Of a stretch of 64,000 bases of DNA, positions 1 through 64,000 are shown piece after piece. Source of the stretch: Actinomycetota bacterium (GTDB lineage Bacteria; Actinomycetota; JAHEXW01); assembly GCA_025355855.1 (NCBI GenBank), contig JANXYU010000003.1, positions 88,713 through 152,712 of the forward strand, in the 5' to 3' direction. A model generated the notes under the pieces. The model searched no databases. It had not been told where the DNA came from and saw nothing but the letters and a program-made list of their open reading frames with translations. Numbering within the stretch: the stretch's first letter is position 1; every line of letters starts with the position of its first letter. The translations under genes were made by a program, and so were the position numbers.

Positions 1-285
1 GTTCGGCCGATCGCTGACTTTCGCGATCGCCTCCAGCACAACGGGGTTGTTGTGCCCGACGTTCAGTGATCCGTAGCCGGCCAGAAAATCAGTGTATCGC
101 CGGCCGTCCTCGTCATAAACGAAAACGCCCTCAGCGCGAACAAACTTCTTGTCGAAATCCAAGAGCTTGAACATGCTGACGAGCGTCGGATTAACGTATT
201 TGGTATGAAGGGCGATGATCTCCCGACGGCTTAAGGCCAGCGCCTCGTCGACGGAGAACAAGGACTGCGGCGCTTGATCCGTCAT
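1..285 (-). CDS. class-III PLP-dependent aminotransferase, N-terminal fragment (gene runs off window start)
   Basis: Reverse-strand ATG at 285..283 opens a frame reading MTDQAPQSLFSVDEALALSRREIIALHTKYVNPTLVSMFKLLDFDKKFVRAEGVFVYDEDGRRYTDFLAGYGSLNVGHNNPVVLEAIAK... This is the typical N-terminus of acetylornithine/GABA/putrescine-type aminotransferases. It is absent from the ORF track only because the window truncates it. Confidence 0.6.
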   Translation of the reverse strand, partial: MTDQAPQSLFSVDEALALSRREIIALHTKYVNPTLVSMFKLLDFDKKFVRAEGVFVYDEDGRRYTDFLAGYGSLNVGHNNPVVLEAIAKVSDRPN

Positions 286-291
286 GAGGAA

Positions 292-579
292 TTAGTCCCG
301 GTCCCTACCCCTGCCTCGGTCCCGATCCCGATCCCGACCCTCGCGGGCTTTTTGGACAGTGTAGGGGATGAGGGCCATTTCTCGCGCCCGTTTAACGGCT
401 CCAGCCAGCATGTTTTGATGCTGCGTACAATTTCCCGAGGTGCGCCGGGGCTTGATTTTACCGCGTTCCGAGATATACCGCTGTAGAGTGCCGAGGTCTT
501 TATAGTCGATCGACTCGCACTTCCTGCGGCAAAACTGGCAATATTTTTTGTAGGTCCTTCTGGCGTACTGCTCTGCCAC
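292..579 (-). CDS. rpsR: 30S ribosomal protein S18 with unusual C-terminal Arg-Asp repeat tail
   Basis: Conserved S18 core [61 protein letters not shown]; canonical rpsF-ssb-rpsR gene order. Confidence 0.9.
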
Positions 580-596
580 TTAAATAAACTCCTTCT

Positions 597-1016
597 CTAG
601 AATGGAACGTCGCTCTCCGAGCCGGCGCCTCCGCCGATCTCGGTAAAGTCAGATTCTTGTTTTCTACTGCCGCCGCCGCCTTCTCCCCGGCCGCCCAGAA
701 ATTGGACGTTTTCGGCAACTACTTCCACGACGGAACGTTTTTGGCCGTCTTCGGTTTCCCAACTGCGGCTCTGAAGTCTGCCTTCAACGGCGACGGAGCT
801 CCCTTTGTGGATATATTCGGCGCAGCGCTCCGCCAGCGTGGCCCAGACGACCACGTTAAAGAAATTCGGTTCCTCGACCCATTCTCCAGCGTCGTTCTTG
901 CGGCGTCGGTTAACGGCGATGCCGAAACCGCCGACGGTCGTGCCGCTGGGTATGGAACGCAACTCCACGTCGCGCGTGAGGTTACCGATCAGTATGACCC
1001 GGTTCAAGCTGGCCAT
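597..1016 (-). CDS. ssb: single-stranded DNA-binding protein
   Basis: Internal start MASLNRVILIGNLTRDVELR (OB fold), Gly-rich linker, acidic C-terminal tip SESDVPF. The upstream 64 codons of the track ORF (to 1208) are Arg-rich and overlap rpsF, so the start at 1016 is preferred. Confidence 0.85.
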   Translation of the reverse strand: MASLNRVILIGNLTRDVELRSIPSGTTVGGFGIAVNRRRKNDAGEWVEEPNFFNVVVWATLAERCAEYIHKGSSVAVEGRLQSRSWETEDGQKRSVVEVVAENVQFLGGRGEGGGGSRKQESDFTEIGGGAGSESDVPF

Positions 1017-1020
1017 ATCT

Positions 1021-1305
1021 CTAGTCCTTTGCGACGAACATATGCCGCACGACTTCGTCTGAGATGCGCAAGACCCGGTCCATTTCCTTGATGTTCTCTT
1101 CCGGGCCTTCAAAGTGGAAGAGAGCGTAATAGCCCATTGTCTGTTTTTTAATGGGATAGGCGAGTTTCCTTTTGCCCCAGCGATCGGTCTTGGCGACCTT
1201 GCCGCCATTCTTGGCGATGATTCCCTCGATCTTGGTTACCGCGGCTTCAATCTTCTCGTCTTCCATATTAGCATCGAGAATGGCCATGGCCTCGTATTCC
1301 TTCAA
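1021..1305 (-). CDS. rpsF: 30S ribosomal protein S6
   Basis: MKEYEAMAILDANMEDEKIEAAVTKIEGIIAKNGGKV...LAYPIKKQTMGYYALFHFEG is the S6 family signature; position upstream of ssb. Confidence 0.9.
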   Translation of the reverse strand: MKEYEAMAILDANMEDEKIEAAVTKIEGIIAKNGGKVAKTDRWGKRKLAYPIKKQTMGYYALFHFEGPEENIKEMDRVLRISDEVVRHMFVAKD

Positions 1306-1429
1306 ACTTGTACCCTCCTTGATACGAAAAATAGCGCGTAGTTCACGCGCTGATAGAGTGTTAACCTACTAATTATAGCGACAGAACGTCAATGATACAA
1401 CAGGAAGCCAGGTAAGAGCAAGAGCGTCA

Positions 1430-2521
1430 CTAAACGTTGAATCTGAAAAAGACGACGTCGCCGTCTTGCATTACGTATTCTTTACCTTCCAGCCTTAGCA
1501 AGCCTTTCTCTTTGGCCGCGTTGAACGAGCCGTTGGCGACTAGGTCGTCAAAGCCGACGATTTCCGCCCGAATAAACCCGCGTTCCATGTCAGTGTGAAT
1601 TTTTCCGGCAGCCGCGGGCGCTTTTGTGCCGGCGGTGATTGTCCAGGCCCTCGCTTCGGTCGGGCCCCCAGTGAAATAGGTAATCAAATCCAGCAGCTTA
1701 TAGGAAGCCCGAATGAACGTCGCTAGCGGCAACTCTTCCAGACCGAGATCAGCCATAAACTCGGCTGCGTCCTCGTCAGATAGTTTGCCCATCTCTTCCT
1801 CGAGCTCAACCGGCATCACGACTACGGCCGCACCTTCGGCCGCCGCCTTGGCCTCGACCTCTTTTACGTACGCGTTCTCAGTGTTCCCGATATCGGCTTC
1901 CCCGATGTTGGCTACGTAGATGACGGGCTTAAGAGTTAATAGACTGAGTGTTTTTAGGTAGAGCGTTTCCGCTTCATCGAAGTCGTGTGACCTTAGGGTA
2001 AAACCCTTGTCCAGATGGTCCTTGGCTTTCGCCAATGCCGTTCGTTCCTTGGCGGCGGCGGCGTCGCCGGTCTTGGCTTTGCGCACGCAGGCATCTAGAC
2101 GTTTCTCGACAGTCGACAGATCGGCCATCATCAGCTCGATGTTAATTATCTCGATATCGTCGCCAGGCGCGACCCGGCCTTCGACATGGGCGACGTTCTG
2201 GTCATCAAAACACCGAACGACCTGAGCAAGGGCGTCGGTTTCGCGTATATTGGCCAGAAACTGGTTGCCTAGCCCCTCGCCGCGGCTGGCCCCGCGCACC
2301 AGCCCCGCAATGTCCAGAAATTTTACCGACGCCGGTGTAATCTTGGCTGATTTTTCCATATCAGCGATTGTATACAGCCGCGCGTCGGGTACATCCACCA
2401 TGCCGACGTTCGGTTCGATAGTGGTAAATGCGTATGCGGCGGCCGGCGCTCCAGCCTTGGTCAGCGCGTTGAAAAGAGTCGATTTTCCCGCATTCGGCAG
2501 TCCGACGATACCAACTTGCAC
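1430..2521 (-). CDS. ychF: ribosome-binding ATPase YchF (Obg-family)
   Basis: G1 motif GIVGLPNAGKSTLFNALT at the N-terminus, 363 aa, C-terminal TGS-like region (MQDGDVVFFRFNV). Confidence 0.9.
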   Translation of the reverse strand: MQVGIVGLPNAGKSTLFNALTKAGAPAAAYAFTTIEPNVGMVDVPDARLYTIADMEKSAKITPASVKFLDIAGLVRGASRGEGLGNQFLANIRETDALAQVVRCFDDQNVAHVEGRVAPGDDIEIINIELMMADLSTVEKRLDACVRKAKTGDAAAAKERTALAKAKDHLDKGFTLRSHDFDEAETLYLKTLSLLTLKPVIYVANIGEADIGNTENAYVKEVEAKAAAEGAAVVVMPVELEEEMGKLSDEDAAEFMADLGLEELPLATFIRASYKLLDLITYFTGGPTEARAWTITAGTKAPAAAGKIHTDMERGFIRAEIVGFDDLVANGSFNAAKEKGLLRLEGKEYVMQDGDVVFFRFNV

Positions 2522-2571
2522 GTGTTTACCTCCATTTGTTCCATATTAGCAGATAAAAAAGGTCGCGCATT

Positions 2572-2586
2572 TTGTAAATATTACAA
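2572..2586. promoter_or_regulatory. 15-bp perfect palindrome TTGTAA-ATA-TTACAA in the divergent ychF/regulator intergenic region; candidate operator
   Basis: Read directly. Lies ~35 nt upstream of the 2621 ATG in an AT-rich ~100-bp promoter region. Confidence 0.25.
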
Positions 2587-2620
2587 AGAAAGTTGCCGAT
2601 ACATATTATGAGGTGAATAT

Positions 2621-3307
2621 ATGACTCTGCAATGGCTGTTTCATAACTATCAACGAGGTCTTCTGACGGCTCTTTACGAACACCCGATGGAGGCCGTCTG
2701 CCTAAGTGAACTAGCCCGGCGGGCTGGCGTCGATCCCGGCAATACCAAACGCTATCTGGAGAAGTTTGCGGAATGCGGTATAGTATCTGCCGAAAAGCGA
2801 GGACGAAAGACGGCTTTTAGGCCTAACCTGGGAAACCCTGAAACCCGCAAGATTTTTGAGCTGTTCGAGTTAGACAGGACAAAAAAGTTCTTGGCCAAGA
2901 TTCATCCCCTGGCGGATATTCGTGTCGACGCCTTCCTGACGGAACTCGTTGAACAACTGCCCGATATCAGGTTAATCGTCATGTACGGGCTGGAAGACAA
3001 CGATATCGTGGTCAGAAAACCCCTTGGCCTAGCGATCGTTGTCGGTTCTTTGCATGATACGTCCTTAGTCCATCACAAGGTCCGCTCGCTGATTGACTCA
3101 GCCGGATTCAGGCATGAATTCGAGCTCTGCGTTTATACCACCGATAATCTGGCTGCCGCCTGGAATAAGAGCGATTGCGGTTGTGTCGGTTTCTGTAATG
3201 ACCGGGTCGTGCTATTCGGCGAGGGCTACTACTGGCGACTTGTTGACAACCAATTTCATCAAGACCAAACCACCCCCACTGACGAGGAGATGGTTCAAAA
3301 TGCATAA
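2621..3307 (+). CDS. putative winged-helix transcriptional regulator with degenerate nucleotidyltransferase-like C-terminal half; first gene of the exosortase-family operon
   Basis: ATG with GAGGTG RBS. The segment LSELARRAGVDPGNTKRYLEKFAECGIVSAEKRGRKTAF resembles MarR/ArsR-type wHTH. The stop overlaps the next gene's start by 8 nt. Confidence 0.4.
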   Translation: MTLQWLFHNYQRGLLTALYEHPMEAVCLSELARRAGVDPGNTKRYLEKFAECGIVSAEKRGRKTAFRPNLGNPETRKIFELFELDRTKKFLAKIHPLADIRVDAFLTELVEQLPDIRLIVMYGLEDNDIVVRKPLGLAIVVGSLHDTSLVHHKVRSLIDSAGFRHEFELCVYTTDNLAAAWNKSDCGCVGFCNDRVVLFGEGYYWRLVDNQFHQDQTTPTDEEMVQNA

Positions 3308-4037
3308 ACTGATCGCGTTGCGCCTTAAATTTAGGACTCTCGGGCTGATAATCGCTTTGTCTTGCGTCGGCGTCCTGCTATTCGGCGCCACGGCGCTGGC
3401 AGACACCGCCTATTTTGTAAAGAACAGCTCGGAATCCGGTTTGTTCGTAAACGCGCTCAGTGACACCGTTTCGGGGTCGACTTTGGAGTATTCGATATTA
3501 AACATGACGCCGGGCCAAATTTCTTATTTCGGCTCACCGAACGCGACCTCGTATTCCAAGGTCTATCCGGGCGGCAACGGTGTCGCGGCCGGGAATTGGA
3601 CGCTTAGTGCCTGGGGTCGGTCCCTGAACGCCTCTAAAGTAGTATTCTCCGCCGAGATCGGGGAATACACCAGCGCCGGAACCTATACCGTCAAGATACC
3701 GTACGGCGACACGCCGGCCGGTTTTGGCTGGACACCCGATTTTAAGGGGGCTAACGCGACCATGAAGAGTGTCACCAAAGTCGGGGCGCCCGCCTTTACG
3801 ATTGCGGCCGGGAGCCGGATTTATGTGAGGATATACGCCAAAAATACACACTCAACACAGAATCGGGATGCCTTCCTGGCATATAACTCGACCGCAACCA
3901 ATTCAAATCTGTCGACCCCTCCGTTCGCTCAGCCTATACCCGCTCTGGGTTGGTATCTGGTTTTGGCCGGCATCGTGGTGTTCGCGTTCTTCGCCGTCGG
4001 GCAGGGTGTCTTGAAGGTGAGAAGGGATGAAGCTTGA
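3300..4037 (+). CDS. secreted Ser/Thr/Asn-rich protein with signal peptide, nine N-x-S/T sequons and a C-terminal motif+TM helix+basic tail; candidate exosortase-type sorting substrate
   Basis: ATG 3300 opens MHKLIALRLKFRTLGLIIALSCVGVLLFGATALA|DT (AxA cleavage site). The C-terminus is ...PPFAQPIPALGWYLVLAGIVVFAFFAVGQGVLKVRRDEA. The TGA stop overlaps the TTG start of the next gene. Confidence 0.5.
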   Translation: MHKLIALRLKFRTLGLIIALSCVGVLLFGATALADTAYFVKNSSESGLFVNALSDTVSGSTLEYSILNMTPGQISYFGSPNATSYSKVYPGGNGVAAGNWTLSAWGRSLNASKVVFSAEIGEYTSAGTYTVKIPYGDTPAGFGWTPDFKGANATMKSVTKVGAPAFTIAAGSRIYVRIYAKNTHSTQNRDAFLAYNSTATNSNLSTPPFAQPIPALGWYLVLAGIVVFAFFAVGQGVLKVRRDEA

Positions 4038-4633
4038 CTCAGGTCGGCACCGTATTGCTGAGCATTGCTGCGATAACCGCCTACTTGATCGGCGTGATCT
4101 ATTTTCGACGGCGCCGGGCCTGGTTGGGATATTACCTGTTCGCGACTGTCGGGCTAACGCTTATCTTGGTTTTCGGCGCGCAATTGACCGGCTTATCCGA
4201 CAGGATCGAGTATCTAGTCACTTGGCTGACCGCCCGCGCCTCACTGTTGTTAGGCATCCAGGCACAATTCCTGGGCCAAAACGAATTGATGGTCTCAGAC
4301 AAAGCGGGCTGGGTCATTTTGCGAACAACGATCGAGTGCTCGGCCTTGATCGAAACCAGCGTACTGATCGCTTTGGTTGCGTTCTATCCGGCCTTCAGGT
4401 GGACCAAGAAAGCGGCAATTTTGTCTTTCGGCCTGCCGATTACCTGGCTGTCCAACATCGTTCGGTTGCTGATCATCACGGCAGTGACGGCATTCTTTGG
4501 CCGACAAGCAGTGTTTTTCGGACACGCCGTCGTGGGCCGGTTCTTTTTTTTGGTGGTAACAATTGCCCTGTACTGGTACATCCTGACGATGCCGACAGTA
4601 AAACACATCGGGAAGTCTCTAGAACAAGGATAG
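4034..4633 (+). CDS. exosortase/archaeosortase-family protein, minimal ~199-aa form (XrtG-like)
   Basis: Polytopic membrane protein carrying family signature residues in context: TTIECSALIETSVL (Cys), NIVRLLIITAV (Arg), FGHAVVGRFFF (His/Arg). TTG start is coupled to the upstream stop. A family-2 glycosyltransferase follows immediately, as in the Gram-positive XrtG subfamily. Confidence 0.55.
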   Translation: MTQVGTVLLSIAAITAYLIGVIYFRRRRAWLGYYLFATVGLTLILVFGAQLTGLSDRIEYLVTWLTARASLLLGIQAQFLGQNELMVSDKAGWVILRTTIECSALIETSVLIALVAFYPAFRWTKKAAILSFGLPITWLSNIVRLLIITAVTAFFGRQAVFFGHAVVGRFFFLVVTIALYWYILTMPTVKHIGKSLEQG

Positions 4634-4647
4634 AGGCGAGATTCTAA

Positions 4648-6291
4648 ATGGACGGTTTGTGGACGTTTATGCTGATCTGGGGTGTTTGGATCCTGCTGCC
4701 GATTCTGGTGGACGGGTCAGACACACTTCTCAGGCTATTCGTTGTGCTGCTTTGGGGACGCAAGAAAATCCGGCCGACTGTCGCCGACGCCGACTTGCCG
4801 TTCGTCTCCATCCTTGTGCCCGCGTATAACGAAGACCAAGTCATCGACCGCTGTTTGAACTCGATCAAACTGCAGGACTATCCGCACGACAAGATGGAGG
4901 TCATTGTAATTAATGACGGTTCGAGCGACCTTACCGCGGATAAGGTTCTAAGCCATATCGACGGCCGCGAAGTCGGCATGCGCGATCTTAACCAGCGCGA
5001 TCCCAAGGGCGCCGTAAGCGATGCGGGCGAGGTTTTCAGGGTCGTACCGCCGGGCATCTATCGCAGTAAAGACATCGTCGTTGACGAAGAATCCCGCCGC
5101 CCGAAGCACGACGAAGCCCTCTTGGAAGGCAAGTATGTCGACGTCCCCGAATTCAGCGGCGAGATGACGCTCATTAATAACCACCACTTTGGCAAACCGA
5201 CCGCGTTAAACTCGGGCATCTCACAGATGAACGGGAGTCAGATAATCTTTACGGTCGACTCCGACGTCGTTCTTGATGGCGGCGCGGTACGCAATATGGT
5301 CTACGCGTTTCTGGATGATCCCAAATTGGGCGCAGCGACCGGACACATCGAGATATCCGAGGATATCGTGGAGGAACGCGACGAACTTGGTAACCTTGTC
5401 TTAGATGAGAAGGGCCACCTGATTCGCAAGAAGATGAACTTTATGCAAACCGCTTTGACGCGTCTCCAATTCCTGGAGTATTTGGACGCGTTCCGGCTCG
5501 GGCGGCAGTTCCAGGCGACGATCGGTTCCGCATACATCTTGGCGGGCGCCTTCTCCGCATTCAGGCGCAGCACCCTTATGAAGACCGAACTCTATAAACC
5601 GCGCACGGTCAGCGAGGATTTTGACTTGACCGTCGATATCCATGAAACCGGCGAGAAAGTCGGTTATGTCGCTGAATCTAAGGCCTTGCTGGCGCCTGTC
5701 ATTAACGTCAATGCTCTGTATTCCCAGCGTGTGCGCTGGTGCAGAGGACAGCTGGAAGTAGCCGGGGCGCACCAGAAAGTAATCGGCAACCGGCGTTATG
5801 GCATGGTTGGCTGGTTCGGTTTTCCGCAGATGCTGATTACCGATCACACCTTAAGTTTTCCCAGATTGATCTGGACGATTCTGATCATCATGTTTCCGCT
5901 CTTCGGTTATCCTGTTAGCACAGTCACACTGGCCCTATTGTTTACCTATGCGTTTTATGTTGTGCTTAGTTTCATGCAAACCTTCGCCGCCTACGTGATA
6001 GTAGATGGGGAAACAAAACGCAAGACGGAACGGGCCTTGGGTTGGTGTTTCGCCTTACCGTTCTACCGCTTGGTCGTATTCTACTTCCGGATGTCCGGCT
6101 ACTTGCGAACCCTTACTGAGCCAGCCGGTTGGGACATCACGTCTAAGACTTTGGTTAACGCGAACGCGAATATCGACAGACTGAAGGACGGGGCCGCCGG
6201 GATGCTCCGTACCTACAAAAGAACCGCCCATGGCGTCGCCGCCATCGTACGCTCCGTCATGATGCTCGTCCTCTTGTTCGTGCGGGACTAG
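4648..6291 (+). CDS. processive family-2 glycosyltransferase (membrane-embedded polysaccharide-synthase type)
   Basis: Motifs VPAYNED, DGSSD, GKPTALNSG, TVDSDVV (DxD), SEDFDLT, QRVRWCRGQ (QxxRW). N- and C-terminal TM helices. An ~90-aa insertion sits between DGSSD and GKPTALN. Confidence 0.75.
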   Translation: MDGLWTFMLIWGVWILLPILVDGSDTLLRLFVVLLWGRKKIRPTVADADLPFVSILVPAYNEDQVIDRCLNSIKLQDYPHDKMEVIVINDGSSDLTADKVLSHIDGREVGMRDLNQRDPKGAVSDAGEVFRVVPPGIYRSKDIVVDEESRRPKHDEALLEGKYVDVPEFSGEMTLINNHHFGKPTALNSGISQMNGSQIIFTVDSDVVLDGGAVRNMVYAFLDDPKLGAATGHIEISEDIVEERDELGNLVLDEKGHLIRKKMNFMQTALTRLQFLEYLDAFRLGRQFQATIGSAYILAGAFSAFRRSTLMKTELYKPRTVSEDFDLTVDIHETGEKVGYVAESKALLAPVINVNALYSQRVRWCRGQLEVAGAHQKVIGNRRYGMVGWFGFPQMLITDHTLSFPRLIWTILIIMFPLFGYPVSTVTLALLFTYAFYVVLSFMQTFAAYVIVDGETKRKTERALGWCFALPFYRLVVFYFRMSGYLRTLTEPAGWDITSKTLVNANANIDRLKDGAAGMLRTYKRTAHGVAAIVRSVMMLVLLFVRD

Positions 6292-6295
6292 CGCG

Positions 6296-8839
6296 TTGGC
6301 ACAGGCGATTCCCGAACCCCTGCAACCGGCCAAGCCCGACGTGCGCAAAGGTTGGACTCTGTCTCGGTTTATGCTGGGCTTGGCTTTCATTTGGCTGGTA
6401 GTGTTCGTCGTCTTCCGCCACATCGCCGAGCCGGGTGTTCCCGCTGGTAATGATGCGATGGCCCACCTGTTTAAGATCTGGTATATCGGTCAACACCTGG
6501 CCCAGACGCATACATTTCCCGTGTGGCTGCCATACTGGTACGAGGGTACTGACCTCATCAAGTATTATCAACCTCTATTCTACGTAGTCGCGACGCCCTT
6601 CTACCTGATCACGAAGGATGTGTTCACCACTTACCGGATCGTCACGTTCGTTTGGATCGGGCTAGTGAGCCTGTCCATGTACGGAGTAGTCTACCGCCGT
6701 CTCGGCCTATTCCCAGCAATCGTCGCCGCCATCCTCTACGCATTGTCCCCGCCCGTGATAAGGGCCTATTTTTATGTCGGTCTGCTGCCGCAGGCGTTCT
6801 CGTACATATTTCTGCCGCTGGCTTTTCATTTCACCCTGCGCCTGGCCGATGAAGGCGCCAAGAGGGCCAAGACGGTCGCGCTACTGGCCGTCTGTTGGGG
6901 TCTATTTATTCTGGCCCATCCGATGAGCGCGGCTTTCTCGATGATGGCCACGTTCGTCTTTATTGCTGTCTATCAGGCTACTAAACAGGAGGAACGGCAC
7001 CCCCTGGTGGTCACGCGCTACCTTTTGTCAGCGGCTTTGGGAATCGGCGTAGCCGCCCTCTGGTTCGTGCCGGCTTACTTCGGCAAGATAATGCCGCCAA
7101 CGTCAGGCGAAGCGGTTTTTACGACTTCGGTTCCCTTGAAGGAGTTGGCGGGGTTTGTCACTGGCGCCGCGACCGTAAACGCCCGCTATATTCCGATTGC
7201 TCTGTCTATCTTGGCGATAGCGGGAACATTCTGGCGTCGTACCGCGCTCGCGTGGGGCTTAGCCGCCATGGGAGCGTTTACGATGATCTTCGCGTTGGGC
7301 GTGCAAACGCCCCTCTATAGTTGGGTACCACTGTCGTCGGCCATTTTTCCTGAGTACGCTCTTTTCGGCGCCTGTTTCGCGTTTGCTTTTCTGGCCGGCC
7401 GCCTTTTCGAAAGAACTATCCGTAACCGGGCCAAAGACGCTGCGACTGTCGTTCTCATCGTGACGGTGGTATTTATCGCCTTGTTGGAAACACAACCTGT
7501 CTTTACGTCAGTCATCAACAAGCCCGCGCCGTCCGACATTATTCGCTTACTCGATAAAGCGAAAACCTTGCCCGCCGACGGCCGGGTATCGATGCTTGGC
7601 CATTCCTCGGCGGTCCTGTCCTATTATCCGACTGTCTTGACAGGCCGCCAGATCACCGAGGGTTTCTTCTACCAAGGAACGAACCACTACAAAGAAATCG
7701 CCAATATCAACGACGTGCAGATTCATGATTATTCGCCCGAATATGTCCACCGGAAGCTGGCGCAGTGGAACACGCGGTATATCATGGTTCACACCGCGAC
7801 GCTTACGCAGGACAAGGCGGTCATCCCGCCGGGCTATAAAAAGGTCGCTACGGCCCAATTGTGGAATCTTTTCTATCAGGATAAGGCCCGTTCAAGCTTC
7901 CAGCTAATGACTCACGACACTATTGCCATCGGCAAGAACCCGGCCATCGTCGCTCTGCGCTATCCCTGGGTCGTCGAGGGCGGCTTGTATGTCGACAACT
8001 ACGATTGGAAATATCTTTCGCAATTCAAACGGATCATCCTGACCGGCTTCGCTTTTCATGATCGCAAGACGACCGTCGATCTGATAACTCGACTGGCGGA
8101 GAGCGGACGCACGGTCGTTATCGATCTCCAAGACGTCGCGAGTGAGTTCGGCACTGAGAGCGTCTCGTTTATGAATGTGTTGCCGATTCCCGTGACGACC
8201 CGTCAGCAAATCAGCCTGACACCGTCCGAGCAATTAACCGGCCTGCCACGGCGAAAACTTAATCTGCGGAATCTTGCTTATAACGGGGAGGCCTGGAAGG
8301 CGGTAGTCTATACGGGCCTCGACTCAAGCGCGTACGATGTCACGATCGAGGGCAAAACCTACAGCGCGTTGGGCTATAAGCGCGCCGGAGCGGGCAAGAT
8401 ATATTTCGCGGGTTTGAATCTATTTTTCCACAATTTGCTGGCGGCCGAGAAAGATGGGACCGCGCTCACCGATTGGCTGGCCGGTCCGCGTGATCCCAGT
8501 CTGTATATGACCAATTTCCCTGTCACAGCCCAAACCTGGCGCGATGATTCGGTCGACTTCAGTTACACGTCAACGAAGACCGCTCCGGTTGTGGTTTCGA
8601 CAACTTGGACCGAAAACTGGCACGCGACAATCGACGGAAAGCCGCTCAAGGCCTACGCATATGAAAACATGCCGTTGTTCTTCCTGCCCGCCGGCGCTCA
8701 TACGATCGAGTTGAAATACGGCACAACGGGATTGGAGATTTTTGCTACGCTTATCACGGTAGCGTCAGTCGCAATCGTCCTCTTCATTTTAATAAGGAGC
8801 GTGCGCCGTAAAAACAGCGCTGATAATACCGGCCTTTAA
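6296..8839 (+). CDS. large polytopic membrane protein (~13 N-terminal TM helices, ~430-aa extracytoplasmic domain, terminal TM anchor); candidate GT-C-fold/YfhO-like glycosyltransferase, XrtG-associated
   Basis: Hydropathy pattern read from the translation. Acidic first loop (GNDAMAHLF...WYEGTD). Synteny between a processive GT2 and a polyprenol-phosphate-sugar-synthase-like GT2. Confidence 0.45.
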   Translation: MAQAIPEPLQPAKPDVRKGWTLSRFMLGLAFIWLVVFVVFRHIAEPGVPAGNDAMAHLFKIWYIGQHLAQTHTFPVWLPYWYEGTDLIKYYQPLFYVVATPFYLITKDVFTTYRIVTFVWIGLVSLSMYGVVYRRLGLFPAIVAAILYALSPPVIRAYFYVGLLPQAFSYIFLPLAFHFTLRLADEGAKRAKTVALLAVCWGLFILAHPMSAAFSMMATFVFIAVYQATKQEERHPLVVTRYLLSAALGIGVAALWFVPAYFGKIMPPTSGEAVFTTSVPLKELAGFVTGAATVNARYIPIALSILAIAGTFWRRTALAWGLAAMGAFTMIFALGVQTPLYSWVPLSSAIFPEYALFGACFAFAFLAGRLFERTIRNRAKDAATVVLIVTVVFIALLETQPVFTSVINKPAPSDIIRLLDKAKTLPADGRVSMLGHSSAVLSYYPTVLTGRQITEGFFYQGTNHYKEIANINDVQIHDYSPEYVHRKLAQWNTRYIMVHTATLTQDKAVIPPGYKKVATAQLWNLFYQDKARSSFQLMTHDTIAIGKNPAIVALRYPWVVEGGLYVDNYDWKYLSQFKRIILTGFAFHDRKTTVDLITRLAESGRTVVIDLQDVASEFGTESVSFMNVLPIPVTTRQQISLTPSEQLTGLPRRKLNLRNLAYNGEAWKAVVYTGLDSSAYDVTIEGKTYSALGYKRAGAGKIYFAGLNLFFHNLLAAEKDGTALTDWLAGPRDPSLYMTNFPVTAQTWRDDSVDFSYTSTKTAPVVVSTTWTENWHATIDGKPLKAYAYENMPLFFLPAGAHTIELKYGTTGLEIFATLITVASVAIVLFILIRSVRRKNSADNTGL

Positions 8840-9518
8840 CGAGAAAGAAAATATCGGACCGCTGCTTGATCGCGTCGAGACAGTCATCGCGGACTCGGCT
8901 CTGACTTTAGATGTCGTTGTCGTCGATGATGGCTCCTTCGACACCACCGGATCGATCGCGGCGGACAAGGCGGCAAAATACGGTAACGTCAATGTGGTCA
9001 CCCACGAGGTAAATAAGGGCTTTGCCGCTGCGCTCAAGACCGGTATCGCCGCCGCACTGGCAGGCGGATACGACGCCGCTGTCTTTATGGACTGTGACCA
9101 GACACACGATCCCGCCGATTTGCCGGCCTTTCTTACGCAATTGGAACGCGGTACTGACCTGGTTATCGGCTCTCGTTATGTGGGAACCGGCGGGATGGTC
9201 GATGTCCCGTGGCACCGCGTGGCGATCAGCGTGCTCGGCAACGGTTTCGGCAAGCTTGTCTTTCGGCTCCCGGTCCGCGACGCTTCCAGCGGATATCGCG
9301 CTCTGAGCCGCAAGGCTATGGCATCGCTCCGCATCGCCTCCAATGATTTCAGCATCCAGGTCGAAGAGGTCCTGCGCGCCCGGCGGCTGGGTCTGACTTT
9401 CTCGGAGATACCCATAACTCTGGTGAATCGCAAACTAGGTTCGTCAAAATTCAATCTGAATATCTCGGCGCTGTGGCGCTATTTCTTATTAATGTTTAGG
9501 AGCCTGACATGGCGCTAA
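8820..9518 (+). CDS. family-2 glycosyltransferase of the polyprenol-phosphate sugar synthase type (DPM1/GtrB/ArnC-like), soluble form; start codon unresolved
   Basis: ...ALIIPAFNEKENIGPLLDRV...VVVVDDGSFDTT...FMDCDQTHDP...GSRYVG. The frame is open only from 8796 and has no ATG/GTG/TTG before 8994. The start is either CTG 8820 or a frameshift near the A5 run at 8810-8814. Confidence 0.65.
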   Translation: MIIPAFNEKENIGPLLDRVETVIADSALTLDVVVVDDGSFDTTGSIAADKAAKYGNVNVVTHEVNKGFAAALKTGIAAALAGGYDAAVFMDCDQTHDPADLPAFLTQLERGTDLVIGSRYVGTGGMVDVPWHRVAISVLGNGFGKLVFRLPVRDASSGYRALSRKAMASLRIASNDFSIQVEEVLRARRLGLTFSEIPITLVNRKLGSSKFNLNISALWRYFLLMFRSLTWR

Positions 9519-10642
9519 AGGTGATGGCCGTTTTTGGCACTCGGCCGGAAGCAATCAAGCTGGCGCCGGTTATCGACGAGTTACGGCAACGGGACGGGGT
9601 CGAATGTCGCGTCGTAGTCACGGCGCAGCATCGGGAGATGATCGACCAGGCTTTGAATATTTTCGAAATCCGGCCGGACGCGGACCTGAATATTATGCGC
9701 CCCGACCAGACGCTGGACGATGTCGTCTGCCGGGCGCTGGCCGGGATTGCGCCTGTCTTTGAAACCATGGAGCCGGATGTCGTTTTGGTCCAAGGAGACA
9801 CGACGAGCGCGCTGGCGATGGCTTTGGCCGCCAGTCACCGCGGCATCACCGTCGGCCACGTGGAAGCCGGCCTGCGCACCCACGACAAGGCGCACCCGTT
9901 TCCGGAAGAACTGAATCGTCAAATGATCGGCCGCCTGGCCGACCTCCATTTCGCCCCGACCGAGATCGCCCGCGATAATCTGCTGGCAGAAGGCATAGCG
10001 TCAGATCGCGTCTTCCTGACAGGCAACACAGTCGTTGACACGCTGCTCCGGCTATCAACCGAGATTAGAGAACCGGTGGACGATACGCTACGGCGAATTG
10101 ATTTCGATAAACAAAGGGTCATTCTCGTAACCGCGCACCGGCGCGAGAATTTCGGGGCGCCTCTCGAGCATATTGCGACCGCCGTTAGGCAAATCGCGGA
10201 GGAACATGCGGACGTCGAGATTGTCCTACCGGTACATCCGAACCCACGCGTTAGCGCGGTAATGCGCGCGGCGCTCGCTAACGTCGAACGCGTCCATTTG
10301 GTTAAACCACTAAACTACTCCGATCTAATCTGGGTCTTAGCGCGTTGCTATTTCGCCATGACGGATTCCGGCGGCATTCAGGAGGAAGCTCCGACTTTTA
10401 AGAAGCCCGTACTGGTTATGCGGGAGAAGACGGAGCGGCCTGAAGGTATTGAGGCCGGCGTTGCTAAAATCGTTGGGACGACCGTTTACCGCCTGGTCGG
10501 CGCGGCATCCGATTTGCTTAATAACGAAGGGGTCTACGCCAGCATGCGGGCCCGGAAGAACCCCTACGGCGACGGCCATGCCGCCGCCCGGATCGCCGAC
10601 ATTCTGCTCGAAACCCTATCAGATACTGCGAGAAAACTCTAA
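9509..10642 (+). CDS. wecB: UDP-N-acetylglucosamine 2-epimerase (non-hydrolysing)
   Basis: MALKVMAVFGTRPEAIKLAPV...HVEAGLRT...RENFG...TDSGGIQEEAP are typical WecB/MnaA family segments; 377 aa. Confidence 0.9.
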   Translation: MALKVMAVFGTRPEAIKLAPVIDELRQRDGVECRVVVTAQHREMIDQALNIFEIRPDADLNIMRPDQTLDDVVCRALAGIAPVFETMEPDVVLVQGDTTSALAMALAASHRGITVGHVEAGLRTHDKAHPFPEELNRQMIGRLADLHFAPTEIARDNLLAEGIASDRVFLTGNTVVDTLLRLSTEIREPVDDTLRRIDFDKQRVILVTAHRRENFGAPLEHIATAVRQIAEEHADVEIVLPVHPNPRVSAVMRAALANVERVHLVKPLNYSDLIWVLARCYFAMTDSGGIQEEAPTFKKPVLVMREKTERPEGIEAGVAKIVGTTVYRLVGAASDLLNNEGVYASMRARKNPYGDGHAAARIADILLETLSDTARKL

Positions 10643-10690
10643 CCAAACAGCTTTAGGTATTAGCAAAGATTTTTAGTTGCCCTGCTTTCG

Positions 10691-10790
10691 TGCTTTAAAG
10701 CGCTAAAGCGGCGCTACTTCAGCGCTACGTAGCGCTGAAGTGTTTCGTGCACAGGACTCACTTCACCGCTATGTAGCGGTGAAGTGGAAC
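10691..10790. repeat. palindromic repeat cluster (CTTTAAAG and AGCGCT cores; perfect 24-bp palindrome CTTCAGCGCTACGTAGCGCTGAAG at 10717..10740; variant CTTCACCGCTATGTAGCGGTGAAG at 10761..10784)
   Basis: Read directly. Lies between convergent wecB and the nfnB-like gene. The same family recurs at 28398-28520, 36127-36156 and 49578-49601. Confidence 0.8.
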
Positions 10791-10833
10791 AATAGACGGG
10801 AGCGCGCTTGTACAGGGGAAAGCAAGGCGGTGG

Positions 10834-12270
10834 TTACGGACGGGGTTGTTGCAGATATGCGTCAATGGATTTGGCGGCGCGTTTACCGGCGCCCATTGCC
10901 GCGATAACCGTCGCGCTGCCGGTGACTATATCACCGCCAGCGAAAACGCCCGGGAGGCTGGTCTGGCCGGTGGCTTCGGCCGCCGCTATATAACCGCGGT
11001 CGGTAAGGTTTAAACCGGGGGTCGCGTTACCGATGAGCGGGTTGGCGCGGGTGCCGATGGCCATAATCACCGTGTCGACGTCTAACACAAACTCCGAACC
11101 GACTACCTCGAAAGGACGACGGCGACCGCTGGCGTCGGGCTCACCCAGCTCCATAGTTATACAACTAAGTCCGGAGACTCGGCCGCTGTCGTCTCCCAAA
11201 ATCTCGATTGGGTTGTTTAGCAGTTTGAACTCGATACCTTCATCCCCGGCGTGGTGAACCTCTTCGGCGCGGGCGGGCAACTCTTCGAGGCTCCGCCGGT
11301 AAACAAGATAGACATGTTCCGCGCCAAGGCGCATCGCGACGCGCGCGCTATCGATTGCGACATTGCCGCCGCCGACAACCGCGACATTCTTCCCGCGGGC
11401 GATGGGGGTGTCATATTCGGGGAATAAATAAGCTTTCATGAGATTGGCTCGAGTCAGAAACTCATTAGCGGAATAGACGCCGTTCAGATTCTCGCCGGGA
11501 ATGTTCATGAACATGGGAAATCCCGCACCTGACGCGATAAAGACGGCGTCGTAGCCATGGTCAGACATTAGTTCCTTAACACCGAATAAATGGCCGATCA
11601 CGGCGTCTGTTCTAATCTCGACGCCCAGGCCTTTTATGTACTCGACCTCGCTTTTAACGATGTCTTTAGGCAAACGGAATTCGGGGATGCCGTAGACAAG
11701 CACCCCACCCGGCTCGTGCAGCGCCTCGAACAGTGTCACCGCATAACCCAGCCGCGCCAAATCGCTGGCGCACGTCAGTCCGCCGGGTCCGGAGCCGACA
11801 ACGGCGACTTTCTTGTTAGACGCGAGGCGTGAGACGCGAGGCGTGAGTTGCCTTCCGGCTTGTTCTCGCTCATAGTCAGCCACAAATCTCTCCAAGCGGC
11901 CAATAGCCAGCGGCTCGAAACGTTTGCCGAGAACGCAGCCGTTCTCGCATTGCTTCTCTTGCGGACAAACTCGGCCGCAAACCGCGGGCAGAGCGTTATT
12001 TTCTTTTATCTTTTGGGATGCTTCGGCAAACTTGCCCTCTTTGACCAGAGCGACAAATTCCGGGATAGGTACCTCAACAGGACACCCTGCCTGGCAAGTC
12101 GGTTTACGACAGCTAAGGCAGCGGGCGGCTTCCGCCAGCGCGTCTTCTTCTGAATAGCCCAGCGCGACTTCCTCGAAATTGCGAGCGCGCCTCTTGGGGT
12201 CCTGTTCCGGCATCGGTCGGCGCGACTGCTTGGGAGAGGGCGCGCGCTTTTCTATTTCTGACACTGGCAT
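10834..12270 (-). CDS. NADPH-dependent glutamate-synthase-small-subunit-like flavoprotein (NfnB/SudA-type)
   Basis: N-terminal 2x Fe-S Cys clusters (CLSCRKPTCQAGCPVEVPIP..., CGRVCPQEKQCENGC) and two Rossmann motifs (VAVVGSGPGGL, VAVVGGGNVAID). Confidence 0.75.
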   Translation of the reverse strand: MPVSEIEKRAPSPKQSRRPMPEQDPKRRARNFEEVALGYSEEDALAEAARCLSCRKPTCQAGCPVEVPIPEFVALVKEGKFAEASQKIKENNALPAVCGRVCPQEKQCENGCVLGKRFEPLAIGRLERFVADYEREQAGRQLTPRVSRLASNKKVAVVGSGPGGLTCASDLARLGYAVTLFEALHEPGGVLVYGIPEFRLPKDIVKSEVEYIKGLGVEIRTDAVIGHLFGVKELMSDHGYDAVFIASGAGFPMFMNIPGENLNGVYSANEFLTRANLMKAYLFPEYDTPIARGKNVAVVGGGNVAIDSARVAMRLGAEHVYLVYRRSLEELPARAEEVHHAGDEGIEFKLLNNPIEILGDDSGRVSGLSCITMELGEPDASGRRRPFEVVGSEFVLDVDTVIMAIGTRANPLIGNATPGLNLTDRGYIAAAEATGQTSLPGVFAGGDIVTGSATVIAAMGAGKRAAKSIDAYLQQPRP

Positions 12271-13100
12271 GCCTCCCCGCCGTGATAATGGTCCAAGGCC
12301 AAACGTTCTTGTTCCACATAGCCGCGCAGACGCATCGCCAACTGATCGAAGTTAACGGCGTGACCGTCGAACTCGGGCCCGTCGGCACAGGCGAATTTTG
12401 TCTCTCCGGCGACTTCGATGCGGCAGGCGCCGCACATCCCGGTGCCGTCAACCATGATGCAATTGAGGCTGACAACTGTTTTGACCCCGAACGGACGCGT
12501 CGTATCGGCGCAAAACTTCATCATTGGCCCCGGCCCGATGGCCACGACCAGGTCGATGTCTTGACGTTTTTCGAGGGTCTCCTTGAGAGGTTCGGTGACA
12601 AGAGCGCACCGGCCCCAGGTGCCGTCGTCGGTCGTGGTGATAAACTTGTCGCAGACTGAGGCTAGTTTGTCTTCCATGATCATAAGGTCTTTGGTGCGGC
12701 AACCGATGATTCCGATCACATGATTGCCCGCGTCGCGCATTGCCCTGGCAATCGGATATACGGGGGCGATGCCGACACCTCCGCCGATGACGATAACATT
12801 TTTGCCGACGGGAATGTGGCTCGGCCGACCCAACGGGCCGGCCAGATCCAAAAGAGCTCCGCCGGCGTCGTAGCAAGCGGCCAGTTCTTCGGTCGTTTTA
12901 CCGACGACCTGGAAAACGATGTCGACCGTCCCGGCCGCGGCGTCGAAATCGGCGATGGTCAAAGGAATGCGCTCGCCTCGTTCGTCTAAACGCAATATGA
13001 CGAATTGTCCGGCCTGCGCGGCGCGGGCAATGTCGGGCGCTTCCACCGTATACTGGTATATGCCATCCGCCAGTTGCTCCTTCTTAAGGATGCTGAACAA
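12252..13100 (-). CDS. ferredoxin-NADP reductase-like subunit with C-terminal [2Fe-2S] (NfnA/SudB-type)
   Basis: FAD/NAD-binding PDR-like fold (VILRLDERGERIPLTIADFD...IIGGGVGIAPVYPI) and a C-terminal Cys cluster CIMVDGTGMCGACR...C. Overlaps the NfnB-like gene by 19 nt. Confidence 0.75.
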   Translation of the reverse strand: MFSILKKEQLADGIYQYTVEAPDIARAAQAGQFVILRLDERGERIPLTIADFDAAAGTVDIVFQVVGKTTEELAACYDAGGALLDLAGPLGRPSHIPVGKNVIVIGGGVGIAPVYPIARAMRDAGNHVIGIIGCRTKDLMIMEDKLASVCDKFITTTDDGTWGRCALVTEPLKETLEKRQDIDLVVAIGPGPMMKFCADTTRPFGVKTVVSLNCIMVDGTGMCGACRIEVAGETKFACADGPEFDGHAVNFDQLAMRLRGYVEQERLALDHYHGGEACQCQK

Positions 13101-13138
13101 GTGCCTCGCGCCTCGCTTAGTCTTATCGACAGTACTAG

Positions 13139-15604
13139 TTATGCTTTCTTGGCCGCCGCGGGCTTGCGGGCGGCTTTACGCGTAAAGACGATCTGGTTAT
13201 CTTTTATGTCGGTCACTATAGTGTCGCCGACATCGAACACTTTGCGCAATATCTCTTTGCTTAACGGTCCCTCGATATCATGTTGGATTACCCGTCGCAA
13301 CGGGCGGGCGCCGTATTCAGATTCCTCCGCCATTGAGGCGATCTTCTCAGTCACGGCGTCGGTGACCTCTAACCTATAGCCGAGCATCGCGACCTCTTCC
13401 TTGACTCGCCCAAGCATCAAACGGACAATCTGCTGCAAGCTATCCAGCGTCAAGCTGTCGAAAACGACGATGTCGTCGACCCTGTTTAAGAATTCGGGGC
13501 TGAAGGCTGACTTCAAGTCGTTGAGCAACTTGTCGCGCATGTCTTCAAACTGGCCCGCTCGGTCGATCTCGCCCGCCTTGAAGCCCATCGGCCCGTTCGT
13601 CCGGTTAATGTCCCGCGCGCCCACATTGCTGGTCATAATGATCAGCGTGTTCTTGAAATCAACGGTGCGCCCCTGTGCGTCTGTCAGACGACCGTCCTCT
13701 AGTATCTGAAGCAGGGCGTTAAACACGTCTGGGTGGGCCTTCTCTATCTCGTCCAGCAAAACAACCGAATAGGCCCGGCGGCGGACCGCTTCCGTCAGCT
13801 GGCCGCCCTCCTCGTAACCGATGTAGCCAGGAGGCGCGCCGACCAGGCGCGATACCGTGTGCCGCTCTTGATATTCACTCATATCGAGACGAACCATCGC
13901 GTTTTCGTCATCGAACAGGAACTCCGCCAGCGCCTTTGTTAGTTCTGTCTTGCCGACCCCGGTCGGGCCGAGGAAGATGAAAGAACCGATCGGGCGGTTG
14001 GGATCCTTCAATCCGGCGCGCGCCCGCCGTACCGCTTCGCTTACCGCGCTGACGGCGTCGTCCTGGCCGATGATCCGGCTATGTAATACTTCCTCCATCT
14101 TAAGTAGCTTGGTAATCTCTTCTTCCATCATGCGGGACACCGGCACACCGGTCCAAGTGCTGACCACTTGAGCAATCTCATCCTCCCCGATTGTGATGCC
14201 CTCCATGCCCTTCTCCTTCAGCCAGGCTTCGCGCATGTCTTGAAATTCCTTTTGCACTTGGTCGGTCTCGGTACGAAGTTGAGCCGCTTTCTCAAAGTCG
14301 CGGGCTTGCACCGCTTCTTCGCCGGCGGTTGTTAAGGCACGCAGTTTTTTGTCTACTTTCCTTAGCTCCGGCGGATACATGATCGCTTCGATGCGCATCT
14401 TACTGGAAGCCTCGTCGATTAAGTCGATTGCCTTATCGGGCAAGAATCGGTCACTCACATAACGATGTGAAAGATTGGCCGCCGCTATCAAGGCTTCGTC
14501 GCTGATGCGGACGCCGTGGTGTTCCTCATATTTCTCGCGGATGCCCCGCAGGATGTCGATTGTCTCGGCCACCGTCGGTTCATCGACAAAGACAGGCTGA
14601 AAACGCCGCTCCAGGGCCGGATCCTTTTCAATGTATTTCTTGTATTCATCCAGTGTAGTGGCTCCGACGCATTGCAGTTCTCCTCGCGCGAGCGCGGGTT
14701 TCAGGATGTTGCTGGCGTCTATAGCGCCCTCGGCCGCGCCGGCTCCGACGACGGTATGCAGCTCGTCAATGAACAGGATAATTTCGCCGGACGCTTTACG
14801 CACCTCTTCGACGGCGCCTTTCAAACGCTCCTCGAATTCGCCGCGATACTTGGCGCCGGCGATCATGCCGGCTAGATCGAGACTCATGACGCGTTTGCCC
14901 CGCAGGATATCGGGAATCTCGCCGCTGATTATGTCTTGCGCCAAGCCCTCAATGATGGCCGTTTTGCCCACACCTGGCTCGCCGATTAATACGGGGTTAT
15001 TCTTGGTCCGCCGGCTAAGAATCTGAATGACGCGTTTGATTTCGTCACTGCGTCCGATGACCGGGTCAAGCTTGTCTTCCTCGGCCAATAATGTGATGTC
15101 GCGCGCATACTTTTTCAACATGACGAACCGTCCGGTGCCTTCGCCCTGGCTGCCGCGAATGATGTTTAACGATTGATAGATCTTTTCCGGCGTCAGCCCT
15201 AGGTCCTTCAGGACAAGTGCGCCGGCGCCTTCGCCTTCCTTTAAAACGCCCAACAATAAATGCTCGGTGCCGATGACGTCATCGCCCAAGGTCTGGGTCT
15301 CCTCAAAGGCTAAGTCCATGGCTTTCTTCGCCCTGGGGCTGATAAACAGCGACCCGACCGCTCCGCCTGTCTCTTCCCGGGCGCGCTGGCCTCCCGACAG
15401 CTGAACCGCCTGATTGGCCCGGGTACGCGCCTCACCGATGTCGATTTTGGTGAACTCGAGGATCTGGGTGACCACTCCGTCGGTATCGGCTAGCAAGCCG
15501 ACCAGGAGATGTTCGGTACCCAGCTGGTTGGAGCCGGATTCCCGCAAAACGTCCTGGGCCAGCGCTATCGCTTCTTGCGCTTTATCCGTGAATTTATTGA
15601 ACAT
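13139..15604 (-). CDS. clpB: ATP-dependent chaperone ClpB
   Basis: Two AAA+ modules ([20 protein letters not shown]), a middle coiled-coil region and a Clp N-domain; 821 aa. Confidence 0.95.
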
Positions 15605-15616
15605 GTCGAATCACTC

Positions 15617-16015
15617 CTATATAGACATCAAACCGCCCGGTCGATGCCGAACGATTTCTCTGGAATAGCTTCTCTTTATCCGGTCGATCTCTCGCTCCAT
15701 CTCCGTCTCCAGCACAGACCTTTTGTCTTCGATTTCGTCGACCAGTTCTTCTAAATCGCTTAACCTCTCCCGCATTTCGATAATCATCCGCACACCCGCC
15801 AGGTTTACCCCAAAGACCTGCGTTAGCTCTTGGATCTCGCGTAACCTCGCGATATCCACATCGGAATAACGTCGGCTGTGGCCGCCGGTCCGCTGCGGGC
15901 GCAATAAACCCTCGCGCTCATACAAGCGCAGAGTCTGTGGATGCATCCCGACCAACTCAGCCGCTACGCTGATAACATAGACGGCGCCTTGTCGCCTGCG
16001 GTCATTTTCAGCCAT
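15617..16015 (-). CDS. hspR: heat-shock repressor HspR (MerR family)
   Basis: MerR-type HTH ([26 protein letters not shown]), placed between dnaJ and clpB as in actinobacterial dnaK operons. Confidence 0.85.
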
Positions 16016-17116
16016 TTATTTCAACCCCTTGCGGATATCTTCCGGACTTGCTTTCTTGAGCTTGGTCAGCAGTTCCTTTTCTTCCGCATTCAGTTTTCCG
16101 GGAACCACGACTGTCAGCTTTACAAACATATCGCCTCGGCCTAAACCGCGCAGCCGCGGGGCGCCCTTGCCGCCCACCCGCAGCACTTGGTCTGCCTGGG
16201 ATCCGGCCGGAACCTTTAAAGTGATGTGGCCGGTCAGGGTGGGAACAGATATCTTCGCGCCCAAAGCCAGCTCCGGGTACGTTACCGGCAGATCCAGCCA
16301 GACATCGGCGTGATCGCGCCGGAAATATTTATGCGGCGCGACTTGCGTAACAACGTATAGATTGCCCGCCGGGCCACCGCGTAAACCCGCTTCGCCTTTG
16401 CCTTTGACGCGGATGGTCGAACCGTTCTCTACGCCCGCCGGAATCTTCACGGTCAGATTCTCGGTCATGTTGACTCTAGCCCGGCCCCGACAATCGGGAC
16501 ACGGCTCTTCGATGATCTGACCGGTGCCGGCGCAATTGTGGCAGGGCTGTTGAATGCTGAAAAACCCTTGCGTGTTGGAAACAACCCCGCGCCCTCCGCA
16601 GGCCTGACAGGCTTTGGCGGAAGTACCGGGCTTGGCGCCTGTGGCGTTACAAGTTTTACAGTCAACCTCGTGAGCCACGTCTATCCGGACCGCCGTTCCG
16701 TTAACCGCGTCGTCGAAATTAAGCCGCAAGTTATACTGGATGTCGCGGCCGCGCTCCGGTCCTCTGGTGCGCGCCCTGCCGCCGCCGCCGCCGAACATGT
16801 CAAAGATATCACCGAAGTCAAAGCCTCCGGCGTTAAACCCGCCGAACCCGGCTCCGTAGTCTTGTCCGGCGCCCGGACCGCCGCCAGGACCTCCGGCTCC
16901 AAAGAACCGCACCCCGTTGTCATAGTCGGACCGTTTCTTGGTATCGCTCAAAACCTCGTAGGCTTGCGAGATTTCCTTAAACTTCTCCTCGGCCGCTTTG
17001 TTGTCCGGGTTAGCGTCAGGATGATGTTGCCGGGCTAAATTACGGTAAGCCTTCTTTATTTCCTCGGGGCTGGCATCCTTCCCGACGCCTAGTAACGCGT
17101 AGTAATCCTCCGCCAT
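16016..17116 (-). CDS. dnaJ: molecular chaperone DnaJ
   Basis: J-domain with HPD (DYYALLGV...HPDAN), G/F-rich region, four CxxCxGxG zinc-finger repeats. Confidence 0.95.
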
Positions 17117-17700
17117 CAGGGGTTCCTGCTAATCTTAACCATGGCCGGCCGTAGAACCGTGTCGCCCAGCCGGTACCCCTGGCGCAATACCTCGATTACC
17201 TGTTCGTCCTCGTGTGCATCCGATGGTTCTTGCATAATCGCTTCATGCGAGTGGGGGTCAAACGGCAGACCTTCCGCTTCGATTACTGAGACGCCCTCAT
17301 CCTCTAGAGCTTTCATAAAGTGAGCGCGAATCATTACCAGGCCTTCGGTATATTTACCGGCGACCTCGTCCCTGAGAGCCGCGTCTATCGCCCGGTCGAA
17401 ATCGTCTATGACCGGAAGCAAGCGTTTAATAAGATTGACCGACGCCCGGCCGGCACTCTCGATCCTCTCGCGCTCCGTGCGTTTGCGGTAGTTATCGAAC
17501 TCCGCGCGCGCGCGCAGCACGTCGTCTTCGGCTATCTGGCACCGCTGCTCGTAGTCGGCTAGCTTTGCCAGCATCTCGTTCGCTTTTTTCGTCGCGATTG
17601 AGTATGCCGACGGCTTTCGTTCGCCTTTGTCCGGGCGCGCAGCACCGCGACTTACTCGGCCATCCTTGTTGTCTCTTCGCTCGTCATATTTATCCGGCAT
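17116..17700 (-). CDS. grpE: nucleotide exchange factor GrpE
   Basis: GrpE family C-terminal region ([17 protein letters not shown]...[10 protein letters not shown]...[17 protein letters not shown]). Confidence 0.9.
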
Positions 17701-17702
17701 GG

Positions 17703-19556
<1,854 letters not shown>

Positions 19557-19583
19557 TCAAGGTAATAATCTGCTTAGATACTA

Positions 19584-19613
19584 ATCATATTAGTTGAGTC
19601 TATTGTTGTCAAG
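19584..19613 (-). promoter_or_regulatory. sigma-70-type promoter of the dnaK operon (TTGACA-17 nt-TATGAT) overlapped by a HAIR-like inverted repeat CTTGACA-N7-ACTCAAC (candidate HspR operator)
   Basis: Read on the minus strand. The -35 element is at 19612..19607 and the -10 at 19589..19584. The inverted repeat spans 19593..19613. The HAIR consensus is CTTGAGT-N7-ACTCAAG. Confidence 0.45.
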
Positions 19614-19676
19614 TATACTAGACGCGGCTTCGCCATAAGATCTGTTGTCGGATTTGTGAGCGGAGTGGTTCTTGGT

Positions 19677-20996
19677 CTAGCGGCTATTCTTGGCGGCGAG
19701 ACGGGCCTCGGCCGCGGCGGCTTGACCCTCTTCGTACTCGGCCAACTCGGCCAATAACTCAGAGTATACACCCAAAGTGGTCAAAACGGTCTTCTTTAGG
19801 TCGAATTGTTCTTCACTGCGGCGACGGCCGGCTACGCCCATTTGCACAGCCACGTCCTTGTTCTGAAGGAGATACACGACCGCTTGGGAGATGGCCAGAG
19901 GCTTCTTGGGCGGTACTAGGAACCCGGTCTCTCGGTCAAGTAAGGCCTCTGGAATTCCCCCAGTCATGGTGGACACGACAGGTTTACCGGCGGACATAGC
20001 TTCCAGCAGGCTATAGGGCATGCCTTCCACCATGGACGGCAGAACGATCACGTCGGCCGCGGCCATGATATCGCGCGCATCATCCCGCCAACCGGTGAAT
20101 ATGACCTTCTTGTGAATGCCGAATTTTTCAGCCATGATTTCCAACTCGTGTTTCTGTGGCCCGTCGCCGATGACCATGAACTGCGCGTTAGGGAATTCGC
20201 GCAGAATATGCGTCGCTGCGGTTAACAGGTATTTGACGCCCTTTTGGTTGGTTAAGTGGCCGACCGTGACAATTAACGGTGCGGCGGCATTGAGGCTGAG
20301 CAGGTCTTTGACGTTCAGGATGCGTCGAGAGGCATTGGCGCCCGAAGACAACGGCCGGACGCCGGCGGGCACGACGACTACCTTTGATCCCTCGATCTTG
20401 CCCTTTTCCAAGATTCGCTTGCGCAGCGACTTGGATACCGCAATCACCTTGTCGACCAGGGCCGGCATATATCGTTCCGCGATGTCGAAATAGAGGTGCT
20501 TCATCCTGCCCTCGCCCTCATTCAAAATAAAATCATGCAGGGTAACCAGGGTGAGGCGCGTCTTGGCCCGCCGCGCGGCCAAGCCGGCGATAAGCCCGGC
20601 CTTATAGCCATGCGCGTGGACTAGACGGATTTCCTCGTCACGGACGATTTTGGCCAGCTTACGCGATACCGACCAGTCCTCAAAAAGAGCCAAACGATCA
20701 TCGAATTCAAGCGGGAATGTAATGATCTGGGTTTTCTTTAGATCCTCAACGACGGAACCGCGCGGTCCCGCGACATAGACGCGATAACCTTCCTTACCGA
20801 GTTTCTCGATCAACGCCAACAGATAAGCCTTTACTCCGCCCTCAAAAGCGCGAGTAATTATCAGAACCTTGGTTGACCCGTTGTTCTCGAATTCCAGTTC
20901 TACCGGGACGGCTTTCGAGTCCGTATCGTCGGCCGCGTTGCCGGCAGAGAAGAATCGTCCCATGAGGTGTTTGAATCGAGCGGCGAGATCAGTCAA
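19677..20996 (-). CDS. family-4 glycosyltransferase (GT-B, EpsD/WcaL-like)
   Basis: C-terminal GT4 signature ...IVLPSMVEGMPYSLLEAMSAGKPVVSTMTGGIPEALLDRETGFLVPP. Confidence 0.8.
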   Translation of the reverse strand: MTDLAARFKHLMGRFFSAGNAADDTDSKAVPVELEFENNGSTKVLIITRAFEGGVKAYLLALIEKLGKEGYRVYVAGPRGSVVEDLKKTQIITFPLEFDDRLALFEDWSVSRKLAKIVRDEEIRLVHAHGYKAGLIAGLAARRAKTRLTLVTLHDFILNEGEGRMKHLYFDIAERYMPALVDKVIAVSKSLRKRILEKGKIEGSKVVVVPAGVRPLSSGANASRRILNVKDLLSLNAAAPLIVTVGHLTNQKGVKYLLTAATHILREFPNAQFMVIGDGPQKHELEIMAEKFGIHKKVIFTGWRDDARDIMAAADVIVLPSMVEGMPYSLLEAMSAGKPVVSTMTGGIPEALLDRETGFLVPPKKPLAISQAVVYLLQNKDVAVQMGVAGRRRSEEQFDLKKTVLTTLGVYSELLAELAEYEEGQAAAAEARLAAKNSR

Positions 20997-20997
20997 C

Positions 20998-21447
20998 TTA
21001 ATGAGTGGCCTTCATGCGCAGCAGCTTGGCTAGGATCTCGAGACGTTTGTCCCGGTTCTCCAGCGCCTCGCAGAAACCGGTGACTCGTTCAAGTAATTCC
21101 GGTGACGGCTGGAACGAATAGACCTTGTCACCATCTTGGCTTAGACGAAGGAGTCTCCTTGATGTTAGATTTGCCAAAGCTTCACTGATATCCTCCGTCT
21201 TGCGGCCCAACCTTCCGGCTAGATCTTCGGCTGTACCGGCGGCGTCGGGATTAAAGCTGAAGAATGTTACTAGATCCCATTTAACAAAGGAATCGACATA
21301 TTCTTCGATGAATTGATTGAGTTCGTCGCCTAGGGTTTTACGGCTGTCCAAGGCATAACCTCTTTCAAGCGCCTGTCGAATTGAAAAACGCGAAATAGTT
21401 GTGCGCGGGTTCGCCATCAGCTTATCACCATGATAAGCGCGCCGCAA
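20998..21447 (-). CDS. hypothetical protein (149 aa), translationally coupled to the GT4 gene
   Basis: ORF only; no recognisable motif; stop abuts the GT4 start. Confidence 0.35.
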   Translation of the reverse strand: MRRAYHGDKLMANPRTTISRFSIRQALERGYALDSRKTLGDELNQFIEEYVDSFVKWDLVTFFSFNPDAAGTAEDLAGRLGRKTEDISEALANLTSRRLLRLSQDGDKVYSFQPSPELLERVTGFCEALENRDKRLEILAKLLRMKATH

Positions 21448-21473
21448 CAGGGCGGCAGGCGCCGGGCCACTCT

Positions 21474-22415
21474 CTAGGGGCGGTAGCCATCTCCGGTTGG
21501 TGAATAAACAGGCGCTTCCTGGACGCAGCTGCCCGGGTACGGGGCATGAATCTGCATGCCGCCGCCGACATAGATGCCGACATGCCCGTAGCCGTGGCTA
21601 TAGACCAGGTCACCGGGCTCGAGTTGTTCCCAGCTGACATTGGGAGTGTAGTCACAGGTGCGGTTAAGGGAAATGCCTATTCGGTTATAGCAGTACCAAA
21701 CTAATCCAGAACAGTCGAAACCGCCATCCGGTGAAGTACCGCCGTAGACGTAGGGTATGCCGATAAGAGCTCGGGCGATCGCGACGACGCCAGATGAAGC
21801 CGGCGGCAGTGTTCCGCCCCAGACCGATGGGCTGTCGTTACTGTTGTTGGCTCGAGTGGCCGCGACTTGGGTCGCCGCTTGTTGTTCAACCTCAGACAGA
21901 CGCGCTTTCTTTGCCGCTACCTGGTCTTCGATTGTCGCTTTGTCAGCCGCGACCTGATCGACCAAGACCGCCTGGCGCGCCCGGGCTGTCTCTAAATCTG
22001 CTTTTGTTTTCTCCATGTCGCGTTCACTGGTGGTTATCGTTTTGACCAGGCTGGCGTCGGAATTGCTGACGCGGTTCAACAGGCCGAAACGGTCCGCGAA
22101 ATCATTGATCGTCTGACTGCCGAAAATGACCTCGAGCACGTTGACGTCCCCATACTTGTATAGTCCTTTGACGCGAACGTCGAAACTGGCGCGCGCCGCG
22201 TCGAGCCCGGACTGGGCACTGGCGATCTCGGCCGACTTTTGATCAATGGCGGCCTGTGTCTGATTCAAATCGGCGTTTGCCTGGTCGTAGCGGACGATGA
22301 CATCGTTTAACTGGGCATTGACCGCGTTGACTTCCTGTTGCGCGGCCGTCTGATCCGCCGCCGGGTCGGCCAGAGCCGGAGCCGTTGTCTGCGCGAACAT
22401 AAGAGCCCCGAGCAT
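21474..22415 (-). CDS. secreted coiled-coil + NlpC/P60 peptidoglycan endopeptidase (RipA/PcsB-like architecture)
   Basis: Signal peptide, ~180 aa of heptad-like Q/A/D-rich sequence, C-terminal NlpC/P60 (ALIGIPYVYGGTSPDGGFDCSGLVWY...HVGIYVGGG). Confidence 0.75.
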   Translation of the reverse strand: MLGALMFAQTTAPALADPAADQTAAQQEVNAVNAQLNDVIVRYDQANADLNQTQAAIDQKSAEIASAQSGLDAARASFDVRVKGLYKYGDVNVLEVIFGSQTINDFADRFGLLNRVSNSDASLVKTITTSERDMEKTKADLETARARQAVLVDQVAADKATIEDQVAAKKARLSEVEQQAATQVAATRANNSNDSPSVWGGTLPPASSGVVAIARALIGIPYVYGGTSPDGGFDCSGLVWYCYNRIGISLNRTCDYTPNVSWEQLEPGDLVYSHGYGHVGIYVGGGMQIHAPYPGSCVQEAPVYSPTGDGYRP

Positions 22416-22466
22416 GCCGGTTATTAGGATTTTAGAAAATACCTTTGTCTGTCTAATGATTCTCTC

Positions 22467-23468
22467 CTAAAAATAGGTTTGGAAGCTGCCGGCCGGTACG
22501 TAGTTGCCGTTGTCCAAAAGCTCAAAATGGAGATGCAGATTGACCGATGCTATCGCTTGTCCTTCTGTTATACTAGCACCTTCTCCATAAAATGGCTCCG
22601 AGTGCGCGTAGCAGGTGATATAACCGCCGCCTTGAATGATCGTGACACCGCTGCTGCTGCCGGAACTCCAGATGACGGTCCCGGAATGAGCGGCGTAGAC
22701 GATGTCGCCCGGCCCCCCGATGTCCATCGCGTCGGCCGAACCCGAGTTGGAGTATTCATAAAGCCAGACGCCGTGACCGGAACCGCCATACTTATAGTGG
22801 TCGCTTGACTCTCCTGGCGCCAGCTGGCCCCAATCCCCGCCCGGTAATGGATTTGTCAGAGTGGCCCCGGGAGTCTTCTGATATGGCGGTGCCTGCGGCC
22901 GGTCCCGGCCGGGGTCGTCTAACGTCACCAGGTCAGCCAGGATGCTGGCTAAAACGTTTTGCTTGTCACCCAGTTGAGCGTTAATGGCGTCGCGTTGCGC
23001 GGATAGATCATTCGTAAGTTTCTGTTGCTCTTGTCTTTGCGCGGCCAGCTCGCGGGCTTTGACCTCGATGGCCTTCTTCTGAGCTTCCACCTGTTTGACT
23101 ACTACGCCATCGCGGTTACCGACGCGGCTTAACAGATCCAGTTGCTGGACTAAGTCATCGATGCTTTTACTGTTAAAGAGCACCTCAAGTGATGACACGT
23201 TGCCGCGTTTATAGATACCGGCCGCCCGCTTATTTAGGATGTGCAAAGATTTTGCCAGATCCCGGGCGCTGGCGTCCATGTCTTGTTGGTTCTGGCTCAT
23301 CTGCGCGTTCAAGTCGTCTAGACGATTTGATGCATCGCTATAGCGATTGACTGCCTCGGCCAGTTGCACGTTAAGGTTGTTGATGTCGTTTTGGGTGTTC
23401 TGCGCGTCGGAGCTGTCGGCTGCCAGGATAGCGGGAGACAAGGCTTGCCCCATAATTAGCACAGCCAA
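22467..23468 (-). CDS. secreted coiled-coil + M23 (LytM-type) peptidase
   Basis: N-terminal coiled coil paralogous to the next gene; C-terminal HxxxD/HxH-type M23 region (...YAAHSGTV...YAHSEP...LHLHFELL). Confidence 0.7.
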   Translation of the reverse strand: MAVLIMGQALSPAILAADSSDAQNTQNDINNLNVQLAEAVNRYSDASNRLDDLNAQMSQNQQDMDASARDLAKSLHILNKRAAGIYKRGNVSSLEVLFNSKSIDDLVQQLDLLSRVGNRDGVVVKQVEAQKKAIEVKARELAAQRQEQQKLTNDLSAQRDAINAQLGDKQNVLASILADLVTLDDPGRDRPQAPPYQKTPGATLTNPLPGGDWGQLAPGESSDHYKYGGSGHGVWLYEYSNSGSADAMDIGGPGDIVYAAHSGTVIWSSGSSSGVTIIQGGGYITCYAHSEPFYGEGASITEGQAIASVNLHLHFELLDNGNYVPAGSFQTYF

Positions 23469-23528
23469 ACCGAATGTGATTGTTGATGTTCTGAACGCGG
23501 AAAACCTGACGATTATCGCCCCCGTAGT

Positions 23529-24614
23529 TTAGAAGTAGCTTTGGTAATCGCCGGCGGGAACGGCCACGCCGTTGTCAAAAAGCTCAAAATGCAGGTGTTG
23601 GTACCAGCCATCATATCCATAAGCGACTGTTCCGACAATATCACCGGCTGAGACATATTGGCCTGGGTATAGCAACGGTTCCGTGTGCGCGTATAGTGTC
23701 GTAAAACCTTCGCCCTCAAGAGTTGTGACGCCGTACCGTTCGTACCCGATCGACCTGACCGTTCCGCTGTGCGCTGCGTAGACGGGGGTACCGGCTGGTG
23801 CGTCCAAATCGAACGCGTCTCCGCCCAGCCAAACGCCGTGGCCCGCGCCGCCGTGATCGCTCCACTGTCCGGGAGCCAACGGCCCGCTGCCGGTTGACCA
23901 GCAACTGCTCAGGTTCGGCAGAACGCTGTACAACGCTGCACCGCTGCGTTGATTGCCGTGGCTTGCCCGTTCTTTGGCAATCCGGTCCGCCTCGGCGGCG
24001 TCGATATTGGCGATATCGGTCAAGATGCTGGCTAAAACGTTGGTTTTGTCGGTCAACTGGGTCTCGATCGTGTCGCGTTGCTGTGCCAAAGCAGTCGTTT
24101 GCTTCTCCTGCTCTTTGTGTTGCGAGTCCAACTCTTTGGCTTTGGTCTCGACCAGCTTCTTCTGCTCGTCCACCTGCTTGACGATCAAACCATCCCGGTT
24201 ACCTACGCGCATCAGAAGGTCGAGCTGTTGAACGAAGTCGCTCATATCCTTGCTATTAAAAATCACTTCGAGCGAGGAAACGCTGCCTCGCTTGTAGATG
24301 CCGACAGCCCGCTTGTCCAATACGTCTGTCGCTTTGACCAGATCGTGAACGGTCGTCTGAAGTTCTTGTTGATTCTGATTAACCTGAAAATTGAGTTCAT
24401 CGAGCGCGGTAGAAGCAGAGTCGTATTTGCTCACGGCCTCGGCCAGCTGCACGTTTAGGTTGTTGATGTCTGTCTGAACGTTCAGCTGATCAGCGGATTT
24501 GGACGCCTTATCGGCCGCAAGGGTTGTGGTCGGCGCAAGCATAAACATCAGAAACGAAATGGCCGCTACGGCCATTGATTTTTTGAGTGTGATCTTTCTG
24601 CTCAACATATGCAT
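23529..24614 (-). CDS. secreted coiled-coil + M23 (LytM-type) peptidase
   Basis: LNVQTDINNLNVQLAEAV... coiled coil; C-terminal VYAAHSGTV...LYAHTEP...QHLHFELF. Confidence 0.75.
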   Translation of the reverse strand: MHMLSRKITLKKSMAVAAISFLMFMLAPTTTLAADKASKSADQLNVQTDINNLNVQLAEAVSKYDSASTALDELNFQVNQNQQELQTTVHDLVKATDVLDKRAVGIYKRGSVSSLEVIFNSKDMSDFVQQLDLLMRVGNRDGLIVKQVDEQKKLVETKAKELDSQHKEQEKQTTALAQQRDTIETQLTDKTNVLASILTDIANIDAAEADRIAKERASHGNQRSGAALYSVLPNLSSCWSTGSGPLAPGQWSDHGGAGHGVWLGGDAFDLDAPAGTPVYAAHSGTVRSIGYERYGVTTLEGEGFTTLYAHTEPLLYPGQYVSAGDIVGTVAYGYDGWYQHLHFELFDNGVAVPAGDYQSYF

Positions 24615-24694
24615 CTTATTATCTACGATACCATATCTAGGTCGTTCGGGGCAAACCGAGAGGGGTGCCGATCGACATACTATCCCAGCTCAGG

Positions 24695-25711
24695 CTAGTC
24701 TTCCCAGTAGCGGTTGAGCGCCGTGACGGTGGCCGCTGCAACCGCTTCCGCCGCCCCGGGGCGAACCATGATTTCAGCGTCCCGCGGGTCGGATTCGACA
24801 ACCGGTTTCACAATCACAGCCGGCATACGGGTCGCTCGGAGAATAGCTAAGTTCTTGCCCTCCACCCCATTATCGAAAAGGCGGAGCGCCGACGCGATCT
24901 CGTTTTGAATCAGGCTAGCCAGGGTTTTAGAGCGTGCGGAGAAGAATTCACCGTTATCAAAGAACTCGCAAACAGAGCCGCGTACACCGGGTTCCTCAGA
25001 GACGGCCGTCTCGAACCGCAGCAGAATATCGGCCTCCGCCTGGTTGGCCAGCGCCGCCAGCTCCCGCTCGTCTGATCCAGGTGAAGTCTCTGGCAGTTTT
25101 AGAGGCTTAGCGCCTTCGGCCGCTAGCAGGGTCGCTAGACTGGCGGCGACGTCACGGGAAAAGTCGTCTACTGCGTGATCGACAGCGATCCGTCTCTCAT
25201 GCAAGGCTCCGGCCGGCTGCATCACCGCGCGGTCCCAGACTCCGGTGATTCCGCCCGAGCTGACACGCATCTTAAAGTTGTCCAAGGCTTGCATGGTCGT
25301 GTCCCCGACGATACCGTCAGCGTCCAAACCTAAGTTGCGCTGAAAATCACGCACCGCCTTGTTTGTCTGCTTTCCCAAGACGCCGCTGACCCGACCCGCG
25401 TTAAACCCAACATTGTTTAGGGTCGCTTGGAGTTCCCGGACATCGTCGCCGCGCAACGGCGGTTCCATTAAATAGAGTTGCCGGTCGCCTAGTTTATAGC
25501 TGGCGTCGACCATTTCTCGCCACGTTTCCGGACCGATTTTGCCATCCGGCTCTTGCTCGCGTTTCTGCTGGAATAGCCGCACGGCGCGCTCGGTTTCCGG
25601 CCCAAATACGCCATCTACGCCAGGCAAGCCCAGTTCATAACCCAAGCGCAGCAAACGCGTTTGGACGTCGACAACCTCTCGCCCCCGCGAACCGATTTTC
25701 AACCAGATCAT
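24695..25711 (-). CDS. N-acetylmuramoyl-L-alanine amidase (Amidase_3) with two N-terminal PG_binding_1 repeats
   Basis: GREVVDVQTRLLRLGY...VDGVFGPETERAVRLFQ repeated twice, then the MurNAc-LAA catalytic domain. Confidence 0.8.
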   Translation of the reverse strand: MIWLKIGSRGREVVDVQTRLLRLGYELGLPGVDGVFGPETERAVRLFQQKREQEPDGKIGPETWREMVDASYKLGDRQLYLMEPPLRGDDVRELQATLNNVGFNAGRVSGVLGKQTNKAVRDFQRNLGLDADGIVGDTTMQALDNFKMRVSSGGITGVWDRAVMQPAGALHERRIAVDHAVDDFSRDVAASLATLLAAEGAKPLKLPETSPGSDERELAALANQAEADILLRFETAVSEEPGVRGSVCEFFDNGEFFSARSKTLASLIQNEIASALRLFDNGVEGKNLAILRATRMPAVIVKPVVESDPRDAEIMVRPGAAEAVAAATVTALNRYWED

Positions 25712-26448
25712 TTTCCCCGCTCCAAGTTTGTCGGCATCTCCAACCCATATTCTAACAGGCGCGGTTCATCGGTTAAAATCGCTGACGGCGGCCCGATAGC
25801 CACAAGCTCTGATTGATAGATGACAGCGACGCGGTCGGCCAGAACATACGCGGCGTTCATGTCATGCGTGGAAATCACCTTGGTTTGAGGCAGTTCTTTC
25901 AGGATGCTCAGCAGATGCCGCCTAGCGCGCGGGTCCAGATTGGCGGTTGGTTCATCCATCACCAGCACCTTGGGGTTCATCGCCAGAACCGAAGCCATAC
26001 TGACGAGCTTTTTTTCCCCAAAACTAAGGTGATGACTGAGCCGTCCCTGGAAACCGGCTAGCCCCACCAAACCCAGCGCGTCTTCGACGGCGTGGCGTAT
26101 TTCGTGTTCATCCAACCCCATATTAAGCGGACCGAACGCGACGTCATCAAAGACAGTAGGCATAAACAGCTGGTCATCCGGGTCTTGGAAAACGACGCCG
26201 ACCGCTCGGCGAATTTCGGCCAGGTTGTCGTCGGCGACAATCGAGCCAGCTATTTTTAATGTGCCCCGCGGCGCGTTTAGACCATTCAAGGCTAATAGAA
26301 GGGTCGATTTTCCGGCTCCGTTAGGACCGACGATCACCAGCGTCTCGCCCTCCCCGACAGTCAGGTTAATCCCGCGCAGCGCGATCCGCCCGTCGGGATA
26401 GGCGAAGCCAACGTCAATAAGTTCGATGGCCGGCAAGGCGCGACTCAT
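25708..26448 (-). CDS. ECF-transporter ATPase (CbiO/NikO type)
   Basis: Starts MSRALPAIELIDVGFAYPDG; Walker A GPNGAGKST, LSGG-like signature SFGEKKL, Walker B VLVMDEP. The upstream 70 codons of the track ORF overlap cbiQ and are rejected. Confidence 0.85.
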   Translation of the reverse strand: MSRALPAIELIDVGFAYPDGRIALRGINLTVGEGETLVIVGPNGAGKSTLLLALNGLNAPRGTLKIAGSIVADDNLAEIRRAVGVVFQDPDDQLFMPTVFDDVAFGPLNMGLDEHEIRHAVEDALGLVGLAGFQGRLSHHLSFGEKKLVSMASVLAMNPKVLVMDEPTANLDPRARRHLLSILKELPQTKVISTHDMNAAYVLADRVAVIYQSELVAIGPPSAILTDEPRLLEYGLEMPTNLERGK

Positions 26449-27161
26449 TGGATCGCCTGCCAAACAATGGCCGCCAAAGCCGCGGTGAAATAAGCGGCGA
26501 ACGTGGCATCGGTTCGGGTCAGAACGAAACGACGCGGCGTGTGGGCGTGACCGTGATAGCCGCGGGCCAGCATCGCCTGGTAAATACGTTCGCCTCGCTC
26601 GAATGTATTGATGAAAAGGGACCCCAATATATTGCCGGCGGCGCGCATTTGCGACCAACCACGACGCCCATAGCTGCGGGCGACGCGCGCTCGCTCTAAC
26701 TTAGCGACCTGATCTATCAACGTAAAGATATAGCGGTACATAAAGGACAAAATCGTTGTCAGTAGTTTTGGCACACCCAGACTTTCTAGGGCCTTTAGAA
26801 GTGTGGGGAAATCGGTTGTACCTGACAGGACAATCAATGCCAGCACCGACAGCCAAGATTTGGCCAGGATGTTAAAGAACACTGAAAACGGCCTAAAGAA
26901 GAGGTTGAAGAGCCCGATCATGAGGGCGAACGGGATAATTATTAGCGACCTCTTTAAAACAAACAAGAGCGGCAGCTCCGACAGAAACACTACTGAGAAT
27001 ATGAGAACGACATAGAGAAAGAAGGCCGCATACCTGTCAGGCGGCGTCAGAACGACACAGAGGATGAACGCCAGAAAACACATGGTCTTAACCCTGGGAT
27101 CGAGACGGCTGACTGTTGTATCCAGATAGCTGAACTGGTCAACGCTAGGGCTTTGCATCAT
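26445..27161 (-). CDS. ECF-transporter transmembrane (T) component CbiQ/NikQ
   Basis: Polytopic protein of CbiQ length with C-terminal ...ARGY...H region, located between the M and O components. Confidence 0.75.
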   Translation of the reverse strand: MMQSPSVDQFSYLDTTVSRLDPRVKTMCFLAFILCVVLTPPDRYAAFFLYVVLIFSVVFLSELPLLFVLKRSLIIIPFALMIGLFNLFFRPFSVFFNILAKSWLSVLALIVLSGTTDFPTLLKALESLGVPKLLTTILSFMYRYIFTLIDQVAKLERARVARSYGRRGWSQMRAAGNILGSLFINTFERGERIYQAMLARGYHGHAHTPRRFVLTRTDATFAAYFTAALAAIVWQAIQ

Positions 27162-27780
27162 ATACCAAATCCCTTCTTACACGAAGTACGAAGCCGACGA
27201 TTCCCGCCACAATCAGTCCTTCAATCGCGCCGACAAAGAGATTGGTGATCCCAAGGACCGGTAAGACTATCCTAGCCGGCGTCGCCCCGCTTGCGATCAT
27301 CTCCGCAGCGACAAAGCCGGTGGACAACAAGATGGCCAACCAGGACGCGACAAACGCGCCGCTGACAATGCCTCTGTCTCCGCTAACTAACCGGCGCCAG
27401 CCTCTATATATGTAATAACCGGCGAACGTACCGACAATTCCGATGTTGAAGACGTTCGCGCCGAGAGCTAGTAAACCGCCATCCTGCAGCAAGAGAGCTT
27501 GGACAGACATTACGGCTGTCATGACGACGACCGCCTCCCACGGCCCCAGCAATATCGCCGCGAGCACCGCGCCCACTAGGTGGACCGGCGGGCCGCCCGG
27601 GGTCGGAATATTCATCAATTGGGCGGCAAAAATGAACGCCGCCATCACGCCCATCATCGGTATCTGACGCTGGTCGACCTTCCTTGACACTTTGCGGATG
27701 GCGACCCCAACCGCCCCCGCTGTAACGACATCAAGGCTGGCCCAGATTTTGGCGTCAAGAACTCCGTCCGGCAGATGCAT
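27145..27780 (-). CDS. nickel/cobalt ECF substrate-specific component (NikM/CbiM family)
   Basis: N-terminus MHLPDGVL matches the metal-binding MHIPDG(F/Y)L start of NikM/CbiM proteins; 211 aa, polytopic. Confidence 0.75.
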   Translation of the reverse strand: MHLPDGVLDAKIWASLDVVTAGAVGVAIRKVSRKVDQRQIPMMGVMAAFIFAAQLMNIPTPGGPPVHLVGAVLAAILLGPWEAVVVMTAVMSVQALLLQDGGLLALGANVFNIGIVGTFAGYYIYRGWRRLVSGDRGIVSGAFVASWLAILLSTGFVAAEMIASGATPARIVLPVLGITNLFVGAIEGLIVAGIVGFVLRVRRDLVYDAKP

Positions 27781-27784
27781 GCCT

Positions 27785-28204
27785 CTACACCAGCTCTTTG
27801 CCGGTTGTGGTCATAGTTAGGCGGCCATGCTTAACGCCTTTCGTCCCGATCAACCGGTCGGCAGCGGCTTTGATATCCGCATTAGGACCTTTGACGATCA
27901 GTACCTCCAGGCAGTTATGGGCATCCAAATGAACGTGGACGGTGGAAATGATGGCTTCATGCAGGCTATGCTGCAGGTCGGTAAGGGTGTCTTGCAGGTC
28001 ATGGACATGATGATCATAAACTAAAGTAATCGTCCCGACCGTTTCAGCGTCGCCGCCGGCCCATTCCTCTTCAACAAGAAGATTCCGGACAAGGTCGCGA
28101 ATCGCTTCCGACCGGTTTCCGTATCCTTTAGCTTCGATGACATCATCAAACTTGGCGAGCAGATCATCGTCCATCGCCACACCGAACCGCACCGTCTTGG
28201 CCAC
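27785..28204 (-). CDS. nikR: nickel-responsive regulator NikR
   Basis: Ribbon-helix-helix N-terminus ([23 protein letters not shown]) and C-terminal His/Cys Ni site YDHHVHDLQ...[11 protein letters not shown]. Confidence 0.8.
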
Positions 28205-28228
28205 GCCGCCACCTTTCGCCGTCTACTT

Positions 28229-28279
28229 ATCCTTGCGCCAATCGTGCATAGCACTTGCCACGTCTTGCGCCAATCGTGT
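28229..28279. promoter_or_regulatory. two direct copies of CTTGCGCCAATCGTG, 36 bp apart, upstream of nikR; candidate operator or promoter element
   Basis: Read directly at 28229..28243 and 28265..28279. Confidence 0.3.
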
Positions 28280-28397
28280 TACCGAATGGAATTATCGTAG
28301 CACGCCATTAACTCGGGGGCAAGACACGCTTTGGCACGTTAACGCGCTGAAGTTCGACCCGGATGCAGTGCTTCAATGTTTTAAGCAGTAACGTGTT

Positions 28398-28520
28398 TGC
28401 TTTAGCGCTTTAAAGCACTACAGCGCTCCAGCGTAGGGATTCGATTACTTCAGCGCTACGTAGCGGTGAAGCGTCCAACGTGACGGTTCGATTACTTCAG
28501 CGCTACGTAGCGGTGAAGTA
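28398..28520. repeat. palindromic repeat cluster: GCTTTAGCGCTTTAAAGCACTACAGCGCT followed by two tandem ~47-bp units, each containing the near-palindrome CTTCAGCGCTACGTAGCGGTGAAG
   Basis: Read directly; 24-mers at 28448..28471 and 28495..28518; lies between the cooC/acsF-like gene and nikR. Confidence 0.8.
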
Positions 28521-28548
28521 ATCGATAAGTATTTAGAGAGAGGTCATT

Positions 28549-29319
28549 CTAGACTTTTAAGGCTTGGGCGAGCTGTTTGATTGATTCGAGGGTGGCGGGG
28601 GAGGCGGCGGCAAAGGCCGAGGTGCCGTCCAGGTCGCTGCGGCGCAGGCCCGGGTCATAACCGACAAAGCCAATCAACCGGTCGGCCGGGACGCCGGCGC
28701 GGACGGCGTCTTCTTCTTCTGGGGTGCCGACTTTGTTGCCGACGAAGACTATCTTCTTTATCCCGAGGTCATTGGCCAGCTTATCGATGCGGGCGGCCAG
28801 CTGCAGACTCTTCTGCCCCGGTTCGACCACGACCAGTAACGCGTCCATGCCGCCTGTCGTGCCGCGCCCGAGATGCTCGAGGCCAGCTTCCATGTCCAGG
28901 ATAACGGTCTCGTCGCGCTCGACGATAAGATGATGCATTAGGTTTTTTAGGAGAGTGTTCTCGGGACAGGCGCAACCGGCGCCGCCCGCTTTGATCGTGC
29001 CGACCAATAATAATCGGACGCCATTATACTCGCCCCAATATTTTTCCGGGATATCGTCGACCTTGGGATTGTACTTGAAGAGTCCGGTGGGAACGCTTGG
29101 GTTGGTTGCGGTCCGCTCGTTAATCAGTTCCTGCTGCTCGGCAATCGGGACGATGCGGTCTAGAATCTCGGACGGGAAGCCTAGCCCCAGCCCCAGGTTC
29201 TGGGCCGGATCGGCGTCAACCGCAAGCACGGTCTTCCCCTCTCGCGCCACGTAAGCCGCCAATAACGATGACAACGTCGTCTTGCCGACGCCGCCTTTGC
29301 CCGAAACCCCGATCTTCAT
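28549..29319 (-). CDS. CooC/AcsF-type Ni-insertion ATPase (MinD/ParA family)
   Basis: MKIGVSGKGGVGKTTLSSLLAAY deviant Walker A; CxC motif GCACPENT typical of CooC. Confidence 0.8.
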   Translation of the reverse strand: MKIGVSGKGGVGKTTLSSLLAAYVAREGKTVLAVDADPAQNLGLGLGFPSEILDRIVPIAEQQELINERTATNPSVPTGLFKYNPKVDDIPEKYWGEYNGVRLLLVGTIKAGGAGCACPENTLLKNLMHHLIVERDETVILDMEAGLEHLGRGTTGGMDALLVVVEPGQKSLQLAARIDKLANDLGIKKIVFVGNKVGTPEEEDAVRAGVPADRLIGFVGYDPGLRRSDLDGTSAFAAASPATLESIKQLAQALKV

Positions 29320-29333
29320 AATCTAGTTAGCGC

Positions 29334-29657
29334 CTACAGCCACTCAGCTAACTCGGCAACGAGTTTCTTCTTCGGCATCGCGCCGACAATCTTCTTCTTT
29401 TGCTCGCCGCCCTGAAAAACGATCATGGTTGGAATGCCCATAATGCCGAAGCCCGGCGGTGTCTTCTGATTTTCGTCCACGTTGAGCTTGGCTATCTTGA
29501 TCTTGTCGCCGTACTCATCGGCCAGCTCTTCAAGGATCGGTCCGATCATTCGGCACGGGCCGCACCACTCGGCCCAGAAGTCGACCAGGACCGGCTTGTC
29601 GCTCTCGAGAACTTCGGTTTGAAAGGAATCGTCGGTTACGTGGATGATATCGGCCAT
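29334..29657 (-). CDS. trxA: thioredoxin
   Basis: WAEWCGPCRM active site; 107 aa. Confidence 0.92.
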   Translation of the reverse strand: MADIIHVTDDSFQTEVLESDKPVLVDFWAEWCGPCRMIGPILEELADEYGDKIKIAKLNVDENQKTPPGFGIMGIPTMIVFQGGEQKKKIVGAMPKKKLVAELAEWL

Positions 29658-29670
29658 TCTTATCTCCTCC

Positions 29671-30600
29671 TTAGAGCGTTTCGATATATTTTTCAGCCAA
29701 GACCGCAGCGCGCGCGCCCTCCGCGGCGGCCCAGATTATTTGCTTTAAGCTGTTGGCGCGGCAGTTGCCGGCCGCATAGACTCCCGGCACGGAGGTCTGT
29801 AGGTCATCGCAAGCGGTGACAAAACCTTTGTCATCTCGCTCGACAACATCAGCCAGAAAGCCTGTCTCCGGGCTGGTGCCGACAAAAATGAAGATGCCGT
29901 CGGTCGGCACGGACTTCATAACGCCGGTCTGAGTGTCGCTCAAGACGGCTTCCGTAACCAGCATATCACCACGGACCTCGTCTAGAACACTATTCCAGAT
30001 CCACATGATTTTAGAATTCGCTTGCGCCCGCTTGACCAGGACATCGTCAGCGCGCAATTTGTCGCGCCGATGCACAATGGTGACAGAGGAACAAAACTTC
30101 GTCAGAAAGATTGCCTCTTCCACCGCCGCGTTGCCGCCCCCGATGACCAGAACTTTCTTGTCCCGGAACAGGGGCCCGTCGCAGGTGGCGCAGTAGGAAA
30201 CGCCCCGACCAGTAAATTCTTTTTCACCCTTGGCGCCCAAAACGGCCGGACTGGTGCCGCTGGCGATGATAACAGTCCGCGCCAGCAGTTCTTCCCCGTC
30301 ATCCAAGACAATAGTTTTCCCTTTGTCGTCCAGTCGTATCGTCGTCACCGGACTGAAGTTCTTGATCTCCGCGCCAAAGCGCACGGCCTGAGCGTCAAAA
30401 CGATCCATGAGTTCCTCCGTCTTGATGCCTTCGGGAAAACCGGGATAGTTCTCGATTTCGTCGGTAATTGAGTAGGGGCCGCCCTTTAAGCCCTTTTCTA
30501 AGATGATTGTTTTTAGTCCGCCGCGGCTAGCATATAGGCCTGCGGCCATTCCAGCCGGGCCTCCCCCGATGATAGCGACGTCATAGTTTTTGTCAGGCAT
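29671..30600 (-). CDS. trxB: thioredoxin-disulfide reductase
   Basis: GGGPAG FAD motif, redox-active CATCDG, second Rossmann motif VIGGGNAAVEEA. Confidence 0.9.
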   Translation of the reverse strand: MPDKNYDVAIIGGGPAGMAAGLYASRGGLKTIILEKGLKGGPYSITDEIENYPGFPEGIKTEELMDRFDAQAVRFGAEIKNFSPVTTIRLDDKGKTIVLDDGEELLARTVIIASGTSPAVLGAKGEKEFTGRGVSYCATCDGPLFRDKKVLVIGGGNAAVEEAIFLTKFCSSVTIVHRRDKLRADDVLVKRAQANSKIMWIWNSVLDEVRGDMLVTEAVLSDTQTGVMKSVPTDGIFIFVGTSPETGFLADVVERDDKGFVTACDDLQTSVPGVYAAGNCRANSLKQIIWAAAEGARAAVLAEKYIETL

Positions 30601-30625
30601 GTCCGTAACGCTCCGTTCAATAATG

Positions 30626-31630
30626 TTACTGATTCAAACGAGTGAGGGCTTGTTTGGAGAGATCCGCTAGTGAGCCAGTTTGGTCCAGCTCGAGATAAGC
30701 TTTGTACTGTTCGATTGCTTGCGGCTTGGCGCCTTTCTTCTCGTAGGCGACACCCGCGTAGTAATATGCGGGGGCGTATTGGGCGTCGCTCGTCATCGCC
30801 TTGGATATTTCAGTCAGTGCGATGTCATAGTTACCCAGCGAAATATAGGCGTTAGCCATATCGGTTCTGATCTTTACATCATCGTTGATCAGCAGTGCCT
30901 TATGATAGTAGACGATGCCTTCAGCGTACTTCCCGTTCGCGACGTATAGGTTGGCCAAGGTCACCATTGTCTGCACGTCTTCCGGCTTGTTGGCAAGAAT
31001 CTGCTTGTAGCTCGCCTCTGAAGCAGCAAAATCTCTTTGCTGGGCGGTTTGGGTATTAGCGTTTATGACAGTCACATAGTAGTAGCCAAGAGAGGCGACG
31101 CCGCCCACAACAAGGAGACCAATGATTGTCACCAGGACTTTCAGCAACGCCTCTTCCTTTAGGCGTCGCCGGAAACTCTTCTTGACTGGCTTCTCCTCGA
31201 TGCGTTCCGCGGCCACGTCCAACGTCTGCGCCCGCAGCATCATATTCAGGTCGCTAGTTATCAAGATCACCTTGCTCATGGGGTTGCTGCCGGTCACCTG
31301 GTGGGCTAAGGCCAGGATAACATCGTCGGCATTCTTTAGGTTAAGCCCCTGGGGTATGTCGCCCAGATGATCAGTCGACATAACCTTGATGGTGGCGTTT
31401 TCCTTGGTGACGATCCCGTCTGTCAATTTGCCCCGTTTGGCCAGGGAGAAAAGCATCCGGGAGACCTCGCGACCGCGGTATATCATGGAGCGGTCAGCCC
31501 GGCTTACCTTGAGACGGTCGAGTTCGGACAAAACGATCTGGGGGATGATGATCTCAGAATCGGGACAGCAAAAAATGATATCCGGGTCGCTTAACAGGGC
31601 GCTAGTGTCTATAACGTAGATGGTCTTCAT
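30626..31630 (-). CDS. PIN-domain protein fused to a TM helix and extracytoplasmic TPR repeats
   Basis: N-terminal PIN-like MKTIYVIDTSALLSDPD...ITSDLNM, one TM helix (LLKVLVTIIGLLVVGGVASLGYYYV), C-terminal TPR-like repeats (ANLYVANGKYAEGIVYYHKAL..., GVAYEKKGAKPQAIEQYKAYLELD). Confidence 0.6.
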   Translation of the reverse strand: MKTIYVIDTSALLSDPDIIFCCPDSEIIIPQIVLSELDRLKVSRADRSMIYRGREVSRMLFSLAKRGKLTDGIVTKENATIKVMSTDHLGDIPQGLNLKNADDVILALAHQVTGSNPMSKVILITSDLNMMLRAQTLDVAAERIEEKPVKKSFRRRLKEEALLKVLVTIIGLLVVGGVASLGYYYVTVINANTQTAQQRDFAASEASYKQILANKPEDVQTMVTLANLYVANGKYAEGIVYYHKALLINDDVKIRTDMANAYISLGNYDIALTEISKAMTSDAQYAPAYYYAGVAYEKKGAKPQAIEQYKAYLELDQTGSLADLSKQALTRLNQ

Positions 31631-31649
31631 GTTCTACATTGTAACCTTA

Positions 31650-32528
31650 TCAGAACCAGTTCGGAAAGAACCGGGTGAAGGCGGACAGATTCGTGATCGT
31701 AGCGGGTTGGGCGATGACTTGCGCCATAGAGGCAATGAAGCCCGCTGCCGGCAAAAATACGAACTGGGCCAGAATCGTTCCGATGATTTTTCCGGCGACC
31801 AGATACCACACCATCACTTGGACATCATGCTCGGTCCGTTCGCCGGCAATCGCTTGATCGGTGATGAGGGCGATAATCGGGTCGACCAAGATAATAAGCA
31901 GGAAGGTTGCGATGACGTTGACAATGCCGCTCAGATTATCCGCGGTCAGACGATGGTCCGGAATCAGCGCGCCGGAGTAGATGGTCGACAAGACGCCTGT
32001 CGTATAGATGGCAACTACGATAACGTTGGCAATCAAGAATCCTTTAGGAATGGTTGATTTCGTATGTTCCTCGGGTCGTTTGAACTGCGGGGCCCGTACC
32101 GATTCCAAAAGAACGCGGTAGCTGCGCCCGCGAAATAGGCGTTTGAACAACTTGAACACGGAAGCTTCTCGCTCAAAAACAGTGAGGACGCGGGTAAAGA
32201 TGCGAACGAAGGTAGGTACAAGCAAGGCCCCGATGATGCTGCCGATCGTCGCCGCGAGGATTATCCAGCGGAACTGGCCCGCCAACGTTGCCAGAACCGA
32301 CGCCGGCACTTGGTGAGTATAACCAAGCATAGCCCGGTCGACCAGACTACCGGTAAGCGGGGCTTGAATGGTATTGGCAAAGCGGGAAAACAGAAGCAGC
32401 ATGTTGAACAAAGTCAGCGCTATCCCCAGTTTGCGGACGCGAACCGCCGAAATGCGGCTGCTATAATAGAGCGCGTCGATGCTGTGAATGACCGCGGTGA
32501 AGACGCAGACAATTGCCAGGCGGACCAA
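31650..32528 (-). CDS. polytopic membrane protein, possibly Amj-like lipid II flippase (DUF2837)
   Basis: Hydropathy and length (~290 aa, 8-10 TM); tentative family recall only. Confidence 0.35.
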   Translation of the reverse strand: MVRLAIVCVFTAVIHSIDALYYSSRISAVRVRKLGIALTLFNMLLLFSRFANTIQAPLTGSLVDRAMLGYTHQVPASVLATLAGQFRWIILAATIGSIIGALLVPTFVRIFTRVLTVFEREASVFKLFKRLFRGRSYRVLLESVRAPQFKRPEEHTKSTIPKGFLIANVIVVAIYTTGVLSTIYSGALIPDHRLTADNLSGIVNVIATFLLIILVDPIIALITDQAIAGERTEHDVQVMVWYLVAGKIIGTILAQFVFLPAAGFIASMAQVIAQPATITNLSAFTRFFPNWF

Positions 32529-33449
32529 TTATTTACCCTTCGCTTTTGTCCGGCTCTTTTCAGCCAGCGCTTTTGTGACTGCCTCGTCGGCCGGGAAGCT
32601 GTGTTCCTCGGCCGGAAACGCGCCTGCCTTCACGTCTGAGACGTATTCCTCGAACGCCTGCCGCATGGTCGGGCCGAGCGCGGCGTATTGTTTGGTGAAC
32701 TTGGGAACGAACTTCTCGAATAAACCGATGACGTCATGCACGACTAGTACCTGGCCGTCACAATCCGGACCAGCGCCGATACCGATCGTGGTGATGCCGA
32801 TATTATCCGTCACGTACTTGGCGACCGGCGCCGGTATCTTTTCTAAAACGATCGCGCTGGCGCCCGCCAGTTCCAGTGCCGTCGCGTCACTCAGCAGTTT
32901 ATCAACTTCGGCGAGCCCCTTGGCTCGCAAACCGTAACCGCCAAAGACGTTTATCGATTGAGGCGTGAGGCCGAGGTGCCCGACAACCGGGATGCCCGCG
33001 TCGACAATGGCGCGCACGGTTTTGGCGACCTCCACGCCGCCTTCCAGCTTAACCGCGTCCGCTCCAGCCTCTTGCATCAGCCGGCCGGCGTTGCGCATGC
33101 CTTCTTTAGTGGATATCTGATAGCTCATAAAGGGCATATCGGCGATGACCATGGCGCGCTTGGCCGCCCGGACAACCGGTTTGGTGTGGTGAATCATGTC
33201 TTCCATTGTCACCGGGATGGTGCTGTCATACCCGAGAACAACCATGCCGAGCGAGTCTCCGACCAGGATCATGTCGATACCGGCGGCATCCAAGGCGGCA
33301 GCCGTCGGATAATCGTAGCCAGTCAGCATGGTCACCTTCTCGCCCTTGGCTTTCGCTTCCTTAAGGTAACTAACCGTCACCTTTTTTATTGGAGTCGTCT
33401 CGCCCATTTTTCCCCCTTCACCTGCTACCGGCAAGCAGCAGTCGCTCAT
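32529..33449 (-). CDS. panB: 3-methyl-2-oxobutanoate hydroxymethyltransferase
   Basis: LTGYDYPTAAALDAAGIDMILVGDSLGMVVLGYDSTIPVT...ADMPFMSY; the true start may be M15 (MGETTPIKK, ~33407). Confidence 0.85.
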   Translation of the reverse strand: MSDCCLPVAGEGGKMGETTPIKKVTVSYLKEAKAKGEKVTMLTGYDYPTAAALDAAGIDMILVGDSLGMVVLGYDSTIPVTMEDMIHHTKPVVRAAKRAMVIADMPFMSYQISTKEGMRNAGRLMQEAGADAVKLEGGVEVAKTVRAIVDAGIPVVGHLGLTPQSINVFGGYGLRAKGLAEVDKLLSDATALELAGASAIVLEKIPAPVAKYVTDNIGITTIGIGAGPDCDGQVLVVHDVIGLFEKFVPKFTKQYAALGPTMRQAFEEYVSDVKAGAFPAEEHSFPADEAVTKALAEKSRTKAKGK

Positions 33450-34328
33450 TTATTCCGACCGGTCCAGCGCCTCGAGCAGCTCGCGCGCCGATTCTTTGTC
33501 TACCGTTCCTTTGTCCATCCCCACTTTGACTGTGTATGCGCCCATCTCGCGGTATAAACGACCCGCCCAAGGCGCCGTTTCGTCGATCGCTTTTAGGTGA
33601 CGAACAACAGTGCCAACATCGCAGCGCGCGATCGGGCCGGTCAACGCCTGCGCGGGCCCCAGCTTAGCGATGTTTTCGACGGTGCCGCGCAACAAAGGCA
33701 GGAACGCCTGCCGGGCTTGGTCTTCGGGTACACCGATCGCCGCATAGAGAGCCGTACTGAAGTCAACCAGACTGACAAGATAATTTGAAACCGCGCATGC
33801 CGCCGCGTGATAGAGCGCTCTGTCCTTATCCGCTATCTTGATGACGGTGCCGCCTAGGGCTCGAACCAAGTCACTGGCAACGACCAGGGCTTCATCCTCG
33901 GCGGTCACGCCAAAAACGCTGCCGGGCAGGTTTAAGATCGCCGAGTCAATATCGGCAAAAGACTGCATCGGATGGATGCTCCCGACTTGTGCGCCCAGAT
34001 GCTTGGCGCCGCCCAACACCATTAGCGGCAAAGCGCCGCTGGTATGAAAAACGATGTCATCCTGGGCGAATCCGCCATGAGCCGCGATCGTCTCGCAAAC
34101 GTGTTTGACCGAATCATCCTTGGTGGTGATAAAGATTATGTCGCCCAGCCTGGCGGCCTCGACCACGTCGTTGGTGGCCTTCGCGTCGACATAGGAACCG
34201 GCTCTTTTTAAACTGGCCTCGGTTCTGCCCGCGACGGCCGCAATTTTATAACCGTGTGACTGTAGAAGTGCCGCGATGGCCGTTCCGACAATCCCGGCAC
34301 CTATAATTGAGATCGTCCGTTCCCGCAT
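33450..34328 (-). CDS. Rossmann-fold NAD(P) oxidoreductase of the DUF2520/PanG-like type; candidate ketopantoate reductase
   Basis: IIGAGIVGTAIAALL dinucleotide motif; translationally coupled to panB. Confidence 0.45.
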   Translation of the reverse strand: MRERTISIIGAGIVGTAIAALLQSHGYKIAAVAGRTEASLKRAGSYVDAKATNDVVEAARLGDIIFITTKDDSVKHVCETIAAHGGFAQDDIVFHTSGALPLMVLGGAKHLGAQVGSIHPMQSFADIDSAILNLPGSVFGVTAEDEALVVASDLVRALGGTVIKIADKDRALYHAAACAVSNYLVSLVDFSTALYAAIGVPEDQARQAFLPLLRGTVENIAKLGPAQALTGPIARCDVGTVVRHLKAIDETAPWAGRLYREMGAYTVKVGMDKGTVDKESARELLEALDRSE

Positions 34329-34426
34329 GTTTCGCGCCCGCCCTTCGCTTGATTGGTGTTCAACCAGGCCGAATAGCCTAACTGTGTAGGCAATGATTAT
34401 ATCATAGCGATTTTGCGACGCGGCCT

Positions 34427-34726
34427 CTAGTTGGCGAAACCAATGTTTGGTCCTTTAACGGAACCGGGGTCGGGCGGGCCGGGAATAGGGCCAAAAGCCT
34501 TCTCGTATTTCGCGACGTTTTCGGTCAGCGCCGCCAGGAACGCTTTGGCGTGTTGCGGGCTCATCATTACGCGGCTGACGAGGTCTCCCCGCGGCGGACT
34601 GATACGCAAGAAATCCAATGTAAAATCGAATGGCTGGTGGCTGATGTTCGCGAAATTCGAGTAAACCGGTTCGGTCTGGCTGGTATCGATCGTAATCTGC
34701 ATTCCCTGATCTTTTGGCTCGTCCAT
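34427..34726 (-). CDS. small conserved hypothetical protein (DUF3467-like)
   Basis: 99-aa ORF; ITIDTSQTEPVYSNFANISHQPFDFTLDF resembles DUF3467 from memory. Confidence 0.4.
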   Translation of the reverse strand: MDEPKDQGMQITIDTSQTEPVYSNFANISHQPFDFTLDFLRISPPRGDLVSRVMMSPQHAKAFLAALTENVAKYEKAFGPIPGPPDPGSVKGPNIGFAN

Positions 34727-34759
34727 GTCAACCTCCGCTTGTCTCAGTTTGTCTGGATT

Positions 34760-35242
34760 TTATATCGGGTAGCCCCGCGAATCAGTGTATTTAACCACGC
34801 CGTCTTCGTTACGTTCGGCCTTGAATTGCGCGCCGCTCATGTTTTTGTAGACGCATGTGAACGTTCTCTCTCGGGTCGCTTTAATACTGACTTGCCCGTT
34901 GGCGGGTGAGCTGTTGACCCATTCTATCCGGGGTTCAAGTTTTTTTAGCGAGTATGTCGTCACCGCGGCGAATGAATTGTTGTGCGTGGCGGCGAAGGCT
35001 TCGGCCGCGTCAACGGCGTGAGTTAGGACTGTTTTAGCGGCCCGCGCGTCAGTTTGGTCGACATTCTGGCTTTCGGTCCCGAACATGATAAACACGACAA
35101 CCGCGAAAGCTATTGTGAAAAGCAGGAAGGGGACAGCCAAAGCCAACGCCTTCAGCCATTTCCTACCTTGGCGATGACCGCGCAACTTAGCTCGTTCGTC
35201 CTCGCGCGCCAGCCTCAGTTCTTCGCGTTCCTCTGTAGTCAA
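34760..35242 (-). CDS. hypothetical membrane-anchored protein
   Basis: ORF with one TM helix (ALALAVPFLLFTIAFAVVVFIMF). Confidence 0.35.
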   Translation of the reverse strand: MTTEEREELRLAREDERAKLRGHRQGRKWLKALALAVPFLLFTIAFAVVVFIMFGTESQNVDQTDARAAKTVLTHAVDAAEAFAATHNNSFAAVTTYSLKKLEPRIEWVNSSPANGQVSIKATRERTFTCVYKNMSGAQFKAERNEDGVVKYTDSRGYPI

Positions 35243-35356
35243 CTTGTCGATTATTGTCGCCCCCTCTGGTCAAGAGATGCATCTCAACGCTATATTACCT
35301 ATAATACCCGAGACTATTCCAGAGAATTCGAGAACACTCATCTAGGAGGCGGAAAA

Positions 35357-36031
35357 ATGGCGGAGCGTAGAAACTTAGGCGTTATCGTCGCTGGAGCCTT
35401 GTTTATTTTTGTGGCAATTCTTACGGTCGGCGAGGGCGCTCTACTGCGTCAGTCGGGGCAAAGCCGAACTCAGATCGACCGCTTAAGCCTACGGCTGGCC
35501 AAGTTTGAGGCCGCCCAAAAGAAAACGGCCGCGATTGCGAAGGCTAAGGCTGCGACTAAAACCGTTGATCCCTACGCGGGCTGGCTGACGTATGACAACG
35601 CGGCTGTCGGCTACAAGCTTAGATATCCGGCCGACTGGACTGCCGAGGAGACCACGGACGCCGACTCTGGAGCCGCTAACTTTGTCATCTTCCGCGACTC
35701 AAACCAGAAATACGCGGTCTCGTTCGGACTGCGGAAGTCCGGGTCGGATCTGGTTACTTCCGGGCGAACTGGCTTAGGCCAGGGTGAGTCTTTCACCGGT
35801 GGAACCATCACAATCCTGGGCGAGCTGATCGATAAGACATATCACGTCAACAACGGTCACGCCCTAGTTGTCTTCTATGGCCCCGGGGCGGCTGCCTCTT
35901 TCACCGTCGCCGGAAACGAAATCAACGCGGAGCTGACCGCTCCCGGGCTTGACTGGGAAGCGACCGAATTACGCGGTATCCCCGAAGAGGCCCTATCCGA
36001 TAAGATAGTTACTTCTCTAACAATGAATTAG
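35357..36031 (+). CDS. membrane-anchored paralog 1 (TM anchor + Ala/Lys-rich helix + ~160-aa beta-rich domain beginning DPYAGW-TY)
   Basis: ATG 35357 with RBS TAGGAGG; shares the C-terminal domain with 38772..39503 (...DPYAGWLTYDNAAVGYKLRYPADWT...GRTGLGQGE...NAELTAPGL...). Confidence 0.5.
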   Translation: MAERRNLGVIVAGALFIFVAILTVGEGALLRQSGQSRTQIDRLSLRLAKFEAAQKKTAAIAKAKAATKTVDPYAGWLTYDNAAVGYKLRYPADWTAEETTDADSGAANFVIFRDSNQKYAVSFGLRKSGSDLVTSGRTGLGQGESFTGGTITILGELIDKTYHVNNGHALVVFYGPGAAASFTVAGNEINAELTAPGLDWEATELRGIPEEALSDKIVTSLTMN

Positions 36032-36126
36032 GCAGCCAACCGCGCTCAATTCCATGTCAATCTTTTCGCTCGACAACATTGTCTTCCTGAGCATAATCCT
36101 GATTGAAAATGAGGTAAAGCGCGTAA

Positions 36127-36156
36127 GCGCTTTAGTGCTTTAAAGCACTAAAGCGC
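36127..36156. repeat. perfect 30-bp palindrome GCGCTTTAGTGCTTTAAAGCACTAAAGCGC (same repeat family as 10691-10790 and 28398-28520)
   Basis: Read directly; between convergent paralog-1 and tspO genes. Confidence 0.85.
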
Positions 36157-36176
36157 TCTGGGCTAAATGGGAAGAG

Positions 36177-36584
36177 TTAGGCGTTCTTTATCGTTATTGT
36201 CAGTTGCAATATGGTCGCGAAGGCGACCCAAGCTAAATAAGGGATATTCGCCAGCGCAACCCAAGGGGTGTACGGCCAGATGGCCAGCATTAGCCAGACT
36301 AGAGTGACCAGCACGAGCAGGATGTCGACAGCGGCCAAGACGTTACTGCGGAGTCCGAATTGCAGCGGGGTAAACGCGAAGTTGAATATCAGGTTCAAGA
36401 TAAAGGGGAGAGCCACGACCAGCGGGACACGACCTTTGGCCGCCAGATAGCCGACATAGCCAAATGAAACTGCAATGACTAGATATAGGACAGACCACAC
36501 CGGACCGAACAGCCAGGACGGGGGTGCCCAGGCCGGCTTAGTAAGATGTTGATACCAAGTGTACGAGCTCTCTTGTGTGACCAT
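36177..36584 (-). CDS. tspO: TspO/MBR tryptophan-rich sensory protein
   Basis: WYQHLTKPAWAPPSWLFGPVWSVLY is the canonical TspO N-terminal signature; 5 TM. Confidence 0.85.
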   Translation of the reverse strand: MVTQESSYTWYQHLTKPAWAPPSWLFGPVWSVLYLVIAVSFGYVGYLAAKGRVPLVVALPFILNLIFNFAFTPLQFGLRSNVLAAVDILLVLVTLVWLMLAIWPYTPWVALANIPYLAWVAFATILQLTITIKNA

Positions 36585-36626
36585 AGCGAAAGTATAACCG
36601 AATCAACTAGTTTACGTACCGTGAGT

Positions 36627-37034
36627 TTAAGTCGACTCTCGCATCGCGGCCATGGCGGACTGCTCGCGTTCCTCCATCGGCGTAAAACCTTCCATGATTC
36701 CGAATTTGTTGCCTTCGGTGTCTTCGCAATAGCGGAAGGTCCCGACGTTCATGATCTCTTGCCTATCGGTCAAGTTTTTTCCGCCCGCTTGCTCAATCGC
36801 TTTCGAGGCCTCGTCCAAGTTCTTTACCTCCAGCGTCAAAATGACCTCTGGTTTTTCGCTAGCCATAATCGCGCCGTTGATTCCCGGCTCCTTATCCGAA
36901 CCGGTCGCGGCCAGCCAATAGTCATCGGGGCCTTCCCAAGTGCTAATGTCCCAGCCGAAAACGTCGTGGTAAAAGGTCACCGCGCGCGCCGGCATCGGAC
37001 CAGCTATCTCGAAATGTATTACCCTTCCCATCAT
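36627..37034 (-). CDS. VOC-family (glyoxalase/bleomycin-resistance fold) protein
   Basis: VIHFEIAG...FYHDVFGWDIS...EDTEGNKFGIME. Confidence 0.7.
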   Translation of the reverse strand: MMGRVIHFEIAGPMPARAVTFYHDVFGWDISTWEGPDDYWLAATGSDKEPGINGAIMASEKPEVILTLEVKNLDEASKAIEQAGGKNLTDRQEIMNVGTFRYCEDTEGNKFGIMEGFTPMEEREQSAMAAMREST

Positions 37035-37164
37035 GGGCCTCCTTATGTAAAGGGATTTCCCGGATACGAGCCATTATCGCACTTCCGCAAGGGAATTTAA
37101 CCACTCTGGGGTTAAGACTAGGCGGATTACTAGCCTGATATTGGACACCTATAGAATGCCTATA

Positions 37165-37198
37165 CAGTCTATTGTCTAATTAATTGGACAATAGACAG
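37165..37198. promoter_or_regulatory. inverted repeat GTCTATTGTC-N10-GACAATAGAC upstream of the VOC gene; candidate operator
   Basis: Read directly (cagtctattgtctaattaattggacaatagacag). Confidence 0.3.
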
Positions 37199-37236
37199 TT
37201 GGCTGATGAGAGAGGCGGTTGCAGGTATTTGTTCGA

Positions 37237-37917
37237 TTAATGGATAGTGATTGACGCGGTGATTTGGTAGGCCTCGGCGTCGTGCATGACATAGTAATCG
37301 ACGCCTTTATAGTTAAGGTCGGCCGCGTAGGTAAACGTGTAGACTTTGCGGTTTTTGATCGTCCACAACGTTGTTCTCTTGAAAGGTTGGCCAACCTCGA
37401 CGTATGTATCGACCACCTGGATTGCCGGATTCGAGTCCAGTGTGGTCTCGATCTGGCTGGTCACGTCCCCGCCGCCTTGGGGAGCCTGACGCGCCGCGGC
37501 GACGTAGTCCTCCAGTTTTGCCGCCGCCGGCACCGTCTCGACAAAGACGGTATAGGTGCACTCGTTTTGGTAGGGGCTGCCGGCCGCCATCGCCGGTCCC
37601 AGAAGCGCTGCCCGCAACGTGTCCGCGACAGTCTCAGTCAACGTCCAGTTCGGCGGATATAGGAGGGTGGTGCCCCACGTCTTGTTGGAATACGTCTGCC
37701 AACCTTTATATGGTCCCTCGTCTGTCGGGTTGGAGGCGGTGTCGGTCGCGACCGGTTTCGTCGCGGTAGAAGTTGCCGCGTTGGTAATGGCGGACGTGTC
37801 CTTTATGGCTGAGGGCAGCCGGTACATAGCCAAGATAATCGCCAGCACAGTAAGCGTCACCGCTATTGCCGCAATTATGCTGGCTTTATTTTCCTTAACG
37901 AACCTGCTCTTGGCCAT
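37237..37917 (-). CDS. membrane-anchored paralog 2 (distant; domain begins PYKGWQTYSNKTWGTTLLYPPNWT)
   Basis: N-terminal TM, Thr/Ala-rich linker, shared motif with paralogs 1 and 3. Confidence 0.45.
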   Translation of the reverse strand: MAKSRFVKENKASIIAAIAVTLTVLAIILAMYRLPSAIKDTSAITNAATSTATKPVATDTASNPTDEGPYKGWQTYSNKTWGTTLLYPPNWTLTETVADTLRAALLGPAMAAGSPYQNECTYTVFVETVPAAAKLEDYVAAARQAPQGGGDVTSQIETTLDSNPAIQVVDTYVEVGQPFKRTTLWTIKNRKVYTFTYAADLNYKGVDYYVMHDAEAYQITASITIH

Positions 37918-38078
37918 ATATCATTATAGCCTGCTTCAAATAGCTCGCATGCGATTGTTGCGCGGATTGTGTTCCACTTCGGCCAAGCCTTCAAAATCCA
38001 CGGATCGTCCTTCGTTCCGGCTGCAACGACCTCGCTCGTCATTGCGGATACCCCTTTCGGCTTAGTCTAGGCTAGCAG

Positions 38079-38666
38079 TTAGCTGCCGAGATTTTTGTCC
38101 TTAAAGTACTGCTGGGCTTTGTCTTGCGCTTTGTTAGCCGTATCCTCGGCCGTGCCGACCTGGGCGGCGATACTGTTCAGCTGCGTCTCGTATGCTGCGG
38201 ACGCCTCCGTGGTCAGCGTACCCGCCGCAGCCTGATCCACCAGCTGTTGAAGGGTTTTGACAAGCGACGTTTCCAGGTCACTGACCGCGTCGCGTTTTGT
38301 CCATGAATCAATCAACAATCCCAGATACGTCTTGTATTCAGAGGATATGTCCATTGCCTTGGCTTTTGTAAGAGAATCCTTGCCACTCTTGACCGCGCTT
38401 TTTTCCTCAGCGATCTTGGTTTGAATCTTCGTCAGAGCGGCCGATTTCTGGGCGAACCCGGCGGCGTCGTTCGGCATTGCCTCGACGGCTTTCATATCGT
38501 TCAGAATCTGTGTGGCCAGAGAGTTATATGTATCAATATTGGTATTTGCCTTGGTGACAAGGCCGCTTGCTTCTTTCGTTTGGCCGCTGCCGCCGCAAGC
38601 CAGGAGCAAAAACGTTACCCCAAGAACCAATGCCACAGCCAACGGTACCCGGTAAGATTTTTTCAT
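38079..38666 (-). CDS. alpha-helical lipoprotein
   Basis: Lipobox LLLACGG after MKKSYRVPLAVALVLGVTF. Confidence 0.5.
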   Translation of the reverse strand: MKKSYRVPLAVALVLGVTFLLLACGGSGQTKEASGLVTKANTNIDTYNSLATQILNDMKAVEAMPNDAAGFAQKSAALTKIQTKIAEEKSAVKSGKDSLTKAKAMDISSEYKTYLGLLIDSWTKRDAVSDLETSLVKTLQQLVDQAAAGTLTTEASAAYETQLNSIAAQVGTAEDTANKAQDKAQQYFKDKNLGS

Positions 38667-38771
38667 GTTGTCTCCTTTTGCTTATGCGACAGGTTAAAAT
38701 CTAAAGCAAGCAACGTCAATGTACCTTTACCTTCAAATGCAGTCAATACGATACGCACGGTAAACTAAACA

Positions 38772-39503
38772 TTGAATGGTCGGCCTGGTAATGTTAATTA
38801 TGAGGAGAACAACCGCATTGGGGGAATCGTGGCGAACCGAAAGAAAACAATAACAATTCTGGCAGCAGTCTTGGGGGTAATTCTCGCGATGCTCGTGGCT
38901 GGCGAGGGTGTGTATCTGGTAGTATCCGGCGAGAACAAGGCTCAAATAAACACGCTCAACAAACGTCTGGCCAATCTGGAGAGCCAACAGGCCGCGAAGG
39001 CGAAGAGCGCGGCCCAAAAAGCCGCGGCACAGTCCGCAGATCCCTACGCCGGTTGGCAAACTTACGAGAATACGACTGCCGGTTACACGCTGCGCTATCC
39101 CTCCGACTGGACCTTTGCGGAAACCTTAACGTCAGACGCTGGAGCCGCCAACTATGTCACTTTTTCCAGCGCCGGCAAAAAATACAGAGTCGCGTTCGGC
39201 TTGCGACCGGCGGGCTCGGATACCATCATTTCCGGCCGTACGGGCCTGGGACAGGGCGAAACTGTGGTTGACGGAACGATTCAGGTTCTGGGACAAACGG
39301 TTGGTAAGGCTTATCACGTCAACGGCGGCCACACGCTTGTGGTTTTTTATGGTGCCGGACTGGCCGCCAATTTTGTGGTAAACGACAACGATATCAACGC
39401 GGAATTAGACGCGCCCGGACTTACTGCAGGCAAAACGGATCTGCGCGGAACCACTGAGGAGGACATCGCAGACAAGATCGTGTCCTCGCTGGCGCTGCAA
39501 TAG
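38772..39503 (+). CDS. membrane-anchored paralog 3
   Basis: ...DPYAGWQTYENTTAGYTLRYPSDWT...GRTGLGQGE...NAELDAPGL...; closely similar to 35357..36031. The start may be the internal GTG (VANRKKTIT). Confidence 0.5.
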   Translation: MNGRPGNVNYEENNRIGGIVANRKKTITILAAVLGVILAMLVAGEGVYLVVSGENKAQINTLNKRLANLESQQAAKAKSAAQKAAAQSADPYAGWQTYENTTAGYTLRYPSDWTFAETLTSDAGAANYVTFSSAGKKYRVAFGLRPAGSDTIISGRTGLGQGETVVDGTIQVLGQTVGKAYHVNGGHTLVVFYGAGLAANFVVNDNDINAELDAPGLTAGKTDLRGTTEEDIADKIVSSLALQ

Positions 39504-39531
39504 GTCGCCGTTGGCTTCCTAAGGTCTCTAA

Positions 39532-40029
39532 CTAAAGCTCTCTGACGAACCCCGTAAAATCAGGAAGAAAACCCATGGCTGCATATGCCTTCGAAGCCTC
39601 GGGGTTAGCGAGCCAGGAATCCACTCCGACCGCGCCGCAGCCGCGGCTTTTGAACCACGCCTCCATTTCAGTCATCAACCGGCCGCCGAGACCATGCCTC
39701 CGGTGGTGCTCATCGACGAACAGATCGTCGACGTAGCCCCACATGGCGATCTGCTGGCCGGGCTCGCTTTCCACCGTGCCCAGGATATAGGCGGCCAGCC
39801 GCCCATCGCCCAAGTCGGCGACCAGTATTCGTTTGTCCGGCTGCCGCGTGCCCGCCAGCCACGTCTCGAACCCGCCCTCGGCCGGCGCGTCGAATTTATA
39901 CATCTCTGGCGGCAGTATATCCTTAATGAAGTCGCCAAACGCTTGATGCAACCGGCGCATCTCGTCAATATCCGTATGAATATACTCGCGTATCGCTATA
40001 TCGCTCATGCCCAAATTATAAACGCTCAA
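39532..40029 (-). CDS. GNAT-family N-acetyltransferase
   Basis: Acetyl-CoA-binding motif HRRHGLGGRLM. Confidence 0.7.
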   Translation of the reverse strand: MSVYNLGMSDIAIREYIHTDIDEMRRLHQAFGDFIKDILPPEMYKFDAPAEGGFETWLAGTRQPDKRILVADLGDGRLAAYILGTVESEPGQQIAMWGYVDDLFVDEHHRRHGLGGRLMTEMEAWFKSRGCGAVGVDSWLANPEASKAYAAMGFLPDFTGFVREL

Positions 40030-40102
40030 TCTCAGATACCCAAATACTCAAACAGCGCCGTAAGAACTTGCGCTGTTCGGCCCGTTAGATAATGATGTAG
40101 GC

Positions 40103-40579
40103 ATGATTAATTGGAAGAACTGCTGGAAGATAACGATTTTCGCGGGTTTGTTATTGGCGGCTCTGCCGCTACTGGCCGGGTGCGGCCTGACCACAGCGCC
40201 ACGCGGCGATGTGTCGACGCCGGCCAAGGCTCTCCTGGGACACTGGCAAGTCAAAGACGCGGGTACGACGACAAGCGACGCAGATGGTTTCTATTTCGAC
40301 GGGAAAACCGTCTACTACCGTGAGGGAACCGGAGAGACGTCGGTCACCAATCAATATCAAAATACCTACCGGGCCATAGATTCGGCGCTCGAGCCGTTCA
40401 GTATTACCATCGAGTATCAATACCAGGACTTCGTAACCGGTCAGCAGATGACGGCTCGTAAGGAGATCGTCTTCGACAGCGACAAAACCCAGTTCACATT
40501 CAACAACAACACCGACACCCGGCAAGCAAAGGAAGGACTGGGCCCCTACACCTACGTCGGCCCGGAAACGAAACCCTGA
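40103..40579 (+). CDS. lipoprotein
   Basis: Lipobox LLAGCG after a TM-like signal. Confidence 0.5.
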   Translation: MINWKNCWKITIFAGLLLAALPLLAGCGLTTAPRGDVSTPAKALLGHWQVKDAGTTTSDADGFYFDGKTVYYREGTGETSVTNQYQNTYRAIDSALEPFSITIEYQYQDFVTGQQMTARKEIVFDSDKTQFTFNNNTDTRQAKEGLGPYTYVGPETKP

Positions 40580-40843
40580 GACCAAACCCCAAGTCAAGTC
40601 ATTCGGTCATAAGAGAGCAAAACGGAAGCCTTTCAAAAACGGTCATCCTGGGTTCGCGACTTTTGCGAACGCAGGAACTGAAGCGAATCCCACTATCCAG
40701 CTAAAATCGTGCGTGGTGGATCATAGAACAAGAACATTGCCGCGACCCTAGAGAGCCAGAACCCGAATGCTAAACTAACAATTCAAGACTTGACCCTTTT
40801 TATTTTTATTGGGTGGGGGGGAGTGGGCAGCGCTAGCCGAGCG

Positions 40844-43564
40844 TCACTTTTGCGATATCTTCGCGGCTGCGACCTTTAGCTCCGGGATCTTCGCTACCGG
40901 ATCTAACGCCGGATTCGTGACCGCATTGGCCGCCGCCTCCGCGTAGTGGAACGGCATATATATAACCCCAACCGGCACATCCTCCGTTAGCCGCGCCTTC
41001 GCCGTCACGCTGCCGCGCCTCGTCGTAACCGTCACCGACCGCTTGTTCTTCACCCCGTACTTCTTCGCGTCAGCCGGATTGATGTCGACCCTGGCCTCCG
41101 GTTCGATCTCGTTTAAGCCGTCGACCTTCCTGGTCATCGTGCCTGTGTGCCATTGAGCCAGGTAGCGACCGGTGGTCAAGATTAGCGGATACTTGGCGTC
41201 TGTGACTTCCGCAGGCGGTTTGTAATCGATGGCGTGGAATTTGCCTTTGCCGCGGGCGAACGTTTCCGTGTGCAGGATTGGCGTGCCCGGATGGCCGGGC
41301 GTCGGGCAGGGCCAGTGAATGCCGCAAACTTCGATCCGATGATGGCTGATGCCGCCGTACGCGGGTGTGACCGCCGCGATCTCTTCGAAGATGGCAGCCG
41401 ATGAATGGTAGTTCATTTTGTAACCGAACTTGGACGACACCAGACCGATGATCTTCCAATCGCTCAAAGCCTCGCCAGGCGGTTGGATGGCCTTACGGAC
41501 CGGTTGGACGCGCCGTTCGGTGCTGGTGAACGTACCGGACTTCTCCGCGAAGGTCGCGGCCGGCAGGACGACGTCGGCCAGCCGCGCCGTTTCTGTCAAG
41601 AAGATATCCTGGACGACCAGGAAGTCTAGGCCTTTCAGACCGGCGATAATGTGGGCCTGGTCCGGCTCGGACAAAATGGGGTTCTCGCCCATGATGTACA
41701 TGGCGCGAATGCCGCCCTTGGCCGCCGGTGTGCCGGCCGCTCTAGTCATCTCCGTGGCCGTTAACCCGGGTTTTTTCGGCAACTTCCGGCCCCAGGCCGC
41801 CTCAAATGATTTTCGAACACCGACATCGGCGACACTTTGGTAGCCCGGGTAAACGTTCGGCAGGGCTCCCATATCGCAGGCGCCCTGGACGTTGTTCTGG
41901 CCGCGCAGGGGGTTGACGCCCATACCAGGTTGGCCGATGTTCCCGGTCATCATCGCCAGGTTGGCTAGAGTCATGACGTTGTCCACGCCGGTCGTGTGCT
42001 GAGTGATGCCCATGGCGTAGATGATGGTCGCTTTGTCCGCGCCAGCGTAGATCTCCGCCGCGCGAACGATGTCGGCCGCCGGAATGCCGGTGATTGATTC
42101 AACGTAGTCGGGCGTGTATTTTTCGACCATGGCCACGACGGCCGCGAAGCCCTCCGTCCTCTCTTTGATAAACGATTTATCGGCCAGGCCGATATCCAAA
42201 ATGACGTGCATTAAACCATTGATGAGCGCGACGTCGGTGCCCGGTTTCTGAGACAGCCACATGTCGGCGTATTTTACCAACGGGATCCGGCGCGGTTCCG
42301 CCACAATCAAACGGGCGTCTTTGTTCTTTACAGAGTCGATGATGTTCAAGCCCAGAATGGGGTGGGCCTCGGTCGTGTTCGAGCCAATGACCAGAATGAC
42401 GTCAGCCTCCCCGATGTCCTCCAGGGAATTCGTCATCGCCCCGCTGCCAAACGCCGCGGCCAGACCGGCCACCGTTGGGCTGTGTCACAATCGAGCGCAG
42501 TTGTCGATGTTGTTCGTACCGACCCCCGCGCGGGCAAACTTTTGCATCAGGTAATTCTCTTCGTTGGTACATTTGCTGGAGGAAAGGAAGCCGATGGCGT
42601 CGGCCCCGTATTCCTGTTTGGTTCTCTTCAGTCCGGCGGCGACGGCCGCGATGGCTTCGTTCCACGACGCCGGCACCAGCTCCCCGTCCTTGCGTATTAA
42701 TGGGGTGATCAGACGGTCCGGGCTGTTCACGAAACCGTAGCCGAAGCGGCCTTTCACGCACAGGTCGCCCTTGTTGACCGGAGAATCCTCCCGCGAGGTG
42801 ACGCGCACGATGTGCTGGCCGTCGGTTTCCAAGACTATGGCACAGCCAACGCCGCAATACGGACAGGTGGTGACCGTTTTCTTGAGGTCTTTGCTGCGGC
42901 CCCGGTAGCGGCTGGGCTTCTCAGTCAACGCGCCGACGGGGCAGACCGAGACACAGCGCCCGCATTGGACGCATTCGGTTTCCGGTAGGGGACGGTTAAG
43001 GGCGGACGTGACCATCGTGTCAAAGCCGCGTCCCATGTAGTCGATGACCTCGCAGAACTGGAGCTCCTGACACGCCTGAGCGCAGCGGTAACATTTCACG
43101 CATTTTTCGAAATCCCGGACAATGAACGGGTTGGCGGTATCGATGGGATAACGGTTGCGCCGCCCCCGGAAACGGGAATCGGCGACCTGATATTCATAAG
43201 CCAGGTCCTGCAGTTTACAATGTCCGCTCTGTTCGCACGTCAGACAATCGCCGGGGTGATCGGAGAGCAACAGCTCCAGCACCAGTCGGCGGGCGGCCAC
43301 GGCGCGGTCGGTATGGGTCAGCACCCGCATGCCCGATTCGGCGGGACGGGCACAAGCCGCGATCAATGGACGGCCCGGACCCTCGCCCTCCAGCTCGACG
43401 ACGCAAAGACGGCACGCGCCGGTCGGCGTGAGATGCCGGTGGTTGCACAGATGAGGAATATCGACCTTGGCCTTATGGGCGGCTTCCATGATGGACGCGC
43501 CGCGATGAATCTTTACGGGCACGTCGTTAATGAACAGGGAAACTGTATCGGACTTTCTAGCCAC
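40844..43564 (-). CDS. fdhA: selenocysteine-containing formate dehydrogenase catalytic subunit (FdhF/FdhA-like; N-terminal 2Fe-2S/4Fe-4S ferredoxin modules + Mo/W-bis-PGD domain), in-frame UGA at 42487..42485
   Basis: Two track ORFs (42485..43738 and 40844..42472) are in the same frame, separated by TGA + HSPT. The joined sequence ...[30 protein letters not shown] matches the E. coli FdhF Sec140 context NCARV-U-HGPSVAGL. The likely start is GTG 43564 with a GGGAGG RBS, overlapping the NuoF-like stop by 8 nt. Confidence 0.85.
42445..42487 (-). promoter_or_regulatory. bacterial SECIS element directly 3' of the fdhA UGA
   Basis: mRNA UGA CAC AGC CCA ACG GUG GCC GGU CUG GCC GCG; the GCC-GGUCU-GGC hairpin with GGUC apical loop is at the same register as the E. 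coli fdhF SECIS (UGA CAC GGC CCA UCG GUU GCA GGU CUG CAC). Confidence 0.65.
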
Positions 43565-45287
43565 GGTTGGCCTCCCGATTCGCGGGCCGCCGCTTGCAAA
43601 TGCCATGCGGGCATTTCTTGTGTTCGATATGGGCGACGTATTCATCGCGGAAATATCGGATGGTGGACAAGACCGGGTTGGGCGCGTTTTGGCCCAGGCC
43701 GCAGAGAGACGTGTCGCGCACCACGGCCGCCGTCTCAATCAACAGGTCGATGTCTTCAATTTTCCCGTTGCCGCCGGCGATGCGTTCCAAAATCTCCAGC
43801 ATGCGGGTAGTGCCGACGCGGCAGGGGGTGCATTTGCCGCACGATTCGGCCGCCGAAAACGCCAGAAAATAGCGGGCGATATCGACCATACAGGCGGTTT
43901 CGTCGAGAACGATGACGCCGCCGCTGCCCATGATGGCCCCGACTTTGCTCAAGGTGTCGTAGGTCACGGACAGATCCAGAAATTCGGCCGGGATACAGCC
44001 GCCGGACGGGCCGCCCATCTGAACCGCTTTGAATTCCTTACCGTCGATGATGCCGCCACCCAGGTCGAAGATGAGCTCACGCAGGGTGATGCCCATCGGG
44101 ACCTCGACCAGTCCGGTGTTGTTCAGCTTACCAGCCAGGCTGAAGACCTTTGTGCCGCGCGAGGTACCGGAGCCCATGTCGTTGTAGACATCGGCGCCGC
44201 GGCCGATGATAACAGGCACGTTGGCCAGGGTCTCAACGTTATTGATGCAGGTTGGTTGGCCCCAAAGTCCGGCTACCGCCGGATAGGGCGGGCGGGGGCG
44301 GGGTGTGCCGCGTTTGCCCTCCAAACTGGCGATCAGCGCGGTTTCTTCCCCGCAGACGAACGCGCCGGCGCCTTCCTTGACCGTAATGTCGAAGTCGAAG
44401 CCGGAGCCCAAAATGTTCTGGCCGAGCAGGCCATATTTTCGCGCCTGGTCGATGGCCAGGGTGAGATGCTCGACGGCGATGGGATATTCCGCGCGCACAT
44501 AGATGTAGCCTTCGGACGCGCCGATGGCGAAGCCCGCAATGATCATGCCTTCGATGACGGCGTGCGGATCGCCCTCCATGACGCCGCGATCCATAAACGC
44601 GCCGGGGTCGCCCTCGTCGCCATTGCAGATGAGATATTTCGGTTTGGATCTTTCCTTGCGCGCCAGGCGCCACTTCAAAAAGGTCGGGAAACCGGCGCCG
44701 CCGCGGCCGCGCAGGCCGGACGCCTCCAGTTCGTTTATGATGCCGTTGGGGGTCAACCTTATCAGGGCGCGCGCCGCCGCCGCGTAGCCGCCAGTCCGGA
44801 TGTAGGCGTCGAGGGAGCGCGGGTCGACGCGACCAAGGTTGCGCAACACGCTGCGTTCCTGCGCCTTATAGAACGGGACTTCGGCGGCTTGTGTTATCGG
44901 CTGGCCGGTGGCCGGGTCTTTGTAGGCCAGGCGGTTAATGGGTTTTTTGTTTAATATGGTCTTCTGCACTATCTCCGGAACGTCGGCCGGTTTGACCTGG
45001 CCGTAGAAGATGCTGACTGGATCGATCTCGATGACGGGCGCCTGGGCGCAGAAACCGTGGCAGCCTGTTTCAACGACTTCGATGTTCTTGCGCTCGGCCG
45101 CCGGGAGCCTGGCGATTTCTTTGGCGAGCGCCGCGGAGACCGCGTCGGCGCCTGACGCCCGGCAACCGGTCATGCAGACGCGGACCCGCGTCTTATTCGG
45201 GTCGTAAGCCGTCTGCAAACGGTTACGCAAAGCGTTGAGGTCAGTCCGCGTATTTAGTTTTTGCGTGTTCGGTACGTTCTTTGGCAC
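43557..45287 (-). CDS. NuoF/HydB-like NAD(P)H-binding flavoprotein subunit with N-terminal thioredoxin-like [2Fe-2S] and C-terminal 2x[4Fe-4S] (formate dehydrogenase beta / HylB-like)
   Basis: GRGGAGFPT, FMN/NADH motifs, C-terminal CGKCTPCR...CGLGQ; GTG start with AGGAGC RBS. Confidence 0.85.
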   Translation of the reverse strand: MPKNVPNTQKLNTRTDLNALRNRLQTAYDPNKTRVRVCMTGCRASGADAVSAALAKEIARLPAAERKNIEVVETGCHGFCAQAPVIEIDPVSIFYGQVKPADVPEIVQKTILNKKPINRLAYKDPATGQPITQAAEVPFYKAQERSVLRNLGRVDPRSLDAYIRTGGYAAAARALIRLTPNGIINELEASGLRGRGGAGFPTFLKWRLARKERSKPKYLICNGDEGDPGAFMDRGVMEGDPHAVIEGMIIAGFAIGASEGYIYVRAEYPIAVEHLTLAIDQARKYGLLGQNILGSGFDFDITVKEGAGAFVCGEETALIASLEGKRGTPRPRPPYPAVAGLWGQPTCINNVETLANVPVIIGRGADVYNDMGSGTSRGTKVFSLAGKLNNTGLVEVPMGITLRELIFDLGGGIIDGKEFKAVQMGGPSGGCIPAEFLDLSVTYDTLSKVGAIMGSGGVIVLDETACMVDIARYFLAFSAAESCGKCTPCRVGTTRMLEILERIAGGNGKIEDIDLLIETAAVVRDTSLCGLGQNAPNPVLSTIRYFRDEYVAHIEHKKCPHGICKRRPANREANRG

Positions 45288-45550
45288 CTAGCTCCTAAAG
45301 TGTGTCTCCCGATAAGAAAGACTATATCTGGCGGGTCCACCCCCACCTTTCATCCTCCCCCTTCCCGTAGGGGGAGGAAAAAACTAAACCAAAGCTCTAA
45401 AACTGTCCACCTCCTAGGAGGAGGAAATAAATATATGTACTTCCCGTTAGGGAATCGATTGCACTTCTTCTAGCGTCCCCCAAGGAGAGGCAAATATCTA
45501 GTCGCTCGTCTTAAATAATTCGACGCGCGGGTGAATCGAATACACTGTCC

Positions 45551-45644
45551 GGCGGGTGGCGCGACTGGGGGGACCCCCAGATCGCGCGCAGGCCACCGAT
45601 CGGCGAGCACGATATGGGGGAAGTCTGTCGCGACAGGACCCGCC
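45551..45644. repeat. ~90-bp TIR-bounded structured repeat (copy A): GGCGGGTG...CTGGGGGGACCCCCAG...GACAGGACCCGCC
   Basis: Read directly; aligns with copy B (46920..47010) and partial copy C (50677..50715); inside the 400-bp nuoE/nuoF spacer. Confidence 0.7.
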
Positions 45645-45690
45645 GGATTTCACTCCCGCACCTGCTCGTCACTCTTTAAGAACGCGAGCG

Positions 45691-46113
45691 TCACTTGCTC
45701 TTTCTGTACTTATCCAGCACTTCCACAGCCTTCTCCGCCGTTAGCTTCCCGTAATACTCGCCGTCCACCGTCATGACCGGGGCCAGGAAACAAGAGCCAA
45801 GGCAGGCGACGGTGTCGAGCGTGAATAGTCGGTCGGGCGTGGTCTCGCCGGGTTCGATGCCCAGCTCCGTTCGCAACCGCTTCAGCACGTCGGTACCGCC
45901 TTTGACGTGGCAAGCGGTGCCGTCGCAGACGGTGACGCGGTGCTTGCCGACCGGTTTCAGCCGGAACTGGGAATAAAAGGTCGCCACCGAATAGATCTCG
46001 GAGAGCGGCACGCCCAATTCTTTGCTGACTCGCTCAATTTTGGCCGCGGGCAGGTAGCCTTCCTTGGCTTGAACCTTTTGAAGTGTGGTGATCAGCTGCC
46101 CGCGTTCGCTCAC
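45691..46113 (-). CDS. NuoE/HydC-like [2Fe-2S] thioredoxin-fold subunit
   Basis: CDGTACHVKG...CLGSC Cys pattern of the 24-kDa subunit family. Confidence 0.85.
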   Translation of the reverse strand: MSERGQLITTLQKVQAKEGYLPAAKIERVSKELGVPLSEIYSVATFYSQFRLKPVGKHRVTVCDGTACHVKGGTDVLKRLRTELGIEPGETTPDRLFTLDTVACLGSCFLAPVMTVDGEYYGKLTAEKAVEVLDKYRKSK

Positions 46114-46115
46114 AT

Positions 46116-46889
46116 CTAATCCAGGTAAGAGTCGGCGTAGAGGATATTGCCATTAAAGACGTCGACGGTTTTGACCGTGTTCATCAATTCCCTGTCGGTC
46201 GGGTCCATGATCGCCGCGTCCAGACCGAGCGCCATCAGGCTGGATAGCATCGTGCTATCCAGCAGCGTCTTGATTGGCCCGGTTAGACCGTTGGAGGTGT
46301 TGGACAGACCGACAACTGTCTTTAGCGGTGGATCGTTCAGTTGGCGAAACAGCTTGATGGCCTCAAAAACCTGGAGCGCCTGTTCCTGCGCAACCTTGAC
46401 GGGGAGAATCAGGGGGTCGAAGTAGATACGCTCGACGTCAACGCCGTAGCCCATGGCGTTGGTCATGATGTCGACAGCGATCGCGGCGCGTTCGTTGGCG
46501 TCGCGCGGGATGCCGTTCATCATAGTAAGGCCGATGATATCGGCGTCATATTTGGCCGCTAACGGCAGATAGGCTTCCATCTTCTCCGGCAGACCGTTGG
46601 TCGAGTTGATCAGCGCCGTGCCTTTGTGGACCTTGAGCCCCGCTTCGATGGCGGCTGGGTTCATCGAATCCAGGCAGCAACGAATATCCATAGCCTCTTG
46701 GATGGTCTGGACCAGCCAGGCCATGCGCTCCGGCCCGTCTTTGGCCTGACCGATGTTGATGTCCAACATATTGGCGCCGGCGTCGACCTGCGCCTGGGCC
46801 ATAGCCAGAACCGGACCCGCGTCGCGGTCCTTCATGGCCTGCCCGATCTTCGTGTTGATAACGTTTACCTTTTCACCGATTACTAACAT
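46116..46889 (-). CDS. acsE: methyl-tetrahydrofolate:corrinoid iron-sulfur protein methyltransferase (MeTr)
   Basis: Pterin-binding TIM barrel MLVIGEKVNVINTKIGQAMKDRD...MLDINIGQ; 257 aa. Confidence 0.85.
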   Translation of the reverse strand: MLVIGEKVNVINTKIGQAMKDRDAGPVLAMAQAQVDAGANMLDINIGQAKDGPERMAWLVQTIQEAMDIRCCLDSMNPAAIEAGLKVHKGTALINSTNGLPEKMEAYLPLAAKYDADIIGLTMMNGIPRDANERAAIAVDIMTNAMGYGVDVERIYFDPLILPVKVAQEQALQVFEAIKLFRQLNDPPLKTVVGLSNTSNGLTGPIKTLLDSTMLSSLMALGLDAAIMDPTDRELMNTVKTVDVFNGNILYADSYLD

Positions 46890-46919
46890 ATTATTCTCCT
46901 TTTTTTATATATAGAACAT

Positions 46920-47010
46920 GAGCGGGTGACGTCGGTGGGGGACCCCCGCAGCGCGCGCAGGCCACCAGCCAACGAGCACGTAGTAGGGGTGACCGATGGC
47001 AGGACCCGCC
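46920..47010. repeat. ~90-bp TIR-bounded structured repeat (copy B), between metF and acsE
   Basis: GAGCGGGTGACGTCGGTGGGGGACCCCCGCAGCGCGCGCAGGCCACC...GGCAGGACCCGCC; ~70% identical to copy A with a conserved GGGGGACCCCC hairpin and GCGGGT/ACCCGC termini. Confidence 0.7.
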
Positions 47011-47017
47011 TTGTCGT

Positions 47018-47950
47018 CTACCCCATAGGCCTTGGCAGAAGACCGGCGGCCTTGACGATATCCGGCACCGCTTCTTCCCATTCTATGGCCATGACGTGTA
47101 CCCCGGCGATGCCGGGAATCGTTTTCATCTTCTCTATCAGCTCGACCGCGATGGCGATGCCTTCCTCTTTGGGCTCTCGCCCCTCATCTTTGGCCGCTGT
47201 CATCCGCGCGATATATTCATCAGGCACATCCATACCGGGTACGTTGTTTTTCATATACTTGGCCATACCCGCGCTCTTCAACGGAGATATGCCGGCCATA
47301 ATGTAGACTTTTTTGTCTAAGCCCAGCGCTCGGACCTCTTCCATCCACTTCTCAAACTTCGGCACGTTGTAGACGATCTGGGTCTGAATGAATTGGGCCC
47401 CGGCCGCGACTTTCTTGGCCAAACGCCTGGCGCGCAGCTCGAATGGATCCGCGAACGGATTCTCCGCCGCGCCGATGAATAAGTCGGGTGCGACCGCCAT
47501 TTCCTGCCCGCCCAGCAATTTCTTATCATCCCGCATGGCTTTCACCATTTGCAGCAGCTGGATAGAGTCGAGGTCCCAGACGCCCTTGGCCTGGGGATGA
47601 TCGCCGAATTTCTGGTGGTCGCCGGTCAGGCAGAGGAGGTTCTTCGCGCCCAGCGCCGCCGCGCCCAGAATATCGGCCTGCATCGCCAGCCGGTTACGGT
47701 CGCGGCAGGTCATCTGGACAACCGGCTCCAAACCCTCATCTATCAGGAGCTTTGCCGCCGCGATGCTGGACATCCGCACGATAGCGGTCTGGTTATCGGT
47801 GATATTGACCGCGTCGGATTGGCCTTTTAATAATTTGGCTTTCTCGATGACAACCGAGGCGTCGGCGTCCCGGGGCGGACCCAGCTCTGACGTCACGGCA
47901 AATTTGCCTGATTCTAAGACCCTTTGTAAATTACTCAAGGTAAACCTCAC
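47018..47950 (-). CDS. metF: 5,10-methylenetetrahydrofolate reductase
   Basis: MRFTLSNLQRVLESGKFAVTSELGPP...; 310 aa MTHFR TIM barrel. Confidence 0.85.
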   Translation of the reverse strand: MRFTLSNLQRVLESGKFAVTSELGPPRDADASVVIEKAKLLKGQSDAVNITDNQTAIVRMSSIAAAKLLIDEGLEPVVQMTCRDRNRLAMQADILGAAALGAKNLLCLTGDHQKFGDHPQAKGVWDLDSIQLLQMVKAMRDDKKLLGGQEMAVAPDLFIGAAENPFADPFELRARRLAKKVAAGAQFIQTQIVYNVPKFEKWMEEVRALGLDKKVYIMAGISPLKSAGMAKYMKNNVPGMDVPDEYIARMTAAKDEGREPKEEGIAIAVELIEKMKTIPGIAGVHVMAIEWEEAVPDIVKAAGLLPRPMG

Positions 47951-48072
47951 TTTTTCGTTAGCCGCTAGAACTTTGTAGCTGCCAGTCTTTATGACCGGCA
48001 GTCGAGCGCCGACCTAAAGGACGGCGCCTACCCGTTGTCGCGGAGGATTCACCGTATAATTTCTACTCTTTA

Positions 48073-48735
48073 CTATTTACTTTCTAGCCTTCTGGGTCCG
48101 CCGTGCCAAGATGGACGCCAGTCGCGCGCCGTTGTGACCTCGTCCCATGTCGCACCCAATTTAAGTTCGTTCAGTTTGTCGAAGATCAGTTGCCAGCCGC
48201 AACCGATGTCCGGCGAGACCTCGCATTTGCCGTTGACCGACCCGCCGCAGGGGCCGTTCAACATCGACTTGGAGCAGCGGACAATGGGGCAGATACCGCC
48301 GGTCTCTCCCAGAATGCAATCGCCGCAGGCGCCGCAATATTCGATGAACAGCCGGTCGGGTGAGTGGCTCCCGAGCATCATCGTGTTGACGCCGGGCAGA
48401 ACCCGTTTGCCCGGAAACTCGGCCGCTAGGGTCTGGACCCCGACCCCGCACGACAGAGAGAGCACGGCATCCGCCGCCTTGACCGCGTCGGCCATCTCTC
48501 GCGTATACTCCGGCTCGCATTGACGCAGCGGCGTGAGCTGGGTAATTTCTAGAGTCCAGCCGTCTGATGTGGCTTTCAGTTCCAAGGCCGCCGTCAGTTC
48601 GGCGACTTCCTTCTCGCCACCGGCGAAGGAGATGGTGACACAGGTGCCGCAGCCGCCGAGCAATAATTTCTTGACGTCATTGGCGACGATCATGGCATAT
48701 ATTTCGTCTATCGGTTTGCGTTGTCCGACGATCAT
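48073..48735 (-). CDS. metV: MetV (Cys-rich MTHFR-associated small subunit)
   Basis: 220 aa with clustered Cys (CGTC, CGVGV, CGACGDCILGETGGICPIVRC...CGGSVNGKC); directly upstream of metF in the direction of transcription. Confidence 0.7.
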   Translation of the reverse strand: MIVGQRKPIDEIYAMIVANDVKKLLLGGCGTCVTISFAGGEKEVAELTAALELKATSDGWTLEITQLTPLRQCEPEYTREMADAVKAADAVLSLSCGVGVQTLAAEFPGKRVLPGVNTMMLGSHSPDRLFIEYCGACGDCILGETGGICPIVRCSKSMLNGPCGGSVNGKCEVSPDIGCGWQLIFDKLNELKLGATWDEVTTARDWRPSWHGGPRRLESK

Positions 48736-48742
48736 TTGCGCT

Positions 48743-50665
48743 TCACTCCTTGATGGCGATCATGGCCGGTTCGAGACCCAGTTCGGTAAGTGTGGCTTGG
48801 ACGGATGCGACGCGGGCGATCGTCCGGTCGCGGGCAGTGCCGAAGAAACAACCTTCCTCGGGACACAGCGACACGTTCACCTTAGCCGCGCCGGCCCGCA
48901 GTGCTTCCAGCATCAATAGTTCGCTGACCTGACCGATACACATCGCGGGGACAATCGTGTGACCTTGCGGGAGCTCGTCAGCATCGTTATAAAGACGGTT
49001 CATGCAGTAGAAATCGACCTGTTTCGCGGCCGCCGCGGCGGCAACGGCCTCGTCAAGCAGACGTTCCTCTTGACCGCGCCGGAGTGTAATGGCGCCGGCC
49101 GGACATTCGGTGGCGCACAGACCGCACGCCTGGCATTCCGCTGTATCAATGACAGCGACATTGTCGGCGCCGATCTTCGGAATCTCAAAAGGACAGACGC
49201 GCACGCACGTTAAACAGGCAATACATTTTTCCGGGTCAACTACCGCGCCGGACAGGCAAGCCATGCAGCGCAAACCCTCACGCGCCGCCTCGACCTCTGT
49301 TAAACCCGGCTCGAACAGCTCGAAGTCCCGGACGCGATCGGCGGACGGGCGCGTCATGCCGGTGCGGCGCTGGCGGGCCGGCACGAGCGGACGCATCCGC
49401 TCGGGCAAGTCGGCTAACACGGCCGGCTCGTAAACGGCAGCCGGTTTGCCGGTTAGAAACGCGGCGACGGCCGCGGCGACAACATGGCCGTTCTGTACCG
49501 CACCGATGGCGCTCCCTGGCCCGGTCGCGAACTCCCCTGCCATGAAGACATCCCGCGGTTGTTCTTTCGTTATGTCAACTTCAGCGCTACGTAGCGCTGA
49601 AGTGTCCCGGCCTTGGCCGATAGAGACAATAACGGTCTCACCGGCTACTGTCAAGAATTTGTCGGGGACGAATTGCGGGTCGAAACGGCCTTCTTCGTTG
49701 AATACGCGTGACACGGCCTGACAGGTAAGACCCTCGACCGAGGCGCCGGAGCTGACTAGTTTTGATGGACCGAGGCAGCAGTTCAGGTTGACACCTTCGG
49801 CGGCCGCCTCTTCGATCTCCCAATCATGCGCTGGCATTTTATCGCGCGACTCCAGGCAAACCAGGTTTACCTCCTTGGCGCCCAACCGGACAGCGGTCCG
49901 GGCAACGTCAATGGCAACGTTGCCGCCGCCGACCACGATGACCCTACTTTTGAGCGCCGGCGGATTCCCCGCCTTGACGGCTTTCAAAAACGGGATCGCG
50001 GTGTAGACGTTATCGCCTTCTGTCGGGAAAACGGGCAGGCTGCGGGAAAAAGGCAAGCCGGTCGCGATAATGACTCCGTCATTATCGGCTCTTAATTCGT
50101 CGATACTAAAATCTTTGCCAAGCTCTTGACCATATTTGATTTTAACCCCGGTCGCAGCGACTTCATTGATATCACAGTCAAGTGCCGTGTCTGGGAGGCG
50201 ATAGTTTGGGATGGTAAGGCGAAGCATACCGCCGGCTTTGGGCTCGCGTTCGAAAACGGTGACCTTGTGGCCGGCCGCGACCAGGTCTTGGGCGGCGGTA
50301 AGGCCCGCGGGCCCGGCCCCGATGATCGCGATACGTTTGGCCTCTCCACCCAGATTCCTTCTTTGCATGTGGAACTGTCCGTTCGACGCTGACTCAGGAT
50401 CTGGCCCGCAGGCTTCGCCGAATGCCGCTGCGGCTCGTTTAAGTTCCATGATGGAGATCGGCTGGTCGACTGAGGCGCGGCGGCAGTTCTGCTCGCACGG
50501 GCGGAAGCAGATATAGCCGCAGCTATTGGAGAATGGATTGGTCAGGCGCGCGACGTCGTAGGCTTCGGTGAAACGGCCGAGCGCCGTCAGGGCCACGTAG
50601 CCCTGAACGTCGGTAAATGCCGGACAAGCCGCCTGACACGGCGGCACAAAATCACGCATAAACAC
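48743..50665 (-). CDS. GltD/NfnB-like FAD-NAD(P) flavoprotein fused to a 2x[4Fe-4S] ferredoxin and an MvhD/FlpD-like domain (MetFV-associated electron-transfer subunit)
   Basis: N-terminal FVPPCQAACPAFTDVQGY...CGYICFRPCEQNC, Rossmann motifs IAIIGAGPAGL and VIVVGGGNVAID, then CIACLTCVRVCPF/CQACGLCATECP and a Cys-rich tail. Confidence 0.6.
   Translation of the reverse strand: MFMRDFVPPCQAACPAFTDVQGYVALTALGRFTEAYDVARLTNPFSNSCGYICFRPCEQNCRRASVDQPISIMELKRAAAAFGEACGPDPESASNGQFHMQRRNLGGEAKRIAIIGAGPAGLTAAQDLVAAGHKVTVFEREPKAGGMLRLTIPNYRLPDTALDCDINEVAATGVKIKYGQELGKDFSIDELRADNDGVIIATGLPFSRSLPVFPTEGDNVYTAIPFLKAVKAGNPPALKSRVIVVGGGNVAIDVARTAVRLGAKEVNLVCLESRDKMPAHDWEIEEAAAEGVNLNCCLGPSKLVSSGASVEGLTCQAVSRVFNEEGRFDPQFVPDKFLTVAGETVIVSIGQGRDTSALRSAEVDITKEQPRDVFMAGEFATGPGSAIGAVQNGHVVAAAVAAFLTGKPAAVYEPAVLADLPERMRPLVPARQRRTGMTRPSADRVRDFELFEPGLTEVEAAREGLRCMACLSGAVVDPEKCIACLTCVRVCPFEIPKIGADNVAVIDTAECQACGLCATECPAGAITLRRGQEERLLDEAVAAAAAAKQVDFYCMNRLYNDADELPQGHTIVPAMCIGQVSELLMLEALRAGAAKVNVSLCPEEGCFFGTARDRTIARVASVQATLTELGLEPAMIAIKE
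49578..49601. repeat. perfect 24-bp palindrome CTTCAGCGCTACGTAGCGCTGAAG embedded in-frame in the 48743..50665 CDS (encodes TSALRSAE)
   Basis: Identical to the intergenic palindrome at 10717..10740. Confidence 0.85.
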
Positions 50666-50676
50666 TCCGTATATTT

Positions 50677-50715
50677 GCTCCCCGCTAGGGGAGTCAAGTT
50701 CATGACAGGACCCGC
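50677..50715. repeat. partial copy C of the TIR element (CTCCCCGCTAGGGGAG hairpin + GACAGGACCCGCC) in the acsC/flavoprotein intergenic spacer
   Basis: Read directly. Confidence 0.55.
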
Positions 50716-50727
50716 CAGACTATCTTC

Positions 50728-52077
50728 CTACGACGCCCAGGTTTTTAGGAACGGTGGGATGTCGGCTGCTTCGCGCGGCCCGACCTCTACATTCCAGCCT
50801 TCCAGTTCGTCTTCCAGCTCGCCGCTCATCGTGGCCAAATAGCCCGGGATGACCAGCTTGCGATGCTTAACCTGCTCTTCGATGCCGACGCCCTTGATAA
50901 ACGGGACAATCTTTTCAGGCACGAACTTGCCGGCCGCCCAGCTGGTCATGACAGACAAGCCTTCCGTGTCCATGACGCACAGCCAGGCCGGGACGCGGCT
51001 GGCCTCGACCTCGCCCGACACGATGAAATAGGTCAGGCTGAAATTGGAGGTGATAAGCACCGGCGAATCCGCCGTCGGGTTGCCGATCGGGTATATGCCC
51101 GGCTTAACCTGCATCGGCCGCTGGGGATCGGTGTAAATATTCTGCCGCAGCACGTACAGCGGCAGGGCGCGCGCGGCGTCCAAATCGCTCAGCATGATAA
51201 CGCTACCGTACTTGCCGACATAAAGTCCGGCGTAGACGGCTTCCATCATTTTGTCGTCCGTTTCCTCATTCGGGAAGACAATAATCGGGAAACCGAGTTC
51301 TTTGACCTTTTTGTTCAGCGCAGCGCGGCGGATGTAGACCAGCCGTTCTAGAGTATCCTTGGGGTTACGCGTACCGGGATCCAGAACAATGTCCTTAACG
51401 CCGGCGGCCATGATCTTTTTGACCAGGTCGACCAACGCGTCCAAGTCGCCGGTGCCGCAAACAGCGAGCGGCGCCTTGTGGGCCAGTGCGAGGGCCGCCA
51501 TCGCTTCGTAGTTAGCCGCGGTCGCCGCGTAAATCAGCGGCGCGGTCTCGCCAGCCGCCTTCAGGCCCGCTTCCATTTCCGCTGGGTCGCCGCACATTAA
51601 GACCATAGGCTGCGTTGTCGCCGCTTTGACTTTTTCAATTAGCGCGACAAATTTCGCGGTGTCGCCGGATAAAGATTTCACGCCGACCAAGCCGGCTTTC
51701 AAGTCTTGTTCGACCCGGACGAACCGGCTTTCGTTAGTCTGTTTGAGCAGCCCGTCGACGGTCGCCGCGTCCATGCCGTCATCGATGACAGCCGCGAAGA
51801 CGCACGGGTTGAAGAATGTCTTCTCGTGACGGTAGAGCACCAGCTCCCCGCCGACCTTGACCGCGTCATCGCCCACGCCGATGGTGACGGCGCGAATCGG
51901 CGGCGCGGACGCCTCGCTCAAAGCCGAGGCCGCGTCCTCCGACAAATGCGGACAACCAGCCAGTTCCGCTTGGCCGGCCGCGATCTTCATCGCGAAAGCC
52001 AGGCAGGTCGGTACGCCGCAGTCCCCGCAGTTGGTCTTGGGCAGTTGTTTGAAAATATCTATTCCGGTTAAAGCCAT
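50728..52077 (-). CDS. acsC: corrinoid iron-sulfur protein large subunit (CFeSP gamma)
   Basis: MALTGIDIFKQLPKTNCGDCGVPTCLAFAMKIA; 449 aa. Confidence 0.9.
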   Translation of the reverse strand: MALTGIDIFKQLPKTNCGDCGVPTCLAFAMKIAAGQAELAGCPHLSEDAASALSEASAPPIRAVTIGVGDDAVKVGGELVLYRHEKTFFNPCVFAAVIDDGMDAATVDGLLKQTNESRFVRVEQDLKAGLVGVKSLSGDTAKFVALIEKVKAATTQPMVLMCGDPAEMEAGLKAAGETAPLIYAATAANYEAMAALALAHKAPLAVCGTGDLDALVDLVKKIMAAGVKDIVLDPGTRNPKDTLERLVYIRRAALNKKVKELGFPIIVFPNEETDDKMMEAVYAGLYVGKYGSVIMLSDLDAARALPLYVLRQNIYTDPQRPMQVKPGIYPIGNPTADSPVLITSNFSLTYFIVSGEVEASRVPAWLCVMDTEGLSVMTSWAAGKFVPEKIVPFIKGVGIEEQVKHRKLVIPGYLATMSGELEDELEGWNVEVGPREAADIPPFLKTWAS

Positions 52078-52165
52078 TTATAAACCCCTTTCGTTAGGCA
52101 TGAGCCATGAGGCAAGAGGCATGAGTTCTTCATCCTCCGACTCGCGCCTCGTTCCTCGTGCGTTC

Positions 52166-54358
52166 TTAGCCAAGTAGTGAATCCATTTCGAGCGCCGGGT
52201 GACCGACCTTGGCCATATACTCCATGACCTCTTCTTCGGTCGTCCCGATTGTCTCATCGGCGATCATGTCGACAAAGTCCGGCAGGCCGAGCGCTTCGCT
52301 ACGCTTCTTAAGCTGGCCGGCCAATGCTTCCTTTAGTTCCTTGGGCATCCAGACGATGCGCTTGAAACCACCTTCGGCGGCGATGAATTTCCCGCTCGTA
52401 ATGTACTGCCGACCCACTCCCAAAAATCCGGGAGTCTGCGCGCCGCCGCCGACCGAGCCGGCCAGGCTGGAGAACTTCATGCCCACCGGGGTCTCGCCGG
52501 TATGCTCGCGGTTAACCACCATGACGCCGTTGGCGATGGGCAGAATGGCCACGACACACTCGAAGCAACCGCAGCTGGTCTCGGGATCCTCCATTATGGA
52601 GTAGGCGTTGACCTGCTGGACACTGTTGTTTGATTTAGCCCGCACTAGTTCGTTGACGCCGACCCACTGACCGCGGCGTTCGTCGATGGTCTCGCCCTTG
52701 ATGATCGGCTGGTTGGCGCCGGTCGGATTGATCTCGTGCGCCGCCTTCGCGTCTAACCAGTTATACGCGCCGCACAAACCCAGCCGCTCCGGCGAAATCA
52801 CGCAGACATGGTTCGGCGCGAAGCTCTGGCAGAGCGTGCAGGAATAGAAGGTGTCAACGCTCTCGTCGATTAAGCCGGCGACCCGTTCGTCACGTGCGAT
52901 AAAAGCCGCGCGCGCTTCCTCCAGGACTTCCTTCATCTTGTCAGCGTCGGTATAGAGCTTGATTTGGATCTTGTCGACGATGGCCGGGAAGTCGTCCATT
53001 AGCTTGGCCTTTAGAATCTCTCCGAAGTGCTCGATTTTGAAGCCCTTTTCATGGGCGCTTTTGCTGATGCGCATCCAGTTCATATCGCGCTGGCCCATAT
53101 GCCAGATGCCTTCGGCGCCGTTGACTAGGTGGTGCAGCTGGCGCTCCAGAACAGGCTCAAAGTCGGACTGCATCTTCCGTCCGGCGACCTCGATCAATAT
53201 ACCCAACGGGTAGGCCTTGCCCTCTTCCATCTGGTCGATCTCCGGCCCGATAACCTCGATCTTTCCATTGTCGATATCGTCCATATCGCGCATGCGCAAA
53301 TACTCAAACGCAGGCGACTTCTGTCCGCCGAACTCGACAAACATGGCTTCCTTGCGGATGCGTTCACCCTCGAAGGCGGAGCCGAACGACACCGGGATCG
53401 GGATTTTGGTGATTTTAATCTTTATGCCGCGCACCTCGACCGCCGTGTCGACGATCTTGTCCAGCGGCACATTAGACACAACGTGTTCATAGGTCGTGAT
53501 ACCGGTCGGCAGAATCTGCGGGATATCGGTGTTGGCGATGACCGGGAAGCCGAAGTTGATGGCGCCCGCGGCTGTGGCATATTTCTCATCGTCTACGTCG
53601 CCCAAGGCGATGACGAAAGCAAACACACGATTTTTGTTGTACATTAGGATCTCGCGAGCTTCCTTCATTCCGCCCGGAGTAATACCGCCGAAGGTCATAG
53701 CGGCTCGCGCGGCGACGCCCAGCGCGTATACCGCCGCCGAGATGTCCCTGCCGAACGGCACTAAATAGACGTCCCAGCCCATCTCGACGCCGGCTTCGTT
53801 TAACTGGTCGGCCATGGTTTTACCGTCCGTCTCGCCCGCCATGAACAGCAAAATGTTGCGTTCGCGCAGTTCGGTCGCTAGTTTTACAGCTTCCTCAGTG
53901 GTCGGCGCGGCGCCGACAACGGCGGCGAAACCCGGCATGGACCCGTCAACGAGCTTGATGCCTTGGGTCCGGACAATAACGTCGTCGGTCGCGCCCAGCC
54001 AGATACCTTCAACGGGGTTGGGTCCCATGACGTATTTCATGGCTTCGATGATTTCCTCGCTCAACAGCGCCGCGATACCTGAGTCCAGCGTGTTGCCCAG
54101 ATAAGGCAGCCAAGCGTCCTCAGCCGGGATGTCCGGCAACATCGATTTGGCTTTTGCCAGGACCGGCTGGATGTCACCCAACGTTTTAACCTTGATGGCC
54201 AGCAGCGCATAGGCGACCGGCAGATAATAAGCGGTGTCCGGAAAAGATACAGGTTGGTCCGCGCCTTTGGCTGCCAGCGCCGCGTTGTAGGCGGCTTCCG
54301 CTTTGTTATAGAGAGAGTGCGCCCCGCGGATAGCGGACGAGGCAATCAGTTTTGACAT
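52166..54358 (-). CDS. acsB: acetyl-CoA synthase (A-cluster subunit)
   Basis: 730 aa; SCTLCQSFAPNHVCVISPERLGLCGAYNWLD and CGCFEC Ni-Ni-FeS ligand motifs. Confidence 0.9.
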   Translation of the reverse strand: MSKLIASSAIRGAHSLYNKAEAAYNAALAAKGADQPVSFPDTAYYLPVAYALLAIKVKTLGDIQPVLAKAKSMLPDIPAEDAWLPYLGNTLDSGIAALLSEEIIEAMKYVMGPNPVEGIWLGATDDVIVRTQGIKLVDGSMPGFAAVVGAAPTTEEAVKLATELRERNILLFMAGETDGKTMADQLNEAGVEMGWDVYLVPFGRDISAAVYALGVAARAAMTFGGITPGGMKEAREILMYNKNRVFAFVIALGDVDDEKYATAAGAINFGFPVIANTDIPQILPTGITTYEHVVSNVPLDKIVDTAVEVRGIKIKITKIPIPVSFGSAFEGERIRKEAMFVEFGGQKSPAFEYLRMRDMDDIDNGKIEVIGPEIDQMEEGKAYPLGILIEVAGRKMQSDFEPVLERQLHHLVNGAEGIWHMGQRDMNWMRISKSAHEKGFKIEHFGEILKAKLMDDFPAIVDKIQIKLYTDADKMKEVLEEARAAFIARDERVAGLIDESVDTFYSCTLCQSFAPNHVCVISPERLGLCGAYNWLDAKAAHEINPTGANQPIIKGETIDERRGQWVGVNELVRAKSNNSVQQVNAYSIMEDPETSCGCFECVVAILPIANGVMVVNREHTGETPVGMKFSSLAGSVGGGAQTPGFLGVGRQYITSGKFIAAEGGFKRIVWMPKELKEALAGQLKKRSEALGLPDFVDMIADETIGTTEEEVMEYMAKVGHPALEMDSLLG

Positions 54359-54403
54359 CTAAAATCCTCCTTGGTTGGCCGCGGTCAGCGCCGCGGCGAA
54401 CTG

Positions 54404-55348
54404 TTAGTTTGTAGCGCCGGTTAGGGCGGCGACAAATTGCCGCGTCAGCTCGACCGCTTTCGGGTGCCGCATGACCAGGATGTTGGAGCCGGCCATGATC
54501 AGCGCGGTCGCCGTCAGTGCCTCCCATAAAACACCCCTGGTCTCCGCGTCGCCCCACGCGGGTTCGTCGGCTTCCGACGTTTTGACTTCTTTGGCTTTCC
54601 AAACCTCGCGACCGATCTGGTTGATCATCGGCATCTGGGTCATTGAATCATTCTGGGTCATGGCCGCCAAACGCAGCCGCTCCATGACGGAGTAGCAATA
54701 TTCCAGCCCGTAGCCCAGAGCGCCCGTCGTGGGATCGATGATGACCCGTTCGGGGGCCAGACCGAGCTGGGTGATCAGGATGTTCAGCTGTTTGGCGATA
54801 TTGACGTCGATGGGGGAATGGGGCGCCGCCAGGTGGTCGAAACCGAGCGCGGCGGCGGCCACAGTTTTGTAGTTTTCCTCCTCGACCGGACCGATCAAAG
54901 CGCGTTTGCCCTGACAAGCCTCGGCCGCCTTGGGCATCACTTCGGCGTCTTTGTCCGCGTTAGCGGTGCCGTAGACGATCAACGGAATCTTGATGGCGTC
55001 TGCCACGGCTTTCACAATCGGCGCGATGTCCGCCCCGTTGCGGTCGCCGGTCGACGGATTTGTCGAAGCCAGGTTAAGACATATCATGTCCGCCTTGTAT
55101 TCGTCCTGGCACTTCAACGCCCACTTGACTGGGTCGTCCAGGACGTCGGCGTAAGGGGCGATCGCGGCCTCCGGCCAGTCTTCCGGTTTGGTGTCGTAGA
55201 CTTCCAACGCGATGACTGGTTTGTTGGGAGCCGCGCCCTCGAACATGTACAACGGCAAAGAGGTTTCGCCGCCCACCGTTACGGCCGTGTCTCCCAGACC
55301 GATCGTCGCTTCACGTATCTTGCCGTTATATGTTTCCTTTACTTCCAT
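54404..55348 (-). CDS. acsD: corrinoid iron-sulfur protein small subunit (CFeSP delta)
   Basis: 314-aa TIM barrel partner of AcsC; MEVKETYNGKIREATIGLGD... Confidence 0.85.
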   Translation of the reverse strand: MEVKETYNGKIREATIGLGDTAVTVGGETSLPLYMFEGAAPNKPVIALEVYDTKPEDWPEAAIAPYADVLDDPVKWALKCQDEYKADMICLNLASTNPSTGDRNGADIAPIVKAVADAIKIPLIVYGTANADKDAEVMPKAAEACQGKRALIGPVEEENYKTVAAAALGFDHLAAPHSPIDVNIAKQLNILITQLGLAPERVIIDPTTGALGYGLEYCYSVMERLRLAAMTQNDSMTQMPMINQIGREVWKAKEVKTSEADEPAWGDAETRGVLWEALTATALIMAGSNILVMRHPKAVELTRQFVAALTGATN

Positions 55349-55471
55349 TAGACCCTCCCACTGCGAGCAATCAGCTCGCCTTGCGCGTTGCCTTCGTAGC
55401 TGCCGGTCTTTAGACCGGCAGTCGAGCGCCGACCTAAAGGTTGGCGCCTACATCTCTACACTCGTACGTGT

Positions 55472-56323
55472 CTAGCCCGCTGCTCTCTTTGCCGCCTCAA
55501 GAGTATTTACCATCAGCATGGCAATGGTCATGACCCCGACCCCGCCAGGCACAGGCGTGATGGCGCCGACCTTATCGAACACGCCGTCATAGTCGACGTC
55601 TCCGACAACCTTGCCTTCCTCGTTGCGGTTGATGCCGGCGTCCACGACAGCGGCGCCCGCTTTTACCATGTCTGCGGTAATCATTTTCGGCTGTCCGATG
55701 CCAACGACCAAAATGTCTGCCCTACCGGTATGAGCCGCCAGGTCCTTTGTCTTCGAGTGACAGATGGTAACGGTCGCGTTGTTCTGCAGGAGCAGGACCG
55801 CCGCCGGTTTACCGACAATGTTGCTGCGGCCAACGATAACGGCGTCCTTGCCGGCGATCTCCACGCCGCTGCGCTGCAACAGCACAATTATGCCGTGCGG
55901 TGTGCACGGCAGAAAACATTCCTTGCCGATCAACATATTGCCCACGTTGACGGGGGTAAAGCCATCGACATCCTTCTTAACCTCGATAGCGTCGATTACC
56001 TTGTCTTCATCGATGTGCTTGGGCAAAGGCAGCTGAACCAACAGACCGTGGATCTTCGGGTCGTCGTTCAATCGGTAAACCAGACTCAGCAGCTCTTCTT
56101 CTGAGACGTCCGCCGGTAATTCGTGTTTTTCCGAATAGATACCTGTCTCCGCGCAGGCCTTTTCCTTATTCCGGACATAGATGGTGCTGCCGGGATCCTC
56201 GCCGACGATGATAACGGCCAAGCCTGGCGTAATGCCGGACCCCGCCTTTAGCTGTTCAACGCCCGCGGCGACCTCGGCCTTTATTTCAGCCGAAATCTTC
56301 CTACCGTCAATTACTGTGGTCAT
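55472..56323 (-). CDS. folD: bifunctional methylene-THF dehydrogenase/methenyl-THF cyclohydrolase
   Basis: IIVGEDPGSTIYVRNKEKA, LPLPKHIDE, VVGRSNIVGKP. Confidence 0.9.
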   Translation of the reverse strand: MTTVIDGRKISAEIKAEVAAGVEQLKAGSGITPGLAVIIVGEDPGSTIYVRNKEKACAETGIYSEKHELPADVSEEELLSLVYRLNDDPKIHGLLVQLPLPKHIDEDKVIDAIEVKKDVDGFTPVNVGNMLIGKECFLPCTPHGIIVLLQRSGVEIAGKDAVIVGRSNIVGKPAAVLLLQNNATVTICHSKTKDLAAHTGRADILVVGIGQPKMITADMVKAGAAVVDAGINRNEEGKVVGDVDYDGVFDKVGAITPVPGGVGVMTIAMLMVNTLEAAKRAAG

Positions 56324-56331
56324 AAATCCTC

Positions 56332-57093
56332 CTATGTGATTCTTTCCAGTATTTCTGCTGCTGCCGCCATGGCCGGGGAGTCGGCCGGCAAATCTACAAA
56401 AGCGCCGCCCGCTATATCCACTGCCTCGACCCCGGCGTCATATGGTACGGTCCCGATAAGCTCCAGGCCTGTCCGCGCGACTGCGTCTTGGACGGCCGGG
56501 CTCAAACCCACAGCCCCCGCTGGCACCCGGCCGATCACCAGATACATCCGGCCGACGTTCATGTCCTCTTCCGAAGCCATCTCCGCGATGCGCCCAGCGG
56601 TCATCACGCCGCGCACCGTCGGGTCCGAACAAACTAACAGGATGTCGGCGCCCCGGCTCGTCCGGCGGGACAAGTGTTCCATTCCCGCCTCGTTGTCCAT
56701 GACGACAAACGGGTAGTTATCAGCCAGCACGTCAATATATTTACGCAGCACCGAATTGACGTAGCAATAGCAGCCGCTGCCTTCCGGCCGCCCCATAACC
56801 AGCAAATCGAAACCGTCGCCCTCGGTCACCGCTTCCTGGACCTTAAGTTCGAGGTATGTTTCTTTCGGCACGCCCGTCGGAATCTGATCGATGTTCTTCC
56901 GGGTAGTTTCCCGCAAGTCGCCGATCGTCGTCTCGGGCACGACGCCCAACGTTTCATGCAGTGTCGCGTTAGCGTCGGCGTCGATGGCCAGCACCGGCTT
57001 CTTCCCCGTCTTAAGCAAATTGGCAATCAATAGTCCGGCCAAGGTCGTCTTGCCCGTACCGCCTTTACCGCTGACGGCGATCTTAACCGTCAC
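56332..57093 (-). CDS. cooC: CODH/ACS nickel-insertion ATPase CooC
   Basis: VKIAVSGKGGTGKTTLAGL; CYC motif GCYCYVNS. Confidence 0.85.
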   Translation of the reverse strand: MTVKIAVSGKGGTGKTTLAGLLIANLLKTGKKPVLAIDADANATLHETLGVVPETTIGDLRETTRKNIDQIPTGVPKETYLELKVQEAVTEGDGFDLLVMGRPEGSGCYCYVNSVLRKYIDVLADNYPFVVMDNEAGMEHLSRRTSRGADILLVCSDPTVRGVMTAGRIAEMASEEDMNVGRMYLVIGRVPAGAVGLSPAVQDAVARTGLELIGTVPYDAGVEAVDIAGGAFVDLPADSPAMAAAAEILERIT

Positions 57094-59012
57094 GCCCTCG
57101 CCCCGGTTTTGACCGAAGGAAACAGGGTCGCGTCGGTGTGCGGCAAGAACAAAGCCGCCACATATCCGTCCATGAATTTGTTGTTTGTCGACAGGTCAAG
57201 ATAGGTCATGCGCGCCGCGGTCGCCGCGATCTCCGCCCGCTTCTCCCGTGAAATCGCGGAGTTGTGCGCCCCCCATAAGGAACCGTTGCCGATATAGTAG
57301 AACTTGTCGGTTGGCAGGTCGGGCAAGAGACCGATGGTGATTGCGCGAGCCGCGTCCAGGTGACGGCCGAAGGAGCCCGCGATATAAAACCGGTCGACGT
57401 CTTGGAGCGATACCGAGACGCTGTCCAGCAAGACCATGACGGCGGCAAAAACTGCCGCCTTAGCCCGCAACAGATTGTCGATGTCCGCTTCCGTAATGAC
57501 GATATCGCGATCGGCGCCGTTATCCCCGGCTGCGGCCAGCGCGTATTCCGGTCCGCTGGGACCGATGCGCGTTCGGTCGGTCGGCAAGTCCACGTTGATT
57601 TTGCCTTTGGCGTCGATAACGCCGGCCTCGAACATCTCCGCCAGCGCGTCAATCAAGCCGGACCCGCAGATCCCAATCGGTCGTTTGCCGCCGACGGTTT
57701 TGATCGTCGGCTCGTAAGTCGTGGGGTCGACAAGGACCTCCTCGATAGCGCCAAAGGTTGCCCGCATGCCGTATTTCACTCCGCCGCCCTCGAACGCGGG
57801 ACCTGCCGAACACGAGCAGGACACTAGATACTCATTGTTCCCTAAAACCATCTCTCCGTTCGTGCCGACGTCAATATACAAGGACAGTTTTTCAGAAGTG
57901 GGGATGCCGGCCGCGACGATGCCGGCGACGATATCCGCGCCTAGATAAGAAGCGACGCACGGCAGAGGGTATAGGTTCGTTCGCGGTCCCAATTTTAGGC
58001 CCAGCTCGCGGGCTCGCACCCAGGGAAAAGTCGTGGCGGTAGGAATATAGGGCTCTTCCCGCAGATACTTTGGATTAAGACCCAGTAAAAGATGTTGCAT
58101 GATCGTGTTGCCGGCCGCATAGACGGCGACAACATTGTCCTGGGTCATGTCCGCCGCGGTCAACAAGCGCCGCAGCGCTTCGTTAATGGTATCGACGACC
58201 AGTTCGCGCAGACGGGCTTGCCCGCCGGGCCGTTGGGAATAGACGATTCTAGAGATGACGTCCTCGCCGCAAGAAATCTGGCGGTTGTAGGCGGACGTTT
58301 CAGCCACGGCTTCTTTTGTGTCTAAATCAATCAGCTTGCCGACAACGGTCGTTGTTCCGACATCGATCGCCAGGGCGACGGCGCGGCCGGTTTGGTCGCC
58401 CGGTTGAAGCATCGTTACCAGGGCTTGTTCCGGGTCGCGGCGGACCGTGGCTGTCACTTGCCATTCTTCCTGCCGGCACGCAACCGCGGCTTCTTTTAAG
58501 GCGGCCGGCTTAAATATCACGGGTTCATCGACACCGGCCTGACGCAACGCTCTCGTTAACCGGACGGTATCGCTGGCGTTGTCGTCCAGCGTCGGCGGCG
58601 TCATGGTCAGAAAGAACTGCGCCACCGGCGGGTCGAGCGTGATTGCGTCCAAGCTCTCGGCCTCTTCGGCGGCGGTCATCATCTTGCCGTAGGTGACCGC
58701 TTCTTCGGTTTCCTCTGGCACTATACCAAGCCGCGTTTCGGGGGGCACTAGGACCTTCAGGTCGGACGTGACGCTGGTTAAACAGGCGAGGACGTAGCCT
58801 TTGGCCGCATCCTCATCCGAGACCTTGGGAGTCTGCTTGGTCACGATAGCGCCATCGTCAACAATCACGCGGCATTTTCCGCAATCGCCGTCACCGCCGC
58901 AAGTCGCGGTGATGTGCACCTCGGCCGCGATGGCTGCGGTCAGCACGCTTTCGCCGTCAGCAACCTCCGCCACCCGGTTATCCGGATAGAATGTGACCTT
59001 ATGTGTTTTCAA
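57090..59012 (-). CDS. reductive activator of corrinoid Fe-S protein (RACo; 2Fe-2S ferredoxin + ASKHA ATPase)
   Basis: N-terminal plant-type ferredoxin (CGGDGDCGKCRV), ~640 aa, located in the acs cluster. Confidence 0.75.
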   Translation of the reverse strand: MKTHKVTFYPDNRVAEVADGESVLTAAIAAEVHITATCGGDGDCGKCRVIVDDGAIVTKQTPKVSDEDAAKGYVLACLTSVTSDLKVLVPPETRLGIVPEETEEAVTYGKMMTAAEEAESLDAITLDPPVAQFFLTMTPPTLDDNASDTVRLTRALRQAGVDEPVIFKPAALKEAAVACRQEEWQVTATVRRDPEQALVTMLQPGDQTGRAVALAIDVGTTTVVGKLIDLDTKEAVAETSAYNRQISCGEDVISRIVYSQRPGGQARLRELVVDTINEALRRLLTAADMTQDNVVAVYAAGNTIMQHLLLGLNPKYLREEPYIPTATTFPWVRARELGLKLGPRTNLYPLPCVASYLGADIVAGIVAAGIPTSEKLSLYIDVGTNGEMVLGNNEYLVSCSCSAGPAFEGGGVKYGMRATFGAIEEVLVDPTTYEPTIKTVGGKRPIGICGSGLIDALAEMFEAGVIDAKGKINVDLPTDRTRIGPSGPEYALAAAGDNGADRDIVITEADIDNLLRAKAAVFAAVMVLLDSVSVSLQDVDRFYIAGSFGRHLDAARAITIGLLPDLPTDKFYYIGNGSLWGAHNSAISREKRAEIAATAARMTYLDLSTNNKFMDGYVAALFLPHTDATLFPSVKTGARA

Positions 59013-59050
59013 GTGCTCTAGCGCCTCGCTTCCGACCGCTTACGGCCGGT

Positions 59051-60754
59051 TTAGAACAGGCCGATTACTTTGCCGTCGTCATCGATGTCGATATGATTGC
59101 CGGCCGGCACGCTGGGCAGACCGGGCATGGTCCGCATCTCGCCGCACAGCGGATACAAGAAACCCGCGCCCATCGCCGCCCGTACGTCGCGGATCGGCAG
59201 ACGAAAGCCCGTCGGCCGCCCTTTCAGGGTCGGCTCGTGTGAAATAGACAGGTGGGTCTTGGCCATGCAGACCGGAACGTTTGTGTAGCCGAGCTCGGTG
59301 TACATCTTGATCTTCTTCTCAGCTACCGGCGAGTAGTCAACGCCGTCGGCGCCATAAATCTGCATAGCGACAGCCTCGATTTTTTCTTTGATCGGCGCGT
59401 CCGTCTCATAGGTGAACTTGAATTCGCTCGGCATGTCGGCCGCTTTGACGACAGCGCGGGCCAGATCTTCGCCGCCGGCACCGCCCCGGGCCCAAACCTG
59501 GCTTTCCACGGCGTCTTCGGCTCCCGCCGCGATGGCCAGCTTCCTGATCAACGCAATCTCTTTGTCGGAGTCGTAGGTGAAACGATTGACGGCCACGACC
59601 ACCGGCACTCCGAACGACCGCATATTTTCGATGTGTTTAACCAGGTTGACGCAACCTTCCTCCAGCGCCTGCAGGTTTTCCTTGACGAGCTCGGGATCCA
59701 GCGGACGGCCCGCGACCACGGTGAACCGGCCGCTATGCATTTTCAGGGCTCGCGCGGTCGCGACGATTACCACTGCATCGGGACGCAGGCCGGAATAACG
59801 GCACTTTATGTTCAAAAACTTCTCCGCGCCCATGTCGGCGCCGAAACCGCTCTCGGTCACGACATAGTCGCCCAGCTTGAGAGCGATGCGGTCTTCGATA
59901 ATGGAATTGTTGCCGTGCGCGATGTTGGCAAAGGGGCCGGCGTGGACCATCACGGGCCCGCCCTCCAGATTCTGGATCAAATTGGGCTTAATGGCATCGC
60001 GCAGGAGTACGGCCATCGATCCGGCAACCTGTAGGTCTTCGGCCGTGACCGGCTGGCCGTCATAAGTAAAGGCGACAACGATCCGCCCCAGCCTTTGCCG
60101 CAGATCCTTCAGGTCGCTGGCCAGCGCCAAGATGGCCATGACCTCCGAGGCGACGGTAATGTCGAAAGCCGCCTCCCGGGGTTGGCCGTTCTCGCGTCCG
60201 CCTAACCCGATAACGATCTGTCGCAAAGCCCGGTCGGAAACATCCATCACACGCGGCCAAATAATACTCAGGGGATCGATGTTTAGCTTATTGCCTTTGA
60301 CTATGTGATTATCCAGGAAGGCGGCGCACAGGTTGTGAGCCAAGCCCACCGCGTGGACGTCACCGGTAAAGTGCAGGTTGAAGTCTTCCATCGGTACGCA
60401 CTGGGCGTAACCGCCGCCGGCCGCGCCGCCCTTGATGCCGAAAACCGGCCCCAAGGATGGCTGGCGGATGCAGGTAACGCATTTCTTGCCTATATAGTTG
60501 AGCGCCTCGCCAAGACCCACTGTCGTGACCGTTTTGCCCTCGCCCAAAGGCGTCGGGGTAATGGCCGTGACGTCGATGTATTTGCCGCTCGGGTTGTCCT
60601 TTAGACGATCCATAACGTCCAGCGTGATCTTCGCCTTGTATTTGCCGTACAGCTCGATGTCGTCTTCGCCCAGACCCAGAGCCGCCGCGATTTCGACAAT
60701 CGGCTTCATTTGAGCAGCTTGCGCTATCTCTAAGTCGCTTTTTACGTCTGCCAC
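59051..60754 (-). CDS. fhs: formate-tetrahydrofolate ligase
   Basis: 567 aa; PTPLGEGKTVTTVGL P-loop; GTG start with GGAGGA RBS. Confidence 0.95.
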   Translation of the reverse strand: MADVKSDLEIAQAAQMKPIVEIAAALGLGEDDIELYGKYKAKITLDVMDRLKDNPSGKYIDVTAITPTPLGEGKTVTTVGLGEALNYIGKKCVTCIRQPSLGPVFGIKGGAAGGGYAQCVPMEDFNLHFTGDVHAVGLAHNLCAAFLDNHIVKGNKLNIDPLSIIWPRVMDVSDRALRQIVIGLGGRENGQPREAAFDITVASEVMAILALASDLKDLRQRLGRIVVAFTYDGQPVTAEDLQVAGSMAVLLRDAIKPNLIQNLEGGPVMVHAGPFANIAHGNNSIIEDRIALKLGDYVVTESGFGADMGAEKFLNIKCRYSGLRPDAVVIVATARALKMHSGRFTVVAGRPLDPELVKENLQALEEGCVNLVKHIENMRSFGVPVVVAVNRFTYDSDKEIALIRKLAIAAGAEDAVESQVWARGGAGGEDLARAVVKAADMPSEFKFTYETDAPIKEKIEAVAMQIYGADGVDYSPVAEKKIKMYTELGYTNVPVCMAKTHLSISHEPTLKGRPTGFRLPIRDVRAAMGAGFLYPLCGEMRTMPGLPSVPAGNHIDIDDDGKVIGLF

Positions 60755-60867
60755 TTATCCTCCTAATGTTTCAGTTGGTTTCATTGTCCAAAAAACAAGA
60801 CACTAACGCCCCGATGCGGACGTAAGCCGCGTCCAAATAGGAACGAATGCGCGCTAGGGTTGAAATA

Positions 60868-60896
60868 ATCATAGCTACGGCGGTTTGGCCAGTCAA
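60868..60896 (-). promoter_or_regulatory. sigma-70-type promoter TTGACT-17 nt-TATGAT for the fhs-led Wood-Ljungdahl operon, leaving a ~105-nt 5' UTR
   Basis: Read on the minus strand: -35 at 60896..60891, -10 at 60873..60868. Confidence 0.5.
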
Positions 60897-61059
60897 GAAG
60901 AAAGTGTAACAAATGATACAAAAGTTTCGCGGAAGGGACAGGCCGCGAGGCGCAGATGACGCTGCCTCAGATGGAAATATGGTGACTTTAAGCTTCTGTT
61001 TATGGTATAAATTTTCCATAACCTGCGGTCAAATAGACCGCCTTCGCGAAGGAGGAACT

Positions 61060-61389
61060 ATGTTAGCTTTGTCACCCGCCATGATGCTTCTCGCCCGGAC
61101 GTATTTCCCGTCGTTTATCTCGACCGGCAACTCTTGCTGCTGCGGGGGGCCCAGCTTGCTGACATTGATTATTATCGGTGTCGTCATCTACCTGATCGTG
61201 CAGAATCAAAACAAGAAGCCGAGCGGCACCATGACCACACCCGTGCCGCCAGCGGTACCGGCCGCGCCGCCAGTCGCTGCGCCTTCCGAACCTCCAGTGG
61301 AAACAACGCCAGTGGCGCCGCCGGTCGTGACCCCGACGGAGCCCAAGACCGAACCGGAAGCCAAGCCGGAGGAAAAAAAGAAAGACTAA
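61060..61389 (+). CDS. small membrane protein with Pro/Ala/Val-rich and Lys/Glu-rich C-terminal tail
   Basis: ATG 61060 with AAGGAGG RBS; one TM (LLTLIIIGVVIYLIV) then PVPPAVPAAPPVAAPSEPPVETTPVAPPVVTP. Confidence 0.45.
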   Translation: MLALSPAMMLLARTYFPSFISTGNSCCCGGPSLLTLIIIGVVIYLIVQNQNKKPSGTMTTPVPPAVPAAPPVAAPSEPPVETTPVAPPVVTPTEPKTEPEAKPEEKKKD

Positions 61390-61595
61390 AGCGTCTGCAC
61401 ATAACCGTACTACGAGGAGGGGGGACACGGCACGCTTTTTGCCGGCCTCCCTTCTTTTTTGTCATTTGCCTGCTAAAGAATCCCTCCCCGCGCGCCGATA
61501 TTATTCGTGTAAGCAGTTTGACAAAACTTTTATCTCTCCCGCCGGACAGCCGAAGGTGAGAGCAAGCGCCACGACACAACCACGACTTCCACACA

Positions 61596-61642
61596 AAAAA
61601 GGCCTGTTCTTTTAGGGAGACCTAAAAAGAACGGGCCTTTTT
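61596..61642 (+). terminator. stem-loop GGCCTGTTCTTTTAG-loop-CTAAAAAGAACGGGCC flanked by an A-run and T-run (bidirectional rho-independent terminator-like)
   Basis: Read directly. It sits immediately upstream of the RBS of the next gene, so it could instead be a 5' leader structure. Confidence 0.4.
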
Positions 61643-61665
61643 ATGTGGCCAAAGGAGCGGGAATA

Positions 61666-62205
61666 ATGAAGAAGATCGTTGTTTTGATCAGTGCGGCGGT
61701 TTTGGCGGCGGGCGCCAGCGTGGCCGCTTTTAGCGTCGCGGCGGGAAACACGAGCGAGGCCGCGCGGCCGGCCAAACCGACGGGCATTATCGCCCTCAAT
61801 CACGCCCGCGGCAGGGCGGCTGACAACACAATGCAAAAAGCTATCGATGACGCGGCGACGCGAGCAGCGGCCGAGCAGGCGGCTCGCGACGAAGCGGCTC
61901 GCCAAGCCTCGGCCCAACAAGCCGCAGCCCAGGGCGGCAACGGTAGCTCCGGCGGCGGCTCAAGCGAAGCGGCCGCGGCGCCAAGTGGCGGCGGAGAAGA
62001 TCTCTGGGGGGTTTTGGCGAGCTTTGGCGTTCCAGGCACCAGCATCGCCTACGGTAATACTTACGGCTACGAGGCAATCTCTTATTACAGAACCGGTTAC
62101 ATCGTCATAAACCCAAACCATACGTATGACCTCTATACGCTGGTCGCGCACGAAATCAACCACATTGTTGCTTACCGGGAATCTGGGAAGACTACGGAGT
62201 ATTAG
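61666..62205 (+). CDS. secreted Ala/Gln-rich protein with C-terminal HEINH (HExxH) domain
   Basis: ATG 61666 with AAGGAG RBS; signal peptide MKKIVVLISAAVLAAGASVAA; ...TLVAHEINHIVAY. The track ORF starts at GTG 61645. Confidence 0.45.
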   Translation: MKKIVVLISAAVLAAGASVAAFSVAAGNTSEAARPAKPTGIIALNHARGRAADNTMQKAIDDAATRAAAEQAARDEAARQASAQQAAAQGGNGSSGGGSSEAAAAPSGGGEDLWGVLASFGVPGTSIAYGNTYGYEAISYYRTGYIVINPNHTYDLYTLVAHEINHIVAYRESGKTTEY

Positions 62206-62208
62206 GCG

Positions 62209-63261
62209 TCAGGACCGGCGAAGATTCAAGTCTTGCCCACAGCCGGCGCAGGTCGCGCCCTCGACCATACAGGGATTTGTCATATAACCCGAGCGTTCAA
62301 TGACTAGGGCGCCGCAGCCGGGACAATATGTATTCTCGCCGGGGTTTCCGGGGTCATTGCCCACATAAACGAACGAGAGCCCCGCGTCCAAGCCGATCTG
62401 TCGAGCGCGATTTAAGGTTGCCGTGGGCGTCGCCGGCAGATTTGCGAGGTCTAGATAGGGAATGAAGCGGGTGACATGCCAGGGGGTCTCGGGGCCCAGG
62501 GCGCCGACAATCCATTCGGCGATGTCGCGCAATTGTCGCTCATCGTCGTTCAAGGTAGGAATGACGTTGGTCACAATCTCTACATGACAGCCCCAGCGCT
62601 TCTTGGCGCGCTCCGCCGCCGCAAGAATGCTCCGCCAGTTCGACACGCCGGCCAGCTGTTTGTAGAACGCGTCCGTGAAGCCTTTGACGTCGACCCTGTA
62701 CGCGTCCAAATAGGGGCCGATCGCGTCGACGGCTGCCTCCGTAGCATAACCGTTTGTTACGTAAACGGTGTATAAGCCCGCGTCCCGGCAAAGCTTGGCG
62801 GTATCAATCGTATATTCCAGCCAGATGGTCGGCTCGTTGTAGGTCCAGGCGATGCCGCCGCAATCGTTGGCCTTAGCCGCCGCGACGGCCTGCGCGGGCG
62901 ACAGCTCGGACAAGCCCGGCAGATTAAGGGCTCCTCCGGCGTTAACCGCGTCATCCAGCCGCTCGTGCGCGATCTGCCAGTTCTGGCAGTGGACGCACCG
63001 CAGATTACAGCCGGCGCTGCCCACGCTGAAAACACGCGTTCCCGGATGAAAGTGGAACAGTGGCTTCTTTTCGATGGGATCAGAGGCGGCCGAGGTTATC
63101 TTGCCGTAGGTGATCGCGTAGAGCGTGCCGCCCCGGTTGTGGCGCACGCCGCAGAATCCGGCTCGGCCGTCCGCTATTTTACAATCGCGCGGACAAACAA
63201 GGCAGTGGACGCGGGTGTCGTCAAGTTTCTCGTACAGAATGCACTCGTGCATTTCTCTCAT
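62209..63261 (-). CDS. radical-SAM enzyme of the AmmeMemoRadiSam (AmrS/PflA-like) type
   Basis: N-terminal CxxC pairs (HCLVCPRDC...FCG), radical-SAM CNLRCVHC, C-terminal YCPGCG...CAGCG. Confidence 0.65.
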   Translation of the reverse strand: MREMHECILYEKLDDTRVHCLVCPRDCKIADGRAGFCGVRHNRGGTLYAITYGKITSAASDPIEKKPLFHFHPGTRVFSVGSAGCNLRCVHCQNWQIAHERLDDAVNAGGALNLPGLSELSPAQAVAAAKANDCGGIAWTYNEPTIWLEYTIDTAKLCRDAGLYTVYVTNGYATEAAVDAIGPYLDAYRVDVKGFTDAFYKQLAGVSNWRSILAAAERAKKRWGCHVEIVTNVIPTLNDDERQLRDIAEWIVGALGPETPWHVTRFIPYLDLANLPATPTATLNRARQIGLDAGLSFVYVGNDPGNPGENTYCPGCGALVIERSGYMTNPCMVEGATCAGCGQDLNLRRS

Positions 63262-63270
63262 AACGTCAGA

Positions 63271-64000
63271 TTAGGCCAGCCCCAGCACGATTGCAACCAG
63301 CAACGCTACCGTAAGAGCGATGATAAATACGGTCGTGGCCCAGGCGATGACGTTGAAAACCTTGCCGTTGACGTGGTCGCCCATTATTTCGCGGTCGTTG
63401 GCAATACTCATGACATAGAAAAGGATGATCGGCATCAACACGCCGTTAAGGGTCGCTGACAACAGAAGGATCGACACTAACGGAACCCCCGGAATCAAAA
63501 CTACGGCGCCGGCGGCCAGAATGAAGAAGCCGAGCAGGCCGTAAAACTGGGGCGCCTCAGCGGCCGTGTTATCGATGCCCGCTTCCCAGCCAAACGCCTC
63601 GCATGTCGAGTAGGCGCTCGTTAGTGGCAGAATTGACATGCCGAGCAGGGCGGCGTTGGCCAAGCCGAAGGCAAATAGCGTCGCGGCGAACCCGCCGGCC
63701 AGCGGGCGCAGTGCGAGCGCTGCGTCTTTGGCGTCGTTAATTGATTTTCCAAAGACCCAGATGGTCGCGGCGCAGGCAATGATGATAAAGTACGCGATGA
63801 AATCGGTCATGAAGGCCCCGAAAAAAACGTCGCCGCGCGCGATATTGAGCTCGCGGATACTCATTTTTTTATCGACAGCATAGCTCTGGATGAAGAACTG
63901 GCCCCAGGGCGTGATCGTGGTCCCGACGGTCGCAATAAACACTATCAGGTAGTCCTTGCTAATCTTAAAGGTGGGGAGAACAGAGCCCTTGGCTGCCGCG
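63271..64000 (-). CDS. Nramp-family divalent-cation transporter, C-terminal ~240 aa (gene continues beyond window end)
   Basis: The frame is open to position 64000; TM-rich; the C-terminal region LNGVLMPIILFYVMSIANDREIMGDHVNGKVFNVIAW resembles the MntH tail; the TM6-like segment reads FIATVGTTITPWGQ. Confidence 0.7.
   Translation of the reverse strand, partial: AAAKGSVLPTFKISKDYLIVFIATVGTTITPWGQFFIQSYAVDKKMSIRELNIARGDVFFGAFMTDFIAYFIIIACAATIWVFGKSINDAKDAALALRPLAGGFAATLFAFGLANAALLGMSILPLTSAYSTCEAFGWEAGIDNTAAEAPQFYGLLGFFILAAGAVVLIPGVPLVSILLLSATLNGVLMPIILFYVMSIANDREIMGDHVNGKVFNVIAWATTVFIIALTVALLVAIVLGLA

Follow-up and report, generated by a model that had tools for sequence, protein, structure and literature searches.

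How does a short palindromic repeat, of a kind otherwise met with between genes, come to be read as protein within an intact metabolic gene, and is it a recent addition there or an old resident? The question is raised by a flavoprotein gene (48743..50665, minus strand; all coordinates refer to the window, the whole 64,000-nucleotide stretch of DNA analysed here, unless a locus number precedes them) that belongs to a Wood-Ljungdahl cluster, with acsC on one side and metV-metF on the other. The gene encodes 640 amino acids, and its homologues align with the product end to end. It combines a GltD/NfnB-like FAD/NAD(P) module, a 2x[4Fe-4S] ferredoxin module and an MvhD/FlpD module (Pfam Fer4_20, Pyr_redox_2, Fer4 and FlpD); the domains of the Wood-Ljungdahl genes were taken from the precomputed Pfam annotation of the orthologous locus L001.

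The palindrome in this gene is real and is read in frame. The first-pass annotation had described it as a 24-bp palindrome at 49578-49601, identical to an intergenic copy at 10717..10740, lying in frame and belonging to a REP-like repeat family. The element, its intergenic identity, its frame and its family all stood up to examination, but the coordinates proved one base low and the true palindrome, ACTTCAGCGCTACGTAGCGCTGAAGT, is a perfect one of 26 bp, found at 49578-49603 inside the flavoprotein gene and at 10716-10741 in intergenic DNA (no strand is assigned to these or to the other repeat copies). A pattern search of the window recovered the exact 24-mer CTTCAGCGCTACGTAGCGCTGAAG at 49579-49602 and 10717-10740, and the identity between the two copies extends over 28 nt in full, GT being the next two nucleotides in both. 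On the coding (minus) strand the palindrome reads ACT TCA GCG CTA CGT AGC GCT GAA GT; it begins codon 355 in phase 0, leaves the reading frame intact and encodes T355-V363, the peptide TSALRSAEV. As RNA it gives an 11-bp stem with a 4-nt loop, and its 81-nt RNA context folds at -27.8 kcal/mol (z = -2.9). The codons of the gene copy are atypical (GC3 of 2/9, the usual value being 6-7), which places them in the lowest 1.4% of the gene's 9-codon windows, a codon-usage signal that is moderate only (p = 0.014-0.024). The palindrome is present in two haplotypes, since a Logan contig from run SRR22198310 has the same palindrome in the same gene (L086:5802-5827) and differs from the window by 12 substitutions and one 21-nt indel over 5.9 kb.

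The intragenic element has numerous relatives in the same DNA. Within the 64 kb there are five family-A and three family-B copies, with none expected by chance. The family-A copies (at most 3 mismatches) start at 10717, 10761, 28448, 28495 and 49579, and 100 dinucleotide-preserving shuffles gave no match at all, so that chance is not the explanation. The 13-nt half-site never stands alone in the window, being confined to full palindromes, and the arms of both families are built from inverted pairs of an 11-nt module, ACTNNAGCGCT. The first cluster (10681-10786, order B-A-A') lies between convergent genes for a UDP-GlcNAc 2-epimerase and an NfnB-like protein; it is led by a degenerate family-B palindrome, GCTTTCGTGCTTTAAAGCGCTAAAGC (10681..10712), followed by the copy that shares 28 nt with the gene (10716..10741) and by a family-A variant, CACTTCACCGCTATGTAGCGGTGAAGTG (10759..10786). 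The 10716 copy was also found in a second metagenome-assembled genome (L087) and in Logan contig L088. The second cluster (28396-28525, order B-A-A) is situated 3' of a cooC-like gene and comprises a family-B variant, GCTTTAGCGCTTTAAAGCACTACAGCGCT (28396..28427), a family-A variant with 2 mismatches (28447..28472) and a further family-A variant extended to a 38-bp palindrome by TCGATT-A-AATCGA (28488..28525), which is a tandem duplicate of its neighbor with a 47-bp period. A perfect 32-bp family-B palindrome, AGCGCTTTAGTGCTTTAAAGCACTAAAGCGCT (36126..36157), also lies between convergent genes, and its arms are the 11-nt module of family A in the opposite inverted arrangement. Most family copies are, in short, clustered just downstream of genes.

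No transposase or RAYT gene was present among the window's 57 ORFs, and Pfam scans of 49 ORFs and of the genes called in the flanks gave no Y1_Tnp domain. Rfam had no match in the window, the first cluster contains no intrinsic terminator and no terminator-like U-tract was seen; the hexamer AGCGCT is neither depleted nor enriched beyond the repeats themselves (25 observed versus 20.9 expected), which speaks against restriction-site avoidance. Several known types of site were considered and rejected. Family A fails the 16-bp consensus TGTTTCACGTGAAACA of a parS/ParB site; a canonical parS-like site, CGTTTCACGTGAAACA, occurs separately at L083:1440, near jag-mnmE-dnaA. NikR operators have the form GTGTTAC-[N13/14]-GTAACAC or GTATGAT-[N13/14]-ATCATAC and lie upstream of nickel genes (PMC545781), and the half-sites of A differ from these; a good NikR box, GTGTTAC-N14-GTAGCAC, is found separately at 28276-28303, closer to nikR. 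An uptake-signal-like motif (DUS/USS) is excluded by the restriction of the 13-nt arm to full palindromes, and a CRISPR by the presence of only two repeats per cluster, with no array.

The repeat family is shared with related genomes. One perfect variant, A3 (ACTACAGCGCTACGTAGCGCTGTAGT), is intergenic at L092:20832-20857; another, A2 (ACTTCAGTGCACTAGTGCACTGAAGT), lies at L094:4872-4897, 2 nt past the stop codon of the flavoprotein gene, and a degenerate A2-like copy is found at L092:20097-20122. These perfect variants in the intergenic DNA of two related genomes rule out a species-specific repeat family. A2 shares the outer 7 nt of A, and its inner 12 nt are changed with full compensation, 4 of the 6 inner pairs being different and all of them still paired. 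The family motif was not found in the loci of some 80 unrelated genomes, ~0.9 Mb in all. Scans with the pattern CTTCASCGCTAYRTAGCGSTGAAG, which is too strict in that it leaves out A2 and A3, gave no match in a genome collection and one in a metagenome collection, an unrelated AT-rich sequence resembling a terminator.

What the palindrome has done to the protein depends on where it lies. It encodes the first half of a hypervariable loop of 21 residues, GRDTSALRSAEVDITKEQPRD (352-372; 49550..49612, minus strand), whose conservation is in the 6th percentile among the 9-mer windows of the flavoprotein. In the AlphaFold2 model this loop is coil, with a pLDDT of 56-68 that falls below 50 at residues 361-363, and the palindrome-encoded segment appears to occupy a tolerant position in an otherwise conserved protein. 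The loop lies in the GltD-like module, between the last strand preceding the final FAD-binding motif (AGEFATGPG) and that motif itself, with the palindrome segment ~110 residues upstream of the ferredoxin module; its placement between the core and the ferredoxin module in the first-pass annotation was therefore slightly off. Measured between the conserved GQ and [VIL]F motifs, the loop has 21 residues in the window protein and also in 15 of 18 other clade homologues, which makes this the clade's modal length; the others have 22 (P0002), 13 (P0006) and 19 (P0016), and distant homologues have 30-34, mostly 33. Aligned in this way, the eight-residue insertion supposed in the first-pass annotation disappears. 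That 24 bp would preserve the frame is beside the point, since the copies have 26-28 bp in common and the segment takes the place of sequence without adding any. The encoded peptide has a weak fit, assessed post hoc, to the clade profile (rank 55/632 for the whole 9-mer), and the same weak, post hoc ranking gives 19/637 for the left arm, TSAL, and 252/636 for the right. Elsewhere in the gene, at 50584-50609, there is a natural quasi-palindrome identical to A at 19/26 positions.

The orthologous loops carry traces of the same family. Seven orthologues were compared as DNA; they share ancestry, and similarities in a common register are accordingly not independent of one another. At the position of the palindrome and in its register, the loop of P0007 (L092) is 18/26 identical to A2, that of P0003 (L094) is 17/26 identical to A2, and that of P0004 (L089) is 14/26 identical to A and 15/26 to A3, values that a conserved Thr codon (ACN) slightly inflates. 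The 3712 in-frame control windows scored 14-15 at best, and a value of 16 was never attained. Distant homologues average ~7/26, which is the control level, and protein-level constraint is therefore rejected as the cause of the in-register similarity. The peptides tell the same story: P0008 matches the A3-encoded peptide at 6/9 and P0004 does so at 5/9, and both P0007 and P0009 match the A2-encoded peptide at 5/9; of 11,608 control 9-mers none attained these values, except for 5/9 against A3 (rate 9e-5). The in-frame TAG of A2 reads CAG in all four gene copies (P0003, P0007, P0009 and P0011). In a tree built without the loop, the A3-like P0008 is nested within the A2-like subclade. The register is the same in orthologues, which carry other variants of the family or their decayed remains, and the idea of a one-off capture put forward in the first-pass annotation does not hold.

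Hairpins recur at this position as well. P0007 has at the same codons a perfect 11-bp hairpin, CACTATCGTGC-ACCAGG-GCACGATAGTG, which is the best of its gene. It departs from A2 by three changes in each arm, every one of them compensated, and these changes could point to selection for the hairpin. The closest relative of the window protein, P0002 (locus L001, 85% identity), has a hairpin with one mismatch at the same codons, GGTGCTTTGGT-GGGA-ACCAATGCACC, which does not significantly resemble family B (p = 0.05-0.1). The DNA of P0002 at the site is at the chance level of 9/26 relative to A. P0005 and P0015 have neither family similarity nor a hairpin at the loop position. In sliding 40-nt folds the loop was never the most stable region of these GC-rich genes, in which this test is not discriminating.

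The constancy of the loop's length, together with the presence of different variants in one register, suggests that an intragenic repeat can be repeatedly rewritten by its dispersed relatives. We think it probable, with some reserve, that this disordered hypervariable loop has long been home to a REP-like palindrome, which variants of its family have overwritten without altering the length. The family, one of small REP-like repeats, would be common to a clade of uncultured Wood-Ljungdahl Actinomycetota, and one of its members would have been at the loop position since before the lineages of the clade split, rather than being a recent addition. Several overwrites, each leaving the length constant, would then have been made by the variant current in each genome, so that the present occupant would be A here, an A3-like variant in P0004 and P0008 and, in P0003, P0007, P0009 and P0011, an A2-like one whose in-frame TAG has become CAG; P0002 would have a different hairpin at the site and P0006 a deletion. 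The window copy, in mint condition and with its intergenic twin 39 kb away, would be freshly homogenised. The most likely cause would be short-patch gene conversion, or a hairpin-for-hairpin exchange of strands, with another family member, which would account also for the unchanged loop length; no close strain displays the state that would have preceded such a conversion. We infer that the sequence has passed from repeat to gene. Whichever strand is read, the element has two open frames out of three, and the loop is unconstrained; this is presumably why the protein tolerates it, and the element in the gene is most likely a neutral passenger. With variants or relics at the same spot in related bacteria, the palindrome looks like an old and tolerated passenger of a known kind.

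A recent and isolated event is an unlikely source of the same arrangement. An intergenic A copy would have replaced 26-27 nt of a loop with no prior link to the family, through an insertion plus a deletion or through templated repair, and the similarities in orthologues would be coincidence or the product of protein constraint. The 28-nt identity with the 10716 copy, the atypical codon usage and the unrelated sequence of the closest relative at the site (L001, 9/26) all agree with such an event, and the left junction offers a possible microhomology of 4 nt (ACAC). It requires, however, an exactly length-neutral replacement by chance, and it leaves unexplained both the in-register matches to different variants in P0003, P0004, P0007, P0008 and P0009, which lie above all or nearly all controls, and the fact that P0007 and P0002 both have a hairpin at these codons.

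That the hairpin is itself a selected structural element, functional in the operon mRNA or in the DNA (as a pause, processing, stability or protein-binding site) while its sequence drifts, we regard as rather improbable. Stems of 11-13 bp at the same codons of three orthologues with different sequences would be expected under such selection, as would the fully compensated changes between P0007 and A2 (three positions per arm) and between A and A2 (4/6 inner pairs), and the RNA stem is stable. Yet P0003 has two uncompensated stem mismatches relative to P0007, P0004, P0005 and P0015 have no hairpin and P0006 has lost the segment by deletion; moreover, other regions fold more stably than the loop in 40-nt sliding windows, and there is neither an Rfam match nor a terminator-like U-tract. 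No likelier, in our estimate, is a combined version in which the hairpin and not the peptide is maintained at the site, acting at the RNA or DNA level and kept in step with the dispersed family by conversion. It might then serve as a signal for intra-operon processing, stability or pausing, or as a putative site for a factor that recognises the ACTNNAGCGCT module.

The remaining accounts fare considerably worse. A simple in-frame insertion of 8-9 codons is very unlikely, since it needs an earlier deletion of nine codons in the lineage, as in P0006; the P0006 loop, shorter by 8 residues, shows that such a state is viable, and the window loop without its nine palindrome residues would have about that length, but the closest relative and 15 homologues are full-length, two events at exactly the same junction would be needed, the shared unit of 26-28 nt is not a multiple of three and family-like sequence stands in the same register in orthologues. 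It is more improbable still that the dispersed family was born from the coding segment, by de novo formation of a REP from a coding quasi-palindrome. Similarity alone gives no direction, the left arm encodes a clade-typical T-x-A-L (rank 19/637) and the same gene contains the quasi-palindrome mentioned above; nevertheless, perfect intergenic variants exist in genomes whose gene loop holds a different or decayed variant, the change of the A2 in-frame TAG to CAG in four gene copies is what would be expected of a repeat adapting to a gene, and A and B have a module in common and form clusters between genes. That assembly or consensus calling went wrong at a repeated palindrome can safely be dismissed. 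The source is a metagenome-assembled genome, and Logan contig L088 has its end precisely at the intergenic copy, but the gene palindrome is crossed by an independent contig from another haplotype with unique flanks on both sides, and the frame and the full-length alignment are intact.

The locus is a clear example of selfish palindromic DNA that is translated as part of an enzyme central to acetogenic carbon fixation, and the host belongs to an uncultured lineage of actinomycetes. If the rewriting is true, a coding sequence has evolved in concert with repeats, which is a more specific statement than that an insertion was tolerated in a loop; if it is the hairpin that is maintained, a protein-coding stretch would likewise be evolving in concert with non-coding repeats. 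The locus also carries a caution, that a repeat in a gene may be perfectly identical to an intergenic one without having been inserted recently.

That REPs and Rickettsia palindromic elements (RPEs) can lie inside genes has been described before, and the present element resembles the known systems in different degrees. In the BIMEs of E. coli, REPs that alternate in orientation and are separated by variable spacers form mosaic intergenic clusters. Both clusters of the window (10681-10786 and 28396-28525) are of a similar design, but the sequences are unrelated and the host is an uncultured actinomycete. RPEs are selfish palindromic DNA that lies in frame in protein genes, where surface positions tolerate it; orthologues have these elements in common, and the copies decay at unequal rates. 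RPE-1 measures about 100-150 bp and adds 30-50 residues. The window palindrome is also in-frame palindromic DNA in a tolerated loop; in contrast to RPEs, it comprises 26 bp and 9 residues, brings no net gain in length and lies in a loop shorter than the 33 residues of distant homologues. RPEs (Ogata et al. 2000) are cited in PMC3733652 and PMC10969869. MITEs measure 100-400 bp, carry terminal inverted repeats and are flanked by target-site duplications, unlike the window element, which has neither internal sequence nor a duplication: the GAC that flanks the gene palindrome on both sides consists of Asp codons present also in an orthologue without the element, and no direct repeats flank the intergenic copies. 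A small non-autonomous repeat of Coxiella, QMITE2, is sometimes in frame within ORFs (PMC5896051).

The closest comparison is with the GTAG/CGTC superfamilies of palindromic repeats, which are 20-40 bp long, lie for the most part 3' of genes, where the adjoining ORFs are convergent or co-directional, and often form clusters in alternating orientation (Di Nocera et al. 2013, PMC3733652). A minority of these REPs lie wholly inside ORFs, where they are read in frame, plausibly as flexible loops, and the recB genes of two Xanthomonas species have different REPs at about the same site (PMC3733652). The resemblance has its limits. GTAG/CGTC REPs bear an unpaired GTAG or CGTC tag at one end, whereas in A the CTAC|GTAG is paired and central, and A2 (…GCACTAGTGC…) and B are without such a tag; no RAYT, the partner in REP/RAYT systems, was found near the palindrome among the window ORFs and flanking genes; and the intragenic REPs of that study are described as adding residues, whereas here the length of the loop is unchanged and the variants differ by genome. 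With REPs as a class, however, families A and B share two features: they are short palindromic units, multicopy within the 64 kb and with variants in two related genomes, and the A/B clusters, the 36126 element and the copy at L094:4872 all lie downstream of genes or between them.

The reading frame of the Wood-Ljungdahl flavoprotein gene (48743-50665, minus strand) contains a complete member of the palindromic repeat family A. The 24-mer recognized by the first-pass annotation, with coordinates one base off, matches exactly at 49579-49602 and 10717-10740; the full palindrome is 26 bp long (ACTTCAGCGCTACGTAGCGCTGAAGT, at 49578-49603 and 10716-10741), and identity between the gene copy and the 10716 copy runs two bases past it, to 28 nt. 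That annotation was right in placing the palindrome in frame: from codon 355 onwards, in phase 0, it encodes T-S-A-L-R-S-A-E-V within an intact ORF of 640 aa, whose product aligns over its full length with its homologues. The perfect symmetry of the palindrome leaves two of the three frames open whichever strand is read; a TAG stands in the third. Its nine codons have a GC3 of 2/9, against the usual 6-7, and rank among the bottom 1.4% of 9-codon windows within the gene and the bottom 2.4% when all genes are taken, a moderate signal of atypical codons that is not decisive. The same gene also has a natural quasi-palindrome (50584-50609) identical to family A at 19 of 26 positions, a match expected about 0.03 times per 64 kb. 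It encodes the invariant N-terminal motif D-V-Q-G-Y-V-A-L-T (frame 2 of family A would encode LQRYVALK), and the likeness is probably a coincidence produced by codon pairs that are self-complementary (Q/L, G/A, Y/V).

Five copies of family A with up to three mismatches occur in the window (10717, 10761, 28448, 28495, 49579), against none in 100 shuffles. The intergenic ones are grouped with copies of another palindrome, B (consensus AGCGCTTTAGTGCTTTAAAGCACTAAAGCGCT), into composite clusters: B'-A-A' lies between convergent genes (10681-10786), and B''-A-A, whose two A copies are a 47-bp tandem duplicate, lies downstream of a cooC-like gene (28396-28525). A lone perfect B is found between convergent genes at 36126-36157. 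A and B are the two possible inverted arrangements of one 11-nt module, which forms their arms (ACTTCAGCGCT in A; ACTAAAGCGCT in B, or ACTACAGCGCT in the B copy of the second cluster). The intergenic copy identical to the gene copy is situated 93 nt downstream of the stop codon of an NfnB-like (Fer4_20 + Pyr_redox_2) and NfnA-like pair (10834-13100, minus strand), to which the flavoprotein's N-terminal module is paralogous; nothing found in this proximity points beyond coincidence.

Scans of the collections with a strict family-A pattern gave no genome match and one unrelated metagenome match. A species-specific family was nonetheless rejected, since that pattern was too strict and the variants A2 and A3 occur in relatives. 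The genome encoding the homologue P0007 has a perfect intergenic A3, CC-ACTACAGCGCTACGTAGCGCTGTAGT-GG (L092:20830-20859), which differs from A by one symmetric change, and a degenerate A2-like copy at about L092:20097-20122. In the genome of P0003, a perfect A2 (ACTTCAGTGCACTAGTGCACTGAAGT) follows the flavoprotein gene itself, 2 bases past its stop codon; A2 shares the outer 7 nt of A, and 4 of its 6 inner pairs carry compensated changes. In the 1.03 Mb of loci that were fetched, the generic family motif is confined to these genomes, and by these comparisons the family is clade-wide. The more distant P0015 genome (46% GC) has a 26-nt hairpin, ACTCCCATGCTC-AA-GAGCCTGGGAGT, in a long cooC-folD spacer (L095:3764-3789); it resembles family A in length and in its ACT...AGT ends, and may be the form that the family takes in that genome. 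The metagenome match is on an AT-rich contig (Ga0209514_10000090, L002:3750-3773), where CTTCACCGCTATGTAGCGGTGAAG, identical to the 10761 variant, has A- and T-runs on its flanks, as a bidirectional terminator would, at an ORF end; this copy is probably due to chance or convergence.

The palindrome had been thought to add eight residues to the protein. This reading is rejected: in an alignment of 25 homologues, every clade member has residues opposite the nine. The segment belongs to a loop whose length, taken as the number of residues separating the conserved motifs GQ and [VIL]F across the 120 best homologues, is 21 residues in the window protein and 15 other clade homologues, 22 in its 85% identical sister P0002, 19 in P0016, 13 in P0006 (where the palindrome segment is deleted) and 30-34, mostly 33, in more distant homologues. 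The P0002 loop is wholly different from that of the window protein: its DNA has good identity on both flanks and, at the palindrome, unrelated sequence of equal length plus one codon. The segment is at the 6th percentile of conservation within the flavoprotein, and an AlphaFold2 model (mean pLDDT 85.9) shows it as coil (pLDDT 56-68, <50 at residues 361-363), with strand 349-352 before it and strand 373-375, the approach to the FAD motif AGEFATGPG, after it.

In P0007 (65% identity), a perfect 11-bp stem, CACTATCGTGC-ACCAGG-GCACGATAGTG, the best hairpin of its entire gene, begins at the same Asp-Thr codons; at these codons P0002 has an 11-bp stem with one mismatch, GGTGCTTTGGT-GGGA-ACCAATGCACC. 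Such recurrence of perfect stems, with compensated differences in P0007, would fit an RNA or DNA structure required at the site; but the P0003 loop is the P0007 sequence with two uncompensated stem mismatches, the orthologue DNA of P0004 and P0015 has no hairpin at the palindrome position, and P0005 has at most a 7-bp stem further along the loop, so that a required structure seems unlikely.

The 26 nt from the Thr codon of each orthologue were then scored for identity to the family variants, with 3712 in-frame windows of the same genes as controls (maximum 14-15, none reaching 16). These comparisons, which the shared ancestry of the orthologues makes non-independent and to which the conserved Thr codon adds a few matches, gave 18/26 to A2 for P0007, 17/26 to A2 for P0003, and 14/26 to A and 15/26 to A3 for P0004; L001 (P0002), L091 and L095 (P0015) reached 9-11/26, which is not significant. 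Constraint from the wider protein family is dismissed as the cause, since ten distant homologues averaged ~7/26, the control level. Each loop was likewise compared with the peptide that each variant would encode (TTALRSAVV for A3, TSVH*CTEV for A2; 11,608 control 9-mers). P0008, with TTAPYSGVV, matches the A3 peptide at 6/9 (no control at 6) and P0004 at 5/9 (control rate 9e-5), while P0007 and P0009 match the A2 peptide at 5/9 (no control at 5). All four A2-like loops read CAG (Gln) where A2 has its in-frame TAG, the change that adaptation of a repeat to a reading frame would call for. When the loop is left out of the tree, A3-like P0008 is nested within the A2-like subclade.

We propose that a family member would have been resident in this loop since before the clade diversified, and would have been swapped several times for other variants at constant loop length, the window copy, identical to an intergenic one 39 kb away, being the freshest. 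A 26-nt resident palindrome would thus be overwritten by another; this would explain the unchanged loop length, for which plain insertion cannot account. We infer this overwriting, for which short-patch gene conversion and hairpin-for-hairpin strand exchange by a family-mobilising enzyme are candidate routes. Searches found neither a pre-conversion allele nor a transposase behind it; the Y1 transposase domain is absent from the 49 window ORFs put through Pfam, and the Wood-Ljungdahl genes outside that set, read from the orthologous locus, have the expected domains alone.

An assembly artefact is ruled out. Neighbouring-gene look-ups revealed the same organism, at 99.4-100% identity, in Logan assemblies of SRR22198310 and in a second MAG (GCA_043725015.1), and the Logan contig L086 spans the flavoprotein gene, with the palindrome (L086:5802-5827) between unique flanks. 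L086 differs from the window by 12 substitutions and one 21-nt indel and represents a second haplotype, because 4 of the 12 substitutions are common to the second MAG. Four substitutions in 10 nt (49538-49547; VFMAG to VFTAG), ~30 nt from the palindrome, distinguish the haplotypes, and three more cluster at 49829-49840; the clusters may reflect either a short tract of recombination or a unitig that mixes strains.

The flavoprotein (GltD/NfnB-like module, 2x[4Fe-4S] ferredoxin, MvhD/FlpD domain) belongs to a cluster of fhs, RACo, cooC/acsF, folD, acsD, acsB, acsC, flavoprotein, metV, metF, acsE, NuoE/F-like and FdhA genes, in the same order in relatives; in the species collection, "MAG: Actinomycetes bacterium isolate nzgw113" comes nearest (85% protein identity). 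FdhA contains selenocysteine: the in-frame TGA at 42485-42487 (minus strand; N-C-A-R-L-U-H-S-P-T-V) is its codon, through which ORFs 42485-43738 and 40844-42472 read as a single formate dehydrogenase alpha subunit; for this reason mechanical ORF lists split the gene, as does the annotation of the P0007 genome. The 400-bp spacer between the NuoE-like and NuoF-like genes (45288-45690) has pyrimidine/purine hairpins with SD-like GGAGG arms (TCCTCCCCCT...AGGGGGAGGA at 45353-45378, also TCCTCCTCCTAGGAGGTGGA). In the 85% relative this spacer is just 11 bp, and a 34-bp family-B-like palindrome (GCTTTAGTGCGTTACCGCGGTAAAGCACTAAAGC, L001:14920-14953) spans the gene junction. Elsewhere, GTGTTAC-N14-GTAGCAC (28276-28303), about 75-100 nt upstream of nikR (27785-28204, minus strand), which precedes cbiM/nikM-type transporter genes, agrees at 13/14 positions with the published NikR box, GTGTTAC-[N13/14]-GTAACAC (PMC545781), and is probably a nikR autoregulatory operator. 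A 30-bp near-perfect intergenic palindrome unrelated to A or B (GTCTATTGTCTAATTAATTGGACAATAGAC, 37167-37196), between 36546-37100 (+) and 37237-37917 (-), has the look of an operator. The window is origin-proximal, given that dnaN and dnaA (L083:4485-7176) are 3-8 kb past position 64000; a canonical parS-like site (CGTTTCACGTGAAACA, L083:1440) lies outside it, between jag and mnmE.

As identities for the palindrome, parS, NikR operator, CRISPR, Rfam families, terminators and restriction-site bias were checked and set aside, as was an uptake-signal half-site, the 13-nt arm alone being found nowhere in the window. Of the REP/MITE-like character first suggested, the REP/BIME-like cluster anatomy holds, but the defining tag is absent: published REP superfamilies have an unpaired GTAG or CGTC tag (PMC3733652), whereas the CTAC/GTAG of family A is central and paired. 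The gene copy thus has neither such a tag nor a net insertion, and we class it as an intragenic palindrome of REP-like type with an unusual history of turnover in place. REPs inside genes are already on record, and in recB of two Xanthomonas species different REPs occupy about the same site (PMC3733652); Rickettsia RPEs and in-frame MITEs are further precedents, and the window palindrome works like them.

Follow-up and report, generated by a model that had tools for sequence, protein, structure and literature searches.

A GltD-type flavoprotein–ferredoxin–MvhD fusion encoded beside metV-metF: a candidate NADH-input subunit of methylenetetrahydrofolate reductase

Methylenetetrahydrofolate reductases (MTHFRs) are currently classified into four types, and the MetVF pair, itself lacking a site for nucleotide binding, depends on a donor module (PMC8760232). 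The type IV enzyme, MetFV-HdrABC-MvhD, is known from Moorella thermoacetica and Sporomusa ovata (Mock et al. 2014; PMC8760232, PMC9430772). Its Moorella representative oxidises NADH, uncoupled from methylene-THF reduction without a second acceptor (PMC8760232), and an NADH site beside MetVF is therefore no guarantee of simple coupling. The type III enzyme of Acetobacterium woodii is described, in the account of Bertsch et al. 2015 given in PMC8760232, as a soluble and non-bifurcating RnfC2-MetV-MetF complex. In a preliminary description of the DNA studied here, the electron input of characterised acetogen MTHFRs was taken to be HdrA-based; this holds for type IV but not for types I–III, which are known as well (PMC8760232). 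GltD/NfnB-like modules combined with MvhD have also been reported, namely HdrL with MvhD in Desulfobacterium autotrophicum (PMC2702500) and the HdrA-NfnB fusions of ANME-1 (PMC9012536). These proteins of about 1,000–1,500 aa retain the HdrA core, carry two flavin domains and have MvhD as a separate protein. Among the GltD-type flavoproteins themselves, the ligand of the proximal [4Fe–4S] cluster distinguishes two subtypes, being Glu in NfnB and Lys in StnC/NfnA of the StnABC/NfnABC enzymes, and the FAD of the latter (Bfu) subtype has been found experimentally to be non-bifurcating (PMC10482914, PMC12018979).

The window analysed here, a stretch of 64,000 nucleotides from an Actinomycetota bacterium, holds a complete Wood–Ljungdahl operon in which a fusion gene (48743..50659, reverse strand) is flanked by acsC and metV. 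The open reading frame 48743..50665 (reverse strand) was confirmed in the window; its listed start is a GTG at 50665, and the real start is most likely the ATG at 50659, giving a product of 638 aa that is 100% identical to database protein P0001. A gap of 7 nt separates the stop codon of the fusion gene from the start of metV (48073..48735, reverse strand), which encodes a 220-aa FeS subunit (DUF5981 / MTHFR C-terminal-like, E = 2e-31), and metF (47018..47950, reverse strand) follows, encoding the 310-aa catalytic subunit (MTHFR, E = 7e-44). The reported position of the fusion gene directly upstream of metV-metF is thereby confirmed. NuoE-like (45691–46113) and NuoF-like (43557–45287) proteins are encoded two genes downstream in the same operon. 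The separate NfnAB pair noted at 10834–13100 is genuine, as its large subunit matches T. maritima NfnB (4ylf_B) with E = 3e-178, and the sole NfnA-like gene in the window (12252–13100) pairs with this NfnB. An NfnA partner gene (PyrK-like, [2Fe–2S]/FAD) is absent beside the fusion gene. Among the scanned ORFs of at least 150 aa in the window, no HdrB (CCG-domain) or HdrC-like protein was found.

Pfam searches of the fusion protein returned Fer4_20 at residues 8–80, Pyr_redox_2 at 111–393 (E = 4e-22), two Fer4 motifs at 475–525 and FlpD/MvhD at 564–638 (E = 1e-12). The three domain models put forward as a check (Pyr_redox_2, Fer4, FlpD/MvhD) were all found, and these domains, with the Cys ligands detailed below, bear out the flavoprotein, the two [4Fe–4S] clusters and the MvhD-like Cys-rich domain that had been proposed. 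The AlphaFold2 model of the protein reached a pLDDT of 92.2 and a pTM of 0.91. No NCBIfam model attained its cut-off, the best being “NAD(P)-binding protein” with 406 against 516 bits, and the protein is labelled only “FAD-dependent oxidoreductase”, “formate dehydrogenase beta subunit” or “hydrogenase iron-sulfur subunit” in the databases. Residue conservation was counted over 117 homologues.

The N-terminal region comprises the main part of a GltD-type two-cluster domain (50420..50653, reverse strand; residues 3–80, Fer4_20 profile positions 30–105), followed by the FAD and NAD(P)H domains (49445..50338, reverse strand; residues 108–405), delimited by Pyr_redox_2 and by alignments to 9bov_A, 8oh5_C and the NfnB of the window. 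The dinucleotide motifs GAGPAG (114–119, FAD) and GGGNVAID (244–251, NAD(P)H) are invariant or nearly so. Behind the flavoprotein domain lies a circularly permuted segment, RVRDFELFEPGLTEVEAAREGLRCMAC (49256..49339, reverse strand; residues 441–468), which aligns to NfnB residues 27–54 and brings in the first two Cys of the cluster domain. When this segment was re-joined ahead of the N-terminus, the Fer4_20 score rose from 46 to 66 bits and profile positions 2–105 were covered. Loss of one cluster, as the partial Fer4_20 match might suggest, was rejected because the permuted segment provides the absent Cys pair. C8, C12, C51, C55, C59, C465, C468 and K74 are each invariant (117/117), so that seven Cys and one non-Cys ligand are predicted to hold two [4Fe–4S] clusters.

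Two features place this module. In a gap-free alignment K74 coincides with StnC K170 (StnC residue: PMC10482914), and alignments of the StnC/NfnA chains to the fusion protein extend to RCLEC at chain positions of about 561–566. The fusion protein thus has both the Lys ligand and the RCxxC motif behind the flavoprotein domain that mark StnC/NfnA (Bfu-type). Its flavoprotein part matches GltD/NfnA-type proteins with E = 1e-80 to 1e-38, and StnC, equivalent to NfnA (PDB 8oh5, 9bov, 9n5u), is the best match in both sequence and fold over residues 3–468, sharing the permuted RCxxC segment, the Lys ligand of the proximal [4Fe–4S] cluster and the FAD/nicotinamide site (PMC10482914, PMC12018979). The fusion protein differs from StnC in lacking the N-terminal [2Fe–2S] and NuoG/Fdh-like domains (Pfam gave no Fer2_4, NADH-G_4Fe-4S_3 or Molybdopterin match) and an adjacent HydBC-type pair, and in carrying CLE and a ferredoxin–MvhD tail, whereas StnC/NfnA carry YRR. 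With NfnB/NfnL (PDB 4ylf, 5jca) it shares the GltD-type fold, FAD, the nicotinamide site, two [4Fe–4S] clusters and the FAD-site Arg, but NfnB has a Glu at the proximal cluster, an N-terminal RCxxC, a YRR NADPH site and an NfnA partner; the NfnB of the window likewise has Glu at the position aligned to K74. At the FAD site, R154 corresponds to NfnB R201 and is invariant in the 117 homologues, but since it is conserved in bifurcating and non-bifurcating relatives alike it has no power to discriminate. The module belongs to the StnC/NfnA (Bfu) subtype. Of the original assignment as “NfnB/GltD-type”, the GltD part stands, while the NfnB part is contradicted by the invariant K74, where NfnB has Glu, and by the permuted RCxxC.

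In the fusion protein, C268-L269-E270 occupies the position of YRR in NADPH-binding relatives. YRR is present in all aligned relatives of this kind (9bov_A, 8oh5_C, 4ylf_B and the NfnB of the window), whereas 114 of the 117 fusion homologues have CLE and three retain YRR. The classical determinant of NAD(H) binding is an acidic residue that terminates the second Rossmann β-strand. As the Glu of CLE replaces YRR, NADH specificity is predicted, and we infer NADH rather than the NADPH envisaged earlier as the electron donor. The three YRR homologues suggest that nucleotide specificity varies within the family. A second NfnB paralogue, partnering the NfnA encoded at 12252–13100, was considered and rejected on account of Lys versus Glu, the permutation, CLE versus YRR, and synteny.

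The tail begins with a 2×[4Fe–4S] ferredoxin domain (49076..49246, reverse strand; residues 472–528, Fer4 and Fer4_10 matches), which starts 11 residues past the distal-cluster ligand C468. Of its eight Cys (C479, C482, C485, C489, C509, C512, C515 and C519), seven are invariant and C479 is present in 116 of the 117 homologues. The domain is related to the C-terminal ferredoxin domain of HdrA (9sfi_A, 577–654), and residues 471–635 match the NCBIfam HdrA2 model with E = 3.8e-28; the match to HdrA itself is confined to residues 471–546, against this ferredoxin domain. An MvhD-like [2Fe–2S] domain (48746..49024, reverse strand; residues 546–638) completes the protein. It scored 48.4 bits against FlpD (curated cut-off 22.3), and in searches of the PDB with the isolated C-terminus MvhD chains were the only matches. 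A family profile of the C-terminus matched the MvhD chains 5odc_D and 8rvu_F over MvhD residues 4–106 (E = 3e-17), and C552, C574, C599 and C604 are conserved in 110–116 of the 117 homologues. Profile, PDB matches and Cys pattern thus all identify the C-terminal domain as MvhD-like. The tail family comprises 483 cluster representatives at 50% identity. Overall, the fusion protein is in its construction a chimera of a StnC/NfnA-type flavoprotein and an HdrA2 ferredoxin–MvhD tail; compared with HdrL, it lacks the HdrA core and has MvhD fused.

The gene order recurs widely. The fusion gene lies directly upstream of metV-metF in Actinomycetota, Nitrospirota, Bacillota (Pelotomaculum), Armatimonadota, Chloroflexota and Desulfobacterota (L081/L082, L083, L084/L085, L086, L088, L004, L005, L013 and L048), including the cultured Pelotomaculum propionicicum. 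In a metagenome scan with a tail-specific profile, the trio was present in 54 of the 60 loci with enough downstream sequence, two more having one small inserted gene, and the GltD part was fused upstream of the tail in 63/64 loci. A profile search of genome contigs with the full-length alignment gave at least six full-length loci, the listed matches being mostly generic GltD-like proteins. A chance arrangement in a single genome does not account for the association of the fusion with MetVF. In Armatimonadota and Nitrospirota the trio is present without acs genes, which ties the gene link to MetVF and not to CODH/ACS. No hdrB or hdrC was found within 8–10 kb in six annotated neighbourhoods of relatives; together with the conserved trio and the result for the window itself, this supports the earlier suggestion of a new, non-HdrABC electron-input architecture linked to MetVF. 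Other input modules occupy the same place elsewhere: two loci (L016, L051) have an HdrL-like protein of 1,490 aa and a separate mvhD directly upstream of metV-metF, and a third (L024) has NuoE and a NuoF::GltD fusion directly before metV-metF. These MetVF-linked variants point to repeated exchange of the input module.

The sequence data establish the domains of the fusion protein, the ligands of its cofactors, the subtype to which each module belongs and the conservation of the gene linkage. On balance, the fusion protein, MetV and MetF would be best explained as a three-subunit, NADH-dependent and probably non-bifurcating MTHFR, in which the fusion protein is the pyridine-nucleotide-oxidising subunit; our confidence in this reading is moderate. 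NADH would reduce the FAD of the GltD-type module by hydride transfer, and single electrons would then pass from this FAD along one linear wire via the proximal, Lys-ligated [4Fe–4S] cluster and the distal [4Fe–4S] cluster to the two [4Fe–4S] clusters of the ferredoxin domain, and onwards via the MvhD [2Fe–2S] cluster and the FeS clusters of MetV to the flavin of MetF. The latter would reduce methylene-THF to methyl-THF, or run in reverse when the pathway operates oxidatively. From the same data we infer that the three proteins form a complex, that the clusters are arranged in this order and that bifurcation does not occur. A single exit wire is proposed because the ferredoxin domain follows closely after C468 and because the tail is homologous as one unit to HdrA2; in HdrA, electrons from MvhD pass through the C-terminal ferredoxin domain (PMC9012536). 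The MvhD domain may serve as the adaptor to MetV, judging from the mvhD-metV gene order at other loci, as mvhD directly precedes metV in Moorella and in Hakuba Actinobacteria too (PMC7325909, PMC5736913).

By analogy, the closest functional counterpart of this model would be the type III enzyme RnfC2-MetVF. As summarised in the source cited above, it likewise has three subunits, with an extra FeS flavoprotein beside metVF providing the NADH site, but its RnfC2 is an FMN protein of the RnfC/NuoF type whose N-terminus resembles MetV. The fusion protein is instead a GltD-type FAD protein with an HdrA2-like tail, for which Pfam gave no Complex1_51K or RnfC match, and the two input subunits are not homologous. 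With the type IV enzymes the present system shares MetF and MetV, an MvhD module immediately before metV, an HdrA-type C-terminal ferredoxin domain and NADH as the expected donor. It differs from them in that the fusion protein lacks the thioredoxin-reductase-type FAD core of HdrA with its N-terminal and inserted ferredoxin domains, that MvhD is fused and not a separate subunit, and that neither HdrB nor HdrC was found among the scanned ORFs of the window or within 8–10 kb in six relatives.

Bifurcation or confurcation would benefit organisms that run the pathway near the thermodynamic limit or backwards (Pelotomaculum, syntrophs), and a ferredoxin-coupled MTHFR of this kind was the mechanism first suggested for the locus. 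We regard it as unlikely. With NADH or NADPH as donor, the GltD-type FAD would split the hydride pair, sending one electron along a high-potential branch via the MvhD [2Fe–2S] cluster, MetV and MetF to methylene-THF and the other along a low-potential branch via the four [4Fe–4S] clusters to free ferredoxin; in the opposite direction, NAD+-linked oxidation of methyl-THF would be drawn forward as ferredoxin is oxidised. The fold is the same as that of bifurcating NfnB, with an invariant counterpart of its R201, and the five clusters of the fusion protein exceed the needs of a simple wire. Methylene-THF reduction (−200 mV) versus NADH (−320 mV) leaves room for ferredoxin reduction, energy-limited syntrophs such as Pelotomaculum propionicicum are among the carriers, and such coupling is a long-standing postulate both for type IV enzymes and for syntrophic acetate oxidisers (PMC8760232, PMC6295475). 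However, a Lys-ligated proximal cluster, where NfnB uses Glu, and a permuted topology are hallmarks of the non-bifurcating StnC/NfnA proteins (PMC10482914, PMC12018979), and the tail is homologous as one unit to HdrA2, where ferredoxin domain and MvhD share one path. Moreover, neither a second, NfnA-like flavoprotein nor HdrBC is encoded nearby, and no MTHFR has ever been shown to bifurcate with coupling to ferredoxin (PMC8760232). Coupling to ferredoxin is therefore disfavoured.

Still less probable is a larger, Bfu-like assembly of the fusion protein, MetVF and the NuoE/NuoF-like proteins, in which the FMN of the NuoF-like protein, and not the FAD of the GltD module, would be the site of NADH oxidation and possibly of bifurcation, as in StnABC/NfnABC. 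Among relatives with solved structures, those nearest to the GltD module invariably function joined to a HydBC/NuoEF-type module (PMC10482914), and nuoEF-like genes occur in the same operon both in the window and at a related locus (L081), as a nuoF-like gene after acsE at another (L088), and directly before metV-metF in the NuoE and NuoF::GltD arrangement described above. On the other hand, the nuoEF-like genes of the window are contiguous with a Sec-containing fdhA bearing a NuoG-like N-terminus, and such a nuoEF-fdhA layout is standard for an NAD-linked formate dehydrogenase. The trio also occurs without nearby nuoEF in Nitrospirota, Armatimonadota and Pelotomaculum, the fusion protein lacks the NuoG-like domain by which StnC docks to StnAB, and the NuoF-like protein has no C-terminal 2×[4Fe–4S] domain in Pfam.

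Finally, a general NAD(P)H:ferredoxin-type or NAD(P)H:acceptor oxidoreductase, physically separate from MetVF, co-regulated with it at most, and serving candidate clients such as CODH/ACS, corrinoid protein reduction or DsrC, would accord with the four to five loci that have the fusion without metVF (L087, L125, L127, where a DsrC-like gene follows, L140 and L145) and with the promiscuity of MvhD and GltD modules as building blocks (PMC2702500, PMC9012536), but appears improbable given that metV-metF lies directly downstream in about 93% of informative loci across six phyla, that some trio loci are without any other Wood–Ljungdahl gene, that the intergenic gap is so short, and that MetVF depends on a donor module (PMC8760232).

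A full-text search of the literature accessible without subscription, covering Hakuba Actinobacteria, deep-sea Chloroflexi, ANME, D. autotrophicum, haloalkaline syntrophic acetate oxidisers, Ca. Contubernalis and Ca. Solincola, yielded no description of a GltD–ferredoxin–MvhD protein beside metVF. The three-gene, widespread fusion-MetVF system would make a fifth type of MTHFR outside the four-type scheme, and the fusion protein itself is a clear example of redox-module shuffling. The electron donor of MetVF, and energy conservation at this very exergonic step, form a long-standing question of Wood–Ljungdahl bioenergetics; reconstructions of the carrier lineages either name no donor for the MTHFR or presume an Hdr complex, because the database labels are generic. 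The presence of the trio in cultured Pelotomaculum propionicicum makes a direct test feasible. Should the fusion protein, MetV and MetF prove to be bifurcating, which we consider doubtful, they would constitute the smallest known flavin-based electron-bifurcating MTHFR. Such an enzyme would provide the methyl branch with its long-sought energy-conserving step in many uncultured Wood–Ljungdahl organisms and in syntrophs, and in the backward direction it would use reduced ferredoxin to drive the oxidation of methyl-THF by NAD+.

The target gene, which encodes a GltD-type flavoprotein fused to a two-cluster ferredoxin and an MvhD-like domain (48743-50659), lies within a long minus-strand operon for the Wood-Ljungdahl pathway's complete methyl and carbonyl branch. 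In order of transcription, this operon comprises fhs (59051-60754), genes for a RACo-type corrinoid activase (57090-59012) and a cooC/acsF-like ATPase (56332-57093), folD (55472-56323), acsD (54404-55348), acsB (52166-54358), acsC (50728-52077), the target as eighth gene, metV (48073-48735), metF (47018-47950), acsE (46116-46889), nuoE-like (45691-46113) and nuoF-like (43557-45287) genes and, as the fourteenth, fdhA (40844-43738), which is interrupted by an in-frame TGA. Only 7 nt separate the target stop codon from the metV start. The target itself most likely starts at ATG 50659 rather than at GTG 50665 of the ORF listing, and the resulting 638-aa protein is identical to database entry P0001. 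No cooS/acsA (CODH) gene was seen in the operon or the rest of the window. A second cooC-like ATPase gene (28549-29319, minus strand) and a cbiM/cbiQ/cbiO-type Ni/Co transporter (25708-27780, minus strand) are found about 20 kb away.

The TGA of fdhA (42485-42487) falls within CARL-U-HSPTVAG, a motif indicative of a selenocysteine formate dehydrogenase; the N-terminus of this protein is NuoG-like, and the gene follows those of the nuoE- and nuoF-like proteins. The NuoF-like protein carries a thioredoxin-like [2Fe-2S] domain at its N-terminus, and Pfam detected no C-terminal 2x[4Fe-4S] domain in it. Such a domain is typical of bifurcating Bfu enzymes. Elsewhere in the window, three tandem paralogous genes encode PcsB-like peptidoglycan hydrolases (21474-24614, minus strand; coiled-coil plus NlpC/P60 or M23 domains), after which comes an amidase with PG-binding domains (24695-25711). 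Several putative ORFs of 150-325 aa had no Pfam match at E 1e-5 (2621-4647, plus strand; 34760-37100, 37237-39503, 40103-40579 and 60913-62205).

On the target, Pfam recognised a partial Fer4_20 domain (residues 8-80, profile positions 30-105), Pyr_redox_2 (residues 111-393), two Fer4 motifs (residues 475-525) and FlpD/MvhD (residues 564-638; 48 bits, with the cut-off at 22). The MvhD-like character of the C-terminal domain, one of the points on which the preliminary description would stand or fall, holds in further comparisons. The C-terminus alone matched only MvhD chains in the PDB, the family profile of the tail matched MvhD residues 4-106 at E about 3e-17 and HdrA's C-terminal ferredoxin domain at 1.5e-13, and the NCBIfam model of HdrA2, a natural HdrA::MvhD fusion, covered residues 471-635 as one unit (E 3.8e-28). 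Moreover, C552, C574, C599 and C604 of this domain are kept in 110-116 of the 117 homologues. The separate NfnAB pair at 10834-13100 is genuine as well (large subunit against T. maritima NfnB, E 3e-178), and among the window ORFs scanned, all 150 aa or longer, there is neither an HdrB nor an HdrC. Thus, the observation that MetF-MetV is accompanied by this fusion instead of HdrABC is confirmed.

The flavoprotein had been described as NfnB/GltD-type; the NfnB part of this assignment is not borne out. By sequence, residues 3-468 matched best in the PDB with the large subunits of Bfu-type transhydrogenases, namely those of Caldicellulosiruptor NfnABC (9bov_A, E 4e-80), Sporomusa ovata StnABC (8oh5_C, 5e-68) and Thermococcus sibiricus NfnABC (9n5u_A, 2e-67); NfnB (4ylf_B) and GltD (2vdc_G) gave 2e-41 and 5e-38. 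The N-terminal NfnB segment with the first two cysteines, RARNFEEVALGYSEEDALAEAARCLSC, has its counterpart in residues 441-468 of the target, RVRDFELFEPGLTEVEAAREGLRCMAC, behind the flavoprotein domain. Compared with NfnB and GltD, the two-cluster domain (49256-49339 and 50420-50653, minus strand) is therefore circularly permuted, with the RCxxC segment after the flavoprotein domain, and this explains the merely partial Fer4_20 match. Re-joining segment 441-468 ahead of the N-terminus raised the score from 46 to 66 bits (profile positions 2-105). Loss of a cluster was rejected as an explanation, as the missing cysteine pair sits in the permuted segment. StnC and NfnA are permuted like the target, since their alignments continue to RCLEC at position about 565.

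K74 of the target aligns without gaps to StnC K170 and is invariant (117/117 homologues), while Glu stands there in the NfnB encoded in the window. Lysine is accordingly the predicted non-Cys ligand of the FAD-adjacent cluster. A lysine ligand is conserved in all NfnABC/Stn enzymes and replaced by Glu in NfnL/NfnB, and the StnC/NfnA FAD is a non-bifurcating input flavin that sends electrons down a linear cluster chain (PMC10482914; PMC12018979). By permutation and lysine, which make the assignment specific, the module is StnC/NfnA-like, not NfnB-like.

All aligned NADPH-binding relatives (9bov_A, 8oh5_C and the NfnB proteins of T. maritima and the window) have YRR after the second Rossmann strand, where the target reads C268-L269-E270. 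An acidic residue at this position is what classically determines a preference for NAD(H) over NADP(H). Because E270 is acidic, the substrate is predicted to be NADH and not NADPH; the NADPH donor considered possible earlier is disfavoured, not refuted. CLE occurs in 114/117 homologues and YRR in three, all from Actinomycetota (P0014, P0018, P0019; alignment positions 268-270), so that the family may hold both variants.

The fusion is followed directly by metV (DUF5981) and metF (MTHFR) in an annotated Actinomycetota contig (L081) whose operon matches that of the window, in Pelotomaculum propionicicum (L084) and in a Gaiellales contig (L088). A Nitrospirota chromosome (L083) carries folD-fusion-metV-metF with no acs genes nearby, and an Armatimonadota chromosome (L086) the trio alone. 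Tblastn recovered the same order in Coriobacteriia, Dehalococcoidales, Chloroflexota and delta-proteobacterial MAGs (L004, L005, L013, L048); one Chloroflexi locus (L087) has the fusion without metVF. Scanning metagenomes with a tail-specific profile yielded 80 loci. The GltD part is fused ahead of the tail in 63 of the 64 with enough upstream sequence, and metV and/or metF is adjacent in 54 of the 60 with at least 1 kb downstream. At two further loci, L089 and L092, metV lies about 0.9-1.25 kb downstream, with one small inserted gene in the L089 gap. The six annotated homologue neighbourhoods contained no CCG-domain protein, and the tail alone retrieved 483 cluster representatives (50% identity, E at most 1e-10). 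Given this recurrent synteny across annotated and metagenome loci, the trio is a conserved and widespread module whose link is to MetVF, not to CODH/ACS. At L127 (3311-5880) metVF is replaced behind the fusion by a DsrC-like ORF whose C-terminus reads CKMAGLPKPTGCV, a hint that in sulfate or sulfite reducers the module could work with other acceptors. In a subgroup of 350-400-aa proteins (P0125, P0129, P0131 and others) the ferredoxin-MvhD tail occupies roughly residues 170-350 and is preceded by an N-terminal region; these are possibly another carrier of this adaptor.

Related input architectures were found beside metVF. L016 (7482-14105) and L051 (5027-10632; also L067) encode HdrA-like proteins of about 1,490 aa with an inserted GltD module, followed at L016 and L051 by a separate mvhD and metV-metF; they resemble both D. 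autotrophicum HdrL (PMC2702500) and the HdrA-NfnB fusions of ANME-1 (PMC9012536), and this arrangement is a possible evolutionary precursor of the fusion. L024 (102-5573) combines a nuoE-like gene, a 1,065-aa NuoF::GltD fusion and metV-metF, i.e. a Stn-like module attached to MetVF. Except at L024, the MvhD element immediately precedes metV in all these GltD-containing MetVF architectures, as in Moorella and Hakuba Actinobacteria (PMC5736913, PMC7325909), which suggests that MvhD is the adaptor docking on MetV. Wood-Ljungdahl Actinomycetota use both solutions, as the Hakuba Actinobacteria carry hdrA-mvhD-metVF-hdrCB (PMC5736913, PMC7325909).

A nicotinamide site is lacking in both MetF and MetV; known enzymes gain one through RnfC2 in type III or through HdrA in type IV (PMC8760232). 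The target is very probably the electron-input subunit of MetVF. In sequence order, it would provide a nicotinamide/FAD site, a proximal (C12, C51, C55, K74) and a distal (C465, C468, C8, C59) [4Fe-4S] cluster, with ligands assigned by analogy to ferredoxin-like domains, a 2x[4Fe-4S] ferredoxin domain beginning 11 residues past C468, and the MvhD [2Fe-2S] domain. Together these would form one wire from NADH to MetVF, the most parsimonious model given the non-bifurcating flavoprotein subtype. With some reserve, we lean towards such a three-subunit, NADH-dependent, non-bifurcating MTHFR, which would function like its A. woodii counterpart while being assembled from other components. Ferredoxin-linked bifurcation or confurcation, as first suggested, appears rather unlikely. 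In its favour, this fold is capable of bifurcation in NfnB, R154 is retained, a wire would need fewer than five clusters and energy-limited carriers would profit; the subtype-specific residues disfavour it without refuting it. A larger assembly of fusion and MetVF with nuoEF-like proteins, for which the Stn/Nfn-Bfu relatives and L024 speak, is improbable, as the window's nuoEF-like genes are part of a Sec-type fdhA unit and such genes are missing beside the trio in three further phyla. A free-standing oxidoreductase merely co-regulated with metVF would suit the few loci with other neighbours, such as L127, but is improbable, as 93% synteny and the 7-nt spacing to metV speak against it.

Of the different architecture proposed in the preliminary description, novelty and independence from HdrABC thus stand, whereas its NADPH and bifurcation components are disfavoured. 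The published types I-IV are MetF alone, MetVF, RnfC2-MetVF and MetFV-HdrABC-MvhD (PMC8760232). The trio fits none of them, because the defining HdrABC features of type IV and RnfC2 features of type III are absent and only MetF, MetV and the MvhD element are present; we rate it an MTHFR of the MetVF type whose input subunit is new. No description of the trio was found in the full-text literature searched, including the likeliest genomic papers; a passing mention is possible in subscription-only literature, which lay outside the search. NCBIfam has no model for the fusion protein, and source databases give it generic names. Although the most probable mechanism is unspectacular, a widespread fifth MTHFR type would be noteworthy for anaerobic bioenergetics, and the presence of the trio in a cultured organism makes the question of the MTHFR electron donor testable.
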